This document shows, one piece after another, positions 1 through 64,000 of a stretch of 64,000 bases of DNA. A program made the translations under genes and the position numbers. Each line of letters begins with the position of its first letter. Position 1 is the first letter of the stretch. The notes under the pieces are model-generated. The model was not told the DNA's origin, ran no database searches, and saw nothing but the letters and a program-made list of their open reading frames with translations. Source of the stretch: Octopus sinensis (Eukaryota); assembly GCF_006345805.1 (NCBI RefSeq), contig NC_043006.1, forward strand, positions 27,094,001-27,158,000, written 5' to 3'.

Positions 1-209
1 GTTGATATGTGCCGTTCAAAAGGAAAAGATCCCAATAAAATGCTATACTTTAGAATTTCTGTAAACATTTGGGGATTCCAGCAAGTTGTTCCTTAACAGA
101 CCCTTCCGTTTTGTACTGGAAATCAAACGAACATTGGGGGTGGGATTAGGTTTTTACTGCAATTTTGATTTTGAGACAAAATATTTTTTTTTTTACAAAT
201 GTTCACTAC

Positions 210-317
210 CTCACAAAAACTAAACCAGCTAAGCAAATAGCTTTCCCTAAATGCATTAAAAGCATTGTTTCAGAAAATTGTTGCCCATTTCTTTGAACAT
301 GTAAAAAACAAATTTAG
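210..317 (-). other. Second candidate exon of the divergent transcript
   Basis: On the minus strand: acceptor tattttgccacag|CT and donor GTGAG|gtagtg. One frame reads MLLMHLGKAICLAGLVFV, open into the donor. Confidence 0.35.
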
Positions 318-667
318 CTGTGGCAAAATAAGTAAGTACAAGATAAAGTAAATTTGCGGTTTCAGTTCTCCAGAAAACAGACTCATACACATCAACATCC
401 TTCCCTAAGACATCAGAAAGATCAGATATGTAAAAAAAAAATGTAATATCTGGGTCAAATGAAAGAGGATCAAGGAAAAAATGGCATGTAACGAAATTAA
501 TGAAACTCGACTATATATATATATATATTATATATATATATTATATATATATATATATTTATATAAATTAGGATAAGATCGTTAATTTAAATATCGATCT
601 CAAGTGGCTAGGATGGGAATAAAAACCTTCAAAGGTAATAATTATATATATATATATATATATATAT

Positions 668-3343
668 GAGGGAGGAGGAGCTACAGACGTTGGACATAGA
701 AGGTAGCTGGAAATTCCTACGGGACAGCTTGCTGAGTGCCACAGACCAAGTCTGTGGATGGTGCAAAGTCCCTTCCAGACCTAGAGTTACGTGGTGGTAG
801 ATAGTGCCATTAGTGCAAAGAAACAGGCCTGGAAAGCCTGGAGGGATGGGGGTAGCAGGGAACTGTACCAAGTAGCTAAAAGGGAGGCTGGGCGGCAGGT
901 ATATAGCCAAAGATGTAGCAGAAAAGAAGAAGTTTGCCAATGTCCAGCGACGTGAGGACCAAAGAACTGAGGTATTTCGGATTGCTAGACAGTGTGTGAG
1001 AGAAAATAGTGATGTTACAGGAGAGAAATGTGTTCGCATGGATGATGGGGCACTTGCTTTTAATGTTGGTGAAAAGAAAGAGGCTTGGAGAAGCCATTAT
1101 GAAAGACTGCTGAATGTGGAGAATGAATGGGAGGAGGAGAGCCTGCCAAATGTTGACCCAGTAGAGGGACAAGCTATCCGAATAGACAGCTCCCTTGTAG
1201 TTAAGGCAATTAAGGGTATGAAACCAGGTAAAGCCCCCGGCCCATCAGGAATCACGGCTGAGATGCTTAAAACAGCTGGTTATGTGGGCTATGGCCTAGT
1301 CACCCGCATTGTAAACCAGGTAGTTCATAATGGAGTCATACCCAATGACTGGTGTAGCAGCACCAAGTCAACTGCTACAAGGGTAAGGGTGATGCTCTAG
1401 ACAGAAATAACTACAGGGGTATTAAACTGTTGGATCAGGTGATGAAGGTCACACAGAGGGTCATAACCCATCTCATTAGGTAGAGAATTTGCTTAGATGA
1501 GTTCGGTTTTGTGCCGGGTAGAAGCACCACTGATGCTATATTCCTGGTCCGACAACTGCAGGAGAAGTACCTAGCTAAAGATAAACCCCTCTACATAGCT
1601 TTTGTGGACTTGGAGAAAGCCTTTGACAGGGTCCCCCGATCCCTTATCTGGTGGTCGATGCGGAAACTGGAGATTGACGAATGGCTAATAAGGGCTGTAC
1701 AGGCCTTATACAGAGAGGCTGTCAGCAAGGTGAGGATTGGCAACGAATATAGTGAAGAATTCCGGGTAGAAGTAGGTGTAGACCAAGGTTCAGCCCTCAG
1801 TCCCCTTTTATTCCTCATAGTCCTCCAGGCAATAATAGAGGAATTCAAAACAGGTTGCCCCTGGGAGCTCCTCTATGCTGATGACCTGGCCCTCATAGCA
1901 GAATCATTACCGGAACTAGAAAAGAAATTTCGGGTGTGGAAGCAAGGGTTAGAATCAAAGGGCCTTAGAGTAAATGTAGCAAAGACCAAAGTTATAGTAA
2001 GCAGAAAGGCGAACTCAGCACACACCCCAAAGGGCAGGTGGCCCTGCTTGATCTGTAGGAAAGACGTAGGTAGAAACTCCATAAGATGCACCCAGTGTAA
2101 GCTATGGACGCATAAGAGGTGCAGCAACATCAAAGGGAAATTAACTGATAAGATAACTTTCATGTGCGGCAGATGCACAGGGACAATAGACACCACAAAT
2201 ACTCAGAAAACAGATTCCATCACACTCCAGGAGGAGAAACTATAAGTAGTCACTAGTTTCTGCTACCTGGGTGACCAAGTTAGTAGTGGAGGTGGATGCT
2301 CAGAGAGTGTCACCACTAGAATACGAATAGCCTGGGCAAAGTTTAGAAAGCTCCTACCCCTACTGGCGACAAAGGGTCTCTCACTCAGAGTGAAGGGTAG
2401 ATTGTATGATGCATGTGTGCGAACTGCCATGCTTCACGGTAGTGAAACATGGGCTGTGACTGCAGAGGACATGTGTAGACTTGAAAAAAATGAAGCTAGC
2501 ATGATCCGCTGGATGTGTAATGTCAGTGTGCACGCACGACAGAGTATAAGCACTCTGAGAGAAATGCTGGACATAAGAAGCATCAAATGTGGTGTGCAAG
2601 ACCGACGCTTGCGATGGTATGGTCATGTACTGCAGATGGATGAGGAGAGATGTGTGAAGTGCCGCTCCCAAACAGTTGAAGGAATCAGGGGGAGAGGTAG
2701 ACCCAGGAAGACATGGGATGAGGTAGTCAAGCATGACCTCAGAGCGTTGGGCCTCACTGAGGCAATGGCGAAGGACCGAGATCTCTGGAGATATGCTGTG
2801 ACTGCAAAGACCCGGGCTGCTTCCTGTACCAGTTCCGCATAGCCCCTGCCCATTCAAAGTACCTTGGATCCCAGAACATCCCGCTGTGCTTGAGGAGACC
2901 TGTTGAGTCAAGTACATGAACATCGAAATAAATATCAATGGAAATAGTAGTTGTGATACCTGTGCCGGTGGCACATAAAAAGCACCATCCGAACGTGGCC
3001 GTTGCCAGTGCCGCCTCGACTGGCTTCTGGGCCGGTGGCACATAAAAAGCACCATTTGAACGTGGTCGATGCCAGCGCCGCCTTGGCTGGCTTCCGTGCC
3101 GGTGGCACGTTAAAAGCACCAACCGATCGTGGCCGATACTAGACTCCCCTGGCGCCTGTGCCGGTGGCACGTAAAAAGCACCCACTACACTCGCGGAGTG
3201 GTTGGCGTTAGGAAGGGCATCCAGCCGTAGAAACACTGGCAGATCAGACTGGAGCCTGGTGCAGCCCCTGGCTTCCCAGACCCCGGTCGAACCGTCCAAC
3301 CCGTGCTAGCGAGGAAAACGGACGTTAAACGATGATGATGATG
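668..3343 (+). mobile_element. RTE-clade LINE, 5'-truncated and decayed
   Basis: ORF pieces 996-1400, 1511-2245 and 2390-2842 contain RT motifs (FVDLEKAFDRV, QGSALSP, LYADD). The 3' UTR has tandem repeats and a (GAT)n tail; there are stops and frameshifts. Confidence 0.95.
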
Positions 3344-3424
3344 ATATATATAAAACTCAACATAAAATATTTATATCTTCTTCATGATCTGCTGGAGTGT
3401 CCACTTCGTGATATATTCACTCAC

Positions 3425-3519
3425 CGTGTAGTTTAAGAGAAGAAATTATTGAAATTAGGCATTCATTTTACCCCATTTTAGACCTTATTTCTGAAACTTG
3501 AAAATGATCAAATTAGATC
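3425..3519 (-). other. Candidate exon of a divergent transcript (probably 5' UTR)
   Basis: On the minus strand: acceptor ttttatccccctgcag|GATC and donor CACG|gtgagt. Its internal ATGs are followed by early stops. Confidence 0.5.
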
Positions 3520-3539
3520 CTGCAGGGGGATAAAAATAG

Positions 3540-3910
3540 ACTGGACAATAGAGAGAATGCAACATGTCCAGATGGTCGCACTGCACCACATACAATTTAT
3601 CGCAGCAGTGCGCAGTTAGGTAGAGACACGATATAAAACTGGAAAGACGCATCTGTATGTAGGTCGCGTCTTGTTACGCCGACAGGCTACGTGAATATTT
3701 TAAGACTGCTGCAATTCAGGTGAAACGAAACTAGGCAAGAATGATCAAGGGAGGCTACTCTCATCACACGCAAGAGTTACATAATTCGGCGGGAATTACA
3801 ATGTTTTGTAGTTTGAAAAGTTTCTTATTTCAAAGAACTCGAAGATTCTATGTAGACAATATTATTATAGATTTAATTTGAAAATAACTTAATTTGATTT
3901 AGTTTCTAGC
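3540..3910. promoter_or_regulatory. Probable (bidirectional) promoter of BRCA1
   Basis: Locally CpG-rich single-copy-looking segment just upstream of the ATG. E2F-type GGCGGGAA at 3788-3795; TTTGAA/TTCAAA at 3812, 3829 and 3877. Confidence 0.6.
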
Positions 3911-3969
3911 TGCTCTAAGAAAAAAAAAATTGAAACTTCTTTGCGACATTCACATTTTACCCTTCCGCA

Positions 3970-4034
3970 ATGAGCCAGCAAAAGATTCAGAAAATTCTAA
4001 ACAGTATGAAGAAGAATATGGACTGTCCAATTTG
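3970..4034 (+). CDS. BRCA1: BRCA1 coding exon 1 (start; RING C1-C2)
   Basis: ATG 3970 reads MSQQKIQKILNSMKKNMDCPI-C, matching human VQNVINAMQKILECPIC. Donor TG|GTGAG at 4035, phase 2, the same intron position as human. Confidence 0.95.
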
Positions 4035-4234
4035 GTGAGCCACCTTTACACACAAGTATATTTACAGACATGCACATATATATATATATATGGTTAAACT
4101 AAAGGGTTTAACGCTTTAGTTTGACCATATATATATATAATATCATATTTGAGGACGGTCTTTTTTCCCAAATAAACACTAGCACTATATATTGTTCTTC
4201 ATTCGTTTATTATTGTTTATATTACATGTTCATT

Positions 4235-4278
4235 GTCTGGAAATCTTTCGTCACGCATCTGTGACATCTTCAGCGAAC
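4235..4278 (-). ncRNA. Minimal hammerhead-like motif
   Basis: Minus strand: GTTCG-CTGAAGAT-GTCAC agatgc GTGAC-GAAA-GATT-TC-CAGAC. Perfect 5-bp stem II, one mismatch in stem I. Confidence 0.6.
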
Positions 4279-4368
4279 TTCTATCCTCCTGTTCCTCTTA
4301 GTTCAGTTGTTCCCAACCCTTTTATTTAAATGACTTTTCTCACGGACCCCTTTTAATATGTTTATCCT

Positions 4369-4463
<95 letters not shown>

Positions 4464-5049
4464 ATATTGGTGTGTCTGGGGAGAGTCATTCTCTTCTAGT
4501 GCCTTATAATTTAACCCACTCAGCGGTATAATTTCCACTTGTTTCCTTCTTTATTTTTCTAAAATTTTCGTTGTGTCCTGCAACCTTTTCAATTATCTGC
4601 ATCAACTTGCTATAAGAGCAAGTAGTAAGTTCACCTTGAGTTTATTCTTAGTGCAAGTGTTGAAGAGTGGAGGGTCACTTTATAGTTTCACACCAGAATC
4701 GATTTCAGTTTTAAATAATTTTCTCCCCCGTTCTTTTGTGTGTGTGTGTGCAATCGTCTTAGTTGACCTCGTAAGCTGTCGGAAATGCATTCTTTCCGCG
4801 GAAAACGGAGGGGGTGGGGCTAGAGAAATTCCTCGGAAATTCCCCTTTCCGATCCTGTCTCCTGTGTATTTTTTTCATTACAATCGTCTTAATTGACCTC
4901 AATGTGTGGGAAATGCATTTTGCCTGTAGAAAACTGAGTGGGTGGGGTTGGGGCTGTAATAAGAGACTTGCCGAAGTACTATGCAGTGGTACTGAACCCA
5001 GAACCATGTGGTTGGGAAGCAAATACATATGAGGAAACAGTAAAAGTGT

Positions 5050-5430
5050 GTGAAATACCTGCTCCCCCCCCCCAATTTTTTCTCAACAAATTCTGATATA
5101 ATCTTAATCATCACCATCTGACTAGTATCTGCAGAAATTTTCATAGAAATACCTAATTTTTACCAGTTGTGGGAAAACAAAGCCAATACATGAATTTTCT
5201 AAAACTCCTTTCCCTACCCTCGAGAAAAATGTTTTCCCAACAAATTCTTTTGTAATGTATTTGTATAAAATTTCATTAAAGACACCCATTTTCCTCAAAG
5301 TTATGAGGAAAAATAATTGGGTTGTGTGAATTTTTTGAAACTCCTCTTCCCACCCCTTGGAAAAATGTTTCCAACAAATTCCTATATATTTGGAATTCAC
5401 AGCAAGGGATTTGTTGAAAATTTCCCAAAA
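5050..5430. repeat. Degenerate tandem repeat, about 140-bp period
   Basis: Recurring cccacccc..gaaaaatgtttcccaacaaattc blocks near 5065, 5211 and 5349. Confidence 0.6.
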
Positions 5431-6284
5431 AAGTATTCCTTTTTCTGAAAGTTAAGAGGAAAAAAGTCGTGGGACACACACTTCTATAGGAATGCCATTC
5501 AAACCAGTGAAGCCAATGCCATTAGTTTTGCTCTTGAGCCATTTGAAGTCAGCATCTGCAGGAAAGGCTTGAGCAGCAAGTGAATTCTGGAGTGCGATGT
5601 TTTGGGAAAGAAGCACTGAGTATAGTGGTTAGTGTAAGGTCTGATGGAGTTGGACACAATATGGGGGATTAGAGACAAGTTGGTAGAAATAACATGAATC
5701 CAAGCAACTGCAGGAGGTCATTGCAGTTGCAGCAGAATAGGCAGGTAGGAGACAGCATATAAGTGACGATTATCCTAAGACTTACATACTTAATTCAAAC
5801 ATATTGGAATTGAAAATAAGTGTTTATTGCTTGCTCATATATAGATTTGCTTGGACTTTTTGTTTCCTTGTAGCTTTCTTTAAAAAGTAAATGCATATAT
5901 TTAATGAAATTTTGTAGAAATCTATTTTGAAATGTGTAGATGATGAAATTTGATGATTCTTATTAAAAATACTATTTTTCAAAAGTGTAATAGTTCATTT
6001 ATATTTACTATTCCCAGCATGTTAGGATGGCTGCGTGTGTTTCATACATGGAGTAAATAACAGATAAAATAACTACAGACAAGTTTTTTTCACTATAACT
6101 TGCTTATGGACAATAAATTTTGATTATTTAGTCCCAGGTTACCCTTGGCGGAACAAATCTATGATTGAAAACACTCCTACTGGGTCTTTCCCATTTTGAC
6201 TTCTATTTTTGTAGTTTATATAATCTATGAAGAGATTTTTCAGAGAATTTAATGTTGCAGAACAGAAAGCTGGATCACAGGTCT

Positions 6285-7262
6285 TGATCTCCTGTCATTG
6301 CCTCTGTGAAGTCCAATGTTTGAAGGTCTTGCTTCACCACCTCATCCCATGTCTTCCTGGGTCTACCTTTTCCACCGGTTACTTCCACAGTTAGGGTGTG
6401 GCATTTTCTCATGACCATACCAGGACAGTTGTCTCTCTTGCACACTACATTTGATGCTTCTTATGTCCAACTTTTCTCTCAGGGCACTCACACTCTGTCA
6501 TGTAGCCACACTGACATTACACATTCAGTGGATTACATTAGGTTCATTTCTTTCAAGCCTATGCATGCCCTCAGCAGTCATGGCCCATGTTTTATTGCCA
6601 CATAGCGTGGAAGTTTGCACACATGCATCATACAGTCTACCTTTTATCCAGAGTGAGAGGCTATTAGTTGCTAGCAGAAATAGGAGCTCCCTGAACTCTG
6701 CCCAGCCTATTCTTATTCTAGCCGCTACACTCTCAGAGCAACCACTCCCACTACAGACTTGGTTGCCAAGGTGGCGGAAGCTACCAACTACTTCTAGTTT
6801 TTCCCCTGGCATGTGATGGAATCTGTTTACTGTACATCTTCAGTGTTTATTGCCCCTGTGCATCTGCCACACACAAAAACTATCTTCCTGGTTAACCTTC
6901 CTTTGATATTGCTGCACCCTTTATGTGTCCATAGCTTACACCATGTCACGCCTTTTCTACAGATCTAGCAGGGCCATCTACCTGAATTGTGATTTGTCAG
7001 TTTTTCTACTTATTAAGAGTTTGGTTTTTGCTAGGTGAGCCCTAAGGCCCTTAGATTCTAGACCTTGCTTCCACACCCTAAACTTCGTCTCTAGTTCTGG
7101 CAGTTATTCGGCTATTAGAACAAGGTCATCAGCATAGAGGAGCTCCCAGGGGCAACCTGTCTTGAATTCCTCTGTTATTGTCTGGAGGTCTATGATGAGT
7201 AAGAGGGGGCTGAGGACCAGAGCTCTATCAGTTTATACTAATTATCCCTGGCATCACATAGG
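6285..7262 (-). mobile_element. RTE LINE fragment (decayed RT C-terminus)
   Basis: Minus ORF 6525-6812 (GEKLEVVGSFRHLGNQV...GRLYDACV) is homologous to the RTE copies above. Confidence 0.9.
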
Positions 7263-7659
7263 CTTCATTTCTGACCTAAGTTCCTTCACATTCCTCGCAC
7301 AGGGTGATTACTCATATCCAGTCCCTCAAAGTGTTTACTCATAACTGCCTTGTAACTGTTTCAATATAAAAAAACAAAGCCTATAATGCCTGGAGGAGCC
7401 TACCCACTCACGAAAACTGGGTGGCAGCACAACTTTTGTAAAACCACTGTCTGGTGTACAAAGAATGCCTTTGTCCATCATACAGCCCTCAAGCTTTCCT
7501 GCCTGCCAAACTACAGTTAATCCTTCTGGTCCCCACTGTATTTGTATATAATATGCATCTATAATTGTGGGAATAAAGTCTTGGGACAATAACTCATGCC
7601 TGAGCTGTATGCACATTGCATCAAAGAAACATTTAGCAACCAATGTGCTAAAGAATTTA

Positions 7660-9470
7660 ATCATCATCATTTAACGTCCGTTGTCCATGCTGGCATGGGT
7701 TGGATGGTTTGACCAAGGCTGGTAAGCCAGAAGGCTGCACCAGACTCCATTCTGATTTGGCATGGTTTTCTACAACTGGGTGCCCTTCCTAATGCCAACC
7801 ACTCTGAGAGTGTAATGGGTGCTTTTACATGCCACTGACTTGAGTACCATTTGCATGACACTGGTATCTACCACGACTGCGATTTTCCTCAGCTTGATGG
7901 GTCTTTGTCTCAAGCATGACGTAATGCCCTGGTCATTTCCTCCGTGAGGCCCAACACTCGAAAGGAACTCAGCCATTTTGCCTCTGTGAGGTCCAACACT
8001 TGAAAGGAACTTGGCTTGATGGGTCTTTGTCTCAAGCATGACATAATGCCCTGGTCATTACCTCTGTGAGGCCCAACACTCAAAAGGAACTCAGCCACTT
8101 TACCTTTATGAAGCTGAATGCTTGAATGGAACTCAGCCACTTTGCCTTCGTGAGACCCAATTCTTGAATGGTGCTCTTTACAAGCCACCGGGATGGGTGC
8201 CAGTTACGCGACACCAACATCAGCTATGACTACAGTTTCACTTGGCTTGATGAGTCTTCTCAAGTACAGTATATCGCCAAAAGTCTCGGTCACTAGTCAT
8301 TGCCTCTGTGAGGCTCAAAGTTCAAAGATCATGCTTCACCACTTTGTGCCATGTTTTCCTAGGTCTACCTCTACCACAGGTTTCCTCCGTAGTTAGAGAT
8401 CGGCACTTCTTTACACAGCAGTCCTTGTCCATATGTATCACGTGACCATACCAGTGCATACTCTTGCACACCACATCTGATTCCTCTTATGCCTAACTTT
8501 TCTCTCAAGTTGCTTACACTCTGTCGAAGCATACTGGCTTCATTTCTTTCAAGCCCACACATGTCCTTGACTGTCACAGCCTGTGTTTTACTGCCATGTA
8601 GCATGGCTGTTCACACACAGGCATCATATAATGTCTTTCACTCTGAGAAAGAGTCCCTTTGTTGCCAGCAAAAGTAGGAGCTCTCTGAACTTTGCCAAGC
8701 CTAATCTTATCCTCATAGCTACGCTCTTGGAGCATCCACCTCCACTACTTACTTGGTCATCTAGATAACAGAAGCTATAAGCTACTTTTAGCTTGCACCC
8801 CTGGCAGTTGATGGAATCTATTTTCTGTACATTTTCAGCGTTTATTGTACCTGTGCATCTTCCACATTCAAAAGCTAGTTTCCCTGTTAACCTTGCCACA
8901 CCTATTATGTGTCCAAAGCTCGCATCTTATGGAGTTTCTACCTATGTCTTTTCTACAGATCAAGCAGATCAAGATTTGTCTGCCTTCCTACTTATTAAGA
9001 CTTTGGTTTTTTTGCTAGATTAACTCTAAGGCCCTTCGATTTTAGACCTTGCTTCCATACTTGGAACTTCTAGTTCTGGTAGTGATTGAGCTATAAGAGC
9101 AAAGTCATCAGAATAGAGGAGCTCCCAGGGGTAACTTGTCATAAATTCCTGTTATTGCCTGGTGGACTATGATGAACAAAGAGAGGTGTGAGCATCGATT
9201 CTTGGTGAACCCCTACTTGTACTGGGAATTCTTTGCTGTACTCATTGCCAGCCTTCACCTTACTTGTAGCATCCCTGTACATAGCTTGTACAGCTCTCAC
9301 CAACCACTTGTCTATCCCTAGTTTCCACATTGATCACCAGATAAGGGATCTGGTGAAAGGCTTTCTCCAACTCAATAAAGGCCAAGTGCAGAGGTTTATC
9401 TTTGGCTATGTATTTCTCCTGCAGCTGTCTTACCAGAAATATAGCATCAGTGGTGCTTCTCCCTGGCACA
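7660..9470 (-). mobile_element. RTE LINE copy (decayed) with internally duplicated 3' UTR
   Basis: Minus ORFs 9260-9469 (PGRSTTDAIFLVRQLQEK), 9139-9330, 8624-8899 and 8371-8604. Tail catcatcat at 7660; repeated aggcccaacactcgaaaggaact units at 7890-8170. Confidence 0.9.
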
Positions 9471-10511
9471 ATAAAATGTTAGTTATCAAAATAATGTTAT
9501 TGTTAAATACTTAGGATTCCTGACTCTCACCAAGGTGGCCTGGGTTTAATCCCTGGCATTGGAACTAACTCTTAGGTGCAGTCATGGTGGTGTGGTTAAG
9601 AATGTTGCTCATGTTCAGTCTCACAACATGACACCTTGGGCATGCTGACCAAAGCCTTGTGAGTGGACTTGTTTGATTGAAACTGAAAGAAACGTGATGT
9701 ATGTGTGTGTTCATGTCCCCTTGTCTCATAAACAAATTTGTTTGCAATCTTCTGTGAAATCATGAACGTCCATTGTGATGTTCATGTTTGAGGAACTAGA
9801 GGAATTACCTTGGAAACAGGTGAGATTTGGTGCTGGTAGGATGTCCAGTTCTAGAAAATATCTCTGATTTAATTTCATCTGACCTATGCAAGCATAGAAA
9901 AATGAATGTTAAAACAATGATGATGATGCTGATACATTGTGTACATAATTTTGTCACACTGTCTACAGAACATCAGTCATGTATAATATGCACTGATTTT
10001 TCATTAATTTATATATATATATATATATGGATAAAGGAGCATTTTTTTCCCAAATTTATTGCTATTGCTTACAACTATTACATGATGTCAGAGACAGTAA
10101 GATACATTCACACACACAAGCATGCACACATACATATTCTCTCTTTCACTCTCTCTCACACACACACACTATCTCTCTTATCAGTTTCTTTCAGTTTCCA
10201 TCTACCAAATCCACTCACAAGGCTTTGGTTGGTCTGAGGCAATACTAGAAGACACTTGCCCAAGGTGCCACAGATTGGAACTGAACCCAGAACCCTGTGG
10301 TTGTGCAGCAAACTTCTTAACATACAGTCACACCTGCACTGTGTAGTAAGATGTTTGCTTAAAGAGAACCTTAATACTATCAGTTCTCTTTTTATAATGA
10401 TGTCCTTCATTTAAATGTAATGTATATCTATGCATTAAAAAAACAAAGTTTTCTCATTTAATCTAAGTCTCATTTAAAGGCTCATTGCTGTTGTTTTTGT
10501 TTTGATTTTAG

Positions 10512-10565
10512 TTTGGATTTAATGACCAACCCAGTTTCTACAACATGTAATCATCACTTCTGCAA
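10512..10565 (+). CDS. BRCA1: BRCA1 coding exon 2 (RING)
   Basis: ttttag|T...AA|gtaagt, 54 nt, (C)LDLMTNPVSTTCNHHFC(K) versus human LELIKEPVSTKCDHIFCK. Same length as human exon 3. Confidence 0.96.
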
Positions 10566-10657
10566 GTAAGTATTATGCCTTTTAATGATCATTTCTTGAC
10601 ACTCATATAAAATCTGAATATATCTTTAATAAAGAATTTATTTGCTGTATCCTTGTC

Positions 10658-10704
<47 letters not shown>

Positions 10705-10705
10705 C

Positions 10706-11113
10706 ATGGGTGACCTGCTGTGCTTGAGGAGACCTATTGCGTCAAGTACATCAACATCGACATCAAAAATCAAATGGAAATTGTAGTTGTGATACCTGTG
10801 CCGGTGGCATGTAAAAAGCACCATCCGAACGTGGCCAATGCCAGCGCCGCCTTGACTGGCTTCCGTGCTTGTGACACGTAAAAAGCACAAACCAATCGTG
10901 GATGTTGCCAGCCTCCCCTGACAACTGTGCCGGTGGCACGTAAAAAGCATCCACTACACTCATGGAGTGGTTGGCTTTAGGAAGGGCATCCAGCTGTAGA
11001 AACACTGCCAGATCAGACTAGAGCTTGGTGCAGCCTCCTGGCTTCCCAGACCCCGGTCGAACTGTCCAACCCATGCTAGCATGGAAAACAGACGTTAAAC
11101 AATGATGATGATG
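10706..11113 (+). mobile_element. RTE 3'-tail fragment (short non-autonomous copy)
   Basis: Matches 2880-3343 and ends in atgatgatgatg. Confidence 0.9.
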
Positions 11114-11190
11114 ATATATATATGTATGTATAAAACTTACTTGGAAGAAGATGCGTGGCGTTCAATCATATAATAATATAAGTAATATAT

Positions 11191-11455
11191 CATCATCATC
11201 ATCATCATCGTTTAACGTCCGTTTTTCGCGCTAGCACGGGTTGGACGGTTCGACCGGGGTCTGGGGAGCCAGGGGCTGCCCCAGGCTCCAGTCTGATCTG
11301 GCAGTGTTTCTACAGCTGGATGCCCTTCCTAACGTCAACCACTCCGCGAGTGTAGTGGGTGCTTTTTACGTGCCACCTGCACAGGTGCCAGAAGAGTCTG
11401 GCATCGGCCACGATCGGTTGGTGCTTTTTTTATGTGCTACCGGCACACAAAAAAC
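11191..11455 (-). mobile_element. RTE 3'-tail fragment
   Basis: Reverse complement of 3160-3343. Confidence 0.9.
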
Positions 11456-11540
11456 TTAATTCTACTCTTGGGTGCTATAAAAGAAACAATGGTGTTTAGT
11501 GGTTATTATTAAGGTTATATGTCATTCAATGTGTGTATAT

Positions 11541-11688
11541 AAGAAAAAGAGGACAAAGGAATAAATGCATATCTTATGAACTTCATTAGCTTACGGCTGT
11601 TTCCACTCTAAGATGTGGTGGACTTATAGTTGAGAGCTAAATGAAGTGCATAAGATAATCATTTATTCCTCTGTCATCTCTTTTCTTA
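11541..11688. repeat. Imperfect inverted repeat, about 50-bp arms with 43-nt core
   Basis: aagaaaaagaggacaaaggaataaatgcatatcttatgaacttcattagct versus the reverse complement of 11635-11688. Confidence 0.8.
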
Positions 11689-12440
11689 TTGCTGCCCTGT
11701 ACTTGACTAATGCTTTGTTTAGAGGCATACATATATTGAGTTCTACACCAGGTTATTAGTATTGCAATGCCTAAGTGACATATATATATTTCATTTAGGC
11801 ATTATGATACTAATAACCTAATACATATATATACATATATATATAGTGTTTACATGAGTAGAGACATTTGTAAGTCATTAACCCTTTTGCAATCAGATTG
11901 CAAATATATATACATTTATACATATATATATGTACATACTTATACCATGTGAGCAAGGAAGGAGGAGTGACAGTAATAGGCAAGAATAGTGGGAGAAGAG
12001 GAAGTAAAAGAATAAGAGAGAGAAAGAAAGAAAAACGAAAGAGTAAAAAGATCATATAGAGTGCGCATCAGAATTGTTAAGATAAAACTTACTTGGAAGA
12101 GGATGCATAGCATTCAATCATATAATCTTATTAAACTTCTAATACTTTTTGATAGTTTATAAAAAAAAATAAATAAATAAATATGAAAATATAAAAAAAA
12201 AAATAAAATAAAAAAATAAATAATTAAATAAAATATAAAAAAATATATATATTTGTAATTTATAAGTTTAAATTATTAATTTAAATAATTTTTAAAAATT
12301 TTAACTTTAATTTAAATATTTTAATTGGATTTTTATATTTTATATTTTTTATATATTTTTTAATTAATTTTATTGGCTTATGTATTGGCTTATGATTTTC
12401 ACTGTTTGATTTGCCTAATAGTGGTTTTATCTCTAATTTA

Positions 12441-12481
<41 letters not shown>

Positions 12482-12560
12482 GAGTGTAGAAATTCGGGGT
12501 GAGTACTTGATAATTATAAGCACCTGTGTATACCGTTTGGTGGTGTAGGTGGTGGAGTAA

Positions 12561-15455
12561 ATTGATCAAAATAAAAATAAAAATAAAAACATGAGGCGAA
12601 GGATTCAGCGGTACATATGTTTCGGGCCTTTATTAGACAGATTCATAACAAATCATAATGTATGTCTGTGGCCTTCTTCAGCCGCGCACAACAGCTTCCA
12701 CAAGGACATGTGTTACTTCCGAAATTCTTGGTTGGGGATGCAAATCTTCTCGTTCCCGTACGACATAATGCGGCAGCAGCATCGATTGAATCGTCCATCT
12801 CCTTCTTCTCTCAGTGTAGAATGAGAAAACTTGGATGTTGAGGTAATGTAAATAAATAATACGTATATAGAGGTGAAGATGGAGGGGCGAGAGTTCGGGA
12901 TGAGGGATAAAAATATAAAATAATATAAAATAATATAAAAATGTAGAGGATAAAGATATAAAGAGTTGTAAGGAGATGTAAAGGGGGTATAAAGAAATAT
13001 AAAGAAATATAAATAAATGTAAAGGCATAATGTTGTAAAGTAAAAATAGAAATGGAAATAATAGTAAAAGAAGTAAAAGAACCTGATAAAAACATGATAA
13101 AAGTGTAAAAGAATGTAAAGATAAGGGATGTATAGAGGTCGCGGACCCAGCATGGTGGTCAGGAGATTGATAAAACCTAGTTGTAGAACTGTCAGTAAAT
13201 TAACGGTTTCGTCGTAAATCAGAGCTGATGAGAGTTTAATCTGGTTCCTTGAATTAAATGGACTTCCAGTACATACATATCATCATGGGTACATACACCC
13301 ACATACACGCGTACATATACGTCTCCAAGTCTATAAGCAAACACACGCACTCGCGTGTAACACGTACATAAACACACACGCACCCACACGCCACACGCGC
13401 ACACACACGCACATACAACAGAATATCCGCATATATAGACGGACATTACGCGCGTACACGCTCACATGTATATACGCGCGCCCCTCACTACATACGTACA
13501 CGTATATGCCCACGTCTCTAGGTCTAGGTATAAGATATTAAGGATGTGTATAAGAACGTATGTAAAGAATCCGTACTCATGTTAATACGCGCACGCACAC
13601 ACGGCTGTGTGTCCGTATGTGCGTGCACATATATATATCACATACACACACAGAGACACACGCGCCCATGGGTTAGTCATAAGATATCGAAGTATGCATG
13701 TACATATACGCCGCGCATATGTATGTATGCGCATACACACGTACGCGGACGCTCGGATACTCAAAAGGCGGATCCATAGGTAAGTAATAAACATATATAG
13801 AGGTGTAAAGCGATAAATTAGGGGTAAGAATGAGGGTAAGGGTAAAGATTAGAAATAAAAAATACAGTATAAATAAGAAAATACAATGTAATAGTTAGAA
13901 ATGAAATATAAGAATTATAAGGGTTATAAGAGTTAAGGTAAGGGATGAAAATGAAAATGAGAGTAAATGGCAGTAGAATAAACGTAAAAATAAAAGTAAA
14001 AATAAATTAAAAATAAAAATAAATGGAAGTAGGATAAAAGTAAAAATAAAAATGAAAATAAAAATAAAAATAAAATAAAATAAAATAAAATAAAATAAAA
14101 TATAAAATAAAAAAATAAGGTAAAAATATAATTTTGTAAAGTTTAACATGAGATGGAGGTGGCCCACCATATATATATATATATATATGTGTATATGTAC
14201 ACACACATACACGGTGGTGCACATACATACGCACACACACACACACACACACACATACACACTCACATATAGGAAAACGGGATGTGCTGGAGCCGACAGG
14301 TTGCACCGGGTGGGAGGAAATAGCATGGGGAGTTGGTATAAGACCTAAGCATTGTAGTATTTGAAAGTATTAATAAGTTTATGTATACAGGATGGTTTGA
14401 ACGCTGACCTTTTGTTAATAAGATTGTGTTTGTCTTTGAATTTCAAGATGTTCAGGAGTTCTACACAGCATAGTTGGCATCCTGCTCTATTATTTAAATA
14501 AGGTGCAGCTGATCCGATGATGGACCATCTGAGTTTGAAGCTTATGCATTTGTCTTTTAATTCCCAAATTCTTTTAGAGAGGGAGGTGCTGTTAGCCTTA
14601 TGTCTATGTCTCAGCGAGGGACCGGTGGTTGTAGTAGTATCTTTCCAGGAGGTTGAGCAACCAATATAGGTGAGTGTGTTAAATTGAGTACTCACCTCAC
14701 ATGAGTATATTACGTTTTTCGCCCTGCATGCGCCCTGCAACGGGCACTCTGATGCACATCTGCAGTTGCATTGCATTGCATTATTCGGTCGTGTGCTGCT
14801 AATCCTAGGCGGAGGTGTTGCAATACGAGTGGGGGCGTTGTTATCCTCCTGGTTGTTGATGGGTGTAGTGTTTCCTCTGTTGTGTTGGCGGGGTGTTATT
14901 ACTAGCTGCTTGGGTATTATGGTTGCCAGTCTGGTTATAATGCCTACTGTCTAGATGAGGGGGGTCTGTTGTTCGCTATGGTTTGCTCTTGATCTAGCTG
15001 TTCTAATATTAATATAGTGTGTTTAGCTAAGAGGCAGCTCATGTTGGGCAGGGTAGAGTAGGAAATCCTAATAGTTTTGTTGGAGAAGATACTTCTATAT
15101 TTGGGGTGGGTGGGAAGTTGGAAATTATAGAGAATATTCTTTTACATAACCTACCCCTAACTGCTAAGTTGAAAGGTATGTTGAACCATATGTATTTGCG
15201 TATCTACTATTATCCCTTCTATTTCTCCTAATAGGATCTATATTGTTCCCGTCGGGAGGGTTACTATTGTGTGCTGTTCTATTAGTTCGCCTATTTCCTA
15301 TACGTTGTTTGGAGTTTGAATTAGACTTATCGTAGTGTGAGTTGAGTGCTGAGTTCGATTATAATTGGGAGTCTTATGGTCGACGGACGCTCCCGGTTGG
15401 TCTGCATATGATATTCTCTGGTTATATCCGGCACTATAGAGAGCTTGGTTGTAGT
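12561..15455 (-). mobile_element. Penelope-like element, 3' part (linker, GIY-YIG endonuclease, long 3' UTR)
   Basis: ORF 14345-14776 CNCR..CPLQGAC..NVIY...YIG...NSTSLSKRIWELK...CQLC. Upstream remnants IWFNIPFN...IFSNKTIRISYSTLPNM and YNQALYSAGY are typical of PLE ORFs. Confidence 0.9.
12608..12685 (-). ncRNA. Type I hammerhead ribozyme (antisense to BRCA1)
   Basis: Mirror copy: GCGG-CTGAAGA-AGGCC...GGCCC-GAAA-CATATG-TA-CCGC on the minus strand. Confidence 0.85.
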
Positions 15456-15458
15456 GTT

Positions 15459-17506
15459 CCGGTCCTCGCTGAGACATAGACATAAGGCTAACAGCACCTC
15501 CCTCTCTAAAAGAATTTGGGAATTAAAAGACAAATGCATAAGCTTCAAACTCAGATGGTCCATCATCGGATCAGCTGCACCTTATTTAAATAATAGAGCA
15601 GGATGCCAACTATGCTGTGTAGAACTCCTGAACATTCAAAGACAAACACAATCTTATTAACAAAAGGTCAGAGTTCAAACCATCCTGTATACATAAACTT
15701 ATTAATACTTTCAAATACTACAATGCTTAGGTCTTATACCAACTCCCCCATGCTATTTCCTCCCACCCGGTGCAACCTGTCGGCTCCAGCACATCCCGTT
15801 TTCCTATATGTGAGTGTGTATGTGTGTGTGTGTGTGTGTGTGTGCGTGTGTATGTGCACACACGTGTATGTGTGTGTACATATACACATATATATATATA
15901 TATATATATGTGGGCCACCTCCATCTCATGTTAAACTTTACAAAATTATATTTTTACCTTATTTTTTTATTTTTATATTTTATTATTTTATTTTATTTTA
16001 TTTTTATTTTTATTTTCATTTTTATTTTTACTTTTATCCTACTTCCATTTATTTTTATTTTTAATTTTATTTTTACTTTTATTTTTACGTTTATTCTACT
16101 GCCATTTACTCTCATTTTCATTTTCATCCCTTACCTTAACTCTTATAACCCTTATAATTCTTATATTTCATTTCTAACTATTACATTGTATTTCTTATTT
16201 ATACTGTATTTTTATTTCTAATCTTTACCCTTACCCTCATTCTTACCCCTAATTTATCGCTTTACACCTCTATATATGTTTATTTACTTACCTATGGATC
16301 CGCCTTTTGAGTATCCGAGCGTCCGCGTACGTGTGTATGCGCATACATACATATGCGCGCGTATATGTACATGCATACTTCGATATCTTATGACTATACC
16401 CATGGGCGCGTGTGTCTCTGTGTGTGTATGTGAATATATATATGTGCACGCACATACGGACACACAGCCGTGTGTGCGTGCGCGTATTAACATGAGTACG
16501 GGATTCTTTACATACGTTCTATACACATCCTTTAATATCTTATACCTAGACCTAGAGACGTGGGCATATACGTGTACGTATGTAGTGAGGGGCGCGCGTA
16601 TATACATGTGAGCGTGTACGCGCGTAATGTCCGGTATATATGCGGATATTCTGTTTGTTGTGTGCGTGTGTGTGTGCGCGTGTGCGTGTGGGGCGTGTGT
16701 GTGTTTATGTACGTGTTACACGCGAGTGCGTGGTTTGCTTATAGACTTGGAGACGTATATGTACGCGTGTATGTGGGTGTATGTACCCATGATGATATGT
16801 ATGTACTGGAAGTCCATTTAATTCAAGGAACCAGATTAAACTCTCATCAGCTCTGATTTACGACGAAACCGTTAATTTACTGACAGTTCTACAACTAGGT
16901 TTTATCAATCTCCTGACCACCATGCTGGGTCCGCGACCTCTATACATCCCTTATCTTTACATTCTTTTACACTTTATCATGTTTTTATCAGGTTCTTTTA
17001 CTTCTTTTACTATTATTTCCATTTCTATTTTTACTTTACAACATTATGCCTTTACATTTTTTTATTTCTTTATATTTCTTTTACCCCCTTTACATCTCCT
17101 TACAACTCTTTATATCTTTATCCTCTACATTTATATTATTTTATATTATTTTATATTTTTATCCCTCATCCCGAACTCTCGCCCCTCCATCTTCACCTCT
17201 ATACGTATTTATTTATTTACATTACCTCAACATCCAAGTTTTCTCATTCTACACTGAGAGAAGAAGGAGATGGACGATTCAATTCGATGCTGCTGCCGCA
17301 TTATGTCGTACGGGAACGAGAAGATTTGCATCCCCAACAAGAATTTCGGAAGTAACACATGTCCTTGTGGAAGCTGTTGTGCGCGGCTGAAGAAGGCCAC
17401 AGACATACATTATGATTTGTTATGAATCTGTCTAATAAAGCCCGAAACATATGTACCGCTGAATCCTTCGCCTCATGTTTTTATTTTTATTTTTATTTTG
17501 ATCAAT
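15459..17506 (+). mobile_element. Second, shorter Penelope-like copy inverted relative to 12561-14625
   Basis: Near-identical reverse complement. ORF 15445-15660 repeats the GIY-YIG C-terminus (8-nt deletion near 15634). Confidence 0.9.
17383..17459 (+). ncRNA. Type I hammerhead ribozyme (sense to BRCA1)
   Basis: GCGG-CTGAAGA-stem II (AGGC..GCCC, extended by ACAGA/TCTGT and CATA/TATG)-GAAA-CATATG-TA-CCGC. GUA cleavage triplet; cut predicted after 17455. Confidence 0.85.
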
Positions 17507-17533
17507 ATATTATATATATATATTATATATATA

Positions 17534-17582
<49 letters not shown>

Positions 17583-17775
17583 CACACATACGTTTATGTA
17601 CATACATCTATACATATATGCATATGTGGGCACAGGACGTCATGAAACGTGTACAACAAAAAAATACAAAGTACGAGTATAAAGAATATGAACTATTTTT
17701 TTCGAACAATGAAAGACACAAATGGAAAACAAGACAAACAACATAAAGAAAGACCCTTCTTTATATATGTATATA

Positions 17776-18729
17776 TCATCATCATCATCGTTTAACGTCC
17801 GTTCTCCATGCTAGCATGGGTTGGACGGTTCGACCGGGGATCTGGGAAGCCAGAAGGCTGCACCAGGCTCCAGTCTTATCTGGCAATGTTTCTACAGCTG
17901 GATGCCCTTCCTAACGCCAACCACTCCGTGAGTGTAGTGGGTGCTTTTTACGTGACACCTGCACAGGTGCCAGGCGAGGCTGGCAACGGCCACGGTCAGA
18001 TTGGTGTATTTTATGTGCCACCGGCACGGAAGCCAGTGGAGGCGGCGCTGGCATCGGCCACGAGTCGGATAGTGCTTTTTACGTACCACCAGACCAGGGA
18101 TCCTGGCTGGTTCAATTCGATTTCGATTTCGCTTGCCCCAACATGTCTTCGCAAGCAAAGGGGGTTGGCATGGGTGCCTGTCGTCGGATGAGGTTCTATA
18201 TCGACTTCGCTTGCCTCAACAGGTCTTTGTGTCCAAGGGAGGAAAGGCATTCATAAGTGGGCTGGGCTCACTTGTCCTGCCTGGTCTTCTCACGTACAGC
18301 ATATTTCCAAAGGTCTCGGTCGCTGGTCATTTCCTCAGTGAGGCCTAAAGTTCAAAGGTCGTGCTTCACCACCTCGTCCCAGGTTTTCCTGGGTCTACCT
18401 CTTCCACGGGTTCCCTCAACTGCTAGGGATTGGCACTTTCTCACACACCTAACTTCATCCATTCTCGCCACATGACCATACCAGAGCAATCGTCTCTCTT
18501 GCACACCACAACTGATGCTTCTTAGGTACAACATTTCTCTCAAGGTACTAACGCTCTGTCGAGTATGTACACTGACATTACACATCCATCGGAGCATACT
18601 GGCTTCATTCCTCACGAGCTTACGCATGTCCTCAGCAGTCACGGCCCATGTTTCACTGCCATGTAGCATGGCTGTTCGTACACATGCATCATACAGTCTG
18701 CCTTTTACTCTGAGCGAGAGGCCTTTAGT
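17776..18729 (-). mobile_element. RTE LINE 3' portion
   Basis: Minus ORF 18352-18732 matches the C-terminus of the 31940 ORF, followed by the 3' UTR repeats and tail. Truncated at a microsatellite. Confidence 0.92.
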
Positions 18730-18733
18730 CACA

Positions 18734-18746
18734 ATATATATACATG

Positions 18747-18791
<45 letters not shown>

Positions 18792-19090
18792 ATATATATA
18801 TGTATGTGTATATATATATGTATGTGTATATATATATGTATATGTATATATATATGTATGTATATGTATATACACATGTATGTATATATGTATGTGTATA
18901 TATCTATATATGCATGTGTGTGTATATATATATGCATGTATGTATATATGTATGTGTATATATCTATATATGCATGTGTGTGTATATATATATGCATGTA
19001 TATATATATGCATGTATATATATGTATGTGTATATATCTATATATGCATGTGTGTGTATATATATATATGCATGTATATATATATGTATG

Positions 19091-19130
<40 letters not shown>

Positions 19131-19155
19131 AGTATGTATATATATATATGTATGT

Positions 19156-19191
<36 letters not shown>

Positions 19192-19218
19192 GTATATATA
19201 TATGTATGTATATGTATA
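18734..19218. repeat. Compound (TA)/(TG) microsatellite
   Basis: Seen directly. Confidence 0.98.
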
Positions 19219-19508
19219 TCACGTGATCACGTGACCATCAGATGCTTTACACATCGCTGGTCACAATGCGTTCGCATTGTTTTAGCCTTCGAATGACGCC
19301 ACCCCGCTGGCTAAGCGAGCAGGCCAACAGAAGAGTGAGAGAAAGAGTGGTGAAAGAGTACAGCAGGGATCACCACCCCCTGCCGGAGCCTCGTGGAGCT
19401 TTTAGGTGTTTTTGCTCAATAAACACTCACAACGCCCGGTCTGGGAATTGAAACCGCGATCCTACGATCGCGAGTCCGCTGCCCTAACCACTAGGCCATT
19501 GCGCCTCC
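19219..19508 (-). mobile_element. tRNA-derived SINE
   Basis: Minus head GGAGGCGCAATGGCCTAGTGG...GGTTTCAATTCC with A and B boxes. Confidence 0.85.
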
Positions 19509-19509
19509 G

Positions 19510-19996
19510 TATATGTATATATATATGTGTGTGTATATATATATATGTATGTAATAATATATATATGTATATTTATATATATGTATATATATATGTATAT
19601 ATATATGTATATATATATGTATATATATATGTATATATATATGTATATATATATATGTATATATGTCTATATATATATGTATTTATATATATATATGTAT
19701 TTATATATGTATATGTATTTATATATATATATGTATTTATATATGTATATGTATTTATATATATGTATATATATATATATGTATATATGTATATGTATTT
19801 ATATATATGTATATATGTATATGTATTTATATATATGTATATATATATATATGTATATATGTATATGTATTTATATATATGTGTATATGTATTTATATAT
19901 ATGTATATATGTATATGTATTTATATATATGTATATATGTATATGTATTTATATATATGTATATATGTATATGTATTTATATATATGTATATATAT

Positions 19997-20027
<31 letters not shown>

Positions 20028-21385
20028 TTATATATATGTATGTATATATGTATATGTATTTATATATATGTATATATATATATGTATTTATATATATGTA
20101 TATATATATATGTATTTATATATATGTATATATTTATATATATGTATATATATATTATATATATATATATTATATATGTATATATGTATATGTATATATA
20201 TATTATATATGTATATATGTATATGTATATATATATGTATATATGTATATATGTATATGTATATATATATGTATATATGTATATGTATATATATATGTAT
20301 ATATATATGTATATATGTATATGTATATATAATATATTATATATGTATATATATATGTATATATGTATATATGTATATATATATATATATATTATATATA
20401 TGTATATATATATATATATATTATATATGTATATATATATGTATATATATATGTATATATATATGTATATATTATGTATATATATATGTATATATATATA
20501 ATATATATATGTATATTATATATGTATATATGTGTATATATATATGTATATATGTGTATATATATATGTATATATATGTATATATATATGTATATATATA
20601 TGTATATATATATGTATTTATATATATGTATTTATATATATGTATATGTATATATATATGTATATGTATATATATATGTATATATATATGTATTTATATA
20701 TATGTATATGTATATATATTGTATATATATGTGTATATATATGTGTATATATATGTGTATATATATATGTATTTATATATATGTATTTATATATATGTAT
20801 ATATATATATATGTATATATGTGTATATATATGTGTGTATATATATATGTATGTGTGTATATATATATGTATGTGTGTATATATGTATGTATGTGTGTAT
20901 ATATATATGTATGTGTGTATATATGTATGTATGTGTGTATATATGTATGTATGTATGTATATATGTATGTATATATGTATATATGTCTATATATATATGT
21001 ATATATGTCTATACATATATGTATGTATATATATCTATATATATATGTATATATGTCTATACATATATGTATGTATATATATCTATACATATATGTATGT
21101 ATATATGTCTATACATATATGTATGTATATATGTCTATACATATATGTATGTATATATGTCTATATGTATATGTATTTATATATATATGTATATATATGT
21201 ATATGTATTATATATATGTTTTATATGTATATGTATTTATATATATATGTATATATATGTATATGTATTTATATATATATGTATATATATGTATATGTAT
21301 TTATATATATATGTATATATATGTATATCTGTGTATATATATATGTTTATATACGTATATTTGTGTATATATATGTACATATATG
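19510..21385. repeat. About 1.9 kb compound (TA)n/(ATGT)n microsatellite
   Basis: Seen directly. It generates the spurious Y/I/M/C ORFs. Confidence 0.98.
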
Positions 21386-21386
21386 T

Positions 21387-21500
21387 GGAGGCGCTGTGGC
21401 CCAGTTCTTAGGGCAGCGGACTCACAGTCGTAGGATCGCGGTTTCGATTCCCAGACCGGGTGTTGTGAGTGTTTATTGAGCGAAAACACCTAAAGCTCCA
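21387..21500 (+). mobile_element. Truncated copy of the same tRNA-SINE family
   Basis: ggaggcgctgtggcc...ggtttcgattcccagaccggg is the reverse complement of 19393-19508. Confidence 0.85.
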
Positions 21501-21503
21501 CTA

Positions 21504-22660
21504 AAACTAACTCTATGGCTGCGATATATTGATGACACCTTCATACTCTGGCCCCACCAGTAAGATGTCCAAGTGCTGTTAGATCATGTGAACTCAATAA
21601 AACCATCCATACAGTTCACAATGAAAAAAGAAAATGACAATCAGCTAGCATACCTGGACGTAATAATAACATGCACCAAGTATGAATTCAGGACATCCAT
21701 ATACTGAATGATACCTCAACTTCAACTGACACCTTTGGTCCTCTGGATACTAATACCTCTCATACATACACACACACACATAAACATATATACATACACA
21801 TATACATATATACACACATAAACATATATATATACACATACACACACACACATAAACATATATACATACACATATACATATATACACACATAAACATATA
21901 TATATACACATACACACACACACACATATATACACATATGCATATATACATACACATATACATATGTACAAACACATATACATAATAACACGCACCAAGT
22001 AAGGATTCAGGAAATTCGTATACCGCAAGATGTCAGTATACTGGACGTTACCTCAGCTTCAACTCCCATCATCCATACAGTGTAAAGAGAGGGATTGCTC
22101 AGTGCCTAACCCACCACGAAGAAATGATCAAGCTCACTAACAATCTATTAAGCAACAATTACCCCAAAAGCATATTCTCCACTCCAATTATGAAGAAAAG
22201 AGAGGATGAACCTTCTGTCTACCCTATGTGAAAGGCCTCTCTGAAAAGATACAAAAGATATGTGGCCCATATGACATCAGGACAGTATTCAAAAATAATA
22301 CAACACTTCGCAAATATCTCCTTCAAGTAAAACCACCAGTAGAAGAGAATATGACCAAAGACTGTGTACTCCATCCCATGCAGCTGTGGTAGGTTATACA
22401 AAGGTGAAGCATGCTGCCCCCTCAAAATAAGGGTAGAGGAACATCACAAAGCTGTGACACGGGGGGGGGGAGATATTGATAAATTGGGTATAGCTGATCA
22501 TGTATGGTAAAATGGAGACCACGTCCCCCTGTGGGATGAAGTTAAAATAATAGACAGAGAGCACATATGCTAGGACACAACAACCTCCTAAGCAGACCAA
22601 GTGCAGATATGAACAGCATATGGGAACCGGTATTAAGGAAGGATAGGAGACTATTAGATT
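21504..22660 (+). mobile_element. Decayed Penelope-like element (RT and GIY-YIG remnants)
   Basis: LWLRYIDDTFILWPH...IQFTMKKENDNQLAYLDV from about 21515; LPYVKGLSEKI...DCVYSIPCSCGRLYKGE from about 22217. Interrupted by a microsatellite. Confidence 0.85.
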
Positions 22661-22694
22661 TATAAGCCCTAAAATTCACTCCATAATTGCTCAT

Positions 22695-22945
22695 GGGCAT
22701 ATGGCGTAGTGGTTAAGAACACTGGCTACTAACCTGAAGATTCCAAGTTTGATTCCAGGCAGTGACCTAATAATAATAATAATAATAATGATAATAATAA
22801 CAACATCGAAAAATACCTTAGGAATGAGAAACCAGGTTTGAAATTTCCCCAAGACACCTGATGAAGGCTGGAGGGTATATCAGCAGAAACGTGTTAACAA
22901 CAAACAAGATGAGGACAAATATCTGTCAATGTAAATAATGTATAT
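22695..22945 (+). mobile_element. tRNA-headed SINE with a hammerhead-like motif
   Basis: A box TGGCGTAGTGG, B box GTTTGATTCC, (AAT)n, then ACAC-CTGATGA-AGGCTG..CAGCA-GAAAC-GTGT at 22854-22894. Confidence 0.75.
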
Positions 22946-23278
22946 TAAATCTCACTGAAGATATCTTCCTTGCTAATGAAGAATTTCCAACTTGTTTTTG
23001 TATATCTTAATAAAAAATCGAAATGCCAATGATAGTTCATGTGATATATTATTTAAAAATAATTGGTGAAGATGCTTGTTTCTTTTCATTCTGTGTCTTT
23101 ACACTTCACCAGAAAAACTTTATTTTATGAGGCCTGACTACAGTTAAAAGTGATGAATGTGATTAAAGAATGTGATTCAAAGTAATCCAAACAGTTTTCT
23201 GTAACATACTGATGCTGCTACTCCTACTACTTCTTTTGATTGTCTCTTTATTGTTTTCTTTATATTGTATTTTCATAG

Positions 23279-23353
23279 ATTTTGCATCAATGAATTTATT
23301 CACAAGAAAAGAAAAGTACCTTGTCCAATGTGTAATGTTGCTTTAACAAAGAG
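23279..23353 (+). CDS. BRCA1: BRCA1 coding exon 3 (RING)
   Basis: tttcatag|A...AG|gtaaat, 75 nt, FCINEFIHKKRKVPCPMCNVALTK(R). Completes the C3HC4 RING. Confidence 0.96.
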
Positions 23354-25221
23354 GTAAATTTCATTTTAAATAACTTTCTAGACTGTATTTTTAGCTATAT
23401 TGTGGTACCTATGACCCATTGAACCACAAGCTTATTTAAATTCATTTTAACTTTCTTCAACTTATTGTTTCCCTTTTAATAATGTTTGAATCCATTGGTA
23501 ACCCCCCCCCATGTGATGTTCTCTTGAAAATAAGCAGCTTTTTTGAAGAGTAATTTCTATCCAAGATCTTTCCTTCAGTACTATTTCATTCAGTTTTGAA
23601 ATTCAACATTGTTTTATCTGTTAAAATAACTTTAGTACATCAAAGTTAAGTTGTTTTTTTACTTTAATCACTCCTATGAAAGTTAGCCAACTTTTTTTGC
23701 ATGATGCTGTAGACTTCAGTGCTATTTGGGTATATATTGTAAAGGTTATAGATATGTAATTTTATGCATAGCCCTGTCCAGTCTGGAAGAGTAAGATTAT
23801 TTGATGGTATTACAGTCAATATTTAGGACTTGATAAGATGTTATAGGTGGATGCATTATATGAAGAATGATTGGGAGAAGTATGGTAAGTATGCAGTCAA
23901 GAAGAGAGTCAATATAGATGAATGGAAAAAAAAAATGTATGAGTGTAAAAGTGTACATAAGTTTTAAGAAGCAGTAGTAACTTAGAAAAAGGAGCAGTGT
24001 CTTGAGGTAGATTAGAATAAAAAAAGCTAGTCCGTAGATGAAATCAAATATTTTAGGTGACAGATATAGTTGTGTTTTTACAGATATGGGAACATTGCCC
24101 CATGATCAATCAAACAAATTATTTTGTGCTGCAAGCAGGAAGCACAACTTTCCAAGTTATAACCATATCAAGTATGTGAAAGGCATGTGATGATTTTAGA
24201 TGTTGGTTCAGCATTCCTCTGGATGGGCTGGAGGTGCTGCACAATTCTATTTTATGAAGTCAAGCAGCATTTTGGTTTCCTGGAAATGTCTGCACTATAT
24301 GTAACATATCTCCCTTCAGTTGCTAAAGTCACTGGTGCAAAAGAAAGAAAATATTTCTGCGTATATGCTTGGATGTATGTTCATATTTATAAGACAGTAT
24401 TTAAATCTAACATTGTGAATGTTCTGTTAGAACAGCATACTGTGCTTCTTCAGTAGCATGCATCTAGTGACTGCATACAACCCAAATATCATCACCAACA
24501 ATATACAGAAAACAGTGTGTTTTCAGCCATTGATGTTGCAAATAGCCAGTATAATGGGGAAAATGCTTTGAAAGTAAGGTACCATTGAAATGTGAATACA
24601 TACAGAATAACACAAGTTTTGCGTTAATCAGACCACCAATTCCCGAGAAACACATTTTTTTCGGGTACCTTGAACTATTGGTGACCCAACGGGTCATGGG
24701 TAGTCTAGTTGTCATTTAAATATATATATAGAGGCTAATACTTAAGATATATGGTGGCATTTCTACACCACATATCTTTCATATTTGCATTATGCAGTCA
24801 ATTGATCAGTGCCAGTTTATTAAGTTGCTGTAAATTCTTCATGTACATACACATCAAACTGTCAATTTTACTGGGAAAGTACTTGCCTTAACTAACCTTC
24901 GATACATGTCCATCACTTGCTTTATCAAGAATATTCTCTTTCCTCTACTTAATTACCTTTATTTCTTTACTGCTCATACTATTAACCACACTAAGAAATA
25001 CAACATTTACATTTTAAAGTTTTGTAAACCAATAATAACTAAAATAATAATGTGTTCTTTGAAATTATATACTAATACTAAGTCAATTTTGAATATCAAA
25101 TACAAAGATAAAAAAAAAATGTTAAAAATAAAATGATTATATTGAATTTGACATTTAAGACCCCAAGAATATTGTAATTTCTTGTTTTTCTTTTTTCTTT
25201 AACTTTCATTCATTTCAATAG

Positions 25222-25307
25222 AAGTTTTCAAGAAAATGGTAAACTGAAAAACATCATTGAGAAACTGAAGAATCTGATGTCTGCTGTGGCAAAAGATACA
25301 CATACAC
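25222..25307 (+). CDS. BRCA1: BRCA1 coding exon 4 (post-RING helix of the BARD1 interface)
   Basis: caatag|A...C|gtaaga, 86 nt, SFQENGKLKNIIEKLKNLMSAVAKDTHT versus human [28 protein letters not shown]. Confidence 0.93.
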
Positions 25308-25776
25308 GTAAGAATTTTCTTAAAATCAACATTATCATTAAATAAAATTTACAGTGGTTATTATTTTGTAGCTAACTGTAATGTTTTGTTTGTCATAACT
25401 AACTGTAATGTTTTATATATATATGTGTGTGTGTGTGTATATTGATGCTTGTTTTTTATGTTCAGATATAAAAAAAAATACAATTATACATTAATCTGAA
25501 GGTTGCCATACTTCTGTAGAGTACAAATTTATTATTCTTTCACAAGAATAGTATTGACAGTGCCTTTGAAGTTTCATTCATCAGACTTGGCTTTATATAG
25601 TCTCTGTTCCTGATGAAATTTTTCTGGGATTTGTGGGGTTCAGTTTAATGAAAATTTGGTTGTAAGGTGAGTTATGATGGAGACTTTTTGTGAAGGATTT
25701 TTTATTAAATTGGGGGTTATCTTTTTGTTCAGAACTTATTCGTGTGTGTAGGACTTTGTAAACTGGTGTGAATATT

Positions 25777-26280
25777 TAGGTGTCAGTTTCAGGCCATGGC
25801 ATTGTTCATATACATGCATCATACAGTCTTCCTTTCACTCAGAGAGCGAAACCTTTTGTGGCCAACAGAAGTAACAGCTCTCTGAATTACCTCCATCCTA
25901 TTCTTATTCTAGCTATCACACTCACCGTGCATCCTCCCTCACTACTAATTTGGTCCCTTAGACAGCAGATATTATCTGCTACCTCTAATGAGCCACTAGG
26001 GCATTTAAGAGAATCAATTCCATGAGTCTGTAAAGTTTTTATGGATCCTGTGCATCTTCTAAATACGAAAACTATCTTTCTCTGATAACTTTTTTATTTA
26101 TCCACTGCACCTCTTGTGTGCTCATAGCTTACACTGGGTACACTGTATGGAGTTCCTGTCTACACCTTTCCCAGAAATCAAACAGAGCTACCTACCTGAG
26201 TGGGGTAGGGTCCTGTCACTTTTCTTGCTTACTAGGACCTTAGTCTTTGCTAAGTTAACCTTAAATTCCAGGTCTTTTTT
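25777..26280 (-). mobile_element. RTE LINE internal fragment
   Basis: Antisense homology to the RTE PHD/RT region (catatacatgcatcatacagtct; ttacactgggtacactg). Confidence 0.75.
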
Positions 26281-27001
26281 TCTTCTACACTTATATACAT
26301 TGCCGAAGCAAAGTGTTAGAGATAAAATGTCCAATAGTTTTTTAGTACATGAACGCACTGTTCAACTAACTAAAAAGTGGGTTTGTGTAAAAGCATGTAA
26401 AAAGAAAAAATTTAAACCAGGAATAATTTCCCAAAAGTGGGGAGACCTCTGAGGGCCATAAAACTGTGGTCACCCTGACCACTAAGGCACATGCCCTGTA
26501 TCAGTTGTCCTCCAATCAACAGGCACAACCTCAGAGGAAGCCTGTTCACATGGACCATGCTCACCACTCTCATCCATCTTTCAGCAAATTTGCTGGAAGG
26601 CAGCACATCTCTCTCCACTGTCACTTTCCTTTTGAAGGAATACTGAAAAAATGTTGAGGGCTTGGCTAAAGAGGAATGTGTTTGTTCTCAGCCCTTTCAA
26701 TTTTGTCCACCACTCAACCCCTTTCCCTAAAACTCCAAACTAATTGACTTCTTGTCCTTGGTCTACAGCAGATGTGAGACTCTAGCCCTAACTCTAATTT
26801 TCACAAGGGACACAGCTGATACCTAGATCTGCCTCATACATTCAACAATGTATCCAGTAACATTTCCCATTTGAAGATCAAAGAATACCAATAACATAAT
26901 TTTTTTAGCATATTATTTTATACTAGAAATCATATTTAAATTTTATTTAGATTATGATTTTTGTTGCTTTATTTGTTTCCTTCCAATGGCTTATTTCATA
27001 G

Positions 27002-27096
27002 TTACAAAATGCAGAGAAGACACATCATTACCAAATCGTTCTTTAGTTGTTAAGAAAGGAATCAAACGCAAAGTACATTTTAATCACAAATCAGAG
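27002..27096 (+). CDS. BRCA1: BRCA1 coding exon 5
   Basis: ttcatag|TT...GAG|gttagt, 95 nt, open reading frame (TKCREDTSLPNRSLVVKKGIKRKVHFNHKSE), phase 1 to 0, fits its neighbours. Confidence 0.8.
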
Positions 27097-27780
27097 GTTA
27101 GTATAATTTCCCATTTTGCAGATTTTTCTCAAACTGTTTCAATATTTTAAAGTTATGTTCATGTTATGTTTTAATGTGTTATCCTTGATGTTAAATACAT
27201 TAATGTCAAAACTAAATTGAGGCATTGGCAATTCAATTTTACGAAATAAAATATTCATTGTTGAACCAATGGCACCAAATTTATTTTGAAATTAAATTAA
27301 TTCTGTAGGAGTAAATGCAGTGAGATAATTATAACACCGAAATAGATACTTTTAATACTTATAGTGTTCTTCATCTATGTGTAGTGAATGAATTCCTGAT
27401 TTGAAATTTAATGGTTCAGAGCAGCTCAGACACCTATACTTTTTATAATTCAATTTAATTTGGCTTTACATGTGTGGATTTGATGGAATACAAGCTGCAT
27501 GAGTTAAATAAAGAGGTACAGTGTATACATTTGGTGTTAAAATGATGAGAGATACTTCAGATGTAATGTTTTAAGCCACCAAATCATTAAAAAAAAATTT
27601 TTTAACCCTTCATTTGGTGTAACAGATATTTTGAAAATGAAACAAAAGATTCACATGGGAAGAATATCATCTAATAAGATGTTTTCGTAAAATGTTTAAC
27701 AGAATAATATTAATTGATAGAACTTTAGTAGTTGTATAAATTGTTCATGTATTAAGCATGTGTCTTTAATTTTTTATTAG

Positions 27781-27844
27781 GTGCGAGATGTTACAAAAAT
27801 AGAAAATACACAGTTGAATGGTGAAAAATTAGCTAAAGTAAAAG
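27781..27844 (+). CDS. BRCA1: BRCA1 coding exon 6
   Basis: ttttattag|GTG...AAAG|gtattg, 64 nt, VRDVTKIENTQLNGEKLAKVK(G). Supplies the phase 0 to 1 shift needed to reach the next exons. Confidence 0.7.
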
Positions 27845-28534
27845 GTATTGTAAAAAATATATATTTATCTATCAAAGGTTTCGTGAAGATAGCCAAAAAC
27901 ATTGAACTAAAGGCATTATTCCATAGGACTGATAAACTTTTATATTTGAGTCTATCCAATCAGAACCTTAGCAAAAGAAAATATCTGATATTGTATCAGT
28001 AAATTCATAACCATGTAAAAGACACATAAATGGTTTTATTATATATTTTTTTATAATTGCATTTCGTCAGCTTGCCTATGTTCAGCTTTAATCTCAGTAA
28101 AATGAACTAAAGGAAAAAAGTGGATCAGTGGTATGAATTTTAGGTATGTTAACCCTTTTGATACTAACACACTTGGTCATTGGTGATTACCCTTGGTCCT
28201 AGGATACAAACCTTTAAAATGATCTAATTTTAAACTTTCTATCAAAATTTTATGTAAGTTTATGTTTCAAACACTAATTTAATAATTATGAAGTTATTTT
28301 ACTAAATTCTTCGTTATTTCCAAAATTAACTAAAACCTCATAGTTGAGGTTGCAAATGGTGTTGAAAAGATAACAAATGAAGCTGATTGATTGACTGACT
28401 GAATGATTAATCAAACAATTAATTACTTAATTGGTTAAATGGTTAGCTAGTTAACTCATTATTAATAATAGAAAAAGTGAAATAGAGCTATTGTGTGTTT
28501 TTATTTGCATAATGACCTTTCCCAGATACAGAAA

Positions 28535-28635
28535 AATTTAATTCATTGTTTTTCATAATTTATTTAATTCGTTTTCATAATTCATTCAGTTCATTATTTT
28601 TCATAATTTATTCAGTTCATTGTTTTTCATAATTC
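28535..28635. repeat. Short degenerate tandem repeat (about 25-30-bp unit ttcattgtttttcataatt)
   Basis: About four copies visible. Confidence 0.7.
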
Positions 28636-28860
28636 TCCTGCTAAAGCTACGCTATTGTCAGCTTTGACAATCTCTCTTTATCATCCAAGTAGGTTTTGCT
28701 TTCTCTTAGGTATTTTAACTTTTCTTATCTTAGAGTGTATATACATCAATATGGAATTTACCATACTTTTTCATTTGATTTTAAAGACATTTGATACTAT
28801 GAAGAATGTTTAGCCTTATCACTCAGTTCAAGTTTTTTCGGTTGATTCAGGTATTTGTTC

Positions 28861-29610
28861 GGATCTTTTCGGTTTGAGCGGCAGTTTTTAACATAATTTC
28901 TAGGTAACTAAAAAATTTTAAACTTCGTACACTGGTAGAATGTGTTTATAAAACATCTTTTTCTCTTGGCTTTATTGAGAAAATTCTATAGTTTCTAAGA
29001 TATTTGGTCTTTAATTTCTTGTATTTCGGCAATTTCAACCAATGACCGACTATTGAGGTGAAAACATTCTGTGCCATATGAATATGACCCTCGTTTAAGA
29101 AACACATTGGGTTTATTTACATTTGTTAAAAAAAAAAAATACCCTTCCCCCCACCCATAACCCTAACCCTAAATCTAAAATAGATTGAAATGCAATAGAT
29201 CGACTCTAGGGTCATAATTATGGGTGACAATTTCATATGACACCCATAATTATGTCCCTAGAGTCGATCTATTGCATTTCAATCTATTTTAGATTTAGGG
29301 TTAGGGTTAGAGGTGGGGGGAAGGGTATCTTTTTTTCTTCACAAATGTAAATAAACCCAATCTGATTCTTAAACGAGGAACATATTCATACGGCACAGAA
29401 TGCTTTTTAACTCAATAGACGCCAGTGATTGGTTGAAATTGCAGAAATTGAAGAAATTAAAGACAAAATATCTTACAAACTATAGAATTTTCTCAATAAA
29501 GCCAAGAGAAAAAGATGTTTTATAAACACATTCTACCAGTATACGAAGTTTAAAATTTTTTAGTTACCTAGAAATTATGTTAAAAACTGTCGTTCAAACC
29601 GAAAAGATCC
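28861..29610. mobile_element. 750-bp palindromic MITE (fold-back dimer) with 8-bp TSD ATTTGTTC
   Basis: The arms are reverse complements around 29225-29245. The TSD is at 28853-28860 and 29611-29618. Confidence 0.9.
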
Positions 29611-30202
29611 ATTTGTTCTTATTATATGCTAAGACAGTTTTCTTGGAAGCATTCTTTCAGTACTGTTTATTTTCAATTTCCTTAACTAGAATATCCTATG
29701 TGTTTCAATTCCAATGTAAGTGAATATAGACTGGTTTCATAAGTCACATGTAACTTCTTGTTTATTGGTATATTGAAAGTGTTGTTTGGAACCCAACATG
29801 AAGGTTCTAACAAAAATCTGTAACAGAACTTTTTGAGTATGGGTAAATACAGTAAAATTTAAAATTATTTAAATTTTGTTTATTATCATTATATAAAATC
29901 AGTTACTAGTCAATATTTATTTGGAATAAATAACAGGTTTGTAGTAAATGACTCCAATGAAGAACATTGCACATTATTGGATTTTCAATTAAACTTAATG
30001 CATTTTCAACAGGTACACAAAGAAGTAAAAATAACACAAAATAGTTATATGTGTATGAATTTATTTCAAAATGAAATACATTCTCCTACAAAAATATACT
30101 CACAAATAGTGATAAAAAGATCCACTAAAATAATTCAAGAATTCACTACTCACTTTACAGGAAATTAAAAATTGGAAATGGAATAAATTTGAAAATAATA
30201 AT

Positions 30203-30882
30203 CATCATTATCATTTAACGTCCGCTTTCCATGCTAGCATGGGTTGGACGGTTCAACTGGGGTCTGGGAAGCCAGAAGGCTGCACCAGGCCCAGTCTGAT
30301 CTGGCAGTGTTTCTACAGCTGGATGCCCTTCCTAATGCCAACCACTTCGTAAGTGTAGTGGGTGCTTTTTATGTGCCACCTGCACAGGTGCCAGACGAGG
30401 CTGACAGACGGCCCTGATCGGATGGTGCTTTTTACGTGCCACCGGCACGGGGACCAGACGGAGCTGGCAACGACCACGGTCGGATGGTGCTTTTTACGTG
30501 CCACCGGCACGGTAGCCAGTCGGGCAGCGCTGGCTACGGCCACGTTTGGATAGTTCTCTTACGTACCATCGGCACTGGTATCACAGCTACAAATTCCATT
30601 GATGTTGATAGATTACGATTTTGATTTTGATTTTCACTTGCCTCAACAGGTCTTCACAAGTGGAGTTTTGTGTCCCAAGAAGGAAAGGAATGCATAAGTG
30701 GGCTGGCTACATCCCAGGTGTAGGCCACGGGATTATGGCCTCACTTGTCCTGCCGGGTCTTCTCACGCACAGCATGCTTCCATAGGTCTCGGTCTCGTAG
30801 TCATTTCCTCGGTGACACCTAAAGTTTGAAGGTTGTGCTTCACCACCTTGTCCCAGGTTTTCCTGGGTCTACCTCTTCCACA
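30203..30882 (-). mobile_element. RTE LINE 3' end
   Basis: Tail, GGCACGTAAAAAGCAC repeats and the GRGRPRKTWDKVVKH coding remnant. Confidence 0.9.
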
Positions 30883-31645
30883 GTTATTAAAATTAAATTC
30901 TGTATATATACAAAAGTTAGCTAATATTTCTTTTGTGGGGGAAAAAGTAAAGCATCCTACTCTACATAATGTAATCTTCATCCACTTAAAGCGTTTCTGG
31001 AGTTGGCATTCTCAATCATTTGTCTTTTCTGTTTTGTAGAAATCATCCGAATTCAAGCAAATGTCTCTCCCACACACTTTTACTTTTCTCTCATTACATT
31101 TTGAAGGAATAACCTACTCTGAATTGTGTTGGGACATTTGCTCAGCACTATTAAAAGTTAGTAAATTTTGGGGCCTCTTGCAATTTGGGATATAGTAGGA
31201 AAACAATCCTTACAGTATATTTGATATTTATATCAAACCAAGTATCACCACTGTTTATTACCTGGTCTACTACTCGTTAATAGTTCATCATCTGACTCAA
31301 TTGATTTACATCATCCGTAGAATTGTTGTAATTTTGATTTTTAAAAAAATGTTTTTATTCATTTTTACAATGAATGTGGCACATATATATATGTTCTGCA
31401 AGTTTGACTATACTGACATACCAGTCAAAAATAATATTCAGTTGTGGTTTTAGTATAGAGATGATAATGTCCTTACCACATCATACACTGGGCCATGCTG
31501 ACTCTCACCACTGTCTCTTTTTCTTGTATAAAAATTCCCACTTCGCATATTTTCCATTGTTTCATATCCTGTTTTGTAGGCTTGCCTGGCATATATTGCT
31601 GGAAGCATGTGTCCAAGAGGAGTCTTATTTTAAATAATTTTCTTC

Positions 31646-34516
31646 TACATGTTTAGCACTTCTACATGTTTAGTGACTTTAGGATCAGGACTAAGAGGAC
31701 GACTAGAAGACGACCAACATGGAGAAGAAAGGTCTGGAAGCTTAAAGACCCTGCAAATGGACAGAGATTTAGAGACATGTTACTTGAAGCCTTTGACGAA
31801 ATAGAAGGGGGTATAGCTACACATGGGGTAGAAGACAATTGGACGCTTCTAAGGGACAACCTGCTGAAAGCCACTGACCAGATCTGTGGCTGGTGCAAAG
31901 TCCCCTCAAGACCCAAAATAACGTGGTGGTGGAACAATATTGTTGACAGGGCTATTAGACAAAAGAAACAGGCTTGGAAGGACTGGAAGAACGGTGGTAG
32001 CAGGGAAGTGTATCAGACTGCCAGAAGGGAAGCTAGGAGGCAGGTTTTATTTAGCCAGAGGGGAAGCAGATAAGAAAAAATTTGCCAATGTCCTGCGCCG
32101 GGAGGATGAAAGACTTGAGGTATTTCGTGTTGCAAGACAGTGTGTGAGAGAGAATCGTGACATGGTAGGAGAAAAATGTGTTCACATGGATGACGGCCCA
32201 CTTGCGCTAAATGAGGATGCAAAGAGAGAGGTTTGGAGACGCCACTATGAAAGGTTGCTGATTGAGGAAAATGAATGGGATAAAGAGAGTCTGACGAATG
32301 TCGACCCAACAGAGGGACCAGCAATCCGAGTTGACAGTTCCTTGGTAGTTAAGGCAATTACAAGCATGAAAACAGGGAAAGCCCCAGGCCCATCAGGTAT
32401 TACTGCAGAGATGCTCAAAATATCTCGTAGTGTCGGCTATAGCCTAGTCACCCGTATAGTTAACCAGGTGATACACAAAGGAGTCATACCCAATGACTGG
32501 TGTAGCAGCATAATAGTCAACTGGTGTAGCAGCATAATAATCAACTGCTACAAAGGTAAAGGTGATGCCCTAGATACAAATAACTACAGGGGTATCAAGC
32601 TGCTGGATCAGGTAATGAAGGGTACGGAGAGGGTTATAGCCCAACTAATTAGAGAGAGAATTAGCTTAGATGAGATGCAGTTTGGGTTCGTGCCAGGGAG
32701 AAGTACTACTGATGCTATATTCCTGGTAAGGCAGCTGCAGGAGAAATACCTAGCCAAAGATAAGCCCCTGTACCTGGCTTTTGTTGACATGGAGAAAGCC
32801 TTCGACATGGTCCCCCGATCCCTTATCTTGTGGTCAATGAGGAAACTAGGGATAGATGAATGGTTAGTTAGAGTTGTGCGAGCCATGTACAGAGACGCTG
32901 CTAGTAAGGTGAGGGTTGGCAACGAGTACAGTGAAGAATTCCGGGTAGAGGTTGGGGTCCACCAAGGTTCAGTCCCCAGTCCCCTCCTATTTATCATAGT
33001 CCTCCAGGCAATAACGGAGGAATTCAAGACAGGATGCCCCTGGGAGCTCCTCTATGCTGATGACCTTGCACTAATTGCTGAGTCACTATCAGAACTGGAG
33101 GAGAAGTTTCAGGTGTGGAAGCAAGGTCTAGAATCGAAGGGCCTCAGAATCAATCTAGCCAAAACCAAAGTCCTAATAAGTAGGAAAGTAGACAAGTCAC
33201 AAACGCCTTCAGGTAGATGGCCCTGCTCGATCTGTAAAAAAGGTGTAGGTAGAAACTCTATAAGGTGCACCAAGTGCAAGCTATGGACACATAAGAGGTG
33301 TAGCAATGTCAAAGGAAGGCTAACTAGGAAAATAGTTTTTGTCTGTGGCAGATGCTCAGGAGCAATAAACACTGAAAATGTGCAGAGACCAACGTCTACC
33401 ATGTTCCAGGGAGAAAAACTAGAAGTAGTTGATAGCTTCCGCTACCTAGGTGACCAAGTCAGTAGCGGGGGTGGGTGTGCTGAAAGTGTAACGGCTAGAG
33501 TAAGAATAGCCTGGGCAAAGTTTAGAGGGCTCTTACCCCTGCTGGTGACAAAAGGCCTCTCACTCAGAGTAAAAGGCAGACTGTATGATGCATGTGTACG
33601 TACAGCCATGCTACATGGTAGTGAAACATGGGCTGTGACTGCTGAGGATATGCGTAAGCTTGCAAGAAATGAAGCCAGTATGCTCTGATGGATGTGTAAT
33701 GTCAGTGTTCATAATCAACAGAGTGTAAGTACCTTGAGAGAAAAGTTGGACCTAAGAAGCATCAGTTGTGGTGTGCAAGAGAGATGTCTGCGCTGGTATG
33801 GGCATGTAACGAGAATGGGTGAAGATAGTTGTGTGCAAAAGTGCCACACTCTAGCAGTTGAGGGAACCTGTGGAAGAGGTAGACCCAGGAAAACCTGGGA
33901 CGAGGTGGTGAAGCACGACCTTCGAACTTTAGGTCTCACCAAGGAAATGACTAGAGACCGAGACCTATGGAAGTATGCTGTGCGTGAGAAGACCTGGCAA
34001 GACCAGTGAGAAAAGTCAAAATCAAACCAAACCAATCAGATATCAGAAAGCAGAACCAAAATTGAGGCTGATCAACATCAGTGGAAATTGCAGCTGTGGT
34101 TAAGCGAACCATCCGATCGTTTATCCGTTGCCAGCCTCGCCTGGCCCCCATGCCGGTGGCACGTAGAAGCACCATCCGCACGTGTCCGTTGCCAGCCTCG
34201 CCTGGCTCCCGTGCCGGTAGCACGTAAAAGCACCATCCGTTCGTGTCCGTCACCAGCCTCGCCTGGCCCCCGTGCCGGTGGCACGTAAAAACACCATCCG
34301 TTCGTGGCCGTTTGCCAGCTCTGTCTGGCACCTGTGCAGGTGGCACGTAAAAAGCACCCACTACACTCATGGAGTGGTTGGTGTTAGGAAGGGCATCCAG
34401 CTGTAGAAACACTGCCAAATCTGACTGGGCCTGATGAAGCCTTCCGGCTTCACAGACCCCAGTTAAACCGTCCAACCCATGCTAGCATGGAAAGCGGACG
34501 CTAAATGATGATGATG
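31646..34516 (+). mobile_element. RTE-clade LINE, 5'-truncated, nearly intact RT ORF
   Basis: ORFs 31666-32073, 31940-33688 and 33692-34009. One frameshift near 32045 and TGA at 33686-33688. YADD motif, PHD-like finger and (GAT)n tail. Confidence 0.96.
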
Positions 34517-35671
34517 TTCTGATATACTGCTATTTGCCTTGTATGAAAATATTGATACAGCATTAAAAATTGTATCTATGTTAGGATACTAGAAAGACAG
34601 ATGTCACCCATGAGTTCATTTGTGCTTTACTAATTACTAATTTTGGGTAACTTCCTAAATCCCATTATCATAGTTCTTTTAAGAAAAAAGTAAAAACAAA
34701 CAAAAAAAGAAACCCTTTATTTTATCCAGGATTGTAGAAGTCTGTATTTTGTACTCTAGTTTCTTTTCTGTATATCCTATGCAATGATTATCCCTGACAG
34801 TTATATGAAGGATTAGAGTTGGACTAAACAAAAGAAAATAGTCAATGGGATTCAGCAATCAATAAGATTGTGATTGGGCCTAGTTTTTAAGTTTCCTTTC
34901 TTTCTGAAATAAGTTCACTGGTGCTGTCACTATTGGTACAGGAATTAGTTTCGCTAGTAGAAATAGAAACATTCAACTCCAAGTTTTTGTTGCATTTTTC
35001 ATTTGCTGCAACAGTTTCTTCCTTTCGAAATTCTTAAAATTTGGTTTCACTACTACTTCTTAATTGGAAGGTGCTATTTGTTTTTAAAAAGGCAAAAAAA
35101 TCTGGAAATAAGAATTAAAAAATGTGAAAATTAGCCAGTGAACCCAAAATTCACATTATAGTAATGTCAGGCAGTATATAACAAGTGTTATAGCCCTAAT
35201 GTAGTCACAAAATTTATGTTGATATTTTGGTTTAAAATGATTAGTCAAATACATGTGGTAACATATGACCAAAAGTAGTCTCAGGCAGCTTACTAATGAA
35301 AGGGTTTAGTGATTGTTTTAGCTAATAAAAACACAGATTTGGCAAATTGAAATTTAGTTAATTGGTAGAGAATTTGGGCTTTTCAACCAACTTGGACGTA
35401 ATCAGGATTATATTTCTTACTTTTCCCCCGTCAATTACCTGACTTTTTTTTTTCAATATTTTGTCTGAAGCTTATTTGATTATGAGCAAATAATTTCCTG
35501 TTTTATTGCAAACTTCATTAAAACAATTTTCATGCTATTTAATGTAGATAATGTGGAGGAAATTGGGGAGGTATTTAAATGAGATCATTTTAATGATCTT
35601 TTGAGTACATTAAAAATATAATTGTAAAAGCATTTCTCAGTGCATTCTAATTTTTTCTGATTTTGATATAG

Positions 35672-36460
35672 ATCAATCTTTCTCTGTCGTCATAGGTCAT
35701 GAATTATATAAGAGTCTGAAAAATTACAGTAGAGAAAATGATATTCATAAAAATAGAAAGAGAATACTTGAGTGGCTTCAACAGCTTCCTCTTTTTTTTA
35801 ATGATTGGAATGAAGATAACTTTGCAGTAGAAAATAGTAACTGTAAGGAGTTTCAACCAGCTGACAATAATATGAAGAGGATGCCAACACAGTGTATTTC
35901 TAATTTTCCTCTAAAAGAAAATGTTTGTGCTCATTATGATCTCATTTCTGTATCAGAGCCTTATTCAATTCATTCTGAAGTTGTCAACAGTGACTGCATT
36001 TACTCAAAAAAATGCTTGAGGAAAGAACAAAATACTTTTCTTTCTGCAACAGCATCAAAGTCCATACGCGATGTTACCAAAAGAACATTGAATCCAAAAA
36101 AACAATCAACTTCTTATGAAAGACTTCAACAGCAAATATTAAAAAGTATTGAAAAATTTAAAAAGTTCAGAGCAAAAAGAGAAAGAAATGTTTCCTCAAG
36201 TGTAAACATAACTCCAAAGAATTATGTTATTGACTTAACTTCTCTTAAGTCAGTCCCTCTTCAGCATGCATACACTACTGATGCATTTAGTAAAAAAAGA
36301 AAAAGCAACAAAATACTTGGAACTGAAAAATTCTTAATGAATTTGAGTGAGGATAAAAGTAAAAATCAGGAGAATAAATCCAAAGTTTGGGAAGATTCAA
36401 AACTGCCATACATTGAGAGTATACAAACAACAAGCAAGCAGAATCTGTATAAAATGAAAA
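35672..36460 (+). CDS. BRCA1: BRCA1 coding exon 7 (3' boundary uncertain; see findings)
   Basis: Acceptors at 35671 and 35695, both phase 1. The frame is open through the 35872-36540 ORF and contains KRILEWL, resembling the KVNEW motif of BRCA1. Phase-1 donors follow 35842, 36460 and 36784. Confidence 0.6.
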
Positions 36461-36902
36461 GTAAGAATTCTGAAAGTGCAGTTACTTTACCACCAGCTTT
36501 CATAGCTGGAACTCCTTTTCTAAATATACATCATGGCTAGTTAGCAAAATACATTAAATGCAATAAAAACCAGTCATCTTTGTATGATATTCATAAGAAA
36601 TTTGAAAATGGAATAGATGTTATAGACATCACTAGTGATCTTTCTTCTCAGTTTAATTTGAATAATTTTAAAAGCAGATAATTTTGTCACTAAGGGGAAC
36701 ATTTCCTATGAGCAATTAAATGCTAATCTGATGTTCTCTACAAGACATCAAGGCATCAGGTGCCTACTCTTTGCAATATTCATGGTGAGTTTATCAACTG
36801 TTAAGCGATGAGGAATTACTTGCAAGATATACAAAAGTAACAAGATGGACATACATATACAAGACTTACAAATGTGTATGTATGTTTATGCATTTGTATT
36901 AT

Positions 36903-37140
36903 ATCATCATTATTATCATCATATAACGTCCATTTCCTATGCTGGCATAGGATGAACAGTTTGATAGGTGCTGGCAAGACTTGGGAACCACACTAGGCTC
37001 CATTGTCTGTTTTGACACGGTTTCTACAGCTAGATGCCCTTCCTAATGCCAACCACTTTACAGAGTGTACTGGATACTTTTTACATAGTACCAGGCACCA
37101 ACAGGGTTACCAAGCAACTTCCAAGACAAAACTCCTTAGC
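36903..37140 (-). mobile_element. RTE 3'-tail fragment (old)
   Basis: tttctacagctagatgcccttcctaatgccaaccac core shared with the other tails. Confidence 0.8.
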
Positions 37141-38059
37141 TGGCGGGGGGGGGGGGCAGGTAATATAAGGCAGGGATGGCTTTTTGCCAGTTGAGAGATT
37201 AATGGTAAAGGAGGATAAGGATAAGTGTCTTGTTGTAGAGTAGCTTTATGGATGTCCCAGTTGGAAAAGAAAGGAGAGCAAGTTAGTAAGATAAGGAGAG
37301 TAATAGGGAGAGAGATGGTGGTGAAGATGTGTCAAGGGATGCTCTTGGGGGACATTGGGGGTGGTGAGAATAAGTGAAGTGATACAGAGGTTTGGAGTGG
37401 ATGAGCAGGCAGGAAAGAGGTGACTAGCAAATGATGGAGAGAAATACAGGAGGGGTGGGTGGGTGGAGTGTCTTCTATTATAGCTCTGGTCTAACCAATG
37501 CTTTGTGAGTGAATCTGATAGAAACTGCAGAAAGCCCATTGTGTGTGTGTGTGTCTGAATGTTTACATTGTGCACTTCACATGAAAAAGCACTGCAGACA
37601 GTGAAGTCAGTTTATATTTCCCTTTTAATATAACATCCAGTAGGCAAGTGTTATGTAAGTTCTTTTACTTGAAGAATGGATGAGGGTTAGCAACAGCAAG
37701 GATAGTATTGTTTGAAAGGAAATCACTTTCTGATGTTGCTGCTACAAGCACGTTGTTTCACTTTAAAATAACTTATATTAGTGTTTTCATATACATAAAA
37801 TAACTCTTTTCCAAAAGTGCTGTTTTACATGGAAGAAGTTTTAGTCAATAATTCACATACCAGGATTATACCAAAAGTAATGCAAAGGCTGTCTTAACTT
37901 TTTTTTTATTAACTGACATAGGTCCTTTAAATTGCTTATGCTGGTAGAATACCTCTTCCTTTCTAGTAACTTTTTCTCTTCCTTGCTGACAAATAATAGG
38001 TTTCAAGGAGAAGCAGTGTGCCATTACTGAGTTTTTGATGAAGGAATAGTACAATCTGT

Positions 38060-39062
38060 CTGACTTCTACCGGAGATTACATGGTATTTATAGAGACGAC
38101 ACCATTGACAAGAGTAATGTGCATAGATGAATAGAGAGGTTTAAAGAAAAGAAAACCAATACTGAAGACAAACCACAGAGTGGGAGATCACCAACTGTGA
38201 CCTCTGGTATGAATCACCAGTGAGTGAAGGAATTGATTTGCGCAGAGAGACAAGTTGCAATCCATGAGATTACTTCTCAACTGGATTGTGGTCAAAATGC
38301 ATTACAGAAGATAGTGAAAGACTTTGGGTTCAAAAACCAACAATTGGAAAAAAAAGTCTTTGATGGTGAAAGACTTTGGGTATCAAAAAGTATGTACAAA
38401 GTGAGTACCTCAACATCTTACACCTGATTTACAGGAGAGAAAGGTGGAAATTTGCTCTGATCTGCTGGAGACAGAAGCCTGTGAAAGTACATTTTTTAAA
38501 AATGATCTAGAAATGAAGGCTTAGTCTGTGGAATGGTGTTGCATTTCTTTTTCAAGGCCCAAGAAGTTCAAAAGCCAGTAGTTAGCAAAGAAAGTCTTTG
38601 ATTTTCTAGAATGTGATGTACTATGAACAGCAAGTTTTGCAGATCAGAGCAAATTTCCATCCTTCTATTTTGACTACAATCAATTGAGAAGTAACCTCAT
38701 GGTGTGCAGCTTGTCTGCCTGCACAAATCAATTTGCCCACTCTCTGGTGATTAGGAAGAAGAGACCAAACAAGAATCTGAAAATGATCTACATTCACCAA
38801 GACAATGTACGACCACATCATATTTGGCAACAAATCAGAGAATCAGCAAACTGGGCCTGTCAGTGGTCCAGCATCCAGCATACTGCCTTCATCTGACATT
38901 CTGAGACTTCTATTTGTTTTTTTTTCCAGTGAAGGACAGTGTTTGGAGACAATGATTTGATGACATAGATGAGGTGATGACATAGATGAGTGCTCACCTA
39001 ATTTTTTTTAAAGAGGATTCAAGAGTTACTTCAACCATGGTGCAATTGCTTTTCTTGTAATG
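38060..39062 (+). mobile_element. Decayed mariner-type transposase
   Basis: Remnants of the HTH region (EDKPQSGRSP), HQDNVRPH and a PSD-F-LF-like motif, with many stops. Confidence 0.8.
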
Positions 39063-39415
39063 TAGATTGTGTTTTGTAATACTTTTGTATAGCATAAGAG
39101 TTACTCTACCAACATGCAATTTGAACAACTGGTATCAGTTAATGATAATGTTATACCCACTTTTGTATTACTTCTGGTACAATTCTTATATAATTTATTG
39201 ATATTAATTAAAAGTGTAAGCTGAAGCAAAGTACTCTACTTTTCTTTTACTTTAAGAGCTATAAAAACAACTGAATTTTTAGGATTTCTTATTTATCAGC
39301 TATAGCTTATTTTTTTCATTCTAAATTGTTATACATAAAAGATACATATGTTGGGCTAGTTTTTTGTTAATACTGATTTTTTTTCTCTCACATAATCCCT
39401 CTCCTGATGTAACAG

Positions 39416-39493
39416 AGAAAGATGAGAAAAAAGATGGTACAGATGGTCTCAAGAGCTGTTCAGGTATTAAAGAATGTGAACCTGCTGATTTAG
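39416..39493 (+). CDS. BRCA1: BRCA1 coding exon 8
   Basis: Pyrimidine tract...aacag|AG...TAG|gtaatt, 78 nt, phase 1 to 1, KDEKKDGTDGLKSCSGIKECEPADL. Confidence 0.75.
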   Translation, partial: RKMRKKMVQMVSRAVQVLKNVNLLI

Positions 39494-42400
39494 GTAATTT
39501 TTAATCTATATATATATAAAAGAGAGTTTGTATGCATTTGAAAACTGAGTTGCTGATTTTGATGTATGGGGTATCAAAAGATTCAGTAATCTTTCGGTTA
39601 CCAAATAAACTTTATTTTCATCAACATATTTTTTATGTTATCTAACAACCAGCTTTAGTTATTTGAAAGACACTGCTCTACAGCAACCAGGTTTCATTAG
39701 AAAGTGAAAATAGTTTCACACTTTCAATTTGAACCAAAATTACAAAGTGTTGCATTACAACTGATGATATGTGAATAATGAAAGTAATGTTTTTCCGAAT
39801 TAGTCACATCTGTACTATAATAAAGAAAGCTGCTTATCATCTATGTATATATATTGGGTCACCCCATCAGTAATGTGGTTTTTTTCAATTGCATGAACTA
39901 AAATTTGGAGAGGGATGGGATAAACTACCTGCATCAACTTGCTATAAAAGCAGGTAGTGATTTTAACTTGTACTTATTCTTAATGCAAGTTTTGAAGAGT
40001 GCAGTTCGATTTTAGCAGTTATTTTTTCAAACCGATGATGGAAGTGATAGAGGAGTGTAGTGACATCATTTTACTAGTGAGCGCACACGCAACGTCATTC
40101 TTCAGTGTGTGTGTGCGGAACGTCATTCTTCAGTGTGCGTGTGCGGGGCTGGAACCTTCTAGAGCCTTCTGGAAAGGCCTAAGGAAGTTCCCTCATGCAC
40201 ATGCGCTAGAGACTGGGGAAGAAAATTCTATCGCATTCCTTGTTAGCGTCGTTGACTTGAGACACGGCTATTGAAGAGAAAGGACGTGTTAAACGTGTGA
40301 TCAGCCATTCTCCTGTTCCAGACGCTTGGGATTTGACCTGCTCTGTTGCTGCTGAATTTGTTGTAAGAATCTTACAAACGTTAAAATTCAGCTTTGCTAT
40401 ATTGAACCAAGTGGATACCAATATACCAATGTGCTTCATTTATAAATAAGAGAATAAAGAATCATATATATTTTTAAAGTTACGTTTTGTTCCTGACTGG
40501 TAGATTCTGGAAACAAAAAGAAAGGAAATTGTGTTGAACCCAAGTTGCACCCAAAAAGTGTAAAGAATCAACCAGTTCCCTTTACAGGAGCATATTCAGC
40601 ATATTTTGCTTTATGAGTTCAACGAAGGCAATGAAATCAAAGTGATGGTCACATTTGGAATGTTTATTAATCTATAAAGAATCTCTGGTTTCATAAAAAG
40701 ATGGGATGGTCTTAGGATGCTTTTGTTTGCACTAATGTTTGAGGAATTGATAAATAAATTGTGATTCCTTGCTAACCTGCTAGTTTAAGTTTGAAGAAAG
40801 AAATTCATCAGACTGGTTTGCTTAGCAAAATTTCTATTTTAGACTAGAAAGTAGAGGAGTCTAACAAAATACTTTTTGTTTTTACTTTATTTTTATTGCA
40901 ACAATAAATTTTGGCTGCTATGTGTTCAGTTTTGTTTTATTGTACTTAAATATTCATTGTAACAAATTTCATTACAAAGAGACTTAGTGTTTTTTCAATA
41001 GCATTAAGGCCAAGGATTGAAACAAATTTCAAATTTCATCTGTATACAATTATTGATCTGTATTCAAATACATGTTTTTGTTGTCTTCAAAACACATGTT
41101 AATATAACTCACCTACTAAACCTACCACTACCAAGATTGTTGCAATATTGCCCGCCACTTCATTCTTACCCTAGTGTCTCTTAGATATTGTCATTTCATA
41201 CTTTCATCCTGTATTCTTATTTTCCTGTCTTAAACACATTTTATTGTCAAAGTTACTTCTAGTGTGTAATGTACTCTTCACTTTTACTTTCTTTACTGCT
41301 ATCTAGCTCTCTTGCCTCCCCCCCACTTCGATGCTTAATTCATTTTAGAAAACTTCTACACACTCTTCCTACTTTTAAGCAACACAATAAAATTCTTTGT
41401 AACTGTGACAGATGCATTGTCTCTGATAATCTACCTCATGATGTCAAATACATAATATTACCAAACCTGTATTTCAGCTTCTTTGACCTTTTTTGAAGTA
41501 CTGTGTTTATATCTGGCATGGTACTACTGATAGACATAAATTTTAGATATTTATTTTAGACTGTAGCAACAAAGTTGATTGGAAAAGATTCACTCACTAC
41601 AACAAATGATTCTTTAATGCTGCTTCTTTTACTACTACTACTACTACAGCCGTTACTTCCCTGAACCAGCAAGCTGCACACCACCTTCACCCTAAACTTT
41701 TTTCTATTTCATAACTTCCATTGTGTCTTGCTCCACCTTCAAATTCTTCACTAAACACTTTTCAATCCTTCTTCTTCAGAACTTCACTCTTCTGGAGACC
41801 CCTCTCCTCACCATATTTCTCATATAGGTATCAATCTGCAGAAGTTCAAACTGACCGTCAACAGCATTGGTCTTACTTGGTTGAAAGGACCTACAATGGT
41901 CATGTGTGCAATTCCTATTCTGTGCATATGAATAATTAAAAAAATTACCATTTACAGATATGATTTTGTTTGGTTTCTCCTTAGAGGCTTATCTCATATA
42001 GTTAGACCTCATTGTACATGAACTTAATTTTTACTGAACTGTCTGGAAAGAGGGGAAAAAAAGCATGATTTCAGTGGCTCAGTTGATGAAATTCTAACCT
42101 TCATGTTTCACATCAGTCAATTTTTATTCTTTTTATTTCAAGAAAGATAAGTGTAAGCAGAGAAAGTTGTACTAAAGAATTGAAGTACTGAGGAAGAAAG
42201 TTTGGATAGAATATTTGGTACAAGGAACGGGAAGTGGTATACAGGTGTTAATGTTAGAATCAAAATTAGATTTAATAGGGATAATAAAAGGAGAAAGTAT
42301 CTGGGGGACTCAGATGTAGTGTTGGTGAGTAAGAGTATGTGTATTTCATTGCTGGTATTTTATTTTTATAGATGTGATCAGTGTTCATTGTGTTTGCTTC

Positions 42401-42621
42401 TTGATAAAATGAACTTTAGGTCTTTTGGTTCTGTTGAAATTCTGTTTGGGTGAACTTAGTTTGTTTTTTTTTAACTACCATTTATTTTATTGGTGTTAAG
42501 CTACTGAATTATTTCTTTACCCATCCATATATAACTTTGTGTTAATGAAAATCTTACATTTTTCAGGAAAATATTTACTCTATCTTTCTACATTTATTTA
42601 TTTCAATCTTATTTATTTCAG

Positions 42622-45122
42622 AAATACAATCTGAAGATGTAAGTAAGCCTTCTAGTTTCTTACACGCATCTGATAGAAAGGATTCTGGCTCTGATTTATC
42701 ACCATCAAATAGATTAGCTTCTGAAACAAGTTGTTGCTCTTCAATAAAAAGTGCATCTCAATTCAAAGATGATTCTTTAATGTCTTCTGCTGTTGATATG
42801 TTAATTTCTGATAAACTTGATAAAGTAAATGATAGTACATTTCATAAGGATACTGATAAATATTCAAAACCACTTCATAATTCAATGAAGGAATTAACAG
42901 AAACAGGAAATTCTTCAATTGTTGATGACTCAATTTTACCTTGTAATTTGTCAAATTTATCAGCATCAAATAAACAAATAAGTACTGAAGAAGTTTACAA
43001 TGATGCTGCCAAAGAAATTATTTCATCTAAACAGGCTTTGAAGATGCCAAACAAAACTAGTAAATCACAGGCAGTATCAAATGATAGCAAATCTCCCTCA
43101 AATTTCTTGTTAATCCCAGATTTTAAACTTGTGGATTATACTCTCACCCAGAGCTCAGTAATGTCAGAAGACAATATAAAGCTTAATTCTTGTATTGGTC
43201 AACCTCAGATTAAGGAAAGTATTTCATCCCAAGATCTTGAAAGAAATAATGAAAAGCAGTTAAATACTGGAAAAAATATAGAAGATGATTCTGTCTCTCT
43301 ACCTTCAAATCACTCTTTGTGTGTGCGAGAAACTTGTAAAGAAAATGTTGGAGATATTAGTCAAAATATGCTTTTAGAAGGAACTTTTCACGATAAAATT
43401 ATCAGACAATTCAATTGTAAATCAGATGAAAATCTGAAGAATTCTAATTCTCTTTCCACTGACTCTTCTCCATTATTCAGTAGTAACTCTAAAGTTGACA
43501 ATAAAGAAATATATGAAAATCCAGAGTCTTTGCAAGATGTTGTTCTCATGTATGATAAAGAATTAACTCCTCCCCTCATAATGAACAGTTCTCAAGACAA
43601 GAATTGTAAAATCATTGTATCTGAGTTTGATCCTGAAGCAAAATCCACCATTCCAAAAACTATTTCAGAAAAAACATCTGATTTAGAATCGCAAGGATCC
43701 TTACCTTCAATGCAACCTTGTAAAATTGAATCAATTGAATGTCAGCCGTCTTCATGTAGTGAGATTCCTTGTAGTGTAGATGTTGAAAACAATTATGTAA
43801 ATATATTGCCAGAACTACAGAAACTGTATCAGAATGAAACACCTAAGGCTGAGAGAAAAGAAACACCAGAAGAAAATGTTGTATTTAATAATGAATCATG
43901 TTCAAAGAACCTACCTGTTCAATCAAAATACCAAAAGGATATACCTCAAAAGGATCAATCTACTACAACTCCTAAAACAATGATGTTTACTACTGACTGT
44001 TCTACATTAGATTCACAGATTGTTAAACCAACTAGAGCATCAAAAAGGAAATGTTTTTCTCTTGATGGAAGAAGCTTAAAATCAGTTGTCTCTGATAAAG
44101 TTTTCAGCTGTCAATCTGAAATATATAGCAGTTCAAAAAAAGATAATTTAGTTGATTCTTTTAGGAGCAAAGCAAAATCTAAAGGCAATTGTATATTTTT
44201 AGGTAGTAGTAGTAGTCAGCCAGTTGAAGAAAAGGAAAAACAAATACTAGAAAATTTGTCTGACCATGTCATATCTTTGCAAGGAAAGTCCTCACCTTTG
44301 AAGGTTCAAAAATGTCCAAGGAAGAGAAGAAAATCTAATGAAGAAAACTATTTTGAAATAAAATGTGATGATTTGAAAAATTCGGCATCCATTGGCAATC
44401 AGTCACAAGAAAGGGTTATCCCCAATGAAATTACTGAAGAAAAGTCTGTTGACTCCTCAAATGTTAGGGACAGTTACAATGATTCCTTAACACAAGCACC
44501 TTCGTGTGACAGAGAATCATTAGAATTTCTAACTGATAAAACAATTTCACCAATGCCACTTTCTCCTACACCTTCTAGTATAACCACAGATGTCGTAAGT
44601 GAGCCAATTGTCACTAGTTGGACACACGGTGCAGTTCCTCTAGATAGTGATGGGATGAATAACTTAAAAAGGAACACTTCAACCGAAAGCAAAGAAATAC
44701 AAATATTTCAAGATATCGATATTGAAAACAGTAATCCATTGTTACCAGTTGATAATGGAATTGAAATTGAGCAGTCTGGAAGAATACAGAATTTTAGTTT
44801 AAATTTAGAAAATTCAAATAGTGTTGCAAATATTTCTCAAGAGTCACAAGAACCAAAAGCTAAGCAAACTCTAATCACGGTGAGAAAGGACTCTACAAAG
44901 ATTCATTCAGAAATGAGTCAAACAACAGCTAATGAGCCAAAAGAAGGCATAAGCACAATAAAATTTCAACATATAGATACATTAAAAACCTCACACAGCA
45001 TTGAAATGGAATCACAGGGAAATCTGTCAGGAGTTCAAAAAGAAGGTGGTTTACAAGTTGAAACAATTAAACATGGAAATACTGCTGTTGATATATCATC
45101 ACAACTTGATGTACCAAATGAT
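42622..45122 (+). CDS. BRCA1: BRCA1 large central exon (2501 nt; Ser-rich, low complexity)
   Basis: tttcag|AA, in frame with ORF 42780-45182, donor GAT|gtaagt at 45123. Several SQ/TQ sites and a basic NLS-like KCPRKRRKS. Confidence 0.92.
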
Positions 45123-45860
45123 GTAAGTATCATTTTAAAATATTTTGCATTAGGTATTTTATATTTCACTTTTTACACATGAAAGTATAAATTTAAATGC
45201 CTTTTCTTTATAAGCCTGCTTTTTTCAAGAAACTTTCAGGTAGTTGTCACCATCTCCTTCCTGATCCACTCCTGTTTCCTTCATATATGTATATACATTT
45301 GTGCACACACACATGCAGCCATATAATTAAAGATATATCATCATCATTTAAAGTCCATGTTCTGTGCTGGCAGTTTGACAGATTAGAAAGGTCTGAGGAC
45401 TGCATTGTGTTTCTGTGTCTACTTAAGCATGATTTCTATTGCTGGGTGACCTTACACCAACCATGTTACTGGGTGCTTTTTTTCATGGCATCAGCACTAG
45501 TGAGATGAAGATTAAGATTGTTTTCAAATGAATGGAGCTACAGTAGAGAAAATAGCATTATGCAGAAGATAAGAGGTTAAAATTTGAAAGTGTCAGAACA
45601 CAACAGATTTCTTGCTGTAAAAAAGAAGAAAAAAACGTGTTTATTACTACACAAAATATTGTTTTCCAGGATTTTGTAGCCCATAATTATAATAAGCACA
45701 AGTGCATATTAAATATGAATAAATATAGTAGTCATTTTATTACTTTGCATCAACCTAATAGTCAAAACTGTAAACATAATACATAGAGCAATAATAAATT
45801 ATTATTACCAGTGGCCTAGCACAAAAAACGAATTAGTCATTAGACTATATATTATTCATA

Positions 45861-46074
45861 TAGAAATACAATAAGAGGCTTCCAGATAGGAAAGCATTGC
45901 GCTAGAAAGAGCAGTAGAAATCTCAAAACCACAAGAAAAAGGATAAATTCTTGAATAAACGTTTTTAATTTTCATTCCTTTCGAGAATTTATCCTTTTTC
46001 TTGTGGTTTTGAGATTTCTACTGCTCTTTCTTGCACAACGCTTTCCTATTTGGAAGCCTCTTATTGTATTTCTA
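45861..46074. repeat. Inverted repeat, about 95-bp arms with 24-nt loop
   Basis: 45861-45955 is the reverse complement of 45980-46074 with a few mismatches. Confidence 0.9.
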
Positions 46075-46251
46075 ATAGTCAAAACTGCAACATAGAAATA
46101 ACAGATAGTCTACAAAATTCTGTTTATGTAGTAATTTTGGTGGTTATCGTGATAATGATTGGATTGTTTATTCCTGTGATGTTTCATTGCAATGTTTAAA
46201 ATCAAAAATAGAATCTGTAATTTCTTTTAAGCTTTCTACTATCTGTTTCAG

Positions 46252-46408
46252 GTAAATCTTTCTTTCCAGATGAATGCATCCCAAGATCCTTGTGATTCAA
46301 GTAATACTACAGAAGTTACTAGACGTATTAAATTATCAAATGAAAAAACTGAATTACAAAAAGATACTAACAGCTTTGATAACGAAAGAACACAATCATC
46401 AAAACAAG
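46252..46408 (+). CDS. BRCA1: BRCA1 coding exon 10 (alternative in-frame acceptor at 46269|46270)
   Basis: tttcag|GTA... or ttccag|ATG..., open frame to CAAG|gtataa, phase 0 to 1. Confidence 0.8.
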
Positions 46409-47409
46409 GTATAATTATCCCTTTAAGCATTAGAGTATAACAAACAATTTGTTGTAAATATTAATTTCAAATTTTGGCACAGGGCCAGCAATTTCAAGAG
46501 AGGAGATAAGTTGTTTACATTGACCCCAGTGTTCAACTGGTACTTATTTTATTGACCCCAAAAGGATGAAAGGCAAAGTCAACCTTGGTGGAATTTGAAC
46601 TCAGAAGATGAGGACAGACAAAATGCTGCTAAACATTTTGTCCAGCGTGCTAACAATTCTGCCAACTCATTGCCTTAAATTTGTTGTATATATTATTATT
46701 ATAAGGATCCAAATGAAAAGTAATGCCTCGAATGGGTAGAAAAGTCTGTAAGATAGTAGAGAACCATTCTTGAGATTATTATTTTGTATACTGCTCTGTG
46801 TTTGTTAGCAAAATAATCCTGCAGCTGTTTTTAAGCATTTTCTTTTTTCCTTTATGTGGCTTCTAAGTGCTACTTTTTATTCATTTATGGTTTTGTATGT
46901 TGACTATTTTTATTTCTTTCGAGCATAATTTTGGTCACTCTCACTCTCTCCTATAATGCGAATAACTAAGTCAATAACTGTAACTCAATTGTTGTTGTAT
47001 TTGTTTTTAGCGACTCCTGTAGTTGTTCCTGTTGCTTCTCTTGAAGCTGTACTACTGCAGCTAATAGGTTTTCCATGACGCAGAAATTGTCAAATAATCA
47101 ATGTGAGTTTTGAATGATCCTCATCACCAGATGTTATATCTTTAGGGACAAGTGAATACACTGCAACAGTGTAATAACAATATAATCGAAACAAACAGCA
47201 ATAACCACATGGAACGTAACAACATTCTTTTAAGAACCAACAATCCAACACACTAACTCGAACTGTAAACTTGGAACAATCAACACACAAGCTGTGGAAC
47301 TAGCATGATGATTTTTTTGAAACCACAAGGGTTAAACAAAGAGGGGACAATACAAGGGACAAATGGGGTTGGGGACTTATCAAATGATATGAAAAAAAAA
47401 AAAAAAAGA

Positions 47410-47645
47410 AGGCGGCGGCGAGCTGGCAGAATTGTTAGCACACCGGGCAAAATGTGTAGCGTATTTCGTCTGCCGTTACGTTCTGAGTTCAAATTCCACT
47501 GAGGTCGATTTTGCCTTTCATCCTTTCAGGGTCAATTAAATAAGTACCAGTTACGCACTGGGGTCGATGTAATCGACTTAATTCATTTGTCTGTCCTTGT
47601 TTGTCCCCTCTATGTTTAGCCCCTTGTGGGTAATAAAGAAACAGA
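47410..47645 (+). mobile_element. tRNA-derived SINE with a CORE-like central block (minus copies at about 46470-46660 and 61185-61375)
   Basis: GGCGGCGAGCTGGCAGAA...GAGTTCAAATTCC, then gcctttcatcctttcaggggtc..aaataagtaccag, shared by three copies. Confidence 0.8.
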
Positions 47646-47779
47646 TATGAATAAATACAATTACAGATGAAGATGAAACAAAAAATGAATTGATGCGGAA
47701 TGGGTTTGACTCACCAACCACATTCTTGCTGCGCTGAACCATTTACTTCATCTATTTTTACTCTGCTTAATTAGGTGCT

Positions 47780-48330
47780 TACATACCCAACATTTGGGCT
47801 ACTTTCTTCTATCTTCTGTCATACTTTTTTGCCATCAGGCATTACTTCTCCAGACATGCTTTCCCTCTTAGGTGATATAAAAAGAGGTTAACCAAAGCAT
47901 GCCCAGAGACGAAGGTGCCTGATGCAATACCTCTTCCACGTGTCTTCCATATCACCTCTTTCGCTATAGCTATTACGGCTAGAAAACAGAATTTTTCTTC
48001 TGCTTTTTGAGGAGATGGTGGAACGATCTTAATCGATTCAGCTGACAGCTGTAATCTCCCTAGCTGTGACAGTACCTGTTGAGTAGAAGCCCACAGGTCC
48101 GAGAGACTCGGACACTGTACAGTTGCATGCAGAACAATTTCATTGCTCTGCTCGCAACATGGTCACGTAGGCATAACTGTCATGCCGTGCCTCGCGAGTT
48201 TATCCCAAACTGGCAAGGCACTTTGGAAGCACAGCCAAGCCAGGGAATCTCTGGAAGTTGTTCATAGGTCTCAGCCCAAAAGTCCTTCGATGCAGGTTGG
48301 CAAGCTGACTTTTAAAATTCACCTTATCCT
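47780..48330 (-). mobile_element. Tx1/L1-clade LINE ORF2 C-terminal remnant (zinc-binding region)
   Basis: Hand translation of the minus strand: AWLCFQSALPVWDKLARHG...PCCEQSNEIVLHATVQCPSLSDLW...AKEVIWKTR. Confidence 0.75.
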
Positions 48331-49019
48331 AATCAAATTATTATAAATGACTTGAGATACTTGTCCTGCCTTGGTTTTTGTTGTCCTTTTCCTCTAATAT
48401 ATACCTGCTAACACGGAAGCCTAATACTGAACCCTAGCTCCAGCCTCAGCTGTGAACTTGGAACCTAACAGATGACCAATTATAGCACTTACTCAGTGTA
48501 CCTATTCTTTTAGATCACCAGTGAATTAAATCCCTCATTCTCTCTTTCTCTCTCTATATATATATACATATATGATATGTATATATATATATATAAATTT
48601 CCACAAGGGAGAGGTTGATTGTGACTTAGAAGTTTTGGCTTGCTTACCTTCATCAGATTGTGTTATGTAGGCCTTCATCAGGTTTTTTACACTCTGTGAG
48701 TGTGAAGGGTAGTTTTACTTGCCACTGGCACAGGTACCAGTTGTGTGACACCAGTATCTGCCATGACTACAATTTTATTTGGCTTGATGGATTTTCCTTC
48801 TCAAGCACAGCATATTACCAAAGGTCTCGGTCATTTGTCATTGCCTGTGGAGCCCAGTGCTCAAAAGGTGCTTTTTATGTGCTAGATCTGCAACATCAGC
48901 ATTGGCCACAATACCTCCCTGAAGCCTGGCGCTTGATAGGTGCTTTTTACGTGCCATCGGCATGGGTGCCTGTTATGTGACACTGACAACAACCACAACT
49001 ATGATTTCACTTTAACAAC

Positions 49020-49490
49020 AACAAAGGAGATCTACTGTGAGCAGCTTGAGCATAAGTCAGTGCTAGAAGGAAAACAACCATCCTTGGTTTCAAGATGAAA
49101 GGTGTTCTTCATTCAGGATAATGCTCTGCCACATACAGCGAGGATGACGTTCCAAATGCTGGAGCAGTTTGAATGGGAAACAATGCCCCACCCACCATGT
49201 TTACCAGACATTGTCCCATCTGATTATCATTTATTCTGTAATCTTCAAAATCATTTGGATGGAAAAAATATGAATTCTGTGGATGAGGTCAGAACAGTAC
49301 TGGAGGAGTATTTCTTGTCACGGACAAGTGAATTTTAGAGGAGGGGCCTTGCTAATCTACCAGATAGATAGAAGAGCATTCTAGAAAATGAAGGAGAGTA
49401 TATTTTAGATTTAAAAAGAACTTTGTTTATCTTAATTTTGAAAAATAAAAGTATAAAAATACTGCATTACTTATGGGATGACCCTATATT
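49020..49490 (+). mobile_element. Mariner transposase C-terminal remnant with right TIR
   Basis: IQDNALPHTA...HPPCLPDIVPSDYHLF (YSPDLAPSD family), followed by the TIR-like ttacttatgggatgacccta. Confidence 0.88.
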
Positions 49491-49729
49491 GTACTGCGTA
49501 TGTTTAAAAATAGTTATTTTCATGTACAAAGGTGATCTCATTGCTTGTTCTCTGTTGTTTTCTTGTGCTTTTTTTCCCCTTAAAATGCCCGTAGGAACAC
49601 AATCTCATTTAATAATATGAAAATCAATAGGAAAATTAAATTTCACATTGTGGAATTGCATGTTTTCAGAAACACATTGCTTCCGTAAAGCAAGAGATCT
49701 CTGCATATATACATATCATTATCTCTTTT

Positions 49730-49931
49730 ACTCTTTTACTGGTTTCAGTCATTTGACTGTGGCCATGCTGGAGCACTGCCTTTAGTCGAGCAAATCGACC
49801 ACAGGACTTATTCTTTGTAAGCCTAGTACTTATTCTATCGGTCTCTTTTGCCGAACTGCTAAGTTACGGGGATGTAAACACACCAGCATCGGTTGTCAAG
49901 CGATGTTGAGGGGACAGACACAGACACACAA

Positions 49932-49978
<47 letters not shown>

Positions 49979-50142
49979 CATATATACGACGAGCTTCTTT
50001 CAGTTTCCGTCTACTAAATCCATCACAAGGCTTTGGTCGGCCCAAGGCTATAGTAGAAAACACAAGGTGCCACGCAGTGGGACTGAACCCGGTACCATGT
50101 GGTTGGTGAGCAAGCTACTTACCACACAGCCATTCCTACGCC
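49730..50142 (-). mobile_element. tRNA-derived SINE (same family as 53752)
   Basis: Reverse complement of the 53752-54160 element. Confidence 0.88.
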
Positions 50143-50530
50143 TATATCTGTACATGTATTTTTAAAATGCTTCTGCTCACTAGAACATAAAAGGGCATTC
50201 ATGTGGAATTTTTTTCTTAGTATAAAAATACACTGTGCTGAACTCCAAGTAATGTTGGCAAACTACTAGATATGGTGTTTCAGCATGATTTTTCCTCTTC
50301 AGTGGCAGATACCACTTCAGTGCCCAATGTTTTTACTCACAAAGTTTATTGAGAGAAAGTTTTCTCCAAGATAAAATTCTGTGTGCAGGAACAGGTTAAA
50401 AATAAATATTTGCATAAACTGAAATTTTTGTAAAAAAAAGGAAATTTAAAAAAATGATAGCATATTTTTAAATCAAATACAAAAATATACACCACAAAAT
50501 ATATATATTTCATTTTCATTCTTACTGTAG

Positions 50531-50695
50531 CTAATGCAAATAAAATTTCCAGTACACAAGAGGAATGCATCTCTGATTCTGAGAAAATTGACGACCTAGA
50601 CTTGTTTAGAAAAGATAAAGAAAAATTTGAGGGAATTGACAATGAGATTGGAACTGATAAAAGAAGTAAACGCTTGGTTATATCTGAATCTGAAG
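50531..50695 (+). CDS. BRCA1: BRCA1 coding exon 11
   Basis: ctgtag|CT...GAAG|gtaaat, 165 nt, acidic open frame, phase 1 to 1. Confidence 0.85.
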
Positions 50696-50814
50696 GTAAA
50701 TAAGTCTTATTTTGGATTTCCATTTTCTGTTTACAGTACATTACTATATTTCTTTTACAAAATTACTGAAATATTTAACTTAGTTTCACTTCAAAGCCTT
50801 CATAGTGTTTTTAT

Positions 50815-50849
<35 letters not shown>

Positions 50850-51077
50850 ATGTGCCAAGTGCAAGGAAGGAATTCCAGAGGGAAGATGTTCTGGGGTGGA
50901 TAGACTAAGGCAATATAGGTTGCACAAGGAGGAGAGTCAGGAGTACCCTATAAATGTGACATGAAACTGTCCAGCTTAGAGGTATAAAGGAAGCTGGAGT
51001 GAGAGAGATGAGGCAACATGTCAGTTGGCCAGAGTTAGGTGTGTATGAGTAACTTCATGCTTATTACACTCTTTGCA

Positions 51078-51283
51078 CTCTTTTACCTGTTTCAGTCATT
51101 TGACTATGGCCATGCTGGAGCACCACCTTTAGTTGAGCAAATCAAGCCCAGGACTTATTCTTTGTAAGCCTAGTACTTATTCTATTGGTCTCTTTTGGCG
51201 AACTGCTAAGTTACGGGGACGCAAACAAACCAGCATTGGTTGTCAAGCGATGTTGGGGGGACAAATACAGACACAAACACACT

Positions 51284-51322
<39 letters not shown>

Positions 51323-51484
51323 GACGGGCTTCTTTCAGTTTCCGTCTACCAAATTCACTCACAAGGCTTTGGTCGGCCCAAGGCTATAGTAGAAGACAGT
51401 TGCCCAAGGTGCCATGCATTGGGACTGAACCCAGAACCATGTGGTTGGTAAGCAAGCTACTTACCACACAGCCACTCTTGCGCC
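51078..51484 (-). mobile_element. tRNA-derived SINE (same family as 53752)
   Basis: Reverse complement of the 53752-54160 element. Confidence 0.88.
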
Positions 51485-51793
51485 TTATTGAGTGGGTTTT
51501 CTTTTGATGTTATCTAGAATATCTGTGTATAGCAGCAACAGCATCCCAGATGTGAGACCAGTACCTCATACTTGAGTAGTGACTTTATATTCGTTGCAGG
51601 TTTTAATTTTTTTGGTTCTGAAAATGAAAAAAACCTTTTTGATGTAGTTTTGGCTGTAGTGAGGAAATTTGTTCACTTGAAGAGGTTCTCAGTAACGGTG
51701 AGATTTGGCAGTGACTGTAAACTTGAGAATCTAGTTGTATATTTGTGTTTATTGGTAGTTTGAGTGCAATATTGTTTTTTTTTTTCATAGATG

Positions 51794-52220
51794 GGATCTT
51801 TTTGGTTTGAACGGCAGTTTTTAACAATATTTCTAGGTAACTAAAAAATTTTAGACTTCATATACTGGTAGAATGTGTTTATAAAACATCTTTTTCTCTT
51901 GGCTTTATTGAGAAAATTCTATAGTTTGTAAGATATTTGCTGTTTTTTTTTTCAATTTCTGCAATTTCAACCAATCGATGATGTCCATTGAGTTAAAAAA
52001 ACATTCTGTGCTGTATGAATATGTCCCTCGTTTAAGAAACAGATTGGGTTTATTTACATTTGTGAAGAAAAAAAGATACCCTTCCCCCCACCCCTAACCA
52101 TAACTAACCCTAACCCTAAAACAGATTGAAATGCAATAGATCGATACTAGGGTCATAATTATGGGTGACAATTTCATATGACACCGCTAGAAAAAACTGC
52201 CGTTCAAACCAAAAATATCC
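51794..52220. mobile_element. 427-bp MITE monomer with about 28-bp TIRs (GGATC...) and 8-bp TSD CATAGATG
   Basis: TIRs ggatctttttggtttgaacggcagttttt / aaaaactgccgttcaaaccaaaaatatcc. TSD at 51786-51793 and 52221-52228. Another right end of this family lies at 10-32. Confidence 0.9.
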
Positions 52221-52921
52221 CATAGATGTGTAGTGATTGTGCTGTTGAAGGAGACACGATTGCCTTAACACTATTGGTAGATGCTTTTAGTGTCTCTGTT
52301 CTGGAGTCATTACAGATTGGGCGTGAAGTGTTTAAATATCTGTCTAATCTGAGTTGTGCTGGCAATGCCTACTGCAAAGTGTAATTTTTAAAGTAAAGAA
52401 AGTCTAGAAGTTAGGGATAATAGCAAGGTTTCAGCTTGTGCACTGGCAACATTTGTGGGTGGATGAGTGAGAAGCATGAGAAATTGTGTATGTTTGACTT
52501 ACAGATGATGATGATTTTGTAGAAAAGAGAGGCAAAGTAAATTTTTTCAATGTCTGAGGAGATATGGTCAAAAAGGTGCTGATGGTTTGAGGAATTTAGA
52601 GAGTAATAGATGGGGACAAATGTATTTTTTAAAGTATGTTTTAGAACCACTTCATTGTGTCCATTTTTATTCATTCATTGGGAGTGAAACAGTTGTTTGG
52701 TCTGCCATTTTTATACAATATAGCCAACTTATTGAAGCTGATAGCGTGAAATCAATATTGTGAGATATTGGTTTTCACACTGACATTATTTCTTTGTGCA
52801 TTCTGCCTTTCGACATCTGTGATTTTCTTTAGAAATCTGTGGTGGTAGATTTCCAGTTGATTGCAATAAGCATTACATTAGTGAAGCAGTTATTCTATTG
52901 TTTGATTTCAATTATTTTCAG

Positions 52922-53019
52922 CTGAACAAAGTGATGAAGGAGAGTCCCTAAACACATCTAATAAAAATACTCGAGGTTCAGAAAATGTAGGATCTCAGAC
53001 TGAAAAATACACCACACAG
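52922..53019 (+). CDS. BRCA1: BRCA1 coding exon 12 (ends ...SQTEKYTTQ)
   Basis: ttttcag|CT...CAG|gtaaga, 98 nt. The terminal TTQ matches human ILTTQ at the exon 12/13 junction. Confidence 0.88.
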
Positions 53020-53751
53020 GTAAGAATGTTTTTATCTGCTTACTGATGCTTTAACTGACTAAGGTCCAAATCTCATTAAACGAACTTCTGCACCAGGTTT
53101 ATATTGAACTTGTTTTTACTAATTTAGGAGGTAAGTCCATGAAATAAGGTGACCTAGTGTCACAAATGTAAGAAATTGAAACATTTCGACATTGGCTGTA
53201 CTGCAGATTTATCCATTTGATGACCAGTTAAAAGACTAACTTTCTTTTTCTTATGTTTGGAAGTTTTTTTGATCTTGCAATCAGTGTATTTCTTCCCTAA
53301 TCTCACTTATAGCCAATTATCACAGCTCTGGCATTTTATGTGAAAAAATCATTTTTAACAACCTTCTGTGAGGGTATCTCTTTTCCTTTACTTGACCAAT
53401 AAGTTCTTGGCGCATCATTTTTTTTACCTTTGCATATATTTCATAAGAAATTCAGCAATTTGTGTTTGATTTTGTCAAATTGGGCTTTACCAAAGTTCAT
53501 TCTTATTGCACACTGTAAACTTAAAATTGTGATAAAATCTTTAAAGTCCTTCATTAACCTTACATCTTTCTATGGCTATAATTATTCTAACAGTCTCCTT
53601 AATCCATACTGATTTCTCTTTAATTGCTCATATGAACTTCTCTTATTTCTTTTTAAACATCTTTCGTGTCCTTCACAGTTTTCCTAACAAGTTTTTTTCT
53701 TCACCTTGACTGTGACTGAGTTATTAAGTAGGTCTCTGTTTATTTTTTCAA

Positions 53752-54160
53752 TAGATAGGCGCAGGAGTGGTTGTGTGGTAAGTAGCTTGCTTACCAACCA
53801 CATGGTTCTGGGTTCAGTCCCACTGCGTGGCATCTTGGGCAAGTGTCTCCTACTATAGTCCCGGGCTGACCAATGCCTTGTGAGTGGATTTGGTAGACGG
53901 AAACTGAAAGAAGCCTGTCGTATATATGTATATATGTGTGTATATGTTTGTGTGTCTGTGTTTGTCCCCTTAGCGTTGCTTGACAACCAATGCCGGTGTG
54001 TTTACGTCCCCGTCACTTAGCAGTTCGGCAAAAGAGACTGATAGAATAAGTACTGGGCTTACAAAGAATAAGTCCCGGGGTCGATTTGCTCGACTAAAGG
54101 CGGTGCTCCAGCATGGCCGCAGTCAAATGACTGAAACAAGTAAAAGAGTAAAAAGAGAGA
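53752..54160 (+). mobile_element. tRNA-derived SINE with internal microsatellite (family also at 49730-50142 and 51078-51484 minus; partial at 10140-10340, 4950-5028 and 9575-9725)
   Basis: Head ggcgcaggagtggttgtgtggtaag...gggttcagtccc, (TA/TG)n middle and conserved 3' body ending gtaaaagag. Confidence 0.88.
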
Positions 54161-54319
54161 GCTACATACCAACACCATTTAAAACATACAACCCATTTCT
54201 AGTAGTATCCTGGTGTGCCTCTTCATTCCATTGGGTTCGTTCTTTATATACTGAAGACTAGTTCAATATTGATATGGCTAAGTGGTCATCTCATTTACCT
54301 CTTAACGCCCTGTACTGCA

Positions 54320-54520
54320 TCATCATCATTTAATGCTCATTTTTCATGCTGGCATGAGTTGGATGGCTTGGCAGGAACTAGTAAGGCCAGGAGTCGCATC
54401 AGGTTCTGTAGTCTGTATTAGCTTGGTTTCTACGGCTGGATGTCCTTCCTAACATCAACCACTCCACAGTGCTTTTCAAGTAACACTGGCACCATCACTG
54501 GTACTTTTTACATGGCTTCT
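54320..54520 (-). mobile_element. RTE 3'-tail fragment (old)
   Basis: catcatcatttaatg...tttctacggctggatgtccttcctaac. Confidence 0.8.
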
Positions 54521-56555
54521 TGGTTTTAGGATCTCAATTCTATTGTTGTGGATGGGTCTTCTCAATTACAGCAATGTGCCACATATCTTGGTTCTCTGTC
54601 ATCTTCTTCATAAGGTTCAGTATGTTTAAGTGCCATTGGAAAACTGGAATTAAGCTAGAAACAAACTTTAGCTTCATTTTAGAAAGGCCTTCCTATCATG
54701 AGATTTCCTATTTGCATCATGTACAGGTGTATGCATGCTCAATCCTATTGCATCATGCATGCTTCTCTACTATGAGCTGCTTTTTTGTTTTTCCTGTCAA
54801 TACAATTCATATTTCCTGCAGTCAGTGTTTTTTGTTCTATGCCTTATTTGTGATACTGCTATAAAGTCGATTACTTCGTTGTCGTTGTCGTCAGAACTAG
54901 AGCATGTACGCTAAAATATGAGAGAGCAAAAGCTGTTTGAATGGCCCAAATGTCAGTCATACGAAAGAAAAATTCATTGGCTCTTGATGGACAAAGACAG
55001 GTACATGTTACATTTGGCAACATTTTCTTTAGCTGTTCAGTGTGAATAATGGGTCAGAGATGGTAGAGGACTTTGGTGGCACCTTGAGTGTCAGCGGCAA
55101 CTTTTGGCAGAAGATGCGAGTTGCTGCAGAGCCAAATAATAGCAGTTGAACTACAGGAGTTTTACAAGGAACAAATTATCCAGTTTGTATGATATGCCCC
55201 GTTTTTACGTTTACATGCCATACTTGCTTGGAAGTTAATTTATTTGATGTTGTATTTTTCTCTTGTTGATATTTAATTACTATTATGTTGTTTACACAGT
55301 TGACATCTTATTAGGAATGTTTTCCTCCTATTCTGAAATTATATTTTACTCTTTGAACCTTGACTGAAGTTAAAAGAAAGCCTGGAGATATTGATAAGAC
55401 ATTGCCAAGAATGTTGCTCAAGAAAAACCAGTGTGACTGTGCTAATAATAAGTTATTACACAAATAGTGTTGACCTCAAAACGTATGAACTCCCTGTCAT
55501 CCTGCTCCCAGTTGACATTACAGTTTGTATCATTATATTGTAGCATAGTTTCTTATGATATTTTTTATGTAGTCAGAGCTTGTCCATTTCAAAGGATCTA
55601 TGCCCATTCCCTTACATTAGGTAGACCAAAATTGAAATACTGAAGCAAGTTGATGAAACAAGTATTTTTGTAGTGTTTCACTTTAACTAAACAACCATTT
55701 TTGAAGAAAATTCAGTTATGGTTAATCTCAGGTTATTCAACATATATTCAATCAAAGGATAAAGTAATAAAAAAAATTATACATAAAACATAGTAAAAAT
55801 AATGATAAAAAAGAGACATAAAGGTACCAAATAAAGGATAAGATTGGCTAGTTCCACATAAAAACTTGTAGGATATTGTGTGCACCTTTTAAAATTGTTT
55901 AATCATATAATCTAACATCGTTGTTTTGGGAAGGTCATTATGCCAATAATAATAAACATATGCATTTGTTCAATATCACTTGTTTATTGTTAGTCAATCT
56001 AACCAACTAATTTGGTCGTTTGTTTAATATGTTGGTTAAACAATCAACTGGTTGTTTGTTTGCCAGTCTTTTCATTGCTATTCACAACCTCATCAATGAC
56101 CACCTTGAGCCTATGTTCTGCTGTCTAAAAGGCAGAATAACCACCTGACAGGTCCACTTCATTAAAGAATGCATTGCCTATAGGCTATACACTAAATCCA
56201 TTAATTTGGCTGTTAGACAGCTCATACTTATGAAATACCAAGCAAGAAATATCTCTTTTTAGAGATAAATTCAAGGCAGACCTTAAAGAAAGAGAGCATG
56301 TCATTGATGAGGTCACAAATAATGATGAAAGGATTTTGACAAATGATTGATTAGGTAGTTGGTTAGATATTTGACCAATTGACTAACAATAAAGAAGTGA
56401 TATTGAACAAGCGTGTGTTTAGTATTATTGGTGTAATGACCCTCCTGAGACTCAGTAAGATTTGTTTCAACAGATGAATTTACATCAAGAAGCTTGTAAA
56501 CCAAATACAAAAACGAAATACTCTAACATTGTTTAATAGTACTATAAAAAATATA

Positions 56556-56870
56556 TCATCATCATCAAACGTTCGTTTTCTATGCTGGCATGGGTTGGAC
56601 GATTAGACTGAAAACTGGTAAGCCAGGGAGTTGCACCAGGTTCAATCTGATTTGACATGGTTTCTATGGTTGGATGCCCTTCCTAATACCAACCACTCCA
56701 AGAGTGCAATAGGTGCTTTTTACGTGCTACTGGCATGGGTGCCATTGATGTGACACTGGCATTGGCCATGACTATGGTGTCACTTGGCTTGACAAGTCTT
56801 CTCAAGCATGATATATTGCTAAAGGTCTCGGTCACCTGTCACTGCCTCTGTGAGGCCCAACACTCGAACC
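56556..56870 (-). mobile_element. RTE 3'-tail fragment
   Basis: Same tail core and gcctctgtgaggcccaacactcgaa motif. Confidence 0.8.
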
Positions 56871-57139
56871 AAATGTGAATGCAATGAAAAAGCAAGCTCT
56901 GATGGAAAGTTGTTTTTTGATTCTGTTTAGCTTTGTGTCCATACCTAGTTGTAAGATAATGATTTTTAACTTAGGCACAAAGCCAGATATTCTGAGAGAG
57001 AGAACAGTCAAATATATCAACCCCCATAGTTTTTAGCGGGAACTTTTCTTTATTAGACTGGGAGGAGAACAACAAAGTGAAGGTGATCAGTTGTTTTTTA
57101 GTTATCTTTTATTACACATGACCATTATATTTGTTGCAG

Positions 57140-57386
57140 TTTTGTACCTACCTGGAAAATGATTTGGTTGAAATGAAAAGACAAATTGCATTACTGGAAG
57201 CTAAATTAGGTATGGATGACTCAACTATTAATGAAGATACCGACTGTAGAGATGAGTTAAAACTTACACCATGTCCAGAAGCAGAGATTCCAACGCCAGA
57301 TGGTAACTTGATAAAAACCATGGATTGTGATAATAAATACATGAGACTGAGCAGTGATGAAGATGTCATTCCAGATTCTTTTCCAG
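57140..57386 (+). CDS. BRCA1: BRCA1 coding exon 13 (PALB2-binding-type coiled coil)
   Basis: ttgcag|TTT...CCAG|gtataa. LENDLVEMKRQIALLEAKL aligns with human MQHNLIKLQQEMAELEAVL. Confidence 0.92.
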
Positions 57387-57511
57387 GTATAAGTTCCTGC
57401 TGTATTCATTTTTTTTCCTATTAACTCTTTCTTTCATTAATTGATTAATTTATTGGGTGTTTAGTTTATTGATTAAGTCTTTCTGAAAAGAAAACAAACT
57501 TCGTTTTGCAG

Positions 57512-57863
57512 AAGAACCTACAACTGACGTTGAAAAATGTCTGACATTTGATGACAGTAAAAAGTCAGCAACAGAAGACAGTGAGGAATTATTTTTCTCT
57601 CCCTCATTTCAAGGATCTTCATCTGCAGCTTGCTATCCCAAGGTCCAGAATAGAAAGAAAAGAAGCCAGCATGATAATAGGAATCGCTCGCGAAATAAAG
57701 TTAAATGCAAAAAAAATGTACCCATTATTGAAAGTGATGAATCTGATACTTCAGTTGTTTTAGCTGATGAGGACGGAAATGGTTCAGTTGACAAGGAAGA
57801 AGTCATTCCATCAGACATTACTGGCAAACAATTACCTGAGAACAAATCCCATAAACATTTGAA
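57512..57863 (+). CDS. BRCA1: BRCA1 coding exon 14
   Basis: ttttgcag|AA...AA|gtaaag, 352 nt open frame, phase 1 to 2. Confidence 0.85.
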
Positions 57864-58517
57864 GTAAAGTCAATTTTCTATAATTTCAAATATTGATTGT
57901 TGACCTGATTCTAAATTCTTACAAACCTTTCCATGTTTCATCCACTCCTTGTTCCTCTCTCTCTCTCCTCCCTCCCCTTTCTGTCTCTCTCTCCCCCTCC
58001 CCCCTCTCTCTTTCTTTCTCTCTCTGTGCATGAGGAATATTTAATTATACATTGCATACTGCTAATACTTAATTCTCATATCTAATACTAAGGTGTTATC
58101 TATAATACCTTCTGATACTTTTGAGTGTAGCTGAAAGATTAAGTGAATGCTTACATTTTTGTAGCTCATTAGAAATGGCTCTTAACCCTTTAACTGTGGA
58201 AAGCAGATATATCCATTTAAAATTTCATTACCCTGGAAAGCAGTTTTATATATCAATCTATTTTTTGTTGAGGAATGTCATGTTTGGAACTATTTTCTCT
58301 TGTGATATGTCAAGTTTACTGAGGCTTGCAGTAATACCAATTCTATTTCTATTTTTGGTAGATATTAAACTTCATCAATGAACTAACCATGAAATATAAT
58401 TTCGCAGTTAAAGGGTTAATTGTACTTTATCTGATCAGTTAAAAGATTTTCATGTATCAAATTACACTTTGCCATTGATTTATTTGTTTCTAATATATAC
58501 ATTTATAATTTTTGCAG

Positions 58518-58695
58518 TAAAAGTAAAAACAGTATCAAATGTGAACCTTCTCACAATTCATCAAATCCATTTAAGTCTTTTGTTAATATTGACTTTGATC
58601 AGAAAGAAGAGGAAGTGCAGTTTGACATGCAGTCAACTAACAGACTTAAGCAGATAAAATATCTTGTTGCTACAGGCTTGTCAAATGTTGATGTG
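58518..58695 (+). CDS. BRCA1: BRCA1 coding exon 15 (start of BRCT1)
   Basis: tttgcag|T...GTG|gtaaat. YLVATGLSNVDV versus human SMVVSGLTPEEF; Thr sits at the S1655-equivalent position. Confidence 0.9.
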
Positions 58696-59134
58696 GTAAA
58701 TATATGTTCTGATTTTTACTAATGTTCATAAATATGGAAGCTGCTGTACACTATAAAATACTGTAGTCATTAAATCATCATCATTAACAATGATAATTAG
58801 AAAAGAAGTTGATCATATATATCTGTGCAATTAGTCTATTGATAAATACCCTTTTAATTATAACTAGATTCTCTTCATTTTATCATAGAAACATCAGAAA
58901 ATATTGAATGTTTTATCGATTCTCATTGGAAATACATATTTAAAAATTTTATAGTGTTATTTTTAGGACATTTTTGCTAGTCCTACATTAAATATTTTTT
59001 AAGACATTGAACAATATAGCTTCATTACTGTTGCCTTTGCTACTGCCAATGTCATATCAACATAGTGGTGGTGGTATGGCATTGTTGTTGTTGAAGGAGC
59101 AGAGACACATTCACTATGAATGTGTCCTTCAAAA

Positions 59135-59808
59135 TTTGTGCCAGTGGCACGTAAAAAGCACCATCCGATTGTGGCCGTTTGCCAGCCTTGTCTGGCACCT
59201 GTGCCGGTGGCACGTAAAAAGCATCCACTACACTCACAGAGTGGTTGGCGTTAGGAAGGGCATCCAGCCGTAGAAACATTGCCAGATCAGACTGGGCCTG
59301 GTGCTAAACAATGATGATGATGAAAGATGTATAAACAGATAAGGTAAATCTACTGCACAAAACCGAATATCAATTTGGGAGGGAGAAATGTTAAAGAAAG
59401 TTGCAAGAGCTTCAGAGATGGTTGCTGACATGTTGGAAACATGAAGGTTAGTTGGTGCTATTAATGGCCCTTCATGTAACTAAACAGCTTAATCAGTAGG
59501 GGGGAGACATGTCAAGCCAAGTGAAATTGTGGTTGTGGCCAGTGTCGGTGAAATGTAAAAGTCACCTGTGCTGGTGACACATTAAAGGCATCCATGCTGG
59601 TGATGCGTAAAAGGCACCTGTACTGGTGACATGTAAAAGATACTCAGAACCGCTGTAAAGTGGTTAACATTAGGAAAGGCCTCTAACTGTAGAAATCAAT
59701 CCAAAACTGACAACTGGAGCCTGGTGTGACTCTCCAGCTTACCAGCTCTGGTCAAACCATCTAATGCGTGCCAGCATGGAAGATGGATGTTAAATGATGA
59801 TGATGATG
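59135..59808 (+). mobile_element. Two RTE 3'-tail fragments (about 59135-59322 and 59510-59808)
   Basis: GGCACGTAAAAAGCAC repeats and (GAT)n tails. Confidence 0.8.
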
Positions 59809-60997
59809 AATGAAGGTGATAGCAAAAATCATTGAACATCTTTTGAGTAGGTTCATTTTAGCTTGCAACTGGTTCTAGAATCATATATACTGTACTTTTG
59901 GTAAGACAGCTAACTATTAGAGTTGTGAGCAGTTAAAACAAAGATTTTATAATCTGGGAGGAAATGAGGTAATTAGGAATGGACGAATGGCTTGTAACAG
60001 CCATCTTAGCCATTTTCTTATTTATTTATTTTGTTAGAGTTGCTTATGATCTTTGAAAGCTAAAGACTGGTTGAATAACAGATCTACATGTGTTTTGTAG
60101 CTGTTTTTCAGCTTTGGTGAAATGACAGCCCTGAGTCAGGGATGTTATTCTCATTTTATAATGAATTATAGTGATATCTCAAGCTACATTAGATTTCATT
60201 GTATCGATGTAACAATTTCTATCTGTATTGTAGTTATTGAAGATCCTTTTTAACCCTTTAGCATTCAAACTGGCCATATCTGGCCAAAATATTTAACTTG
60301 TTTTATATTGAAACTGACCAGATCTTGCCTCTCACCTCAGCCCTACCATGTCATTCTAAAACTAAAAAATCACATTACTGAAATCTCTAAACTACAAGAT
60401 AATGCAGGATTAATTCAAACCATTTTAAATAAACAAACATCACATTTGACAGAATAATCTGAACACTAAAGGGTTAATGTGTATTTTCTGCTGGGTTACT
60501 TCTGTGTGTGTGAAATTTTTGTTATGAAAGGAAATCATTGTACTATCCCAACTTCAGGGGTAACTTTTATTTCCCTAATTGTGTTTTTCTTTTTATGTCT
60601 GTCTCTGTAATGGCTGTGTCTGGAGATGTGATAATTGTGGTATTTGATGTATTTGTTTTGTTTTAAAACAATTGACATTTAACACTTCTGCATAAGACAT
60701 GTTTGAATATATGTTATAAGCTTCCTGTAGTTTGCAGGAGAGCTTTATTGATAACTTTTGATAACTTATTGATAACAGTTTGTTTTTATATTATTTACTA
60801 TTGAGTTAATATTTGATGCTTTTTTAATCTAAATTATTTTCAACTTGGTACTAAATACCAAGTTGCTACTGACTGAAATAATTATTGGTTCTCTTTCATA
60901 TTAAGTGTCATTCAACACTGAAAAATAAGTTCTCTTGAATAGAAATTTCTGCACATACAGACTTGAATTTAATGATAGATAATCAATATATTTGCAG

Positions 60998-61085
60998 CAT
61001 AAACTCAAACAGTTTTGTGATAAAGTTGGGTATAAGTTTTCTTCGCAATTTTCGTCAGAAGTAACGCATGTTATAGTAAAGACAG
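60998..61085 (+). CDS. BRCA1: BRCA1 coding exon 16 (BRCT1)
   Basis: tttgcag|CAT...ACAG|gtaagc, 88 nt like human exon 17, HKLKQFCDKVGYKFSSQFSSEVTHVIVKT. Confidence 0.94.
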
Positions 61086-62162
61086 GTAAGCAGAATTTTG
61101 CATACATTCTCTAATTAGGATATAAATTAAAATGTTCAGTTGAAGTATAGTTTCATCATATCTGTTGAAATATTGATTTCAAATTTTGGTACTAGGCCAG
61201 TACTTTTGGGGGAGGAAATAATTCGATTACATCACCCACAGTATTCAACAGGTACTTGTTTTATTGACCCCAGAAAGATGAAAGGTGGAATTTGAACTCA
61301 GAGCCTAAGACAAATGAAATGTCACTAAGCATTTTGCTGGTGTGCTAATGATTCTGCTTGCTTGACACCGTTTAATCTGTTGAGATATTAAAAACTGAAT
61401 CCTTTATACAGAATTGTATTTTTGGTGAGGGAGCAAGAGATTATGAAGATGGCATGTTTGATATGTTGAATCTATTGATCCTTACTTGACTGTGTCATAG
61501 GTATTTTTTGTTGATAATACTTTTAGCAGATTTGGTTTCTTTCTTTCTGGACATTTCTTTTTGAAATAATTATCATTAAACAATTCCAAGTAAAGATTTT
61601 TGTCTGTGTAAATCAAGAAACAAATGGTATTTCTATTCCTTATATGGACTTTCTTGATGATGTAAAGGTATTTAGTATGAAAAATATGTAGACCATATTC
61701 AACTCTTATATCCGCAAAGAAAAAAAAATGTAACAAATTAATTGGCTTTAATGTGGATGGTTCATGAAAAGATTCACTCACCCTAGCAGGTAACAGTCAC
61801 TGATTCACAGATCACTGTTTCTTCTCTGCATCTTTCAACAACTTCAGCTCTCCTGAACTAGCAAGCTGTGTAACTATCCACCACCTAAACCAGCCTGATG
61901 CCTTTCTCATTTTTTTCTCTTATCATCTTAGTTTCTTTACCTACAAACTTCACGCTAAAAAACTTTCCTCAGGAGTACAAACCTCAGAATATATCTATAA
62001 ATATTTAACAAAAAAGTTTAGCTGTGATGAACCTTTTAGCATGCTTGTTACTTTTGTTTGATGTGGTTATCATATCACTAATTGCTATGTTAACCTTTAT
62101 TAACATTGATGCTTTTACTCATACTGGCCTTTCAAACAGTAAGAGACAAATATCTTGTTTAG

Positions 62163-62287
62163 TATCTCCACAGGTGCGTTACTGTGATCGTACACTGAAA
62201 TATTTTCAGGGAATTGCCCATAAATGTTGGGTTGTATCTTTCCAATGGATAGAGCAATCTATGAAGAGTGAGATACCATTAAAAGAG
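62163..62287 (+). CDS. BRCA1: BRCA1 coding exon 17 (BRCT1 core)
   Basis: tgtttag|TA...GAG|gtagta. [22 protein letters not shown] versus human [22 protein letters not shown]. Confidence 0.95.
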
Positions 62288-62999
62288 GTAGTAAAAGTTT
62301 ATTTCTTCATTTTCTTTTGTTACTTTAATTCAAGCTAATAGCTGTTATTGTACTAAACAATCTCTTCTCTCTAATGCTATGGAATTTTTTAACATTTTAG
62401 GGAAGTATTTCAACATATATGTTATATATTATTGTAGCATGCTTATGGCCTAATGAAACCCTGCAGAGACCAGTGTATAAAATAGCTGAAGTAAAACTTG
62501 GAATGTCTAAGACAAAATTACTCAACGTGAAGCTCTGAACTGTTAATTACTTTTGACTTAGAATTGTTTTACTAAATTTGTTTATTTTTCTGTGGACAAA
62601 ACAGATATGTGGTTTGTGAGGAGTTAGATCAGGGGTCTCCCAAGAGCTCAATATTGAGCTGTGGGGGTCAATGGGACTATTCAAAGGGTCAATAAATGCC
62701 TGGGGGTAAAAAGGGAGTTGATAAATGCCAGGGTCAAATGTTGACATTTGTTTAAGAAGTAAAAATACATAAAATACAACTTGCTTATACACATTTTTAA
62801 TTGAGCTATAATAATGGCCAGTGTATGGTTATATATTTGAAGGAAATATCTATGTGATGACTGAGGAAGTAAGGAGGTGATGACAGACTCTAGAAAACAT
62901 AGAAACTGCACATCTACTAAATTATTATTAATTTATATTTTGTACATGCCTGAGGTTGCTGAGGGATCAATGATTCCATGAAAAAGTTTGGGGATCCTT

Positions 63000-63200
63000 G
63001 CGTTTGATGTTTCCATTACCAGTCATGGGTTGGATGGTTTGACAGGAGCTGACAAGCTAGAGGGCTGTACCAGGCTCCAGTCATGTTTTGGCATGATTTC
63101 TACAGCTGGATGCCCTTCTTAATGCCAACCACTTTACAGTACTGGGTGCTTTTTACATGGCATTTGCAGAGATGCTTTTTATGTGGTACCAGAACCTGTG
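63000..63200 (-). mobile_element. RTE 3'-tail fragment
   Basis: gggttggatggtttgac...tacagctggatgcccttc core. Confidence 0.75.
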
Positions 63201-63560
63201 TAGTTGCTAAGTAGCTTGCGATACAAGGACATCTCAGCTGAGAGAGGGAAAACAACCAGAAGTTGCTGTGAGCAAAGTGAGAGGTTGAAGTATGGTAATG
63301 TCATAGATCATTGGATCAGGACCAACCAGGGTTACACAACCACAACAAGAAGCAGTTTCATTGTTAGTTACAACAGTGAAGACAATTTTCATATAACTGT
63401 TTATGTTGTTTAAAAGAATATTGGAAAGATGAGCTGTATCAGATTTATACTCCTTATTTATTGGCATTACATCTATTTCCTTCTGAACCTGCTGAATTAT
63501 TTTATTTTGTTTTATACTAGTGAATGAAAACAGATTACTAAGCTGTCTTTTGGTTTTTAG

Positions 63561-63696
63561 GCTAATTTTGAAATCACTGGTGATACTGTTAATGGTAAAC
63601 ATCACAGAGGGCCAACACGATCACGTCTATCAAATACAAATCTTTTAACATCCTATCAAATTTATTTTACTGGGGAAACCTCTGAACTACCATTAG
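63561..63696 (+). CDS. BRCA1: BRCA1 coding exon 18 (BRCT linker and start of BRCT2)
   Basis: tttttag|GCT...TAG|gttagt. ANFEITGDTVNGKHHRGPTRSR versus human [22 protein letters not shown]. The remaining exons lie beyond the window. Confidence 0.95.
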
Positions 63697-64000
63697 GTTA
63701 GTATCTTAATCTTTCTTTTTATCTTCACTTTGTCTCCCTTTGTCTAATAGTATTGGCATAATAAAAACTATGAAAAGAATTTAAATACACAAAAATTAAT
63801 ATATACTCAAATATACAAGGTATCCCAGAAGTCGTGCACCATTCTGGTTTTCATTTAAAATAATTAAAGCATTTTGTTTTATTATATTATATTTTTTTCA
63901 GCATGTTTTATTGTAGAGGGTGCTCAATTTGAGCATTTGTTATGATTAATTTCAATAACGTGTTTTTGAAATCACTAAAGGTATATTCTTTTAAAAAACC

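What the first reader, a model, noticed from the sequence alone, without database searches (positions are those of the whole stretch)
12561..17506. 5-kb ribozyme-capped fold-back inside BRCA1 intron 2
Seen: two near-identical PLE 3' regions (12561-14625 and 15459-17506) in outward-pointing inverted orientation around an 833-bp spacer of upstream PLE sequence. Each arm ends in a canonical hammerhead about 45 nt from its outer end. Known: PLE insertions often have inverted, truncated partner copies and carry hammerheads. Inference: the BRCA1 pre-mRNA would form a duplex of about 2 kb, a strong ADAR/Dicer substrate and a cruciform-prone fragile site in a DNA-repair gene. High arm identity implies a recent, possibly polymorphic, insertion.
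Basis: partly seen in the sequence, partly recalled or inferred. Interest (0 to 1): 0.8.

Follow-up and report, generated by a model that had tools for sequence, protein, structure and literature searches.

The report
Inverted retrotransposon pair in BRCA1 intron
Two truncated copies of one Penelope-like retrotransposon (Hydra clade) sit head-to-head inside an intron of a BRCA1-like gene, probably in a cephalopod; this is a real but textbook insertion layout for these elements, and its proposed effects on BRCA1 are untested.

Summary
Arms 12561-14625 and 15459-17506 are inverted and 97.07% identical around an 833-bp spacer. On the minus strand, the spacer plus left arm encode the frameshifted C-terminal third of a Penelope-like element (PLE) ORF. 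It ends in a GIY-YIG endonuclease with the Hydra-clade signature (CxCX5C linker, CxxC-E, N-CxH). The right arm is a shorter 5'-truncated copy that starts inside that endonuclease.

Each arm carries a complete type-I hammerhead core with a palindromic helix III, cleaving 51 nt from the outer end. Rfam misses it. An explicit descriptor finds only these two sites in the window (0.07 expected by chance), and Argonauta hians relatives carry the same unusual architecture in their pseudo-LTRs. Both arms end at the family's TTTGATC terminus, and the right arm abuts (TA)n, the clade's known target.

The host gene is BRCA1-like, with RING exons, a large exon and BRCT exons colinear on the plus strand. 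The insert lies in the second coding intron.

An inverted 5'-truncated partner copy is a documented PLE hallmark, so this is a new member of a known kind. The dsRNA, ADAR, Dicer and fragile-site consequences are inference only. Arm differences are unusually indel-rich, so read-level confirmation is needed.

The parts
12561..14625 (-). Left arm: the 3' part of PLE copy A. It holds the endonuclease C-terminal two-thirds, the stop codon at 14345-14347, a ~1.78-kb low-complexity 3' UTR, the hammerhead and the 3' terminus ...TTTTGATCAATT.
   Evidence: 97.07% inverted match to 15459-17509. tblastn to P0029 EN at E 6e-23. The 3' terminus resembles the Argonauta relative's ...TTTGATCC|(TA)n.
14626..15458 (-). 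Spacer: the unique upstream part of copy A. It covers the post-RT region, the N-rich linker, the CxCX5C motif and the start of the GIY-YIG domain. It is 5'-truncated at 15458, roughly aa 285 of a ~630-aa ORF, and has at least 3 frame changes.
   Evidence: Three-frame translation. tblastn places P0029 aa 270-434 on 15507-14989 at E 7e-5. Conserved strings YNQALYSAGYN, IWFNIPFNL and KTIRISYSTLPN match the consensus of alignment A1.
15459..17506 (+). Right arm: PLE copy B, 5'-truncated inside the endonuclease at about residue 50 of the 143-aa ORF. The rest is the 3' UTR, hammerhead and 3' terminus. It lacks 8 bp (ATCTTGAA) that are present in the left arm at 14435-14442, which shifts the EN frame.
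14345..14776 (-). 143-aa ORF: the Hydra-clade PLE linker plus GIY-YIG endonuclease domain (CNCRCASEC ... VIY ... YIG ... CQLC..E ... N ... CIH).
   Evidence: 2978 HMMER relatives. Alignments A1 and A2. AlphaFold pLDDT 90. Foldseek's top hits are the I-TevI catalytic domain and T4 EndoII.
17383..17459 (+). Hammerhead motif of the right arm, in the sense of the host gene. Helix I is GCGG/CCGC, followed by CUGAAGA and a long helix II, then GAAAC-AUAU-GUA with cleavage after 17455. A 1-nt G deletion weakens helix II.
   Evidence: Descriptor scan. The HHR-constrained fold is 3.0 kcal/mol above the MFE.
12608..12685 (-). Hammerhead motif of the left arm, antisense to the host gene. Cleavage is after 12612 reading on the minus strand. 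Helix II is GGCC/GGCC plus ACAGA/UCUGU.
   Evidence: Descriptor scan. The unconstrained MFE of the 86-nt motif equals the hammerhead fold, and a homodimer through the palindrome ACAUAUGU is predicted at -43.0 against 2 x -15.6 kcal/mol.
15459..15462 (.). CCGG palindrome at the head-to-head junction, also present at 14622-14625. It is a candidate 4-nt microhomology that joined the two cDNAs.
   Evidence: Junction sequences printed. The joining role is inferred.
12480..12560 (.). 81 bp of unique sequence between the left (TA)n tract and the left arm end. It is either a PLE 'tail' extension or original target DNA.
   Evidence: No other match in the window. [quoted passage not shown] Unresolved.
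17507..17570 (.). (TA)n tract directly abutting the right arm. A second (TA)n tract lies at 12444-12479. (TA)n is the preferred target of Hydra-clade PLEs.
   Evidence: Sequence. Target preference in PMC8557442 section 11.
10512..10565 (+). BRCA1-like coding exon 2 (54 nt, LDLMTNPVSTTCNHHFCK) with AG/GTAAGT splice sites. It is the upstream boundary of the host intron 10566-23278. The next exon is 23279-23353.

Best explanation
This is a single insertion of a Hydra-clade Penelope-like retrotransposon into or next to a (TA)n tract in the second coding intron of a BRCA1-like gene, probably in a coleoid cephalopod.

The element's GIY-YIG endonuclease cut both DNA strands, and each 3'-OH primed reverse transcription near the 3' end of element RNA. 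One cDNA (the plus strand, 12561->15458) reached about two-thirds of the way into the ORF. The other (the minus strand, 17506->15459) stopped inside the endonuclease region. The two antisense cDNAs were then joined 3' end to 3' end, plausibly through the palindromic CCGG at the junction, and each was filled in on the other. The product is two 5'-truncated copies lying head to head with their 3' ends outward.

The hammerhead near each outer end is the family's normal pseudo-LTR ribozyme, of the type that needs two copies to pair through a palindromic helix III. It is not a feature of this locus. The copies are dead: they are truncated, there is no RT, and the frames are shifted.

Shown: the repeat, the PLE and Hydra identity, the hammerhead motif and its conservation in relatives, the element terminus, the (TA)n flank and the BRCA1 context. 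Inferred: priming on both strands, CCGG-mediated joining, one event rather than two, and any effect on BRCA1 RNA.
For: - The repeat is real and unique in the window.
- The ORF crosses the left arm/spacer boundary, and the right arm begins inside the same ORF.
- Hydra-clade definers from PMC8557442 section 11 are met. The CxCX5C linker, CxxC before E, CxH after N and the lack of a CxxC between GIY and YIG are seen in this ORF. RWK, DKT and YRDD are seen in full-length relatives.
- The predicted fold best matches GIY-YIG nucleases.
- The hammerhead descriptor gives 2 hits, both in the arms, against a shuffle mean of 0.07 per window.
- Argonauta hians relative L002 has the same CUGAAGA-A / long helix II / GAAAC-4-nt loop-GUA motif in both pseudo-LTRs, 3754 bp apart and about 60-70 nt from a ...TTTGATCC|(TA)n terminus. 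L003 has a compact version.
- Both arms stop at the same element terminus but have different flanks.
- The 5' ends abut with no intervening target DNA.
- Literature: an inverted 5'-truncated copy adjacent to a PLE is common (PMC8557442). A purified PLE protein cleaves and extends both DNA strands in vitro (PMC11167929).
Against: - No reads are available, so the join cannot be verified.
- Arm differences are indel-dominated (25 indel events against 30 substitutions, ratio 0.83 against 0.00-0.11 elsewhere). This is atypical of natural divergence and points to local consensus error, which also means the assembly is weakest exactly here.
- No target-site duplication can be read, and only the right arm abuts (TA)n directly.
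- The 81 bp on the left is unexplained.
- A 10-mer, TGGTTGTAGT, abuts both spacer ends in direct orientation (P about 6e-5). The two-cDNA model does not account for it.
- No full-length copy of this exact family was found: the word-index search returned nothing and the best relative is 44% identical.
Confidence: 0.82

Rival explanations
1. Assembly artefact. The genome holds a single 5'-truncated PLE copy, and a chimeric or fold-back long read, or a mis-join, created the second inverted arm.
For: The arm differences are mostly 1-nt indels. 13 of the 21 single-base indels in the alignment lie in runs of 2 nt or less, and the indel/substitution ratio is about 8 times that of other repeat pairs. 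That looks like unpolished consensus. PLE tandem/inverted structures are known to trouble assemblies (PMC8557442).
Against: - A missed-adapter fold-back gives a spacer-less palindrome, whereas here 833 unique bp separate the arms.
- The right arm stops exactly at the element's own 3' terminus and continues into a different flank that carries on colinearly to the next BRCA1 exons.
- The arms differ by 8-, 6- and 4-bp indels.
- Elsewhere the assembly keeps 1.7-2.4-kb ORFs intact.
Confidence: 0.07
2. Later inverted duplication. A single truncated PLE copy was partly duplicated in inverted orientation by a replication template switch (fold-back or MMBIR-type), not by retrotransposition.
For: There is short palindromic microhomology (CCGG) at the junction, and an unexplained 10-mer lies at both spacer ends. 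Both are the kind of scar seen at replication-based rearrangements (my knowledge).
Against: The duplicated segment ends precisely at the element terminus and next to (TA)n rather than at an arbitrary point, and no flanking host DNA is co-duplicated. The PLE literature already explains this layout.
Confidence: 0.05
3. Two independent insertions of the same PLE family into one (TA)n tract in opposite orientations.
For: Hydra-clade elements target (TA)n, and (TA)n lies on both sides.
Against: The 5' ends abut directly with no residual (TA)n or other target DNA between them. The second insertion would have had to land exactly at the first copy's truncated 5' end. The arms are near-identical.
Confidence: 0.04
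4. A foldback-type DNA transposon with ~2-kb terminal inverted repeats.
For: The arms are long, rich in simple repeats, and surround a short middle segment.
Against: The repeat boundary falls inside a retroelement endonuclease ORF that reads outward. The arms end in a PLE hammerhead and PLE terminus. There is no transposase.
Confidence: 0.01

Closest known systems
Hydra-clade Penelope-like elements (Craig et al. 2021, PMC8557442)
   Same: It has a C-terminal GIY-YIG EN with a CxCX5C linker, no CCHH, CxxC/CxH around the conserved E and N, a hammerhead, and insertion at (TA)n. The clade is already reported from Mollusca.
   Different: This copy is truncated and frameshifted. Its sub-lineage, shared with Argonauta hians elements, has a long 3' UTR: 1.78 kb here and about 1.16 kb in L002, whose unit length is 3.75 kb. 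The clade was described as generally under 3 kb. The hammerhead also has a greatly extended helix II and a non-G-C 10.1/11.1 pair.
Complex tandem/inverted PLE insertions (Penelope, Poseidon, Neptune, Naiad)
   Same: An inverted 5'-truncated copy abuts the 5' end of another copy and forms flanking inverted repeats. One end may carry a 'tail'.
   Different: There is no full-length copy and no direct pseudo-LTR here. Both members are truncated, so the whole insert is a bare fold-back.
PLE / metazoan type-I hammerheads acting as dimers (Cervera and de la Pena 2014, PMC4209133)
   Same: It has a complete catalytic core, a short helix I (4 bp), an odd nucleotide at the 5' base of stem II, and a 2-bp helix III capped by a palindromic 4-nt loop. 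A homodimer with an 8-bp intermolecular helix III is predicted.
   Different: Helix II carries a ~45-nt insert that includes an AAUAAA. Rfam models do not detect the motif, and activity is untested.
L1 twin priming inversions (Ostertag and Kazazian 2001; from my knowledge)
   Same: Both nicked target strands prime cDNA synthesis, and the two cDNAs are joined through microhomology.
   Different: In twin priming the second primer anneals internally, so the product is one element with its 5' part inverted. Here both cDNAs start at the RNA 3' end, giving two overlapping copies with both 3' ends outward.
Intronic inverted repeat pairs (for example inverted Alus) as ADAR substrates; intronic hammerheads of amniotes (from my knowledge)
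   Same: An intronic inverted repeat can fold into long dsRNA in the pre-mRNA, and a sense-strand hammerhead sits in an intron.
   Different: There is no evidence of transcription, editing or cleavage here. The arms are far longer (2 kb) and are separated by 833 nt.

Membership tests
Penelope-like element, Hydra clade | C-terminal GIY-YIG endonuclease domain | tested here: met
   The GIY/YIG-type motifs (VIY ... YIG), R47, H51, E106 and N121 are conserved across 59 relatives. The domain is C-terminal in RT-bearing relatives. The AlphaFold model (pLDDT 90) best matches I-TevI and T4 EndoII, although with weak E-values of 0.39-0.89. Pfam GIY-YIG did not hit this ORF and gave only a sub-threshold hit on relative P0029.
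Penelope-like element, Hydra clade | [quoted passage not shown] | tested here: met
   The ORF has CNCRCASEC (C3, C5, C11), CQLC-x2-E (C100, C103, E106) and N121 ... C130-I-H132. There is no CxxC between Y24 and Y37. The definition comes from PMC8557442 section 11.
Penelope-like element, Hydra clade | PLE-type RT with a DKT motif (in place of DKG) and an RWK motif | not testable with these tools
   This copy is 5'-truncated downstream of the RT core. Only the post-RT region remains (tblastn E 7e-5). Full-length relatives P0037, P0072 and P0100 show RW(K/Q), DKT/DKS and YRDD.
Penelope-like element, Hydra clade | Hammerhead ribozyme motif in the terminal/pseudo-LTR region | tested here: met
   The descriptor hits only the two arms. 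The same motif occurs in both pseudo-LTRs of Argonauta L002 and downstream of the ORF in L003.
Penelope-like element, Hydra clade | Insertion into (TA)n | tested here: inconclusive
   The right arm abuts (TA)n at 17507-17570. On the left, (TA)n at 12444-12479 lies 81 bp from the arm. No empty site is available.
Penelope-like element, Hydra clade | Tandem or inverted 5'-truncated partner copies | tested here: met
   Two 5'-truncated copies lie head to head. The layout is described in PMC8557442.
Hammerhead ribozyme, type I | Conserved core C3 U4 G5 A6 N7 G8 A9 / G12 A13 A14 / A15.1-U16.1 / H17 | tested here: met
   CUGAAGA ... GAAAC AUAU GUA|C is present in both arms.
Hammerhead ribozyme, type I | Three helices around the core, with a G10.1-C11.1 closing pair | tested here: inconclusive
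   Helix I is 4 bp. Helix II is 4 bp (left) or 3 bp (right) plus an extension. Helix III is 2 bp. Position 10.1/11.1 is A.C here and A.A or A.G in the Argonauta copies. The left copy's MFE is the hammerhead fold, and the right copy's is 3.0 kcal/mol higher. A 106-nt context gave another MFE and z-scores of about -0.1 and -0.3.
Hammerhead ribozyme, type I | Match to curated covariance models (Rfam Hammerhead families) | tested here: not met
   There was no hit at gathering score or at E<=10 in the window, and none at E<=0.1 in six relatives' loci. The models evidently do not cover this PLE variant.
Hammerhead ribozyme, type I | Self-cleavage | not testable with these tools
   This needs in vitro transcription and a cleavage assay, as monomer and as tandem dimer.
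BRCA1 (host gene) | N-terminal RING with flanking helices, a large central exon and C-terminal BRCT repeats, colinear on one strand | tested here: met
   The spliced 93-aa peptide hits the BRCA1 RING (1jm7_A) at E 6e-22 over residues 4-91, against 3.6e-15 for the next family, and Pfam zf-C3HC4. There is an 800-aa ORF at 42780-45182. BRCT hits lie at 62183-62287 (57% identity, E 1e-7) and 63564-63692 (E 2e-5).

The most novel reading that the evidence does not exclude
The insert is young and possibly polymorphic, and it is transcribed within the BRCA1 pre-mRNA of a cephalopod, a lineage with very active ADAR editing. Its 2-kb arms would pair into an exceptionally long intramolecular dsRNA that is hyper-edited or diced. 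The sense-strand hammerhead, which has an AAUAAA inside its helix II, could cleave or prematurely terminate some transcripts, measurably lowering or altering BRCA1 expression in carriers.

A secondary reading is that the long-3'-UTR Hydra sub-lineage, with its extended-helix-II hammerhead embedding a poly(A) signal 16 nt upstream of the cleavage site, uses the ribozyme for 3'-end formation.
Probability: 0.06. Interest if true: 0.6.

Novelty: new member of a known kind. Interest (0 to 1): 0.25.

Why it matters
As it stands, this is a clean annotated example of the head-to-head PLE insertion layout. It extends the recently named Hydra clade to a long-3'-UTR sub-lineage in octopod-like genomes, and shows that this sub-lineage's hammerhead escapes Rfam models, which is useful for TE and ribozyme annotation.

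The junction has a palindromic CCGG and a 10-mer at both cDNA stop points. It is a small natural data point for the unresolved question of how PLEs make inverted copies.

It would matter biologically only if the insert is polymorphic and its dsRNA or ribozyme affects BRCA1 transcripts. Nothing here shows that.

Tried and rejected
- Rfam gave no hammerhead at gathering score, at E<=10 or on relatives at E<=0.1. Because it also misses relatives whose motifs are obvious, I treated the negative as uninformative rather than as evidence of absence.
- RNAfold of a 106-nt context gave no hammerhead fold and z-scores of about -0.1 and -0.3. This was superseded by folding the motif itself.
- Pfam on the EN ORF and on the right-arm ORF found nothing.
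- A profile of 59 EN domains against PDB sequences found nothing at E<=1.
- The word-index protein search with the EN ORF found nothing, so no close family members, consensus or empty site could be obtained.
- The two RVT_1+PHD ORFs at 31940-33688 and 1511-2245 are unrelated to the fold-back.
- The direct repeats flanking the fold-back (11195-11430 and 17775-18012) belong to a common interspersed family with at least 10 copies in the window. They are not part of the structure.
- A relaxed regular expression also flagged 42623-42740 (+). It fails the helix II test of the stricter descriptor and was dismissed as chance.
- I tried to make the 10-mer TGGTTGTAGT pair in two-cDNA annealing, snap-back and copy-choice geometries. 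None yields the observed inversion, so it is left unexplained (note).
- There is no ADAR-like A>G bias among the arm substitutions.


Full report
OBSERVATION

BLASTN of the region against the window aligns 14625->12558 with 15459->17509 at 97.07% identity over 2082 columns, and finds no other copy in the 64 kb (ungapped pieces). The unique spacer is 14626-15458, 833 nt.

WHAT THE SEQUENCE IS

On the minus strand a 143-aa ORF (14345-14776) runs from the spacer into the left arm. An exhaustive HMMER search found 2978 relatives (best E 1e-24, 41-44% identity). The match is C-terminal in most of them, including 620-720-aa proteins. Those long proteins carry RT motifs upstream (RW(K/Q), DKT/DKS, F-D-x-FYPSI, YRDD).

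The ORF and its relatives share several features:
- a CNCR-x4-C linker, which is the CxCX5C pattern;
- a GIY...YIG core with no CxxC between the two halves;
- CxxC just before the conserved Glu;
- CxH after the conserved Asn.

These are the features that Craig et al. 2021 use to define the Hydra clade of Penelope-like elements, along with DKT, RWK, hammerheads and (TA)n targets (PMC8557442 section 11).

Pfam did not recognise the domain, and a profile search of PDB sequences found nothing. A confident AlphaFold model (pLDDT 90, beta-beta-alpha-alpha-beta-alpha order) has as its three best Foldseek matches the I-TevI catalytic domain and T4 EndoII, both GIY-YIG nucleases, but at weak E-values.

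tblastn with the relative P0029 maps its aa 270-434 to 15507-14989 and aa 452-602 to 14785-14339 on the minus strand. It maps aa 509-569 to 15463-15645 on the plus strand. Reading the three frames shows recognisable blocks (YNQALYSAGYN, IWFNIPFNL, KTIRISYSTLPN) in different frames, which means at least three frameshifts in the spacer.

So copy A (12561-15458, minus strand) is a PLE truncated at about residue 285 of a ~630-aa ORF. Copy B (15459-17506, plus strand) is truncated inside the endonuclease. They lie 5' end to 5' end, with their 3' ends outward.

HAMMERHEADS

Rfam reports no hammerhead at gathering score or at E<=10. It also misses the full-length relatives, so that negative carries little weight.

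I wrote an explicit type-I descriptor requiring:
- helix I of at least 4 bp;
- CUGANGA;
- helix II of at least 3 bp, with one mismatch or bulge allowed at its base;
- GAAA;
- a short helix III;
- UH.

It finds exactly two sites in both strands of the window: 17383-17459 (+) and 12685-12608 (-). Dinucleotide shuffles give a mean of 0.07 sites. The descriptor was written after I had seen the motif, so that figure is somewhat favourable.

The motif reads GCGG-CUGAAGA-A-GGCC...(~45 nt)...G(G)CC-C-GAAAC-AUAU-GUA|CCGC. The core is complete. Helix III plus its loop (ACAUAUGU) is a perfect palindrome. The 10.1/11.1 position is A.C rather than G-C.

Independent support comes from relatives:
- The Argonauta hians locus L002 (assembly identified through PMC12682272 and PMC13652810) carries CUGAAGA-A ... 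~58 nt ... GAAAC-AUGU-GUA twice, 3754 bp apart, in 98%-identical direct repeats on either side of the ORF. These are its pseudo-LTRs.
- A third, different copy nearby in L002 has the same plan.
- L003 has a compact version with the same unpaired A after the core.

This matches the PLE/metazoan hammerheads of Cervera and de la Pena 2014: short helix I, an unpaired base at stem II, helix III of 1-2 bp with a palindromic loop, dimeric action and low activity in vitro (PMC4209133).

Folded alone, the left-arm motif's MFE is the hammerhead fold. The right-arm motif lacks one G in helix II and sits 3.0 kcal/mol above its MFE. Two copies are predicted to dimerise through an 8-bp intermolecular helix III (-43.0 against 2 x -15.6 kcal/mol).

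'Canonical' is acceptable in the PLE-literature sense but not in the Rfam sense. Catalysis is untested.

ENDS AND TARGET

Both arms stop at the same sequence...TTTTATTTTGATCAAT. The Argonauta relative ends ...TTTCTTTGATCC and is followed directly by (TA)n. Here (TA)n abuts the right arm at 17507-17570. On the left, (TA)n at 12444-12479 is separated from the arm by 81 unique bp. That stretch may be a PLE 'tail', an extension often present at one end only (PMC8557442), or it may be host DNA. No target-site duplication can be read.

JUNCTION

The arms meet the spacer at the palindrome CCGG (14622-14625 and 15459-15462). If the Pro codon preceding EHYNQ in the source element was CCG, both antisense cDNAs would have ended in ...CCGG-3' and could anneal to each other. 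This is inference.

The 10-mer TGGTTGTAGT abuts both spacer ends in the same orientation (P about 6e-5 by simulation). I could not fit it to any pairing geometry.

MECHANISM

The best-supported account is a single retrotransposition event. The endonuclease nicked both strands, each 3'-OH primed cDNA near the RNA 3' end, both syntheses aborted, and the two cDNAs were joined by microhomology.

This matches the documented PLE habit of carrying an adjacent inverted 5'-truncated copy. It also matches the in vitro finding that a PLE protein cleaves and extends both strands, unlike R2 or L1 (PMC11167929). It resembles L1 twin priming, except that both primers start at the RNA 3' end.

ARTEFACT QUESTION

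Within the arms there are 30 mismatched columns, most of them clustered in microsatellites, and about three are isolated. There are 25 indel events, 20 of them 1 nt long. The indel/substitution ratio is 0.83, against 0.00-0.11 for five other repeat or orthologue pairs in the same window. 13 of the 21 single-base indels in the alignment are in runs of 2 nt or less. The spacer's frameshift density, about 3 per 0.8 kb, is similar.

This looks more like local consensus error than evolution, so the true arm identity is probably above 99% and the locus is the least reliable part of the assembly.

Several points argue that the structure is nevertheless genuine:
- A missed-adapter fold-back would have no unique spacer.
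- The second arm ends exactly at the element terminus and runs into a distinct flank that continues colinearly to the next exons.
- The arms differ by 8-, 6- and 4-bp indels.
- Long ORFs elsewhere in the window are intact.

I put the artefact at about 7%. Only reads can close the question.

HOST GENE

Four colinear plus-strand exons encode MSQQKIQKILNSMKKNMDCPIC / LDLMTNPVSTTCNHHFCK / FCINEFIHKKRKVPCPMCNVALTKR / SFQENGKLKNIIEKLKNLMSAVAKDTHT, with AG/GT boundaries. Their coordinates are 3970-4034, 10512-10565, 23279-23353 and 25222-25307.

The spliced peptide matches the BRCA1 RING structure at E 6e-22 over residues 4-91, ahead of TRIM5 at 3.6e-15. An 800-aa ORF at 42780-45182 has a single database relative, 74% identical, from a Logan assembly. 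BRCT-like exons follow at 62183-62287 and 63564-63692.

The fold-back lies in the 12.7-kb intron 10566-23278, after a 54-nt exon equal in length to human exon 3 (exon sizes from my memory). 'Intron 2' is correct when counting coding exons.

The window shares a ~100-bp interspersed repeat (80-87% identity, four copies) with an Argonauta locus, and the closest PLE sub-lineage is from Argonauta. A coleoid cephalopod host is therefore likely, but this is inferred.

CONSEQUENCES

The gene is on the plus strand. The right arm and its hammerhead are therefore in sense and the left arm is antisense. A pre-mRNA spanning the intron could fold the arms into a ~2-kb imperfect duplex.

That it does so, or is edited, diced or fragile, is not shown by anything here. 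The 833-nt spacer and the mismatches reduce cruciform propensity at the DNA level (my knowledge). The single sense hammerhead is of a dimer-dependent type, is the weaker copy in this assembly, and would be buried in the duplex.

VERDICT

This is a real, well-formed but ordinary PLE insertion: a new member of a known kind.

Noticed in passing
window 14626-14635 and 15446-15455: The 10-mer TGGTTGTAGT abuts both ends of the spacer in the same orientation (simulated P about 6e-5). In the element's sense strand, ACUACAACCA sits at both cDNA stop points. No pairing geometry I tried explains it.
   Followed up: partly
window 17434-17439 (+) and 12627-12632 (-): An AAUAAA hexamer lies inside the hammerhead's extended helix II, 16 nt upstream of the predicted cleavage site. 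The second Argonauta motif has AAUAAA a few nt after its hammerhead (L002 around 8834). It may or may not be linked to 3'-end formation of the element RNA.
   Followed up: no
window 12480-12560: 81 bp of unique sequence separate the left (TA)n tract from the left arm, while the right arm touches (TA)n directly. It could be a PLE 'tail' or original target DNA.
   Followed up: partly
window 11037-11273, with copies at 3096-3345, 7660-7835, 17775-18027, 30195-30448, 34272-34516, 56536-56771, 59137-59304 and others: An abundant ~250-bp interspersed repeat family. One copy forms a hairpin (79-nt arms, 90% complementary) that scores sub-threshold against plant miRNA models (MIR810, 68.6 bits against 170). 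The copies flanking the fold-back are coincidental.
   Followed up: yes
window 31940-33688 (+), 1511-2245 (+), 18267-18700: LINE-like ORFs with RVT_1 followed by a PHD-like Cys cluster. 18267-18700 is a 90%-identical 3' fragment of the same family (matching 33577-34010). They are unrelated to the PLE.
   Followed up: partly
window 18680-21500: About 3 kb of (TA)n/(TG)n-type microsatellite and AT-rich simple sequence (GC 0.20 at 20001-22000) lies in the same BRCA1 intron. It generates spurious long ORFs and sub-threshold miRNA-model hits.
   Followed up: no
window 42780-45182 (+); L001: The 800-aa central BRCA1-like exon has only one relative among 5.8 billion clustered proteins (P0001, 74% aa identity, from Logan run SRR11869391). 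L001 aligns at 84% DNA identity over about 3.4 kb of the window. This lineage's BRCA1 is therefore barely represented in protein databases.
   Followed up: partly
L002 8086-8920 (Argonauta hians BAAFZT010000002.1): Directly downstream of the first element's (TA)n lies a second, different PLE 3' fragment. It has its own long-helix-II hammerhead (8726-8828) and is again followed by (TA)n. This points to repeated PLE insertion into the same microsatellite.
   Followed up: partly
window 12561-14345 / 15740-17506: The element's 1.78-kb 3' UTR is almost entirely low-complexity sequence ((CA)n, (TA)n, (CG)-rich and ATAAA-type repeats). This is unusually long for a clade described as generally under 3 kb in total.
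   Followed up: no

What the first reader, a model, noticed from the sequence alone, without database searches (positions are those of the whole stretch)
35672..36790. BRCA1 exon with three phase-matched donors, the strongest of which adds stop codons
Seen: from acceptor 35671, donors follow 35842 (ACT|GTAAGG), 36460 (AAA|GTAAGA) and 36784 (ATG|GTGAGT, closest to consensus). All are phase 1 and match the next exon, giving 171-, 789- or 1113-nt exons. The longest contains TAG at 36538-36540 and further stops from 36679. Flanking phases also allow clean skipping. Inference: either a regulated productive-versus-NMD switch (or a truncated RING-only isoform), or an exon caught contracting, with its 3' part decaying after an internal donor took over.
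Basis: partly seen in the sequence, partly recalled or inferred. Interest (0 to 1): 0.7.

Follow-up and report, generated by a model that had tools for sequence, protein, structure and literature searches.

The report
Octopus BRCA1 exon shortened by new donor
An exon of the octopus BRCA1 gene lost its last 108 codons when a one-base change created a new splice site inside it, and the cast-off piece has since picked up stop codons and frameshifts yet stays unusually conserved: a clean example of a known way gene structures evolve.

Summary
The window is the Octopus sinensis BRCA1-homolog locus: RefSeq isoform X1 maps exactly to 18 exons.

Corrections:
- The acceptor in the annotated models is 35695, not 35671. 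The exon is 35696-36460 (765 nt).
- The next exon is a missed 78-nt mini-exon (39416-39493).
- Donor 35842 creates a stop codon at either junction.

All annotated isoforms in three Octopus species use donor 36460 or skip the exon.

- A more distant, unidentified octopod has AT instead of GT at 36461. Its 109-codon frame stays open up to the conserved donor 36784.
- All three Octopus species share the new GT and two frame-breaking deletions (-2, -1).
- O. sinensis and O. vulgaris share the TAG. O. vulgaris has one more -1 deletion.
- So the stops are real, not assembly errors.

Unexpectedly, the first 229 nt of the abandoned segment are the most conserved non-exonic stretch of the gene. They show 2 differences between O. 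sinensis and O. bimaculoides, where about 13 are expected. A splicing-regulatory role or residual NMD-coupled use of the old donor therefore stays open.

This is a new, well-dated case of partial exon intronization, of modest interest.

The parts
27781..27844 (+). Upstream exon 6 (ends AAG|GTATTG, phase 1)
   Evidence: Exact mapping of XP_036362302.1 with GT-AG refinement.
35670..35671 (+). It is not used in any annotated model.
   Evidence: Annotated proteins read 'AKVK|GHELYK'. The 24 nt that follow have a 4-nt deletion in O. bimaculoides and a TAA in L001.
35694..35695 (+). Acceptor AG used in the annotated models (tctctgtcgtcatag|GTC)
   Evidence: Conserved in all four genomes.
35696..36460 (+). 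Exon 7 of the BRCA1 homolog as annotated. It is a 765-nt cassette exon in phase 1-1, encoding 255 residues of the poorly conserved central region.
   Evidence: Isoforms X1-X4 include it and X6/X7 skip it. dN/dS is 0.5-0.8. No Pfam domain.
35843..35848 (+). It is really codons TGT AAG (Cys-Lys) and would be non-productive if spliced.
   Evidence: Invariant as coding sequence in four genomes. The junction gives TAG or TAA. No annotated use.
36461..36466 (+). Current donor GTAAGA. The G at 36461 is inferred to be derived: Octopus species have GT and the outgroup has AT.
   Evidence: Used in annotated proteins of O. sinensis, O. vulgaris and O. bimaculoides.
36461..36784 (+). Abandoned 3' part of the ancestral exon (324 nt), now intronic in the annotated models. 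It is an intact 109-codon frame in the outgroup contig L001.
   Evidence: 0 of 20,000 shuffles are stop-free, and the other frames have 7 and 18 stops. dN/dS against Octopus is 0.43-0.55.
36461..36689 (+). Unusually conserved block, with 2 substitutions and no indel between O. sinensis and O. bimaculoides
   Evidence: none of 13,715 other intronic 229-nt windows is as conserved. The intron mean is 5.8%.
36538..36540 (+). TAG nonsense codon. It is shared with O. vulgaris and reads CAG in O. bimaculoides and L001.
36676..36681 (+). Site of the 2-nt deletion (AGAGAT to AGAT), shared by the three Octopus species. It creates the TAA at 36679.
36724..36726 (+). TAA, and the site of the 1-nt deletion in an A-run, shared by the three Octopus species. 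The net change of -3 returns to the old frame.
36785..36790 (+). Ancestral donor GTGAGT (ATG|GTGAGT). It is still intact and is the best consensus match in the region.
   Evidence: Invariant with its flanks in four genomes. Scores 6.0 bits. The L001 frame ends 5 codons beyond it.
36810..37771 (+). 962-nt insertion carrying an interspersed repeat, 25 nt downstream of the old donor. It is present in the Octopus species and absent in L001.
39416..39493 (+). Mini-exon 8 (78 nt, phase 1-1), the true downstream partner of exon 7. It is also a cassette exon.
42622..45122 (+). Large central exon 9 (2501 nt)

Best explanation
Exon 7 of the Octopus sinensis BRCA1 homolog was shortened at its 3' end, a case of partial intronization.

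In the ancestor, the exon ran about 1.09 kb from the acceptor at 35695 to the near-consensus donor at 36784. On the stem of the sinensis/vulgaris/bimaculoides lineage, an A-to-G change at 36461 created an internal phase-matched donor, AAA|GTAAGA. Splicing from this donor to the 78-nt mini-exon (39416) removes 108 codons of a fast-evolving, domain-free region without changing the frame.

Once out of the protein, the 324-nt segment lost its coding constraint:
- It collected a 2-nt and a 1-nt deletion, shared by all three species.
- It then gained a C-to-T nonsense change, shared by sinensis and vulgaris.
- O. vulgaris gained one further 1-nt deletion.

Today the exon is a 765-nt cassette exon, either included through donor 36460 or skipped. 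Any residual use of donor 36784 would put five premature stops into the mRNA and should trigger nonsense-mediated decay.

Shown:
- the exon model in the window;
- the state of every site in four genomes;
- the intact outgroup frame;
- the nested distribution of the lesions.

Inferred:
- the polarity (long exon ancestral), from open-frame logic with a single outgroup;
- which of the donor gain and the frameshift came first;
- that the conserved 229 nt after the new donor now act in splice-site choice.
For: - Gene and exon model: XP_036362302.1 maps exactly to 18 exons, with the exon 7 junctions at 27844^35696 and 36460^39416.
- Donor 36460 is used in annotated proteins of three species, from two annotation pipelines ('QNLYKMK|KKDEKK', 'QNLYELR|KKDEKK'). 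Skipped forms are annotated in all three species.
- Four-genome alignment: GT at 36461 in the three Octopus species and AT in L001. TAG only in O. sinensis and O. vulgaris. The -2 and -1 deletions occur in all three, with an extra -1 in O. vulgaris. Donor 36784 is invariant.
- The L001 frame is open for 109 codons up to the old donor. The other two frames have 7 and 18 stops, and 0 of 20,000 shuffles are stop-free. The same contig occurs in at least two runs.
- In the L001-equivalent frames, O. bimaculoides has no stop apart from the frameshifts.
- dN/dS of the segment between L001 and Octopus is 0.43-0.55, like exon 7 at 0.5-0.6.
- All three indels inside exon 7 are multiples of three (12, 12 and 6 nt). 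All three indels in the abandoned segment are not.
- The concept is established: the intronization model predicts 3n length, premature stops and a transient alternative-splicing phase (PMC2586383).
Against: - There is only one outgroup, of unknown species (Logan assembly of SRR11869391). Polarity rests on open-frame logic, not on parsimony over several lineages.
- No transcript data were available. Annotated models do not show minor or NMD-targeted isoforms, so donor 36784 may still be used.
- The segment is not decaying at the neutral rate. 36461-36689 is more conserved than any intron or coding window of the gene, so 'abandoned' is incomplete as a description.
- The two shared deletions sum to -3. 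This could be chance (about 1 in 3), but a simple neutral story does not predict it.
Confidence: 0.75

Rival explanations
1. Regulated two-donor switch (AS-NMD). Both donor 36460 (productive) and the old donor 36784 (five premature stops, so mRNA decay) are used in Octopus. The choice tunes BRCA1 output, and the conserved 229 nt is the exonic or regulatory core of a 'poison' extension. This is compatible with the contraction history and adds a present-day function to it.
For: - Donor 36784 and about 18 nt around it are intact in all four genomes, and it is the best consensus match.
- 36461-36689 has 2 differences where about 13 are expected, and no other intronic window matches it.
- High conservation of stop-containing alternative regions is typical of regulated unproductive splicing (established knowledge).
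Against: - No annotated isoform in three species uses donor 36784.
- The last 95 nt before donor 36784 diverge at a neutral-like 6%.
- O. vulgaris tolerates a further indel inside the conserved block.
- Conservation next to a cassette exon is equally expected for intronic splicing enhancers. A similar block follows the mini-exon.
- No RNA data were available.
Confidence: 0.2
2. Reverse polarity. The short exon with donor 36460 is ancestral and 36461-36784 was always intron. The L001 lineage lost the GT and exonised the segment up to the next good donor.
For: With one outgroup, parsimony alone cannot polarise the GT/AT difference or the two indels.
Against: - It needs an intronic stretch to give a 109-codon open frame ending exactly at a phase-matched consensus donor after +2 and +1 insertions. 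0 of 20,000 shuffles are stop-free.
- dN/dS of about 0.5 in the segment indicates protein-level constraint over much of the L001-to-Octopus path.
- In the L001 frames, O. bimaculoides still has no stop.
Confidence: 0.05
3. Read-through or truncated-protein isoform. Transcripts that do not splice at 36460 encode a RING-plus-exon-7 protein ending in the segment, 26 extra residues in O. sinensis and 73 in O. bimaculoides. This would resemble human BRCA1-IRIS, and the conservation would be protein-coding.
For: In O. bimaculoides the frame continues to the TAA at 36679, which nearly coincides with the end of the conserved block at 36689.
Against: - The TAG at 36538 removes 47 of those codons in O. 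sinensis and O. vulgaris, yet there is no substitution in 36541-36689 on either lineage.
- No annotated product of this kind exists.
- No domain was detected.
Confidence: 0.05
4. Artefact: the stops and frameshifts are assembly or sequencing errors in the window.
For: The two deletions lie in short repeats (AGAG, AAA), as indel errors often do.
Against: - The same -2 and -1 deletions occur in three independent assemblies: the window, GCA_951406725.2 and GCA_001194135.2.
- The TAG occurs in two of them.
Confidence: 0.01

Closest known systems
Intronization of exonic sequence (Catania & Lynch 2008, PMC2586383; Irimia et al. 2008, cited there)
   Same: - Coding sequence becomes intron through a new splice site.
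- The removed piece has 3n length (324 nt).
- It carries premature stops.
- It lies in a poorly constrained part of the protein.
- The exon is alternatively spliced.
   Different: - Only the 3' end of an exon is removed by a donor shift that enlarges an existing intron, so no new intron is created.
- The order of stop or frameshift versus donor gain is not resolved.
- The intronized piece is partly under strong sequence constraint.
Human BRCA1 exon 11 splicing: full length, D(11q) from an intra-exonic donor, and D(11) from skipping (PMC3353946)
   Same: - The same gene family and the same central, domain-free region between RING and BRCT.
- An internal in-frame donor inside a long exon, plus whole-exon skipping.
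- Sequence constraint around the internal donor that is not explained by the protein.
   Different: - In human both donors give productive mRNAs and the long form is the main one. In Octopus the long form is broken and only the short form is annotated.
- The exons are not shown to be positionally homologous.
- No splicing assay exists for the octopus gene.
Alternative 5' splice-site choice coupled to nonsense-mediated decay (regulated unproductive splicing, 'poison' extensions)
   Same: - Two phase-matched donors.
- The distal one adds premature stops far upstream of later junctions.
- The alternative region is highly conserved.
   Different: Use of the distal donor has not been observed, so this is resemblance only.

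Membership tests
BRCA1 orthologue | N-terminal C3HC4 RING and C-terminal tandem BRCT domains in one protein encoded at this locus | tested here: met
   P0002 and P0009 carry PF00097/PF13923 (RING) and PF00533/PF16589 (BRCT) and are named BRCA1 homolog by NCBI and UniRef. Residues 1-1776 map exactly to the window.
Cassette (skippable) exon | Symmetric phase, length a multiple of three, and isoforms with and without the exon | tested here: met
   Phase 1-1 and 765 nt. X6 and X7 in O. sinensis, X4 and X5 in O. bimaculoides, and CAI9728236 in O. vulgaris lack the exon. These are annotation models, not raw reads.
Partial exon intronization / 3' exon contraction by a new donor | A relative keeps a continuous open frame through the segment that is intronic here | tested here: met
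   The L001/L002 frame is open for 109 codons up to the old donor, and 0 of 20,000 shuffles are stop-free.
Partial exon intronization / 3' exon contraction by a new donor | The new splice site is lineage-specific and is the one used | tested here: met
   GT in the three Octopus species and AT in L001. It is used in the annotated proteins of all three. Polarity is inferred from one outgroup.
Partial exon intronization / 3' exon contraction by a new donor | Frame-disrupting lesions confined to the removed segment and nested on the phylogeny | tested here: met
   The -2 and -1 deletions occur in three species, the TAG in two, and a further -1 in one. Indels in the retained exon are 12, 12 and 6 nt.
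Partial exon intronization / 3' exon contraction by a new donor | The removed segment evolves like neutral intron afterwards | tested here: not met
   36461-36689 has 2 differences in 229 nt against a 5.8% intron mean, the most conserved of 13,715 windows. Only 36690-36784 is neutral-like.
Regulated alternative 5' splice site coupled to NMD | Both donors used in vivo, with the stop-containing form stabilised when NMD is blocked | not testable with these tools
   No RNA-seq access. The protein collection holds no transcript-derived ORFs for this region. Annotated isoforms show only donor 36460.
Regulated alternative 5' splice site coupled to NMD | Premature stop in the long form, more than about 50 nt upstream of a later exon junction | tested here: met
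   Stops at 36538, 36679, 36691, 36709 and 36724, with at least 11 downstream junctions.

The most novel reading that the evidence does not exclude
The abandoned 3' part of the exon has been re-used rather than discarded. Its first 229 nt, frozen within Octopus although out of frame, would form a conserved regulatory module. That module would set the competition between the young weak donor (36460) and the old strong donor (36784), whose use now yields an NMD substrate. This would give the BRCA1 homolog a lineage-specific post-transcriptional dosage control that arose directly from an intronization event.
Probability: 0.2. Interest if true: 0.6.

Novelty: new member of a known kind. Interest (0 to 1): 0.35.

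Why it matters
Well-dated cases in which coding sequence turns into intron are rare. Here every step can be read from four genomes: the one-base donor gain, then the frameshifts, then a nonsense codon, then another frameshift. This gives a concrete test case for the intronization model.

The event lies in the central region of BRCA1, where the human gene also has an internal donor and whole-exon skipping. This part of the gene may therefore be recurrently remodelled by splicing.

The strong conservation of the cast-off segment hints that former coding sequence can be taken over quickly for splice-site control. For annotation, the practical point is that the strongest-looking donor is not the one in the annotated models.

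Tried and rejected
- Donor 35842 as a productive site: rejected. The junction codon is TAG or TAA, the site is simply codons TGT AAG, and it has no annotated use.
- Acceptor 35671: rejected in favour of 35695.
- More species:
  - A word-index search with the window ORF found only P0001.
  - A search with a 141-aa piece spanning the old segment found nothing.
  - HMMER of P0001 against 1.8 billion representatives found only Octopus, plus weak hits to DUF4379 repeat proteins. I judged those spurious because they include residues read from the intron.
  - So no squid or other octopod comparison was possible.
- Identity of the L001 species: a full-text search for the run accession prefix gave only an unrelated paper.
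- Look-ups of shorter isoforms (P0007, P0017) for genomic DNA failed. The longest isoforms worked.
- RNA structure in 36440-36700: z-score -0.4, no signal.
- Pfam on exon 7 and on P0001: no domain.
- Compensated frameshift as a viable coding state: rejected. The shifted 19 codons contain four stops as a direct result of the shift.
- Assembly error: rejected by three independent assemblies.

Full report
**What is there**

The window is the Octopus sinensis BRCA1-homolog locus on the + strand. RefSeq isoform X1 (XP_036362302.1, RING plus tandem BRCT) maps residue for residue, 1-1776, onto 18 exons between 3970 and 63695.

The sequence facts in the finding are correct:
- AG at 35670-71.
- GT after 35842, 36460 and 36784, with the quoted flanks.
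- All three donors are phase 1.
- The frame is open from 35614 to 36537.
- In-frame stops sit at 36538 (TAG), 36679, 36691, 36709 and 36724.

On a generic donor matrix the three sites rank 1st (36784, 6.0 bits), 3rd and 4th of 46 GTs. Shared phase is not remarkable, because 18 of 44 GTs are phase 1.

**Corrections to the anatomy**

- Every annotated protein reads 'AKVK|GHELYK', so the acceptor is AG 35694-95 and the exon starts at 35696.
O. bimaculoides has a 4-nt deletion there and the outgroup has an in-frame TAA.
The 2.5-kb exon at 42622 follows it.
- Donor 35842 is codons TGT AAG. Spliced to either downstream exon it makes TAG or TAA at the junction, so it is not a productive option.

**Which donors are in the gene models**

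- In O. sinensis (X1-X4), O. vulgaris (CAI9728238) and O. bimaculoides (X1, X2 and an older model), the exon ends at the 36460 donor ('QNLYKMK|KKDEKK', 'QNLYELR|KKDEKK').
- Other isoforms skip the exon ('AKVK|EKDEKK') or skip both the exon and the mini-exon ('AKVK|EIQSED').
- No model uses 35842 or 36784.
- These are annotation products, not read counts, and they would not show NMD substrates.

**Comparative evidence**

I obtained the orthologous DNA of three other genomes:
- O. vulgaris (GCA_951406725.2, locus L004).
- O. bimaculoides (GCA_001194135.2, locus L003).
- An unidentified, more distant octopod from Logan assemblies of SRR11869391 and SRR11869384 (L001/L002). It differs by about 10% in the exon and 13-16% in the introns.

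The alignment shows:
- Position 36461 is G in the three Octopus species and A in L001, so L001 has no GT there.
- The TAG at 36538 is shared by O. sinensis and O. vulgaris and is CAG in the other two.
- A 2-nt deletion (36676-78) and a 1-nt deletion (36725-26) are shared by all three Octopus species.
- O. vulgaris has one more 1-nt deletion.
- The donor at 36784 and its surroundings are invariant.

In L001 the frame runs open for 109 codons from the 36460 position to that donor and stops five codons into the intron. The other two frames hold 7 and 18 stops, and none of 20,000 shuffles is stop-free.

Read in the L001 frames, O. bimaculoides has no stop at all apart from the frameshifts. dN/dS of the segment between L001 and Octopus is 0.43-0.55, the same as for the retained exon.

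Indels in the retained exon are 12, 12 and 6 nt. Those in the segment are 2, 1 and 1 nt.

The lesions recur in independent assemblies, so they are not errors.

**Interpretation**

The simplest reading is that the ancestral exon ended at 36784. A single A-to-G change then created an internal, phase-matched donor on the stem of this Octopus group, and the 108 codons behind it dropped out of the protein and lost their frame.

The polarity is inferred from one outgroup and from open-frame logic. The order of donor gain and first frameshift cannot be resolved.

**An unexpected feature**

The segment is not drifting. Divergence between O. sinensis and O. bimaculoides is:

| Region | Divergence |
|---|---|
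| 17.7 kb of aligned introns | 5.8% |
| Exon 7 | 3.8% |
| Large exon | 3.4-7.1% |
| The abandoned segment | 2.5% (8 of 324, no indel) |

All but two of the eight differences lie in the last 95 nt. Positions 36461-36689 have 2 differences in 229 nt, and none of 13,715 other intronic windows of that size is as conserved. The only near rival lies just downstream of the mini-exon, which is also a cassette exon.

No RNA-structure signal was found (z = -0.4). I infer a sequence-level role in splice-site choice for a weak new donor that competes with a stronger old one 324 nt away. The alternative is continued minor use of the old donor as an NMD-coupled outlet. The data cannot separate these two. 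A read-through truncated protein is less likely, because nothing drifted after the TAG arose.

**Comparison with what is known**

- The kind of event is known: intronization, or a donor shift.
- The closest gene-specific parallel is human BRCA1 exon 11, with its intra-exonic D(11q) donor, D(11) skipping and non-protein constraint near the internal donor (PMC3353946).
- In human both forms are productive, and positional homology of the exons is not shown.
- Membership in 'regulated AS-NMD' is untested.
- Membership in 'partial exon intronization' is met on four of five features. It fails on 'neutral drift afterwards'.

**Verdict**

The 'contracting exon' interpretation is supported, and the 'NMD switch' is open. 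This is a new, well-dated member of a known kind of event, with one unexplained twist, and it is of modest interest.

Noticed in passing
window 36810-37771: A 962-nt insertion lies 25 nt downstream of the old donor 36784. It is present in the three Octopus species and replaced by 51 nt in the outgroup contig L001. It carries a copy (about 36885-37085) of an interspersed repeat with at least 12 copies in the window. It might have weakened the old donor.
   Followed up: partly
window 39416-39493; L001 about 3230-3310: This is a 78-nt cassette mini-exon between exon 7 and the large exon. In L001 a 4-nt deletion removes its CAG acceptor, but an AAAG| acceptor 6 nt downstream would keep the frame.
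   Followed up: partly
window 39600-39900: A second strongly conserved intronic block lies just downstream of the mini-exon, with 1-3 mismatches per 100 nt between O. sinensis and O. bimaculoides. It is the only intronic stretch that approaches the conservation of 36461-36689.
   Followed up: partly
window 44946-44996: A 51-nt in-frame segment of the large exon is deleted in the O. bimaculoides genome. It is also missing from O. sinensis isoform X4, although it has no GT..AG ends. It could be a polymorphic deletion, or a model built from cross-species evidence.
   Followed up: partly
window 35872 (ATG): O. sinensis X5 and O. bimaculoides X3 both start at the internal Met 'MKRMPTQ' inside exon 7. 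This implies an alternative 5' transcript structure that would give a RING-less product.
   Followed up: no
window 18700-21450: A very AT-rich microsatellite block of about 2.7 kb (GC 0.20, long 'YIYIYM'-type ORFs in all frames) lies in the 12.7-kb intron 2.
   Followed up: no
window 31940-33688 and 1511-2245: ORFs that look like non-LTR retrotransposon reverse transcriptases, judged from their translations only and not searched against any family. The first (582 aa) sits inside intron 6. Related fragments are scattered through the window.
   Followed up: no
P0001 residues 301-349 (equivalent to window 36640-36790): There are weak multi-stretch HMMER hits (E from 2e-8 to 7e-4) to DUF4379 treble-clef repeat proteins. 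The match includes 'GEF' translated from the intron, and the zinc ligands are absent. I judged it coincidental.
   Followed up: yes
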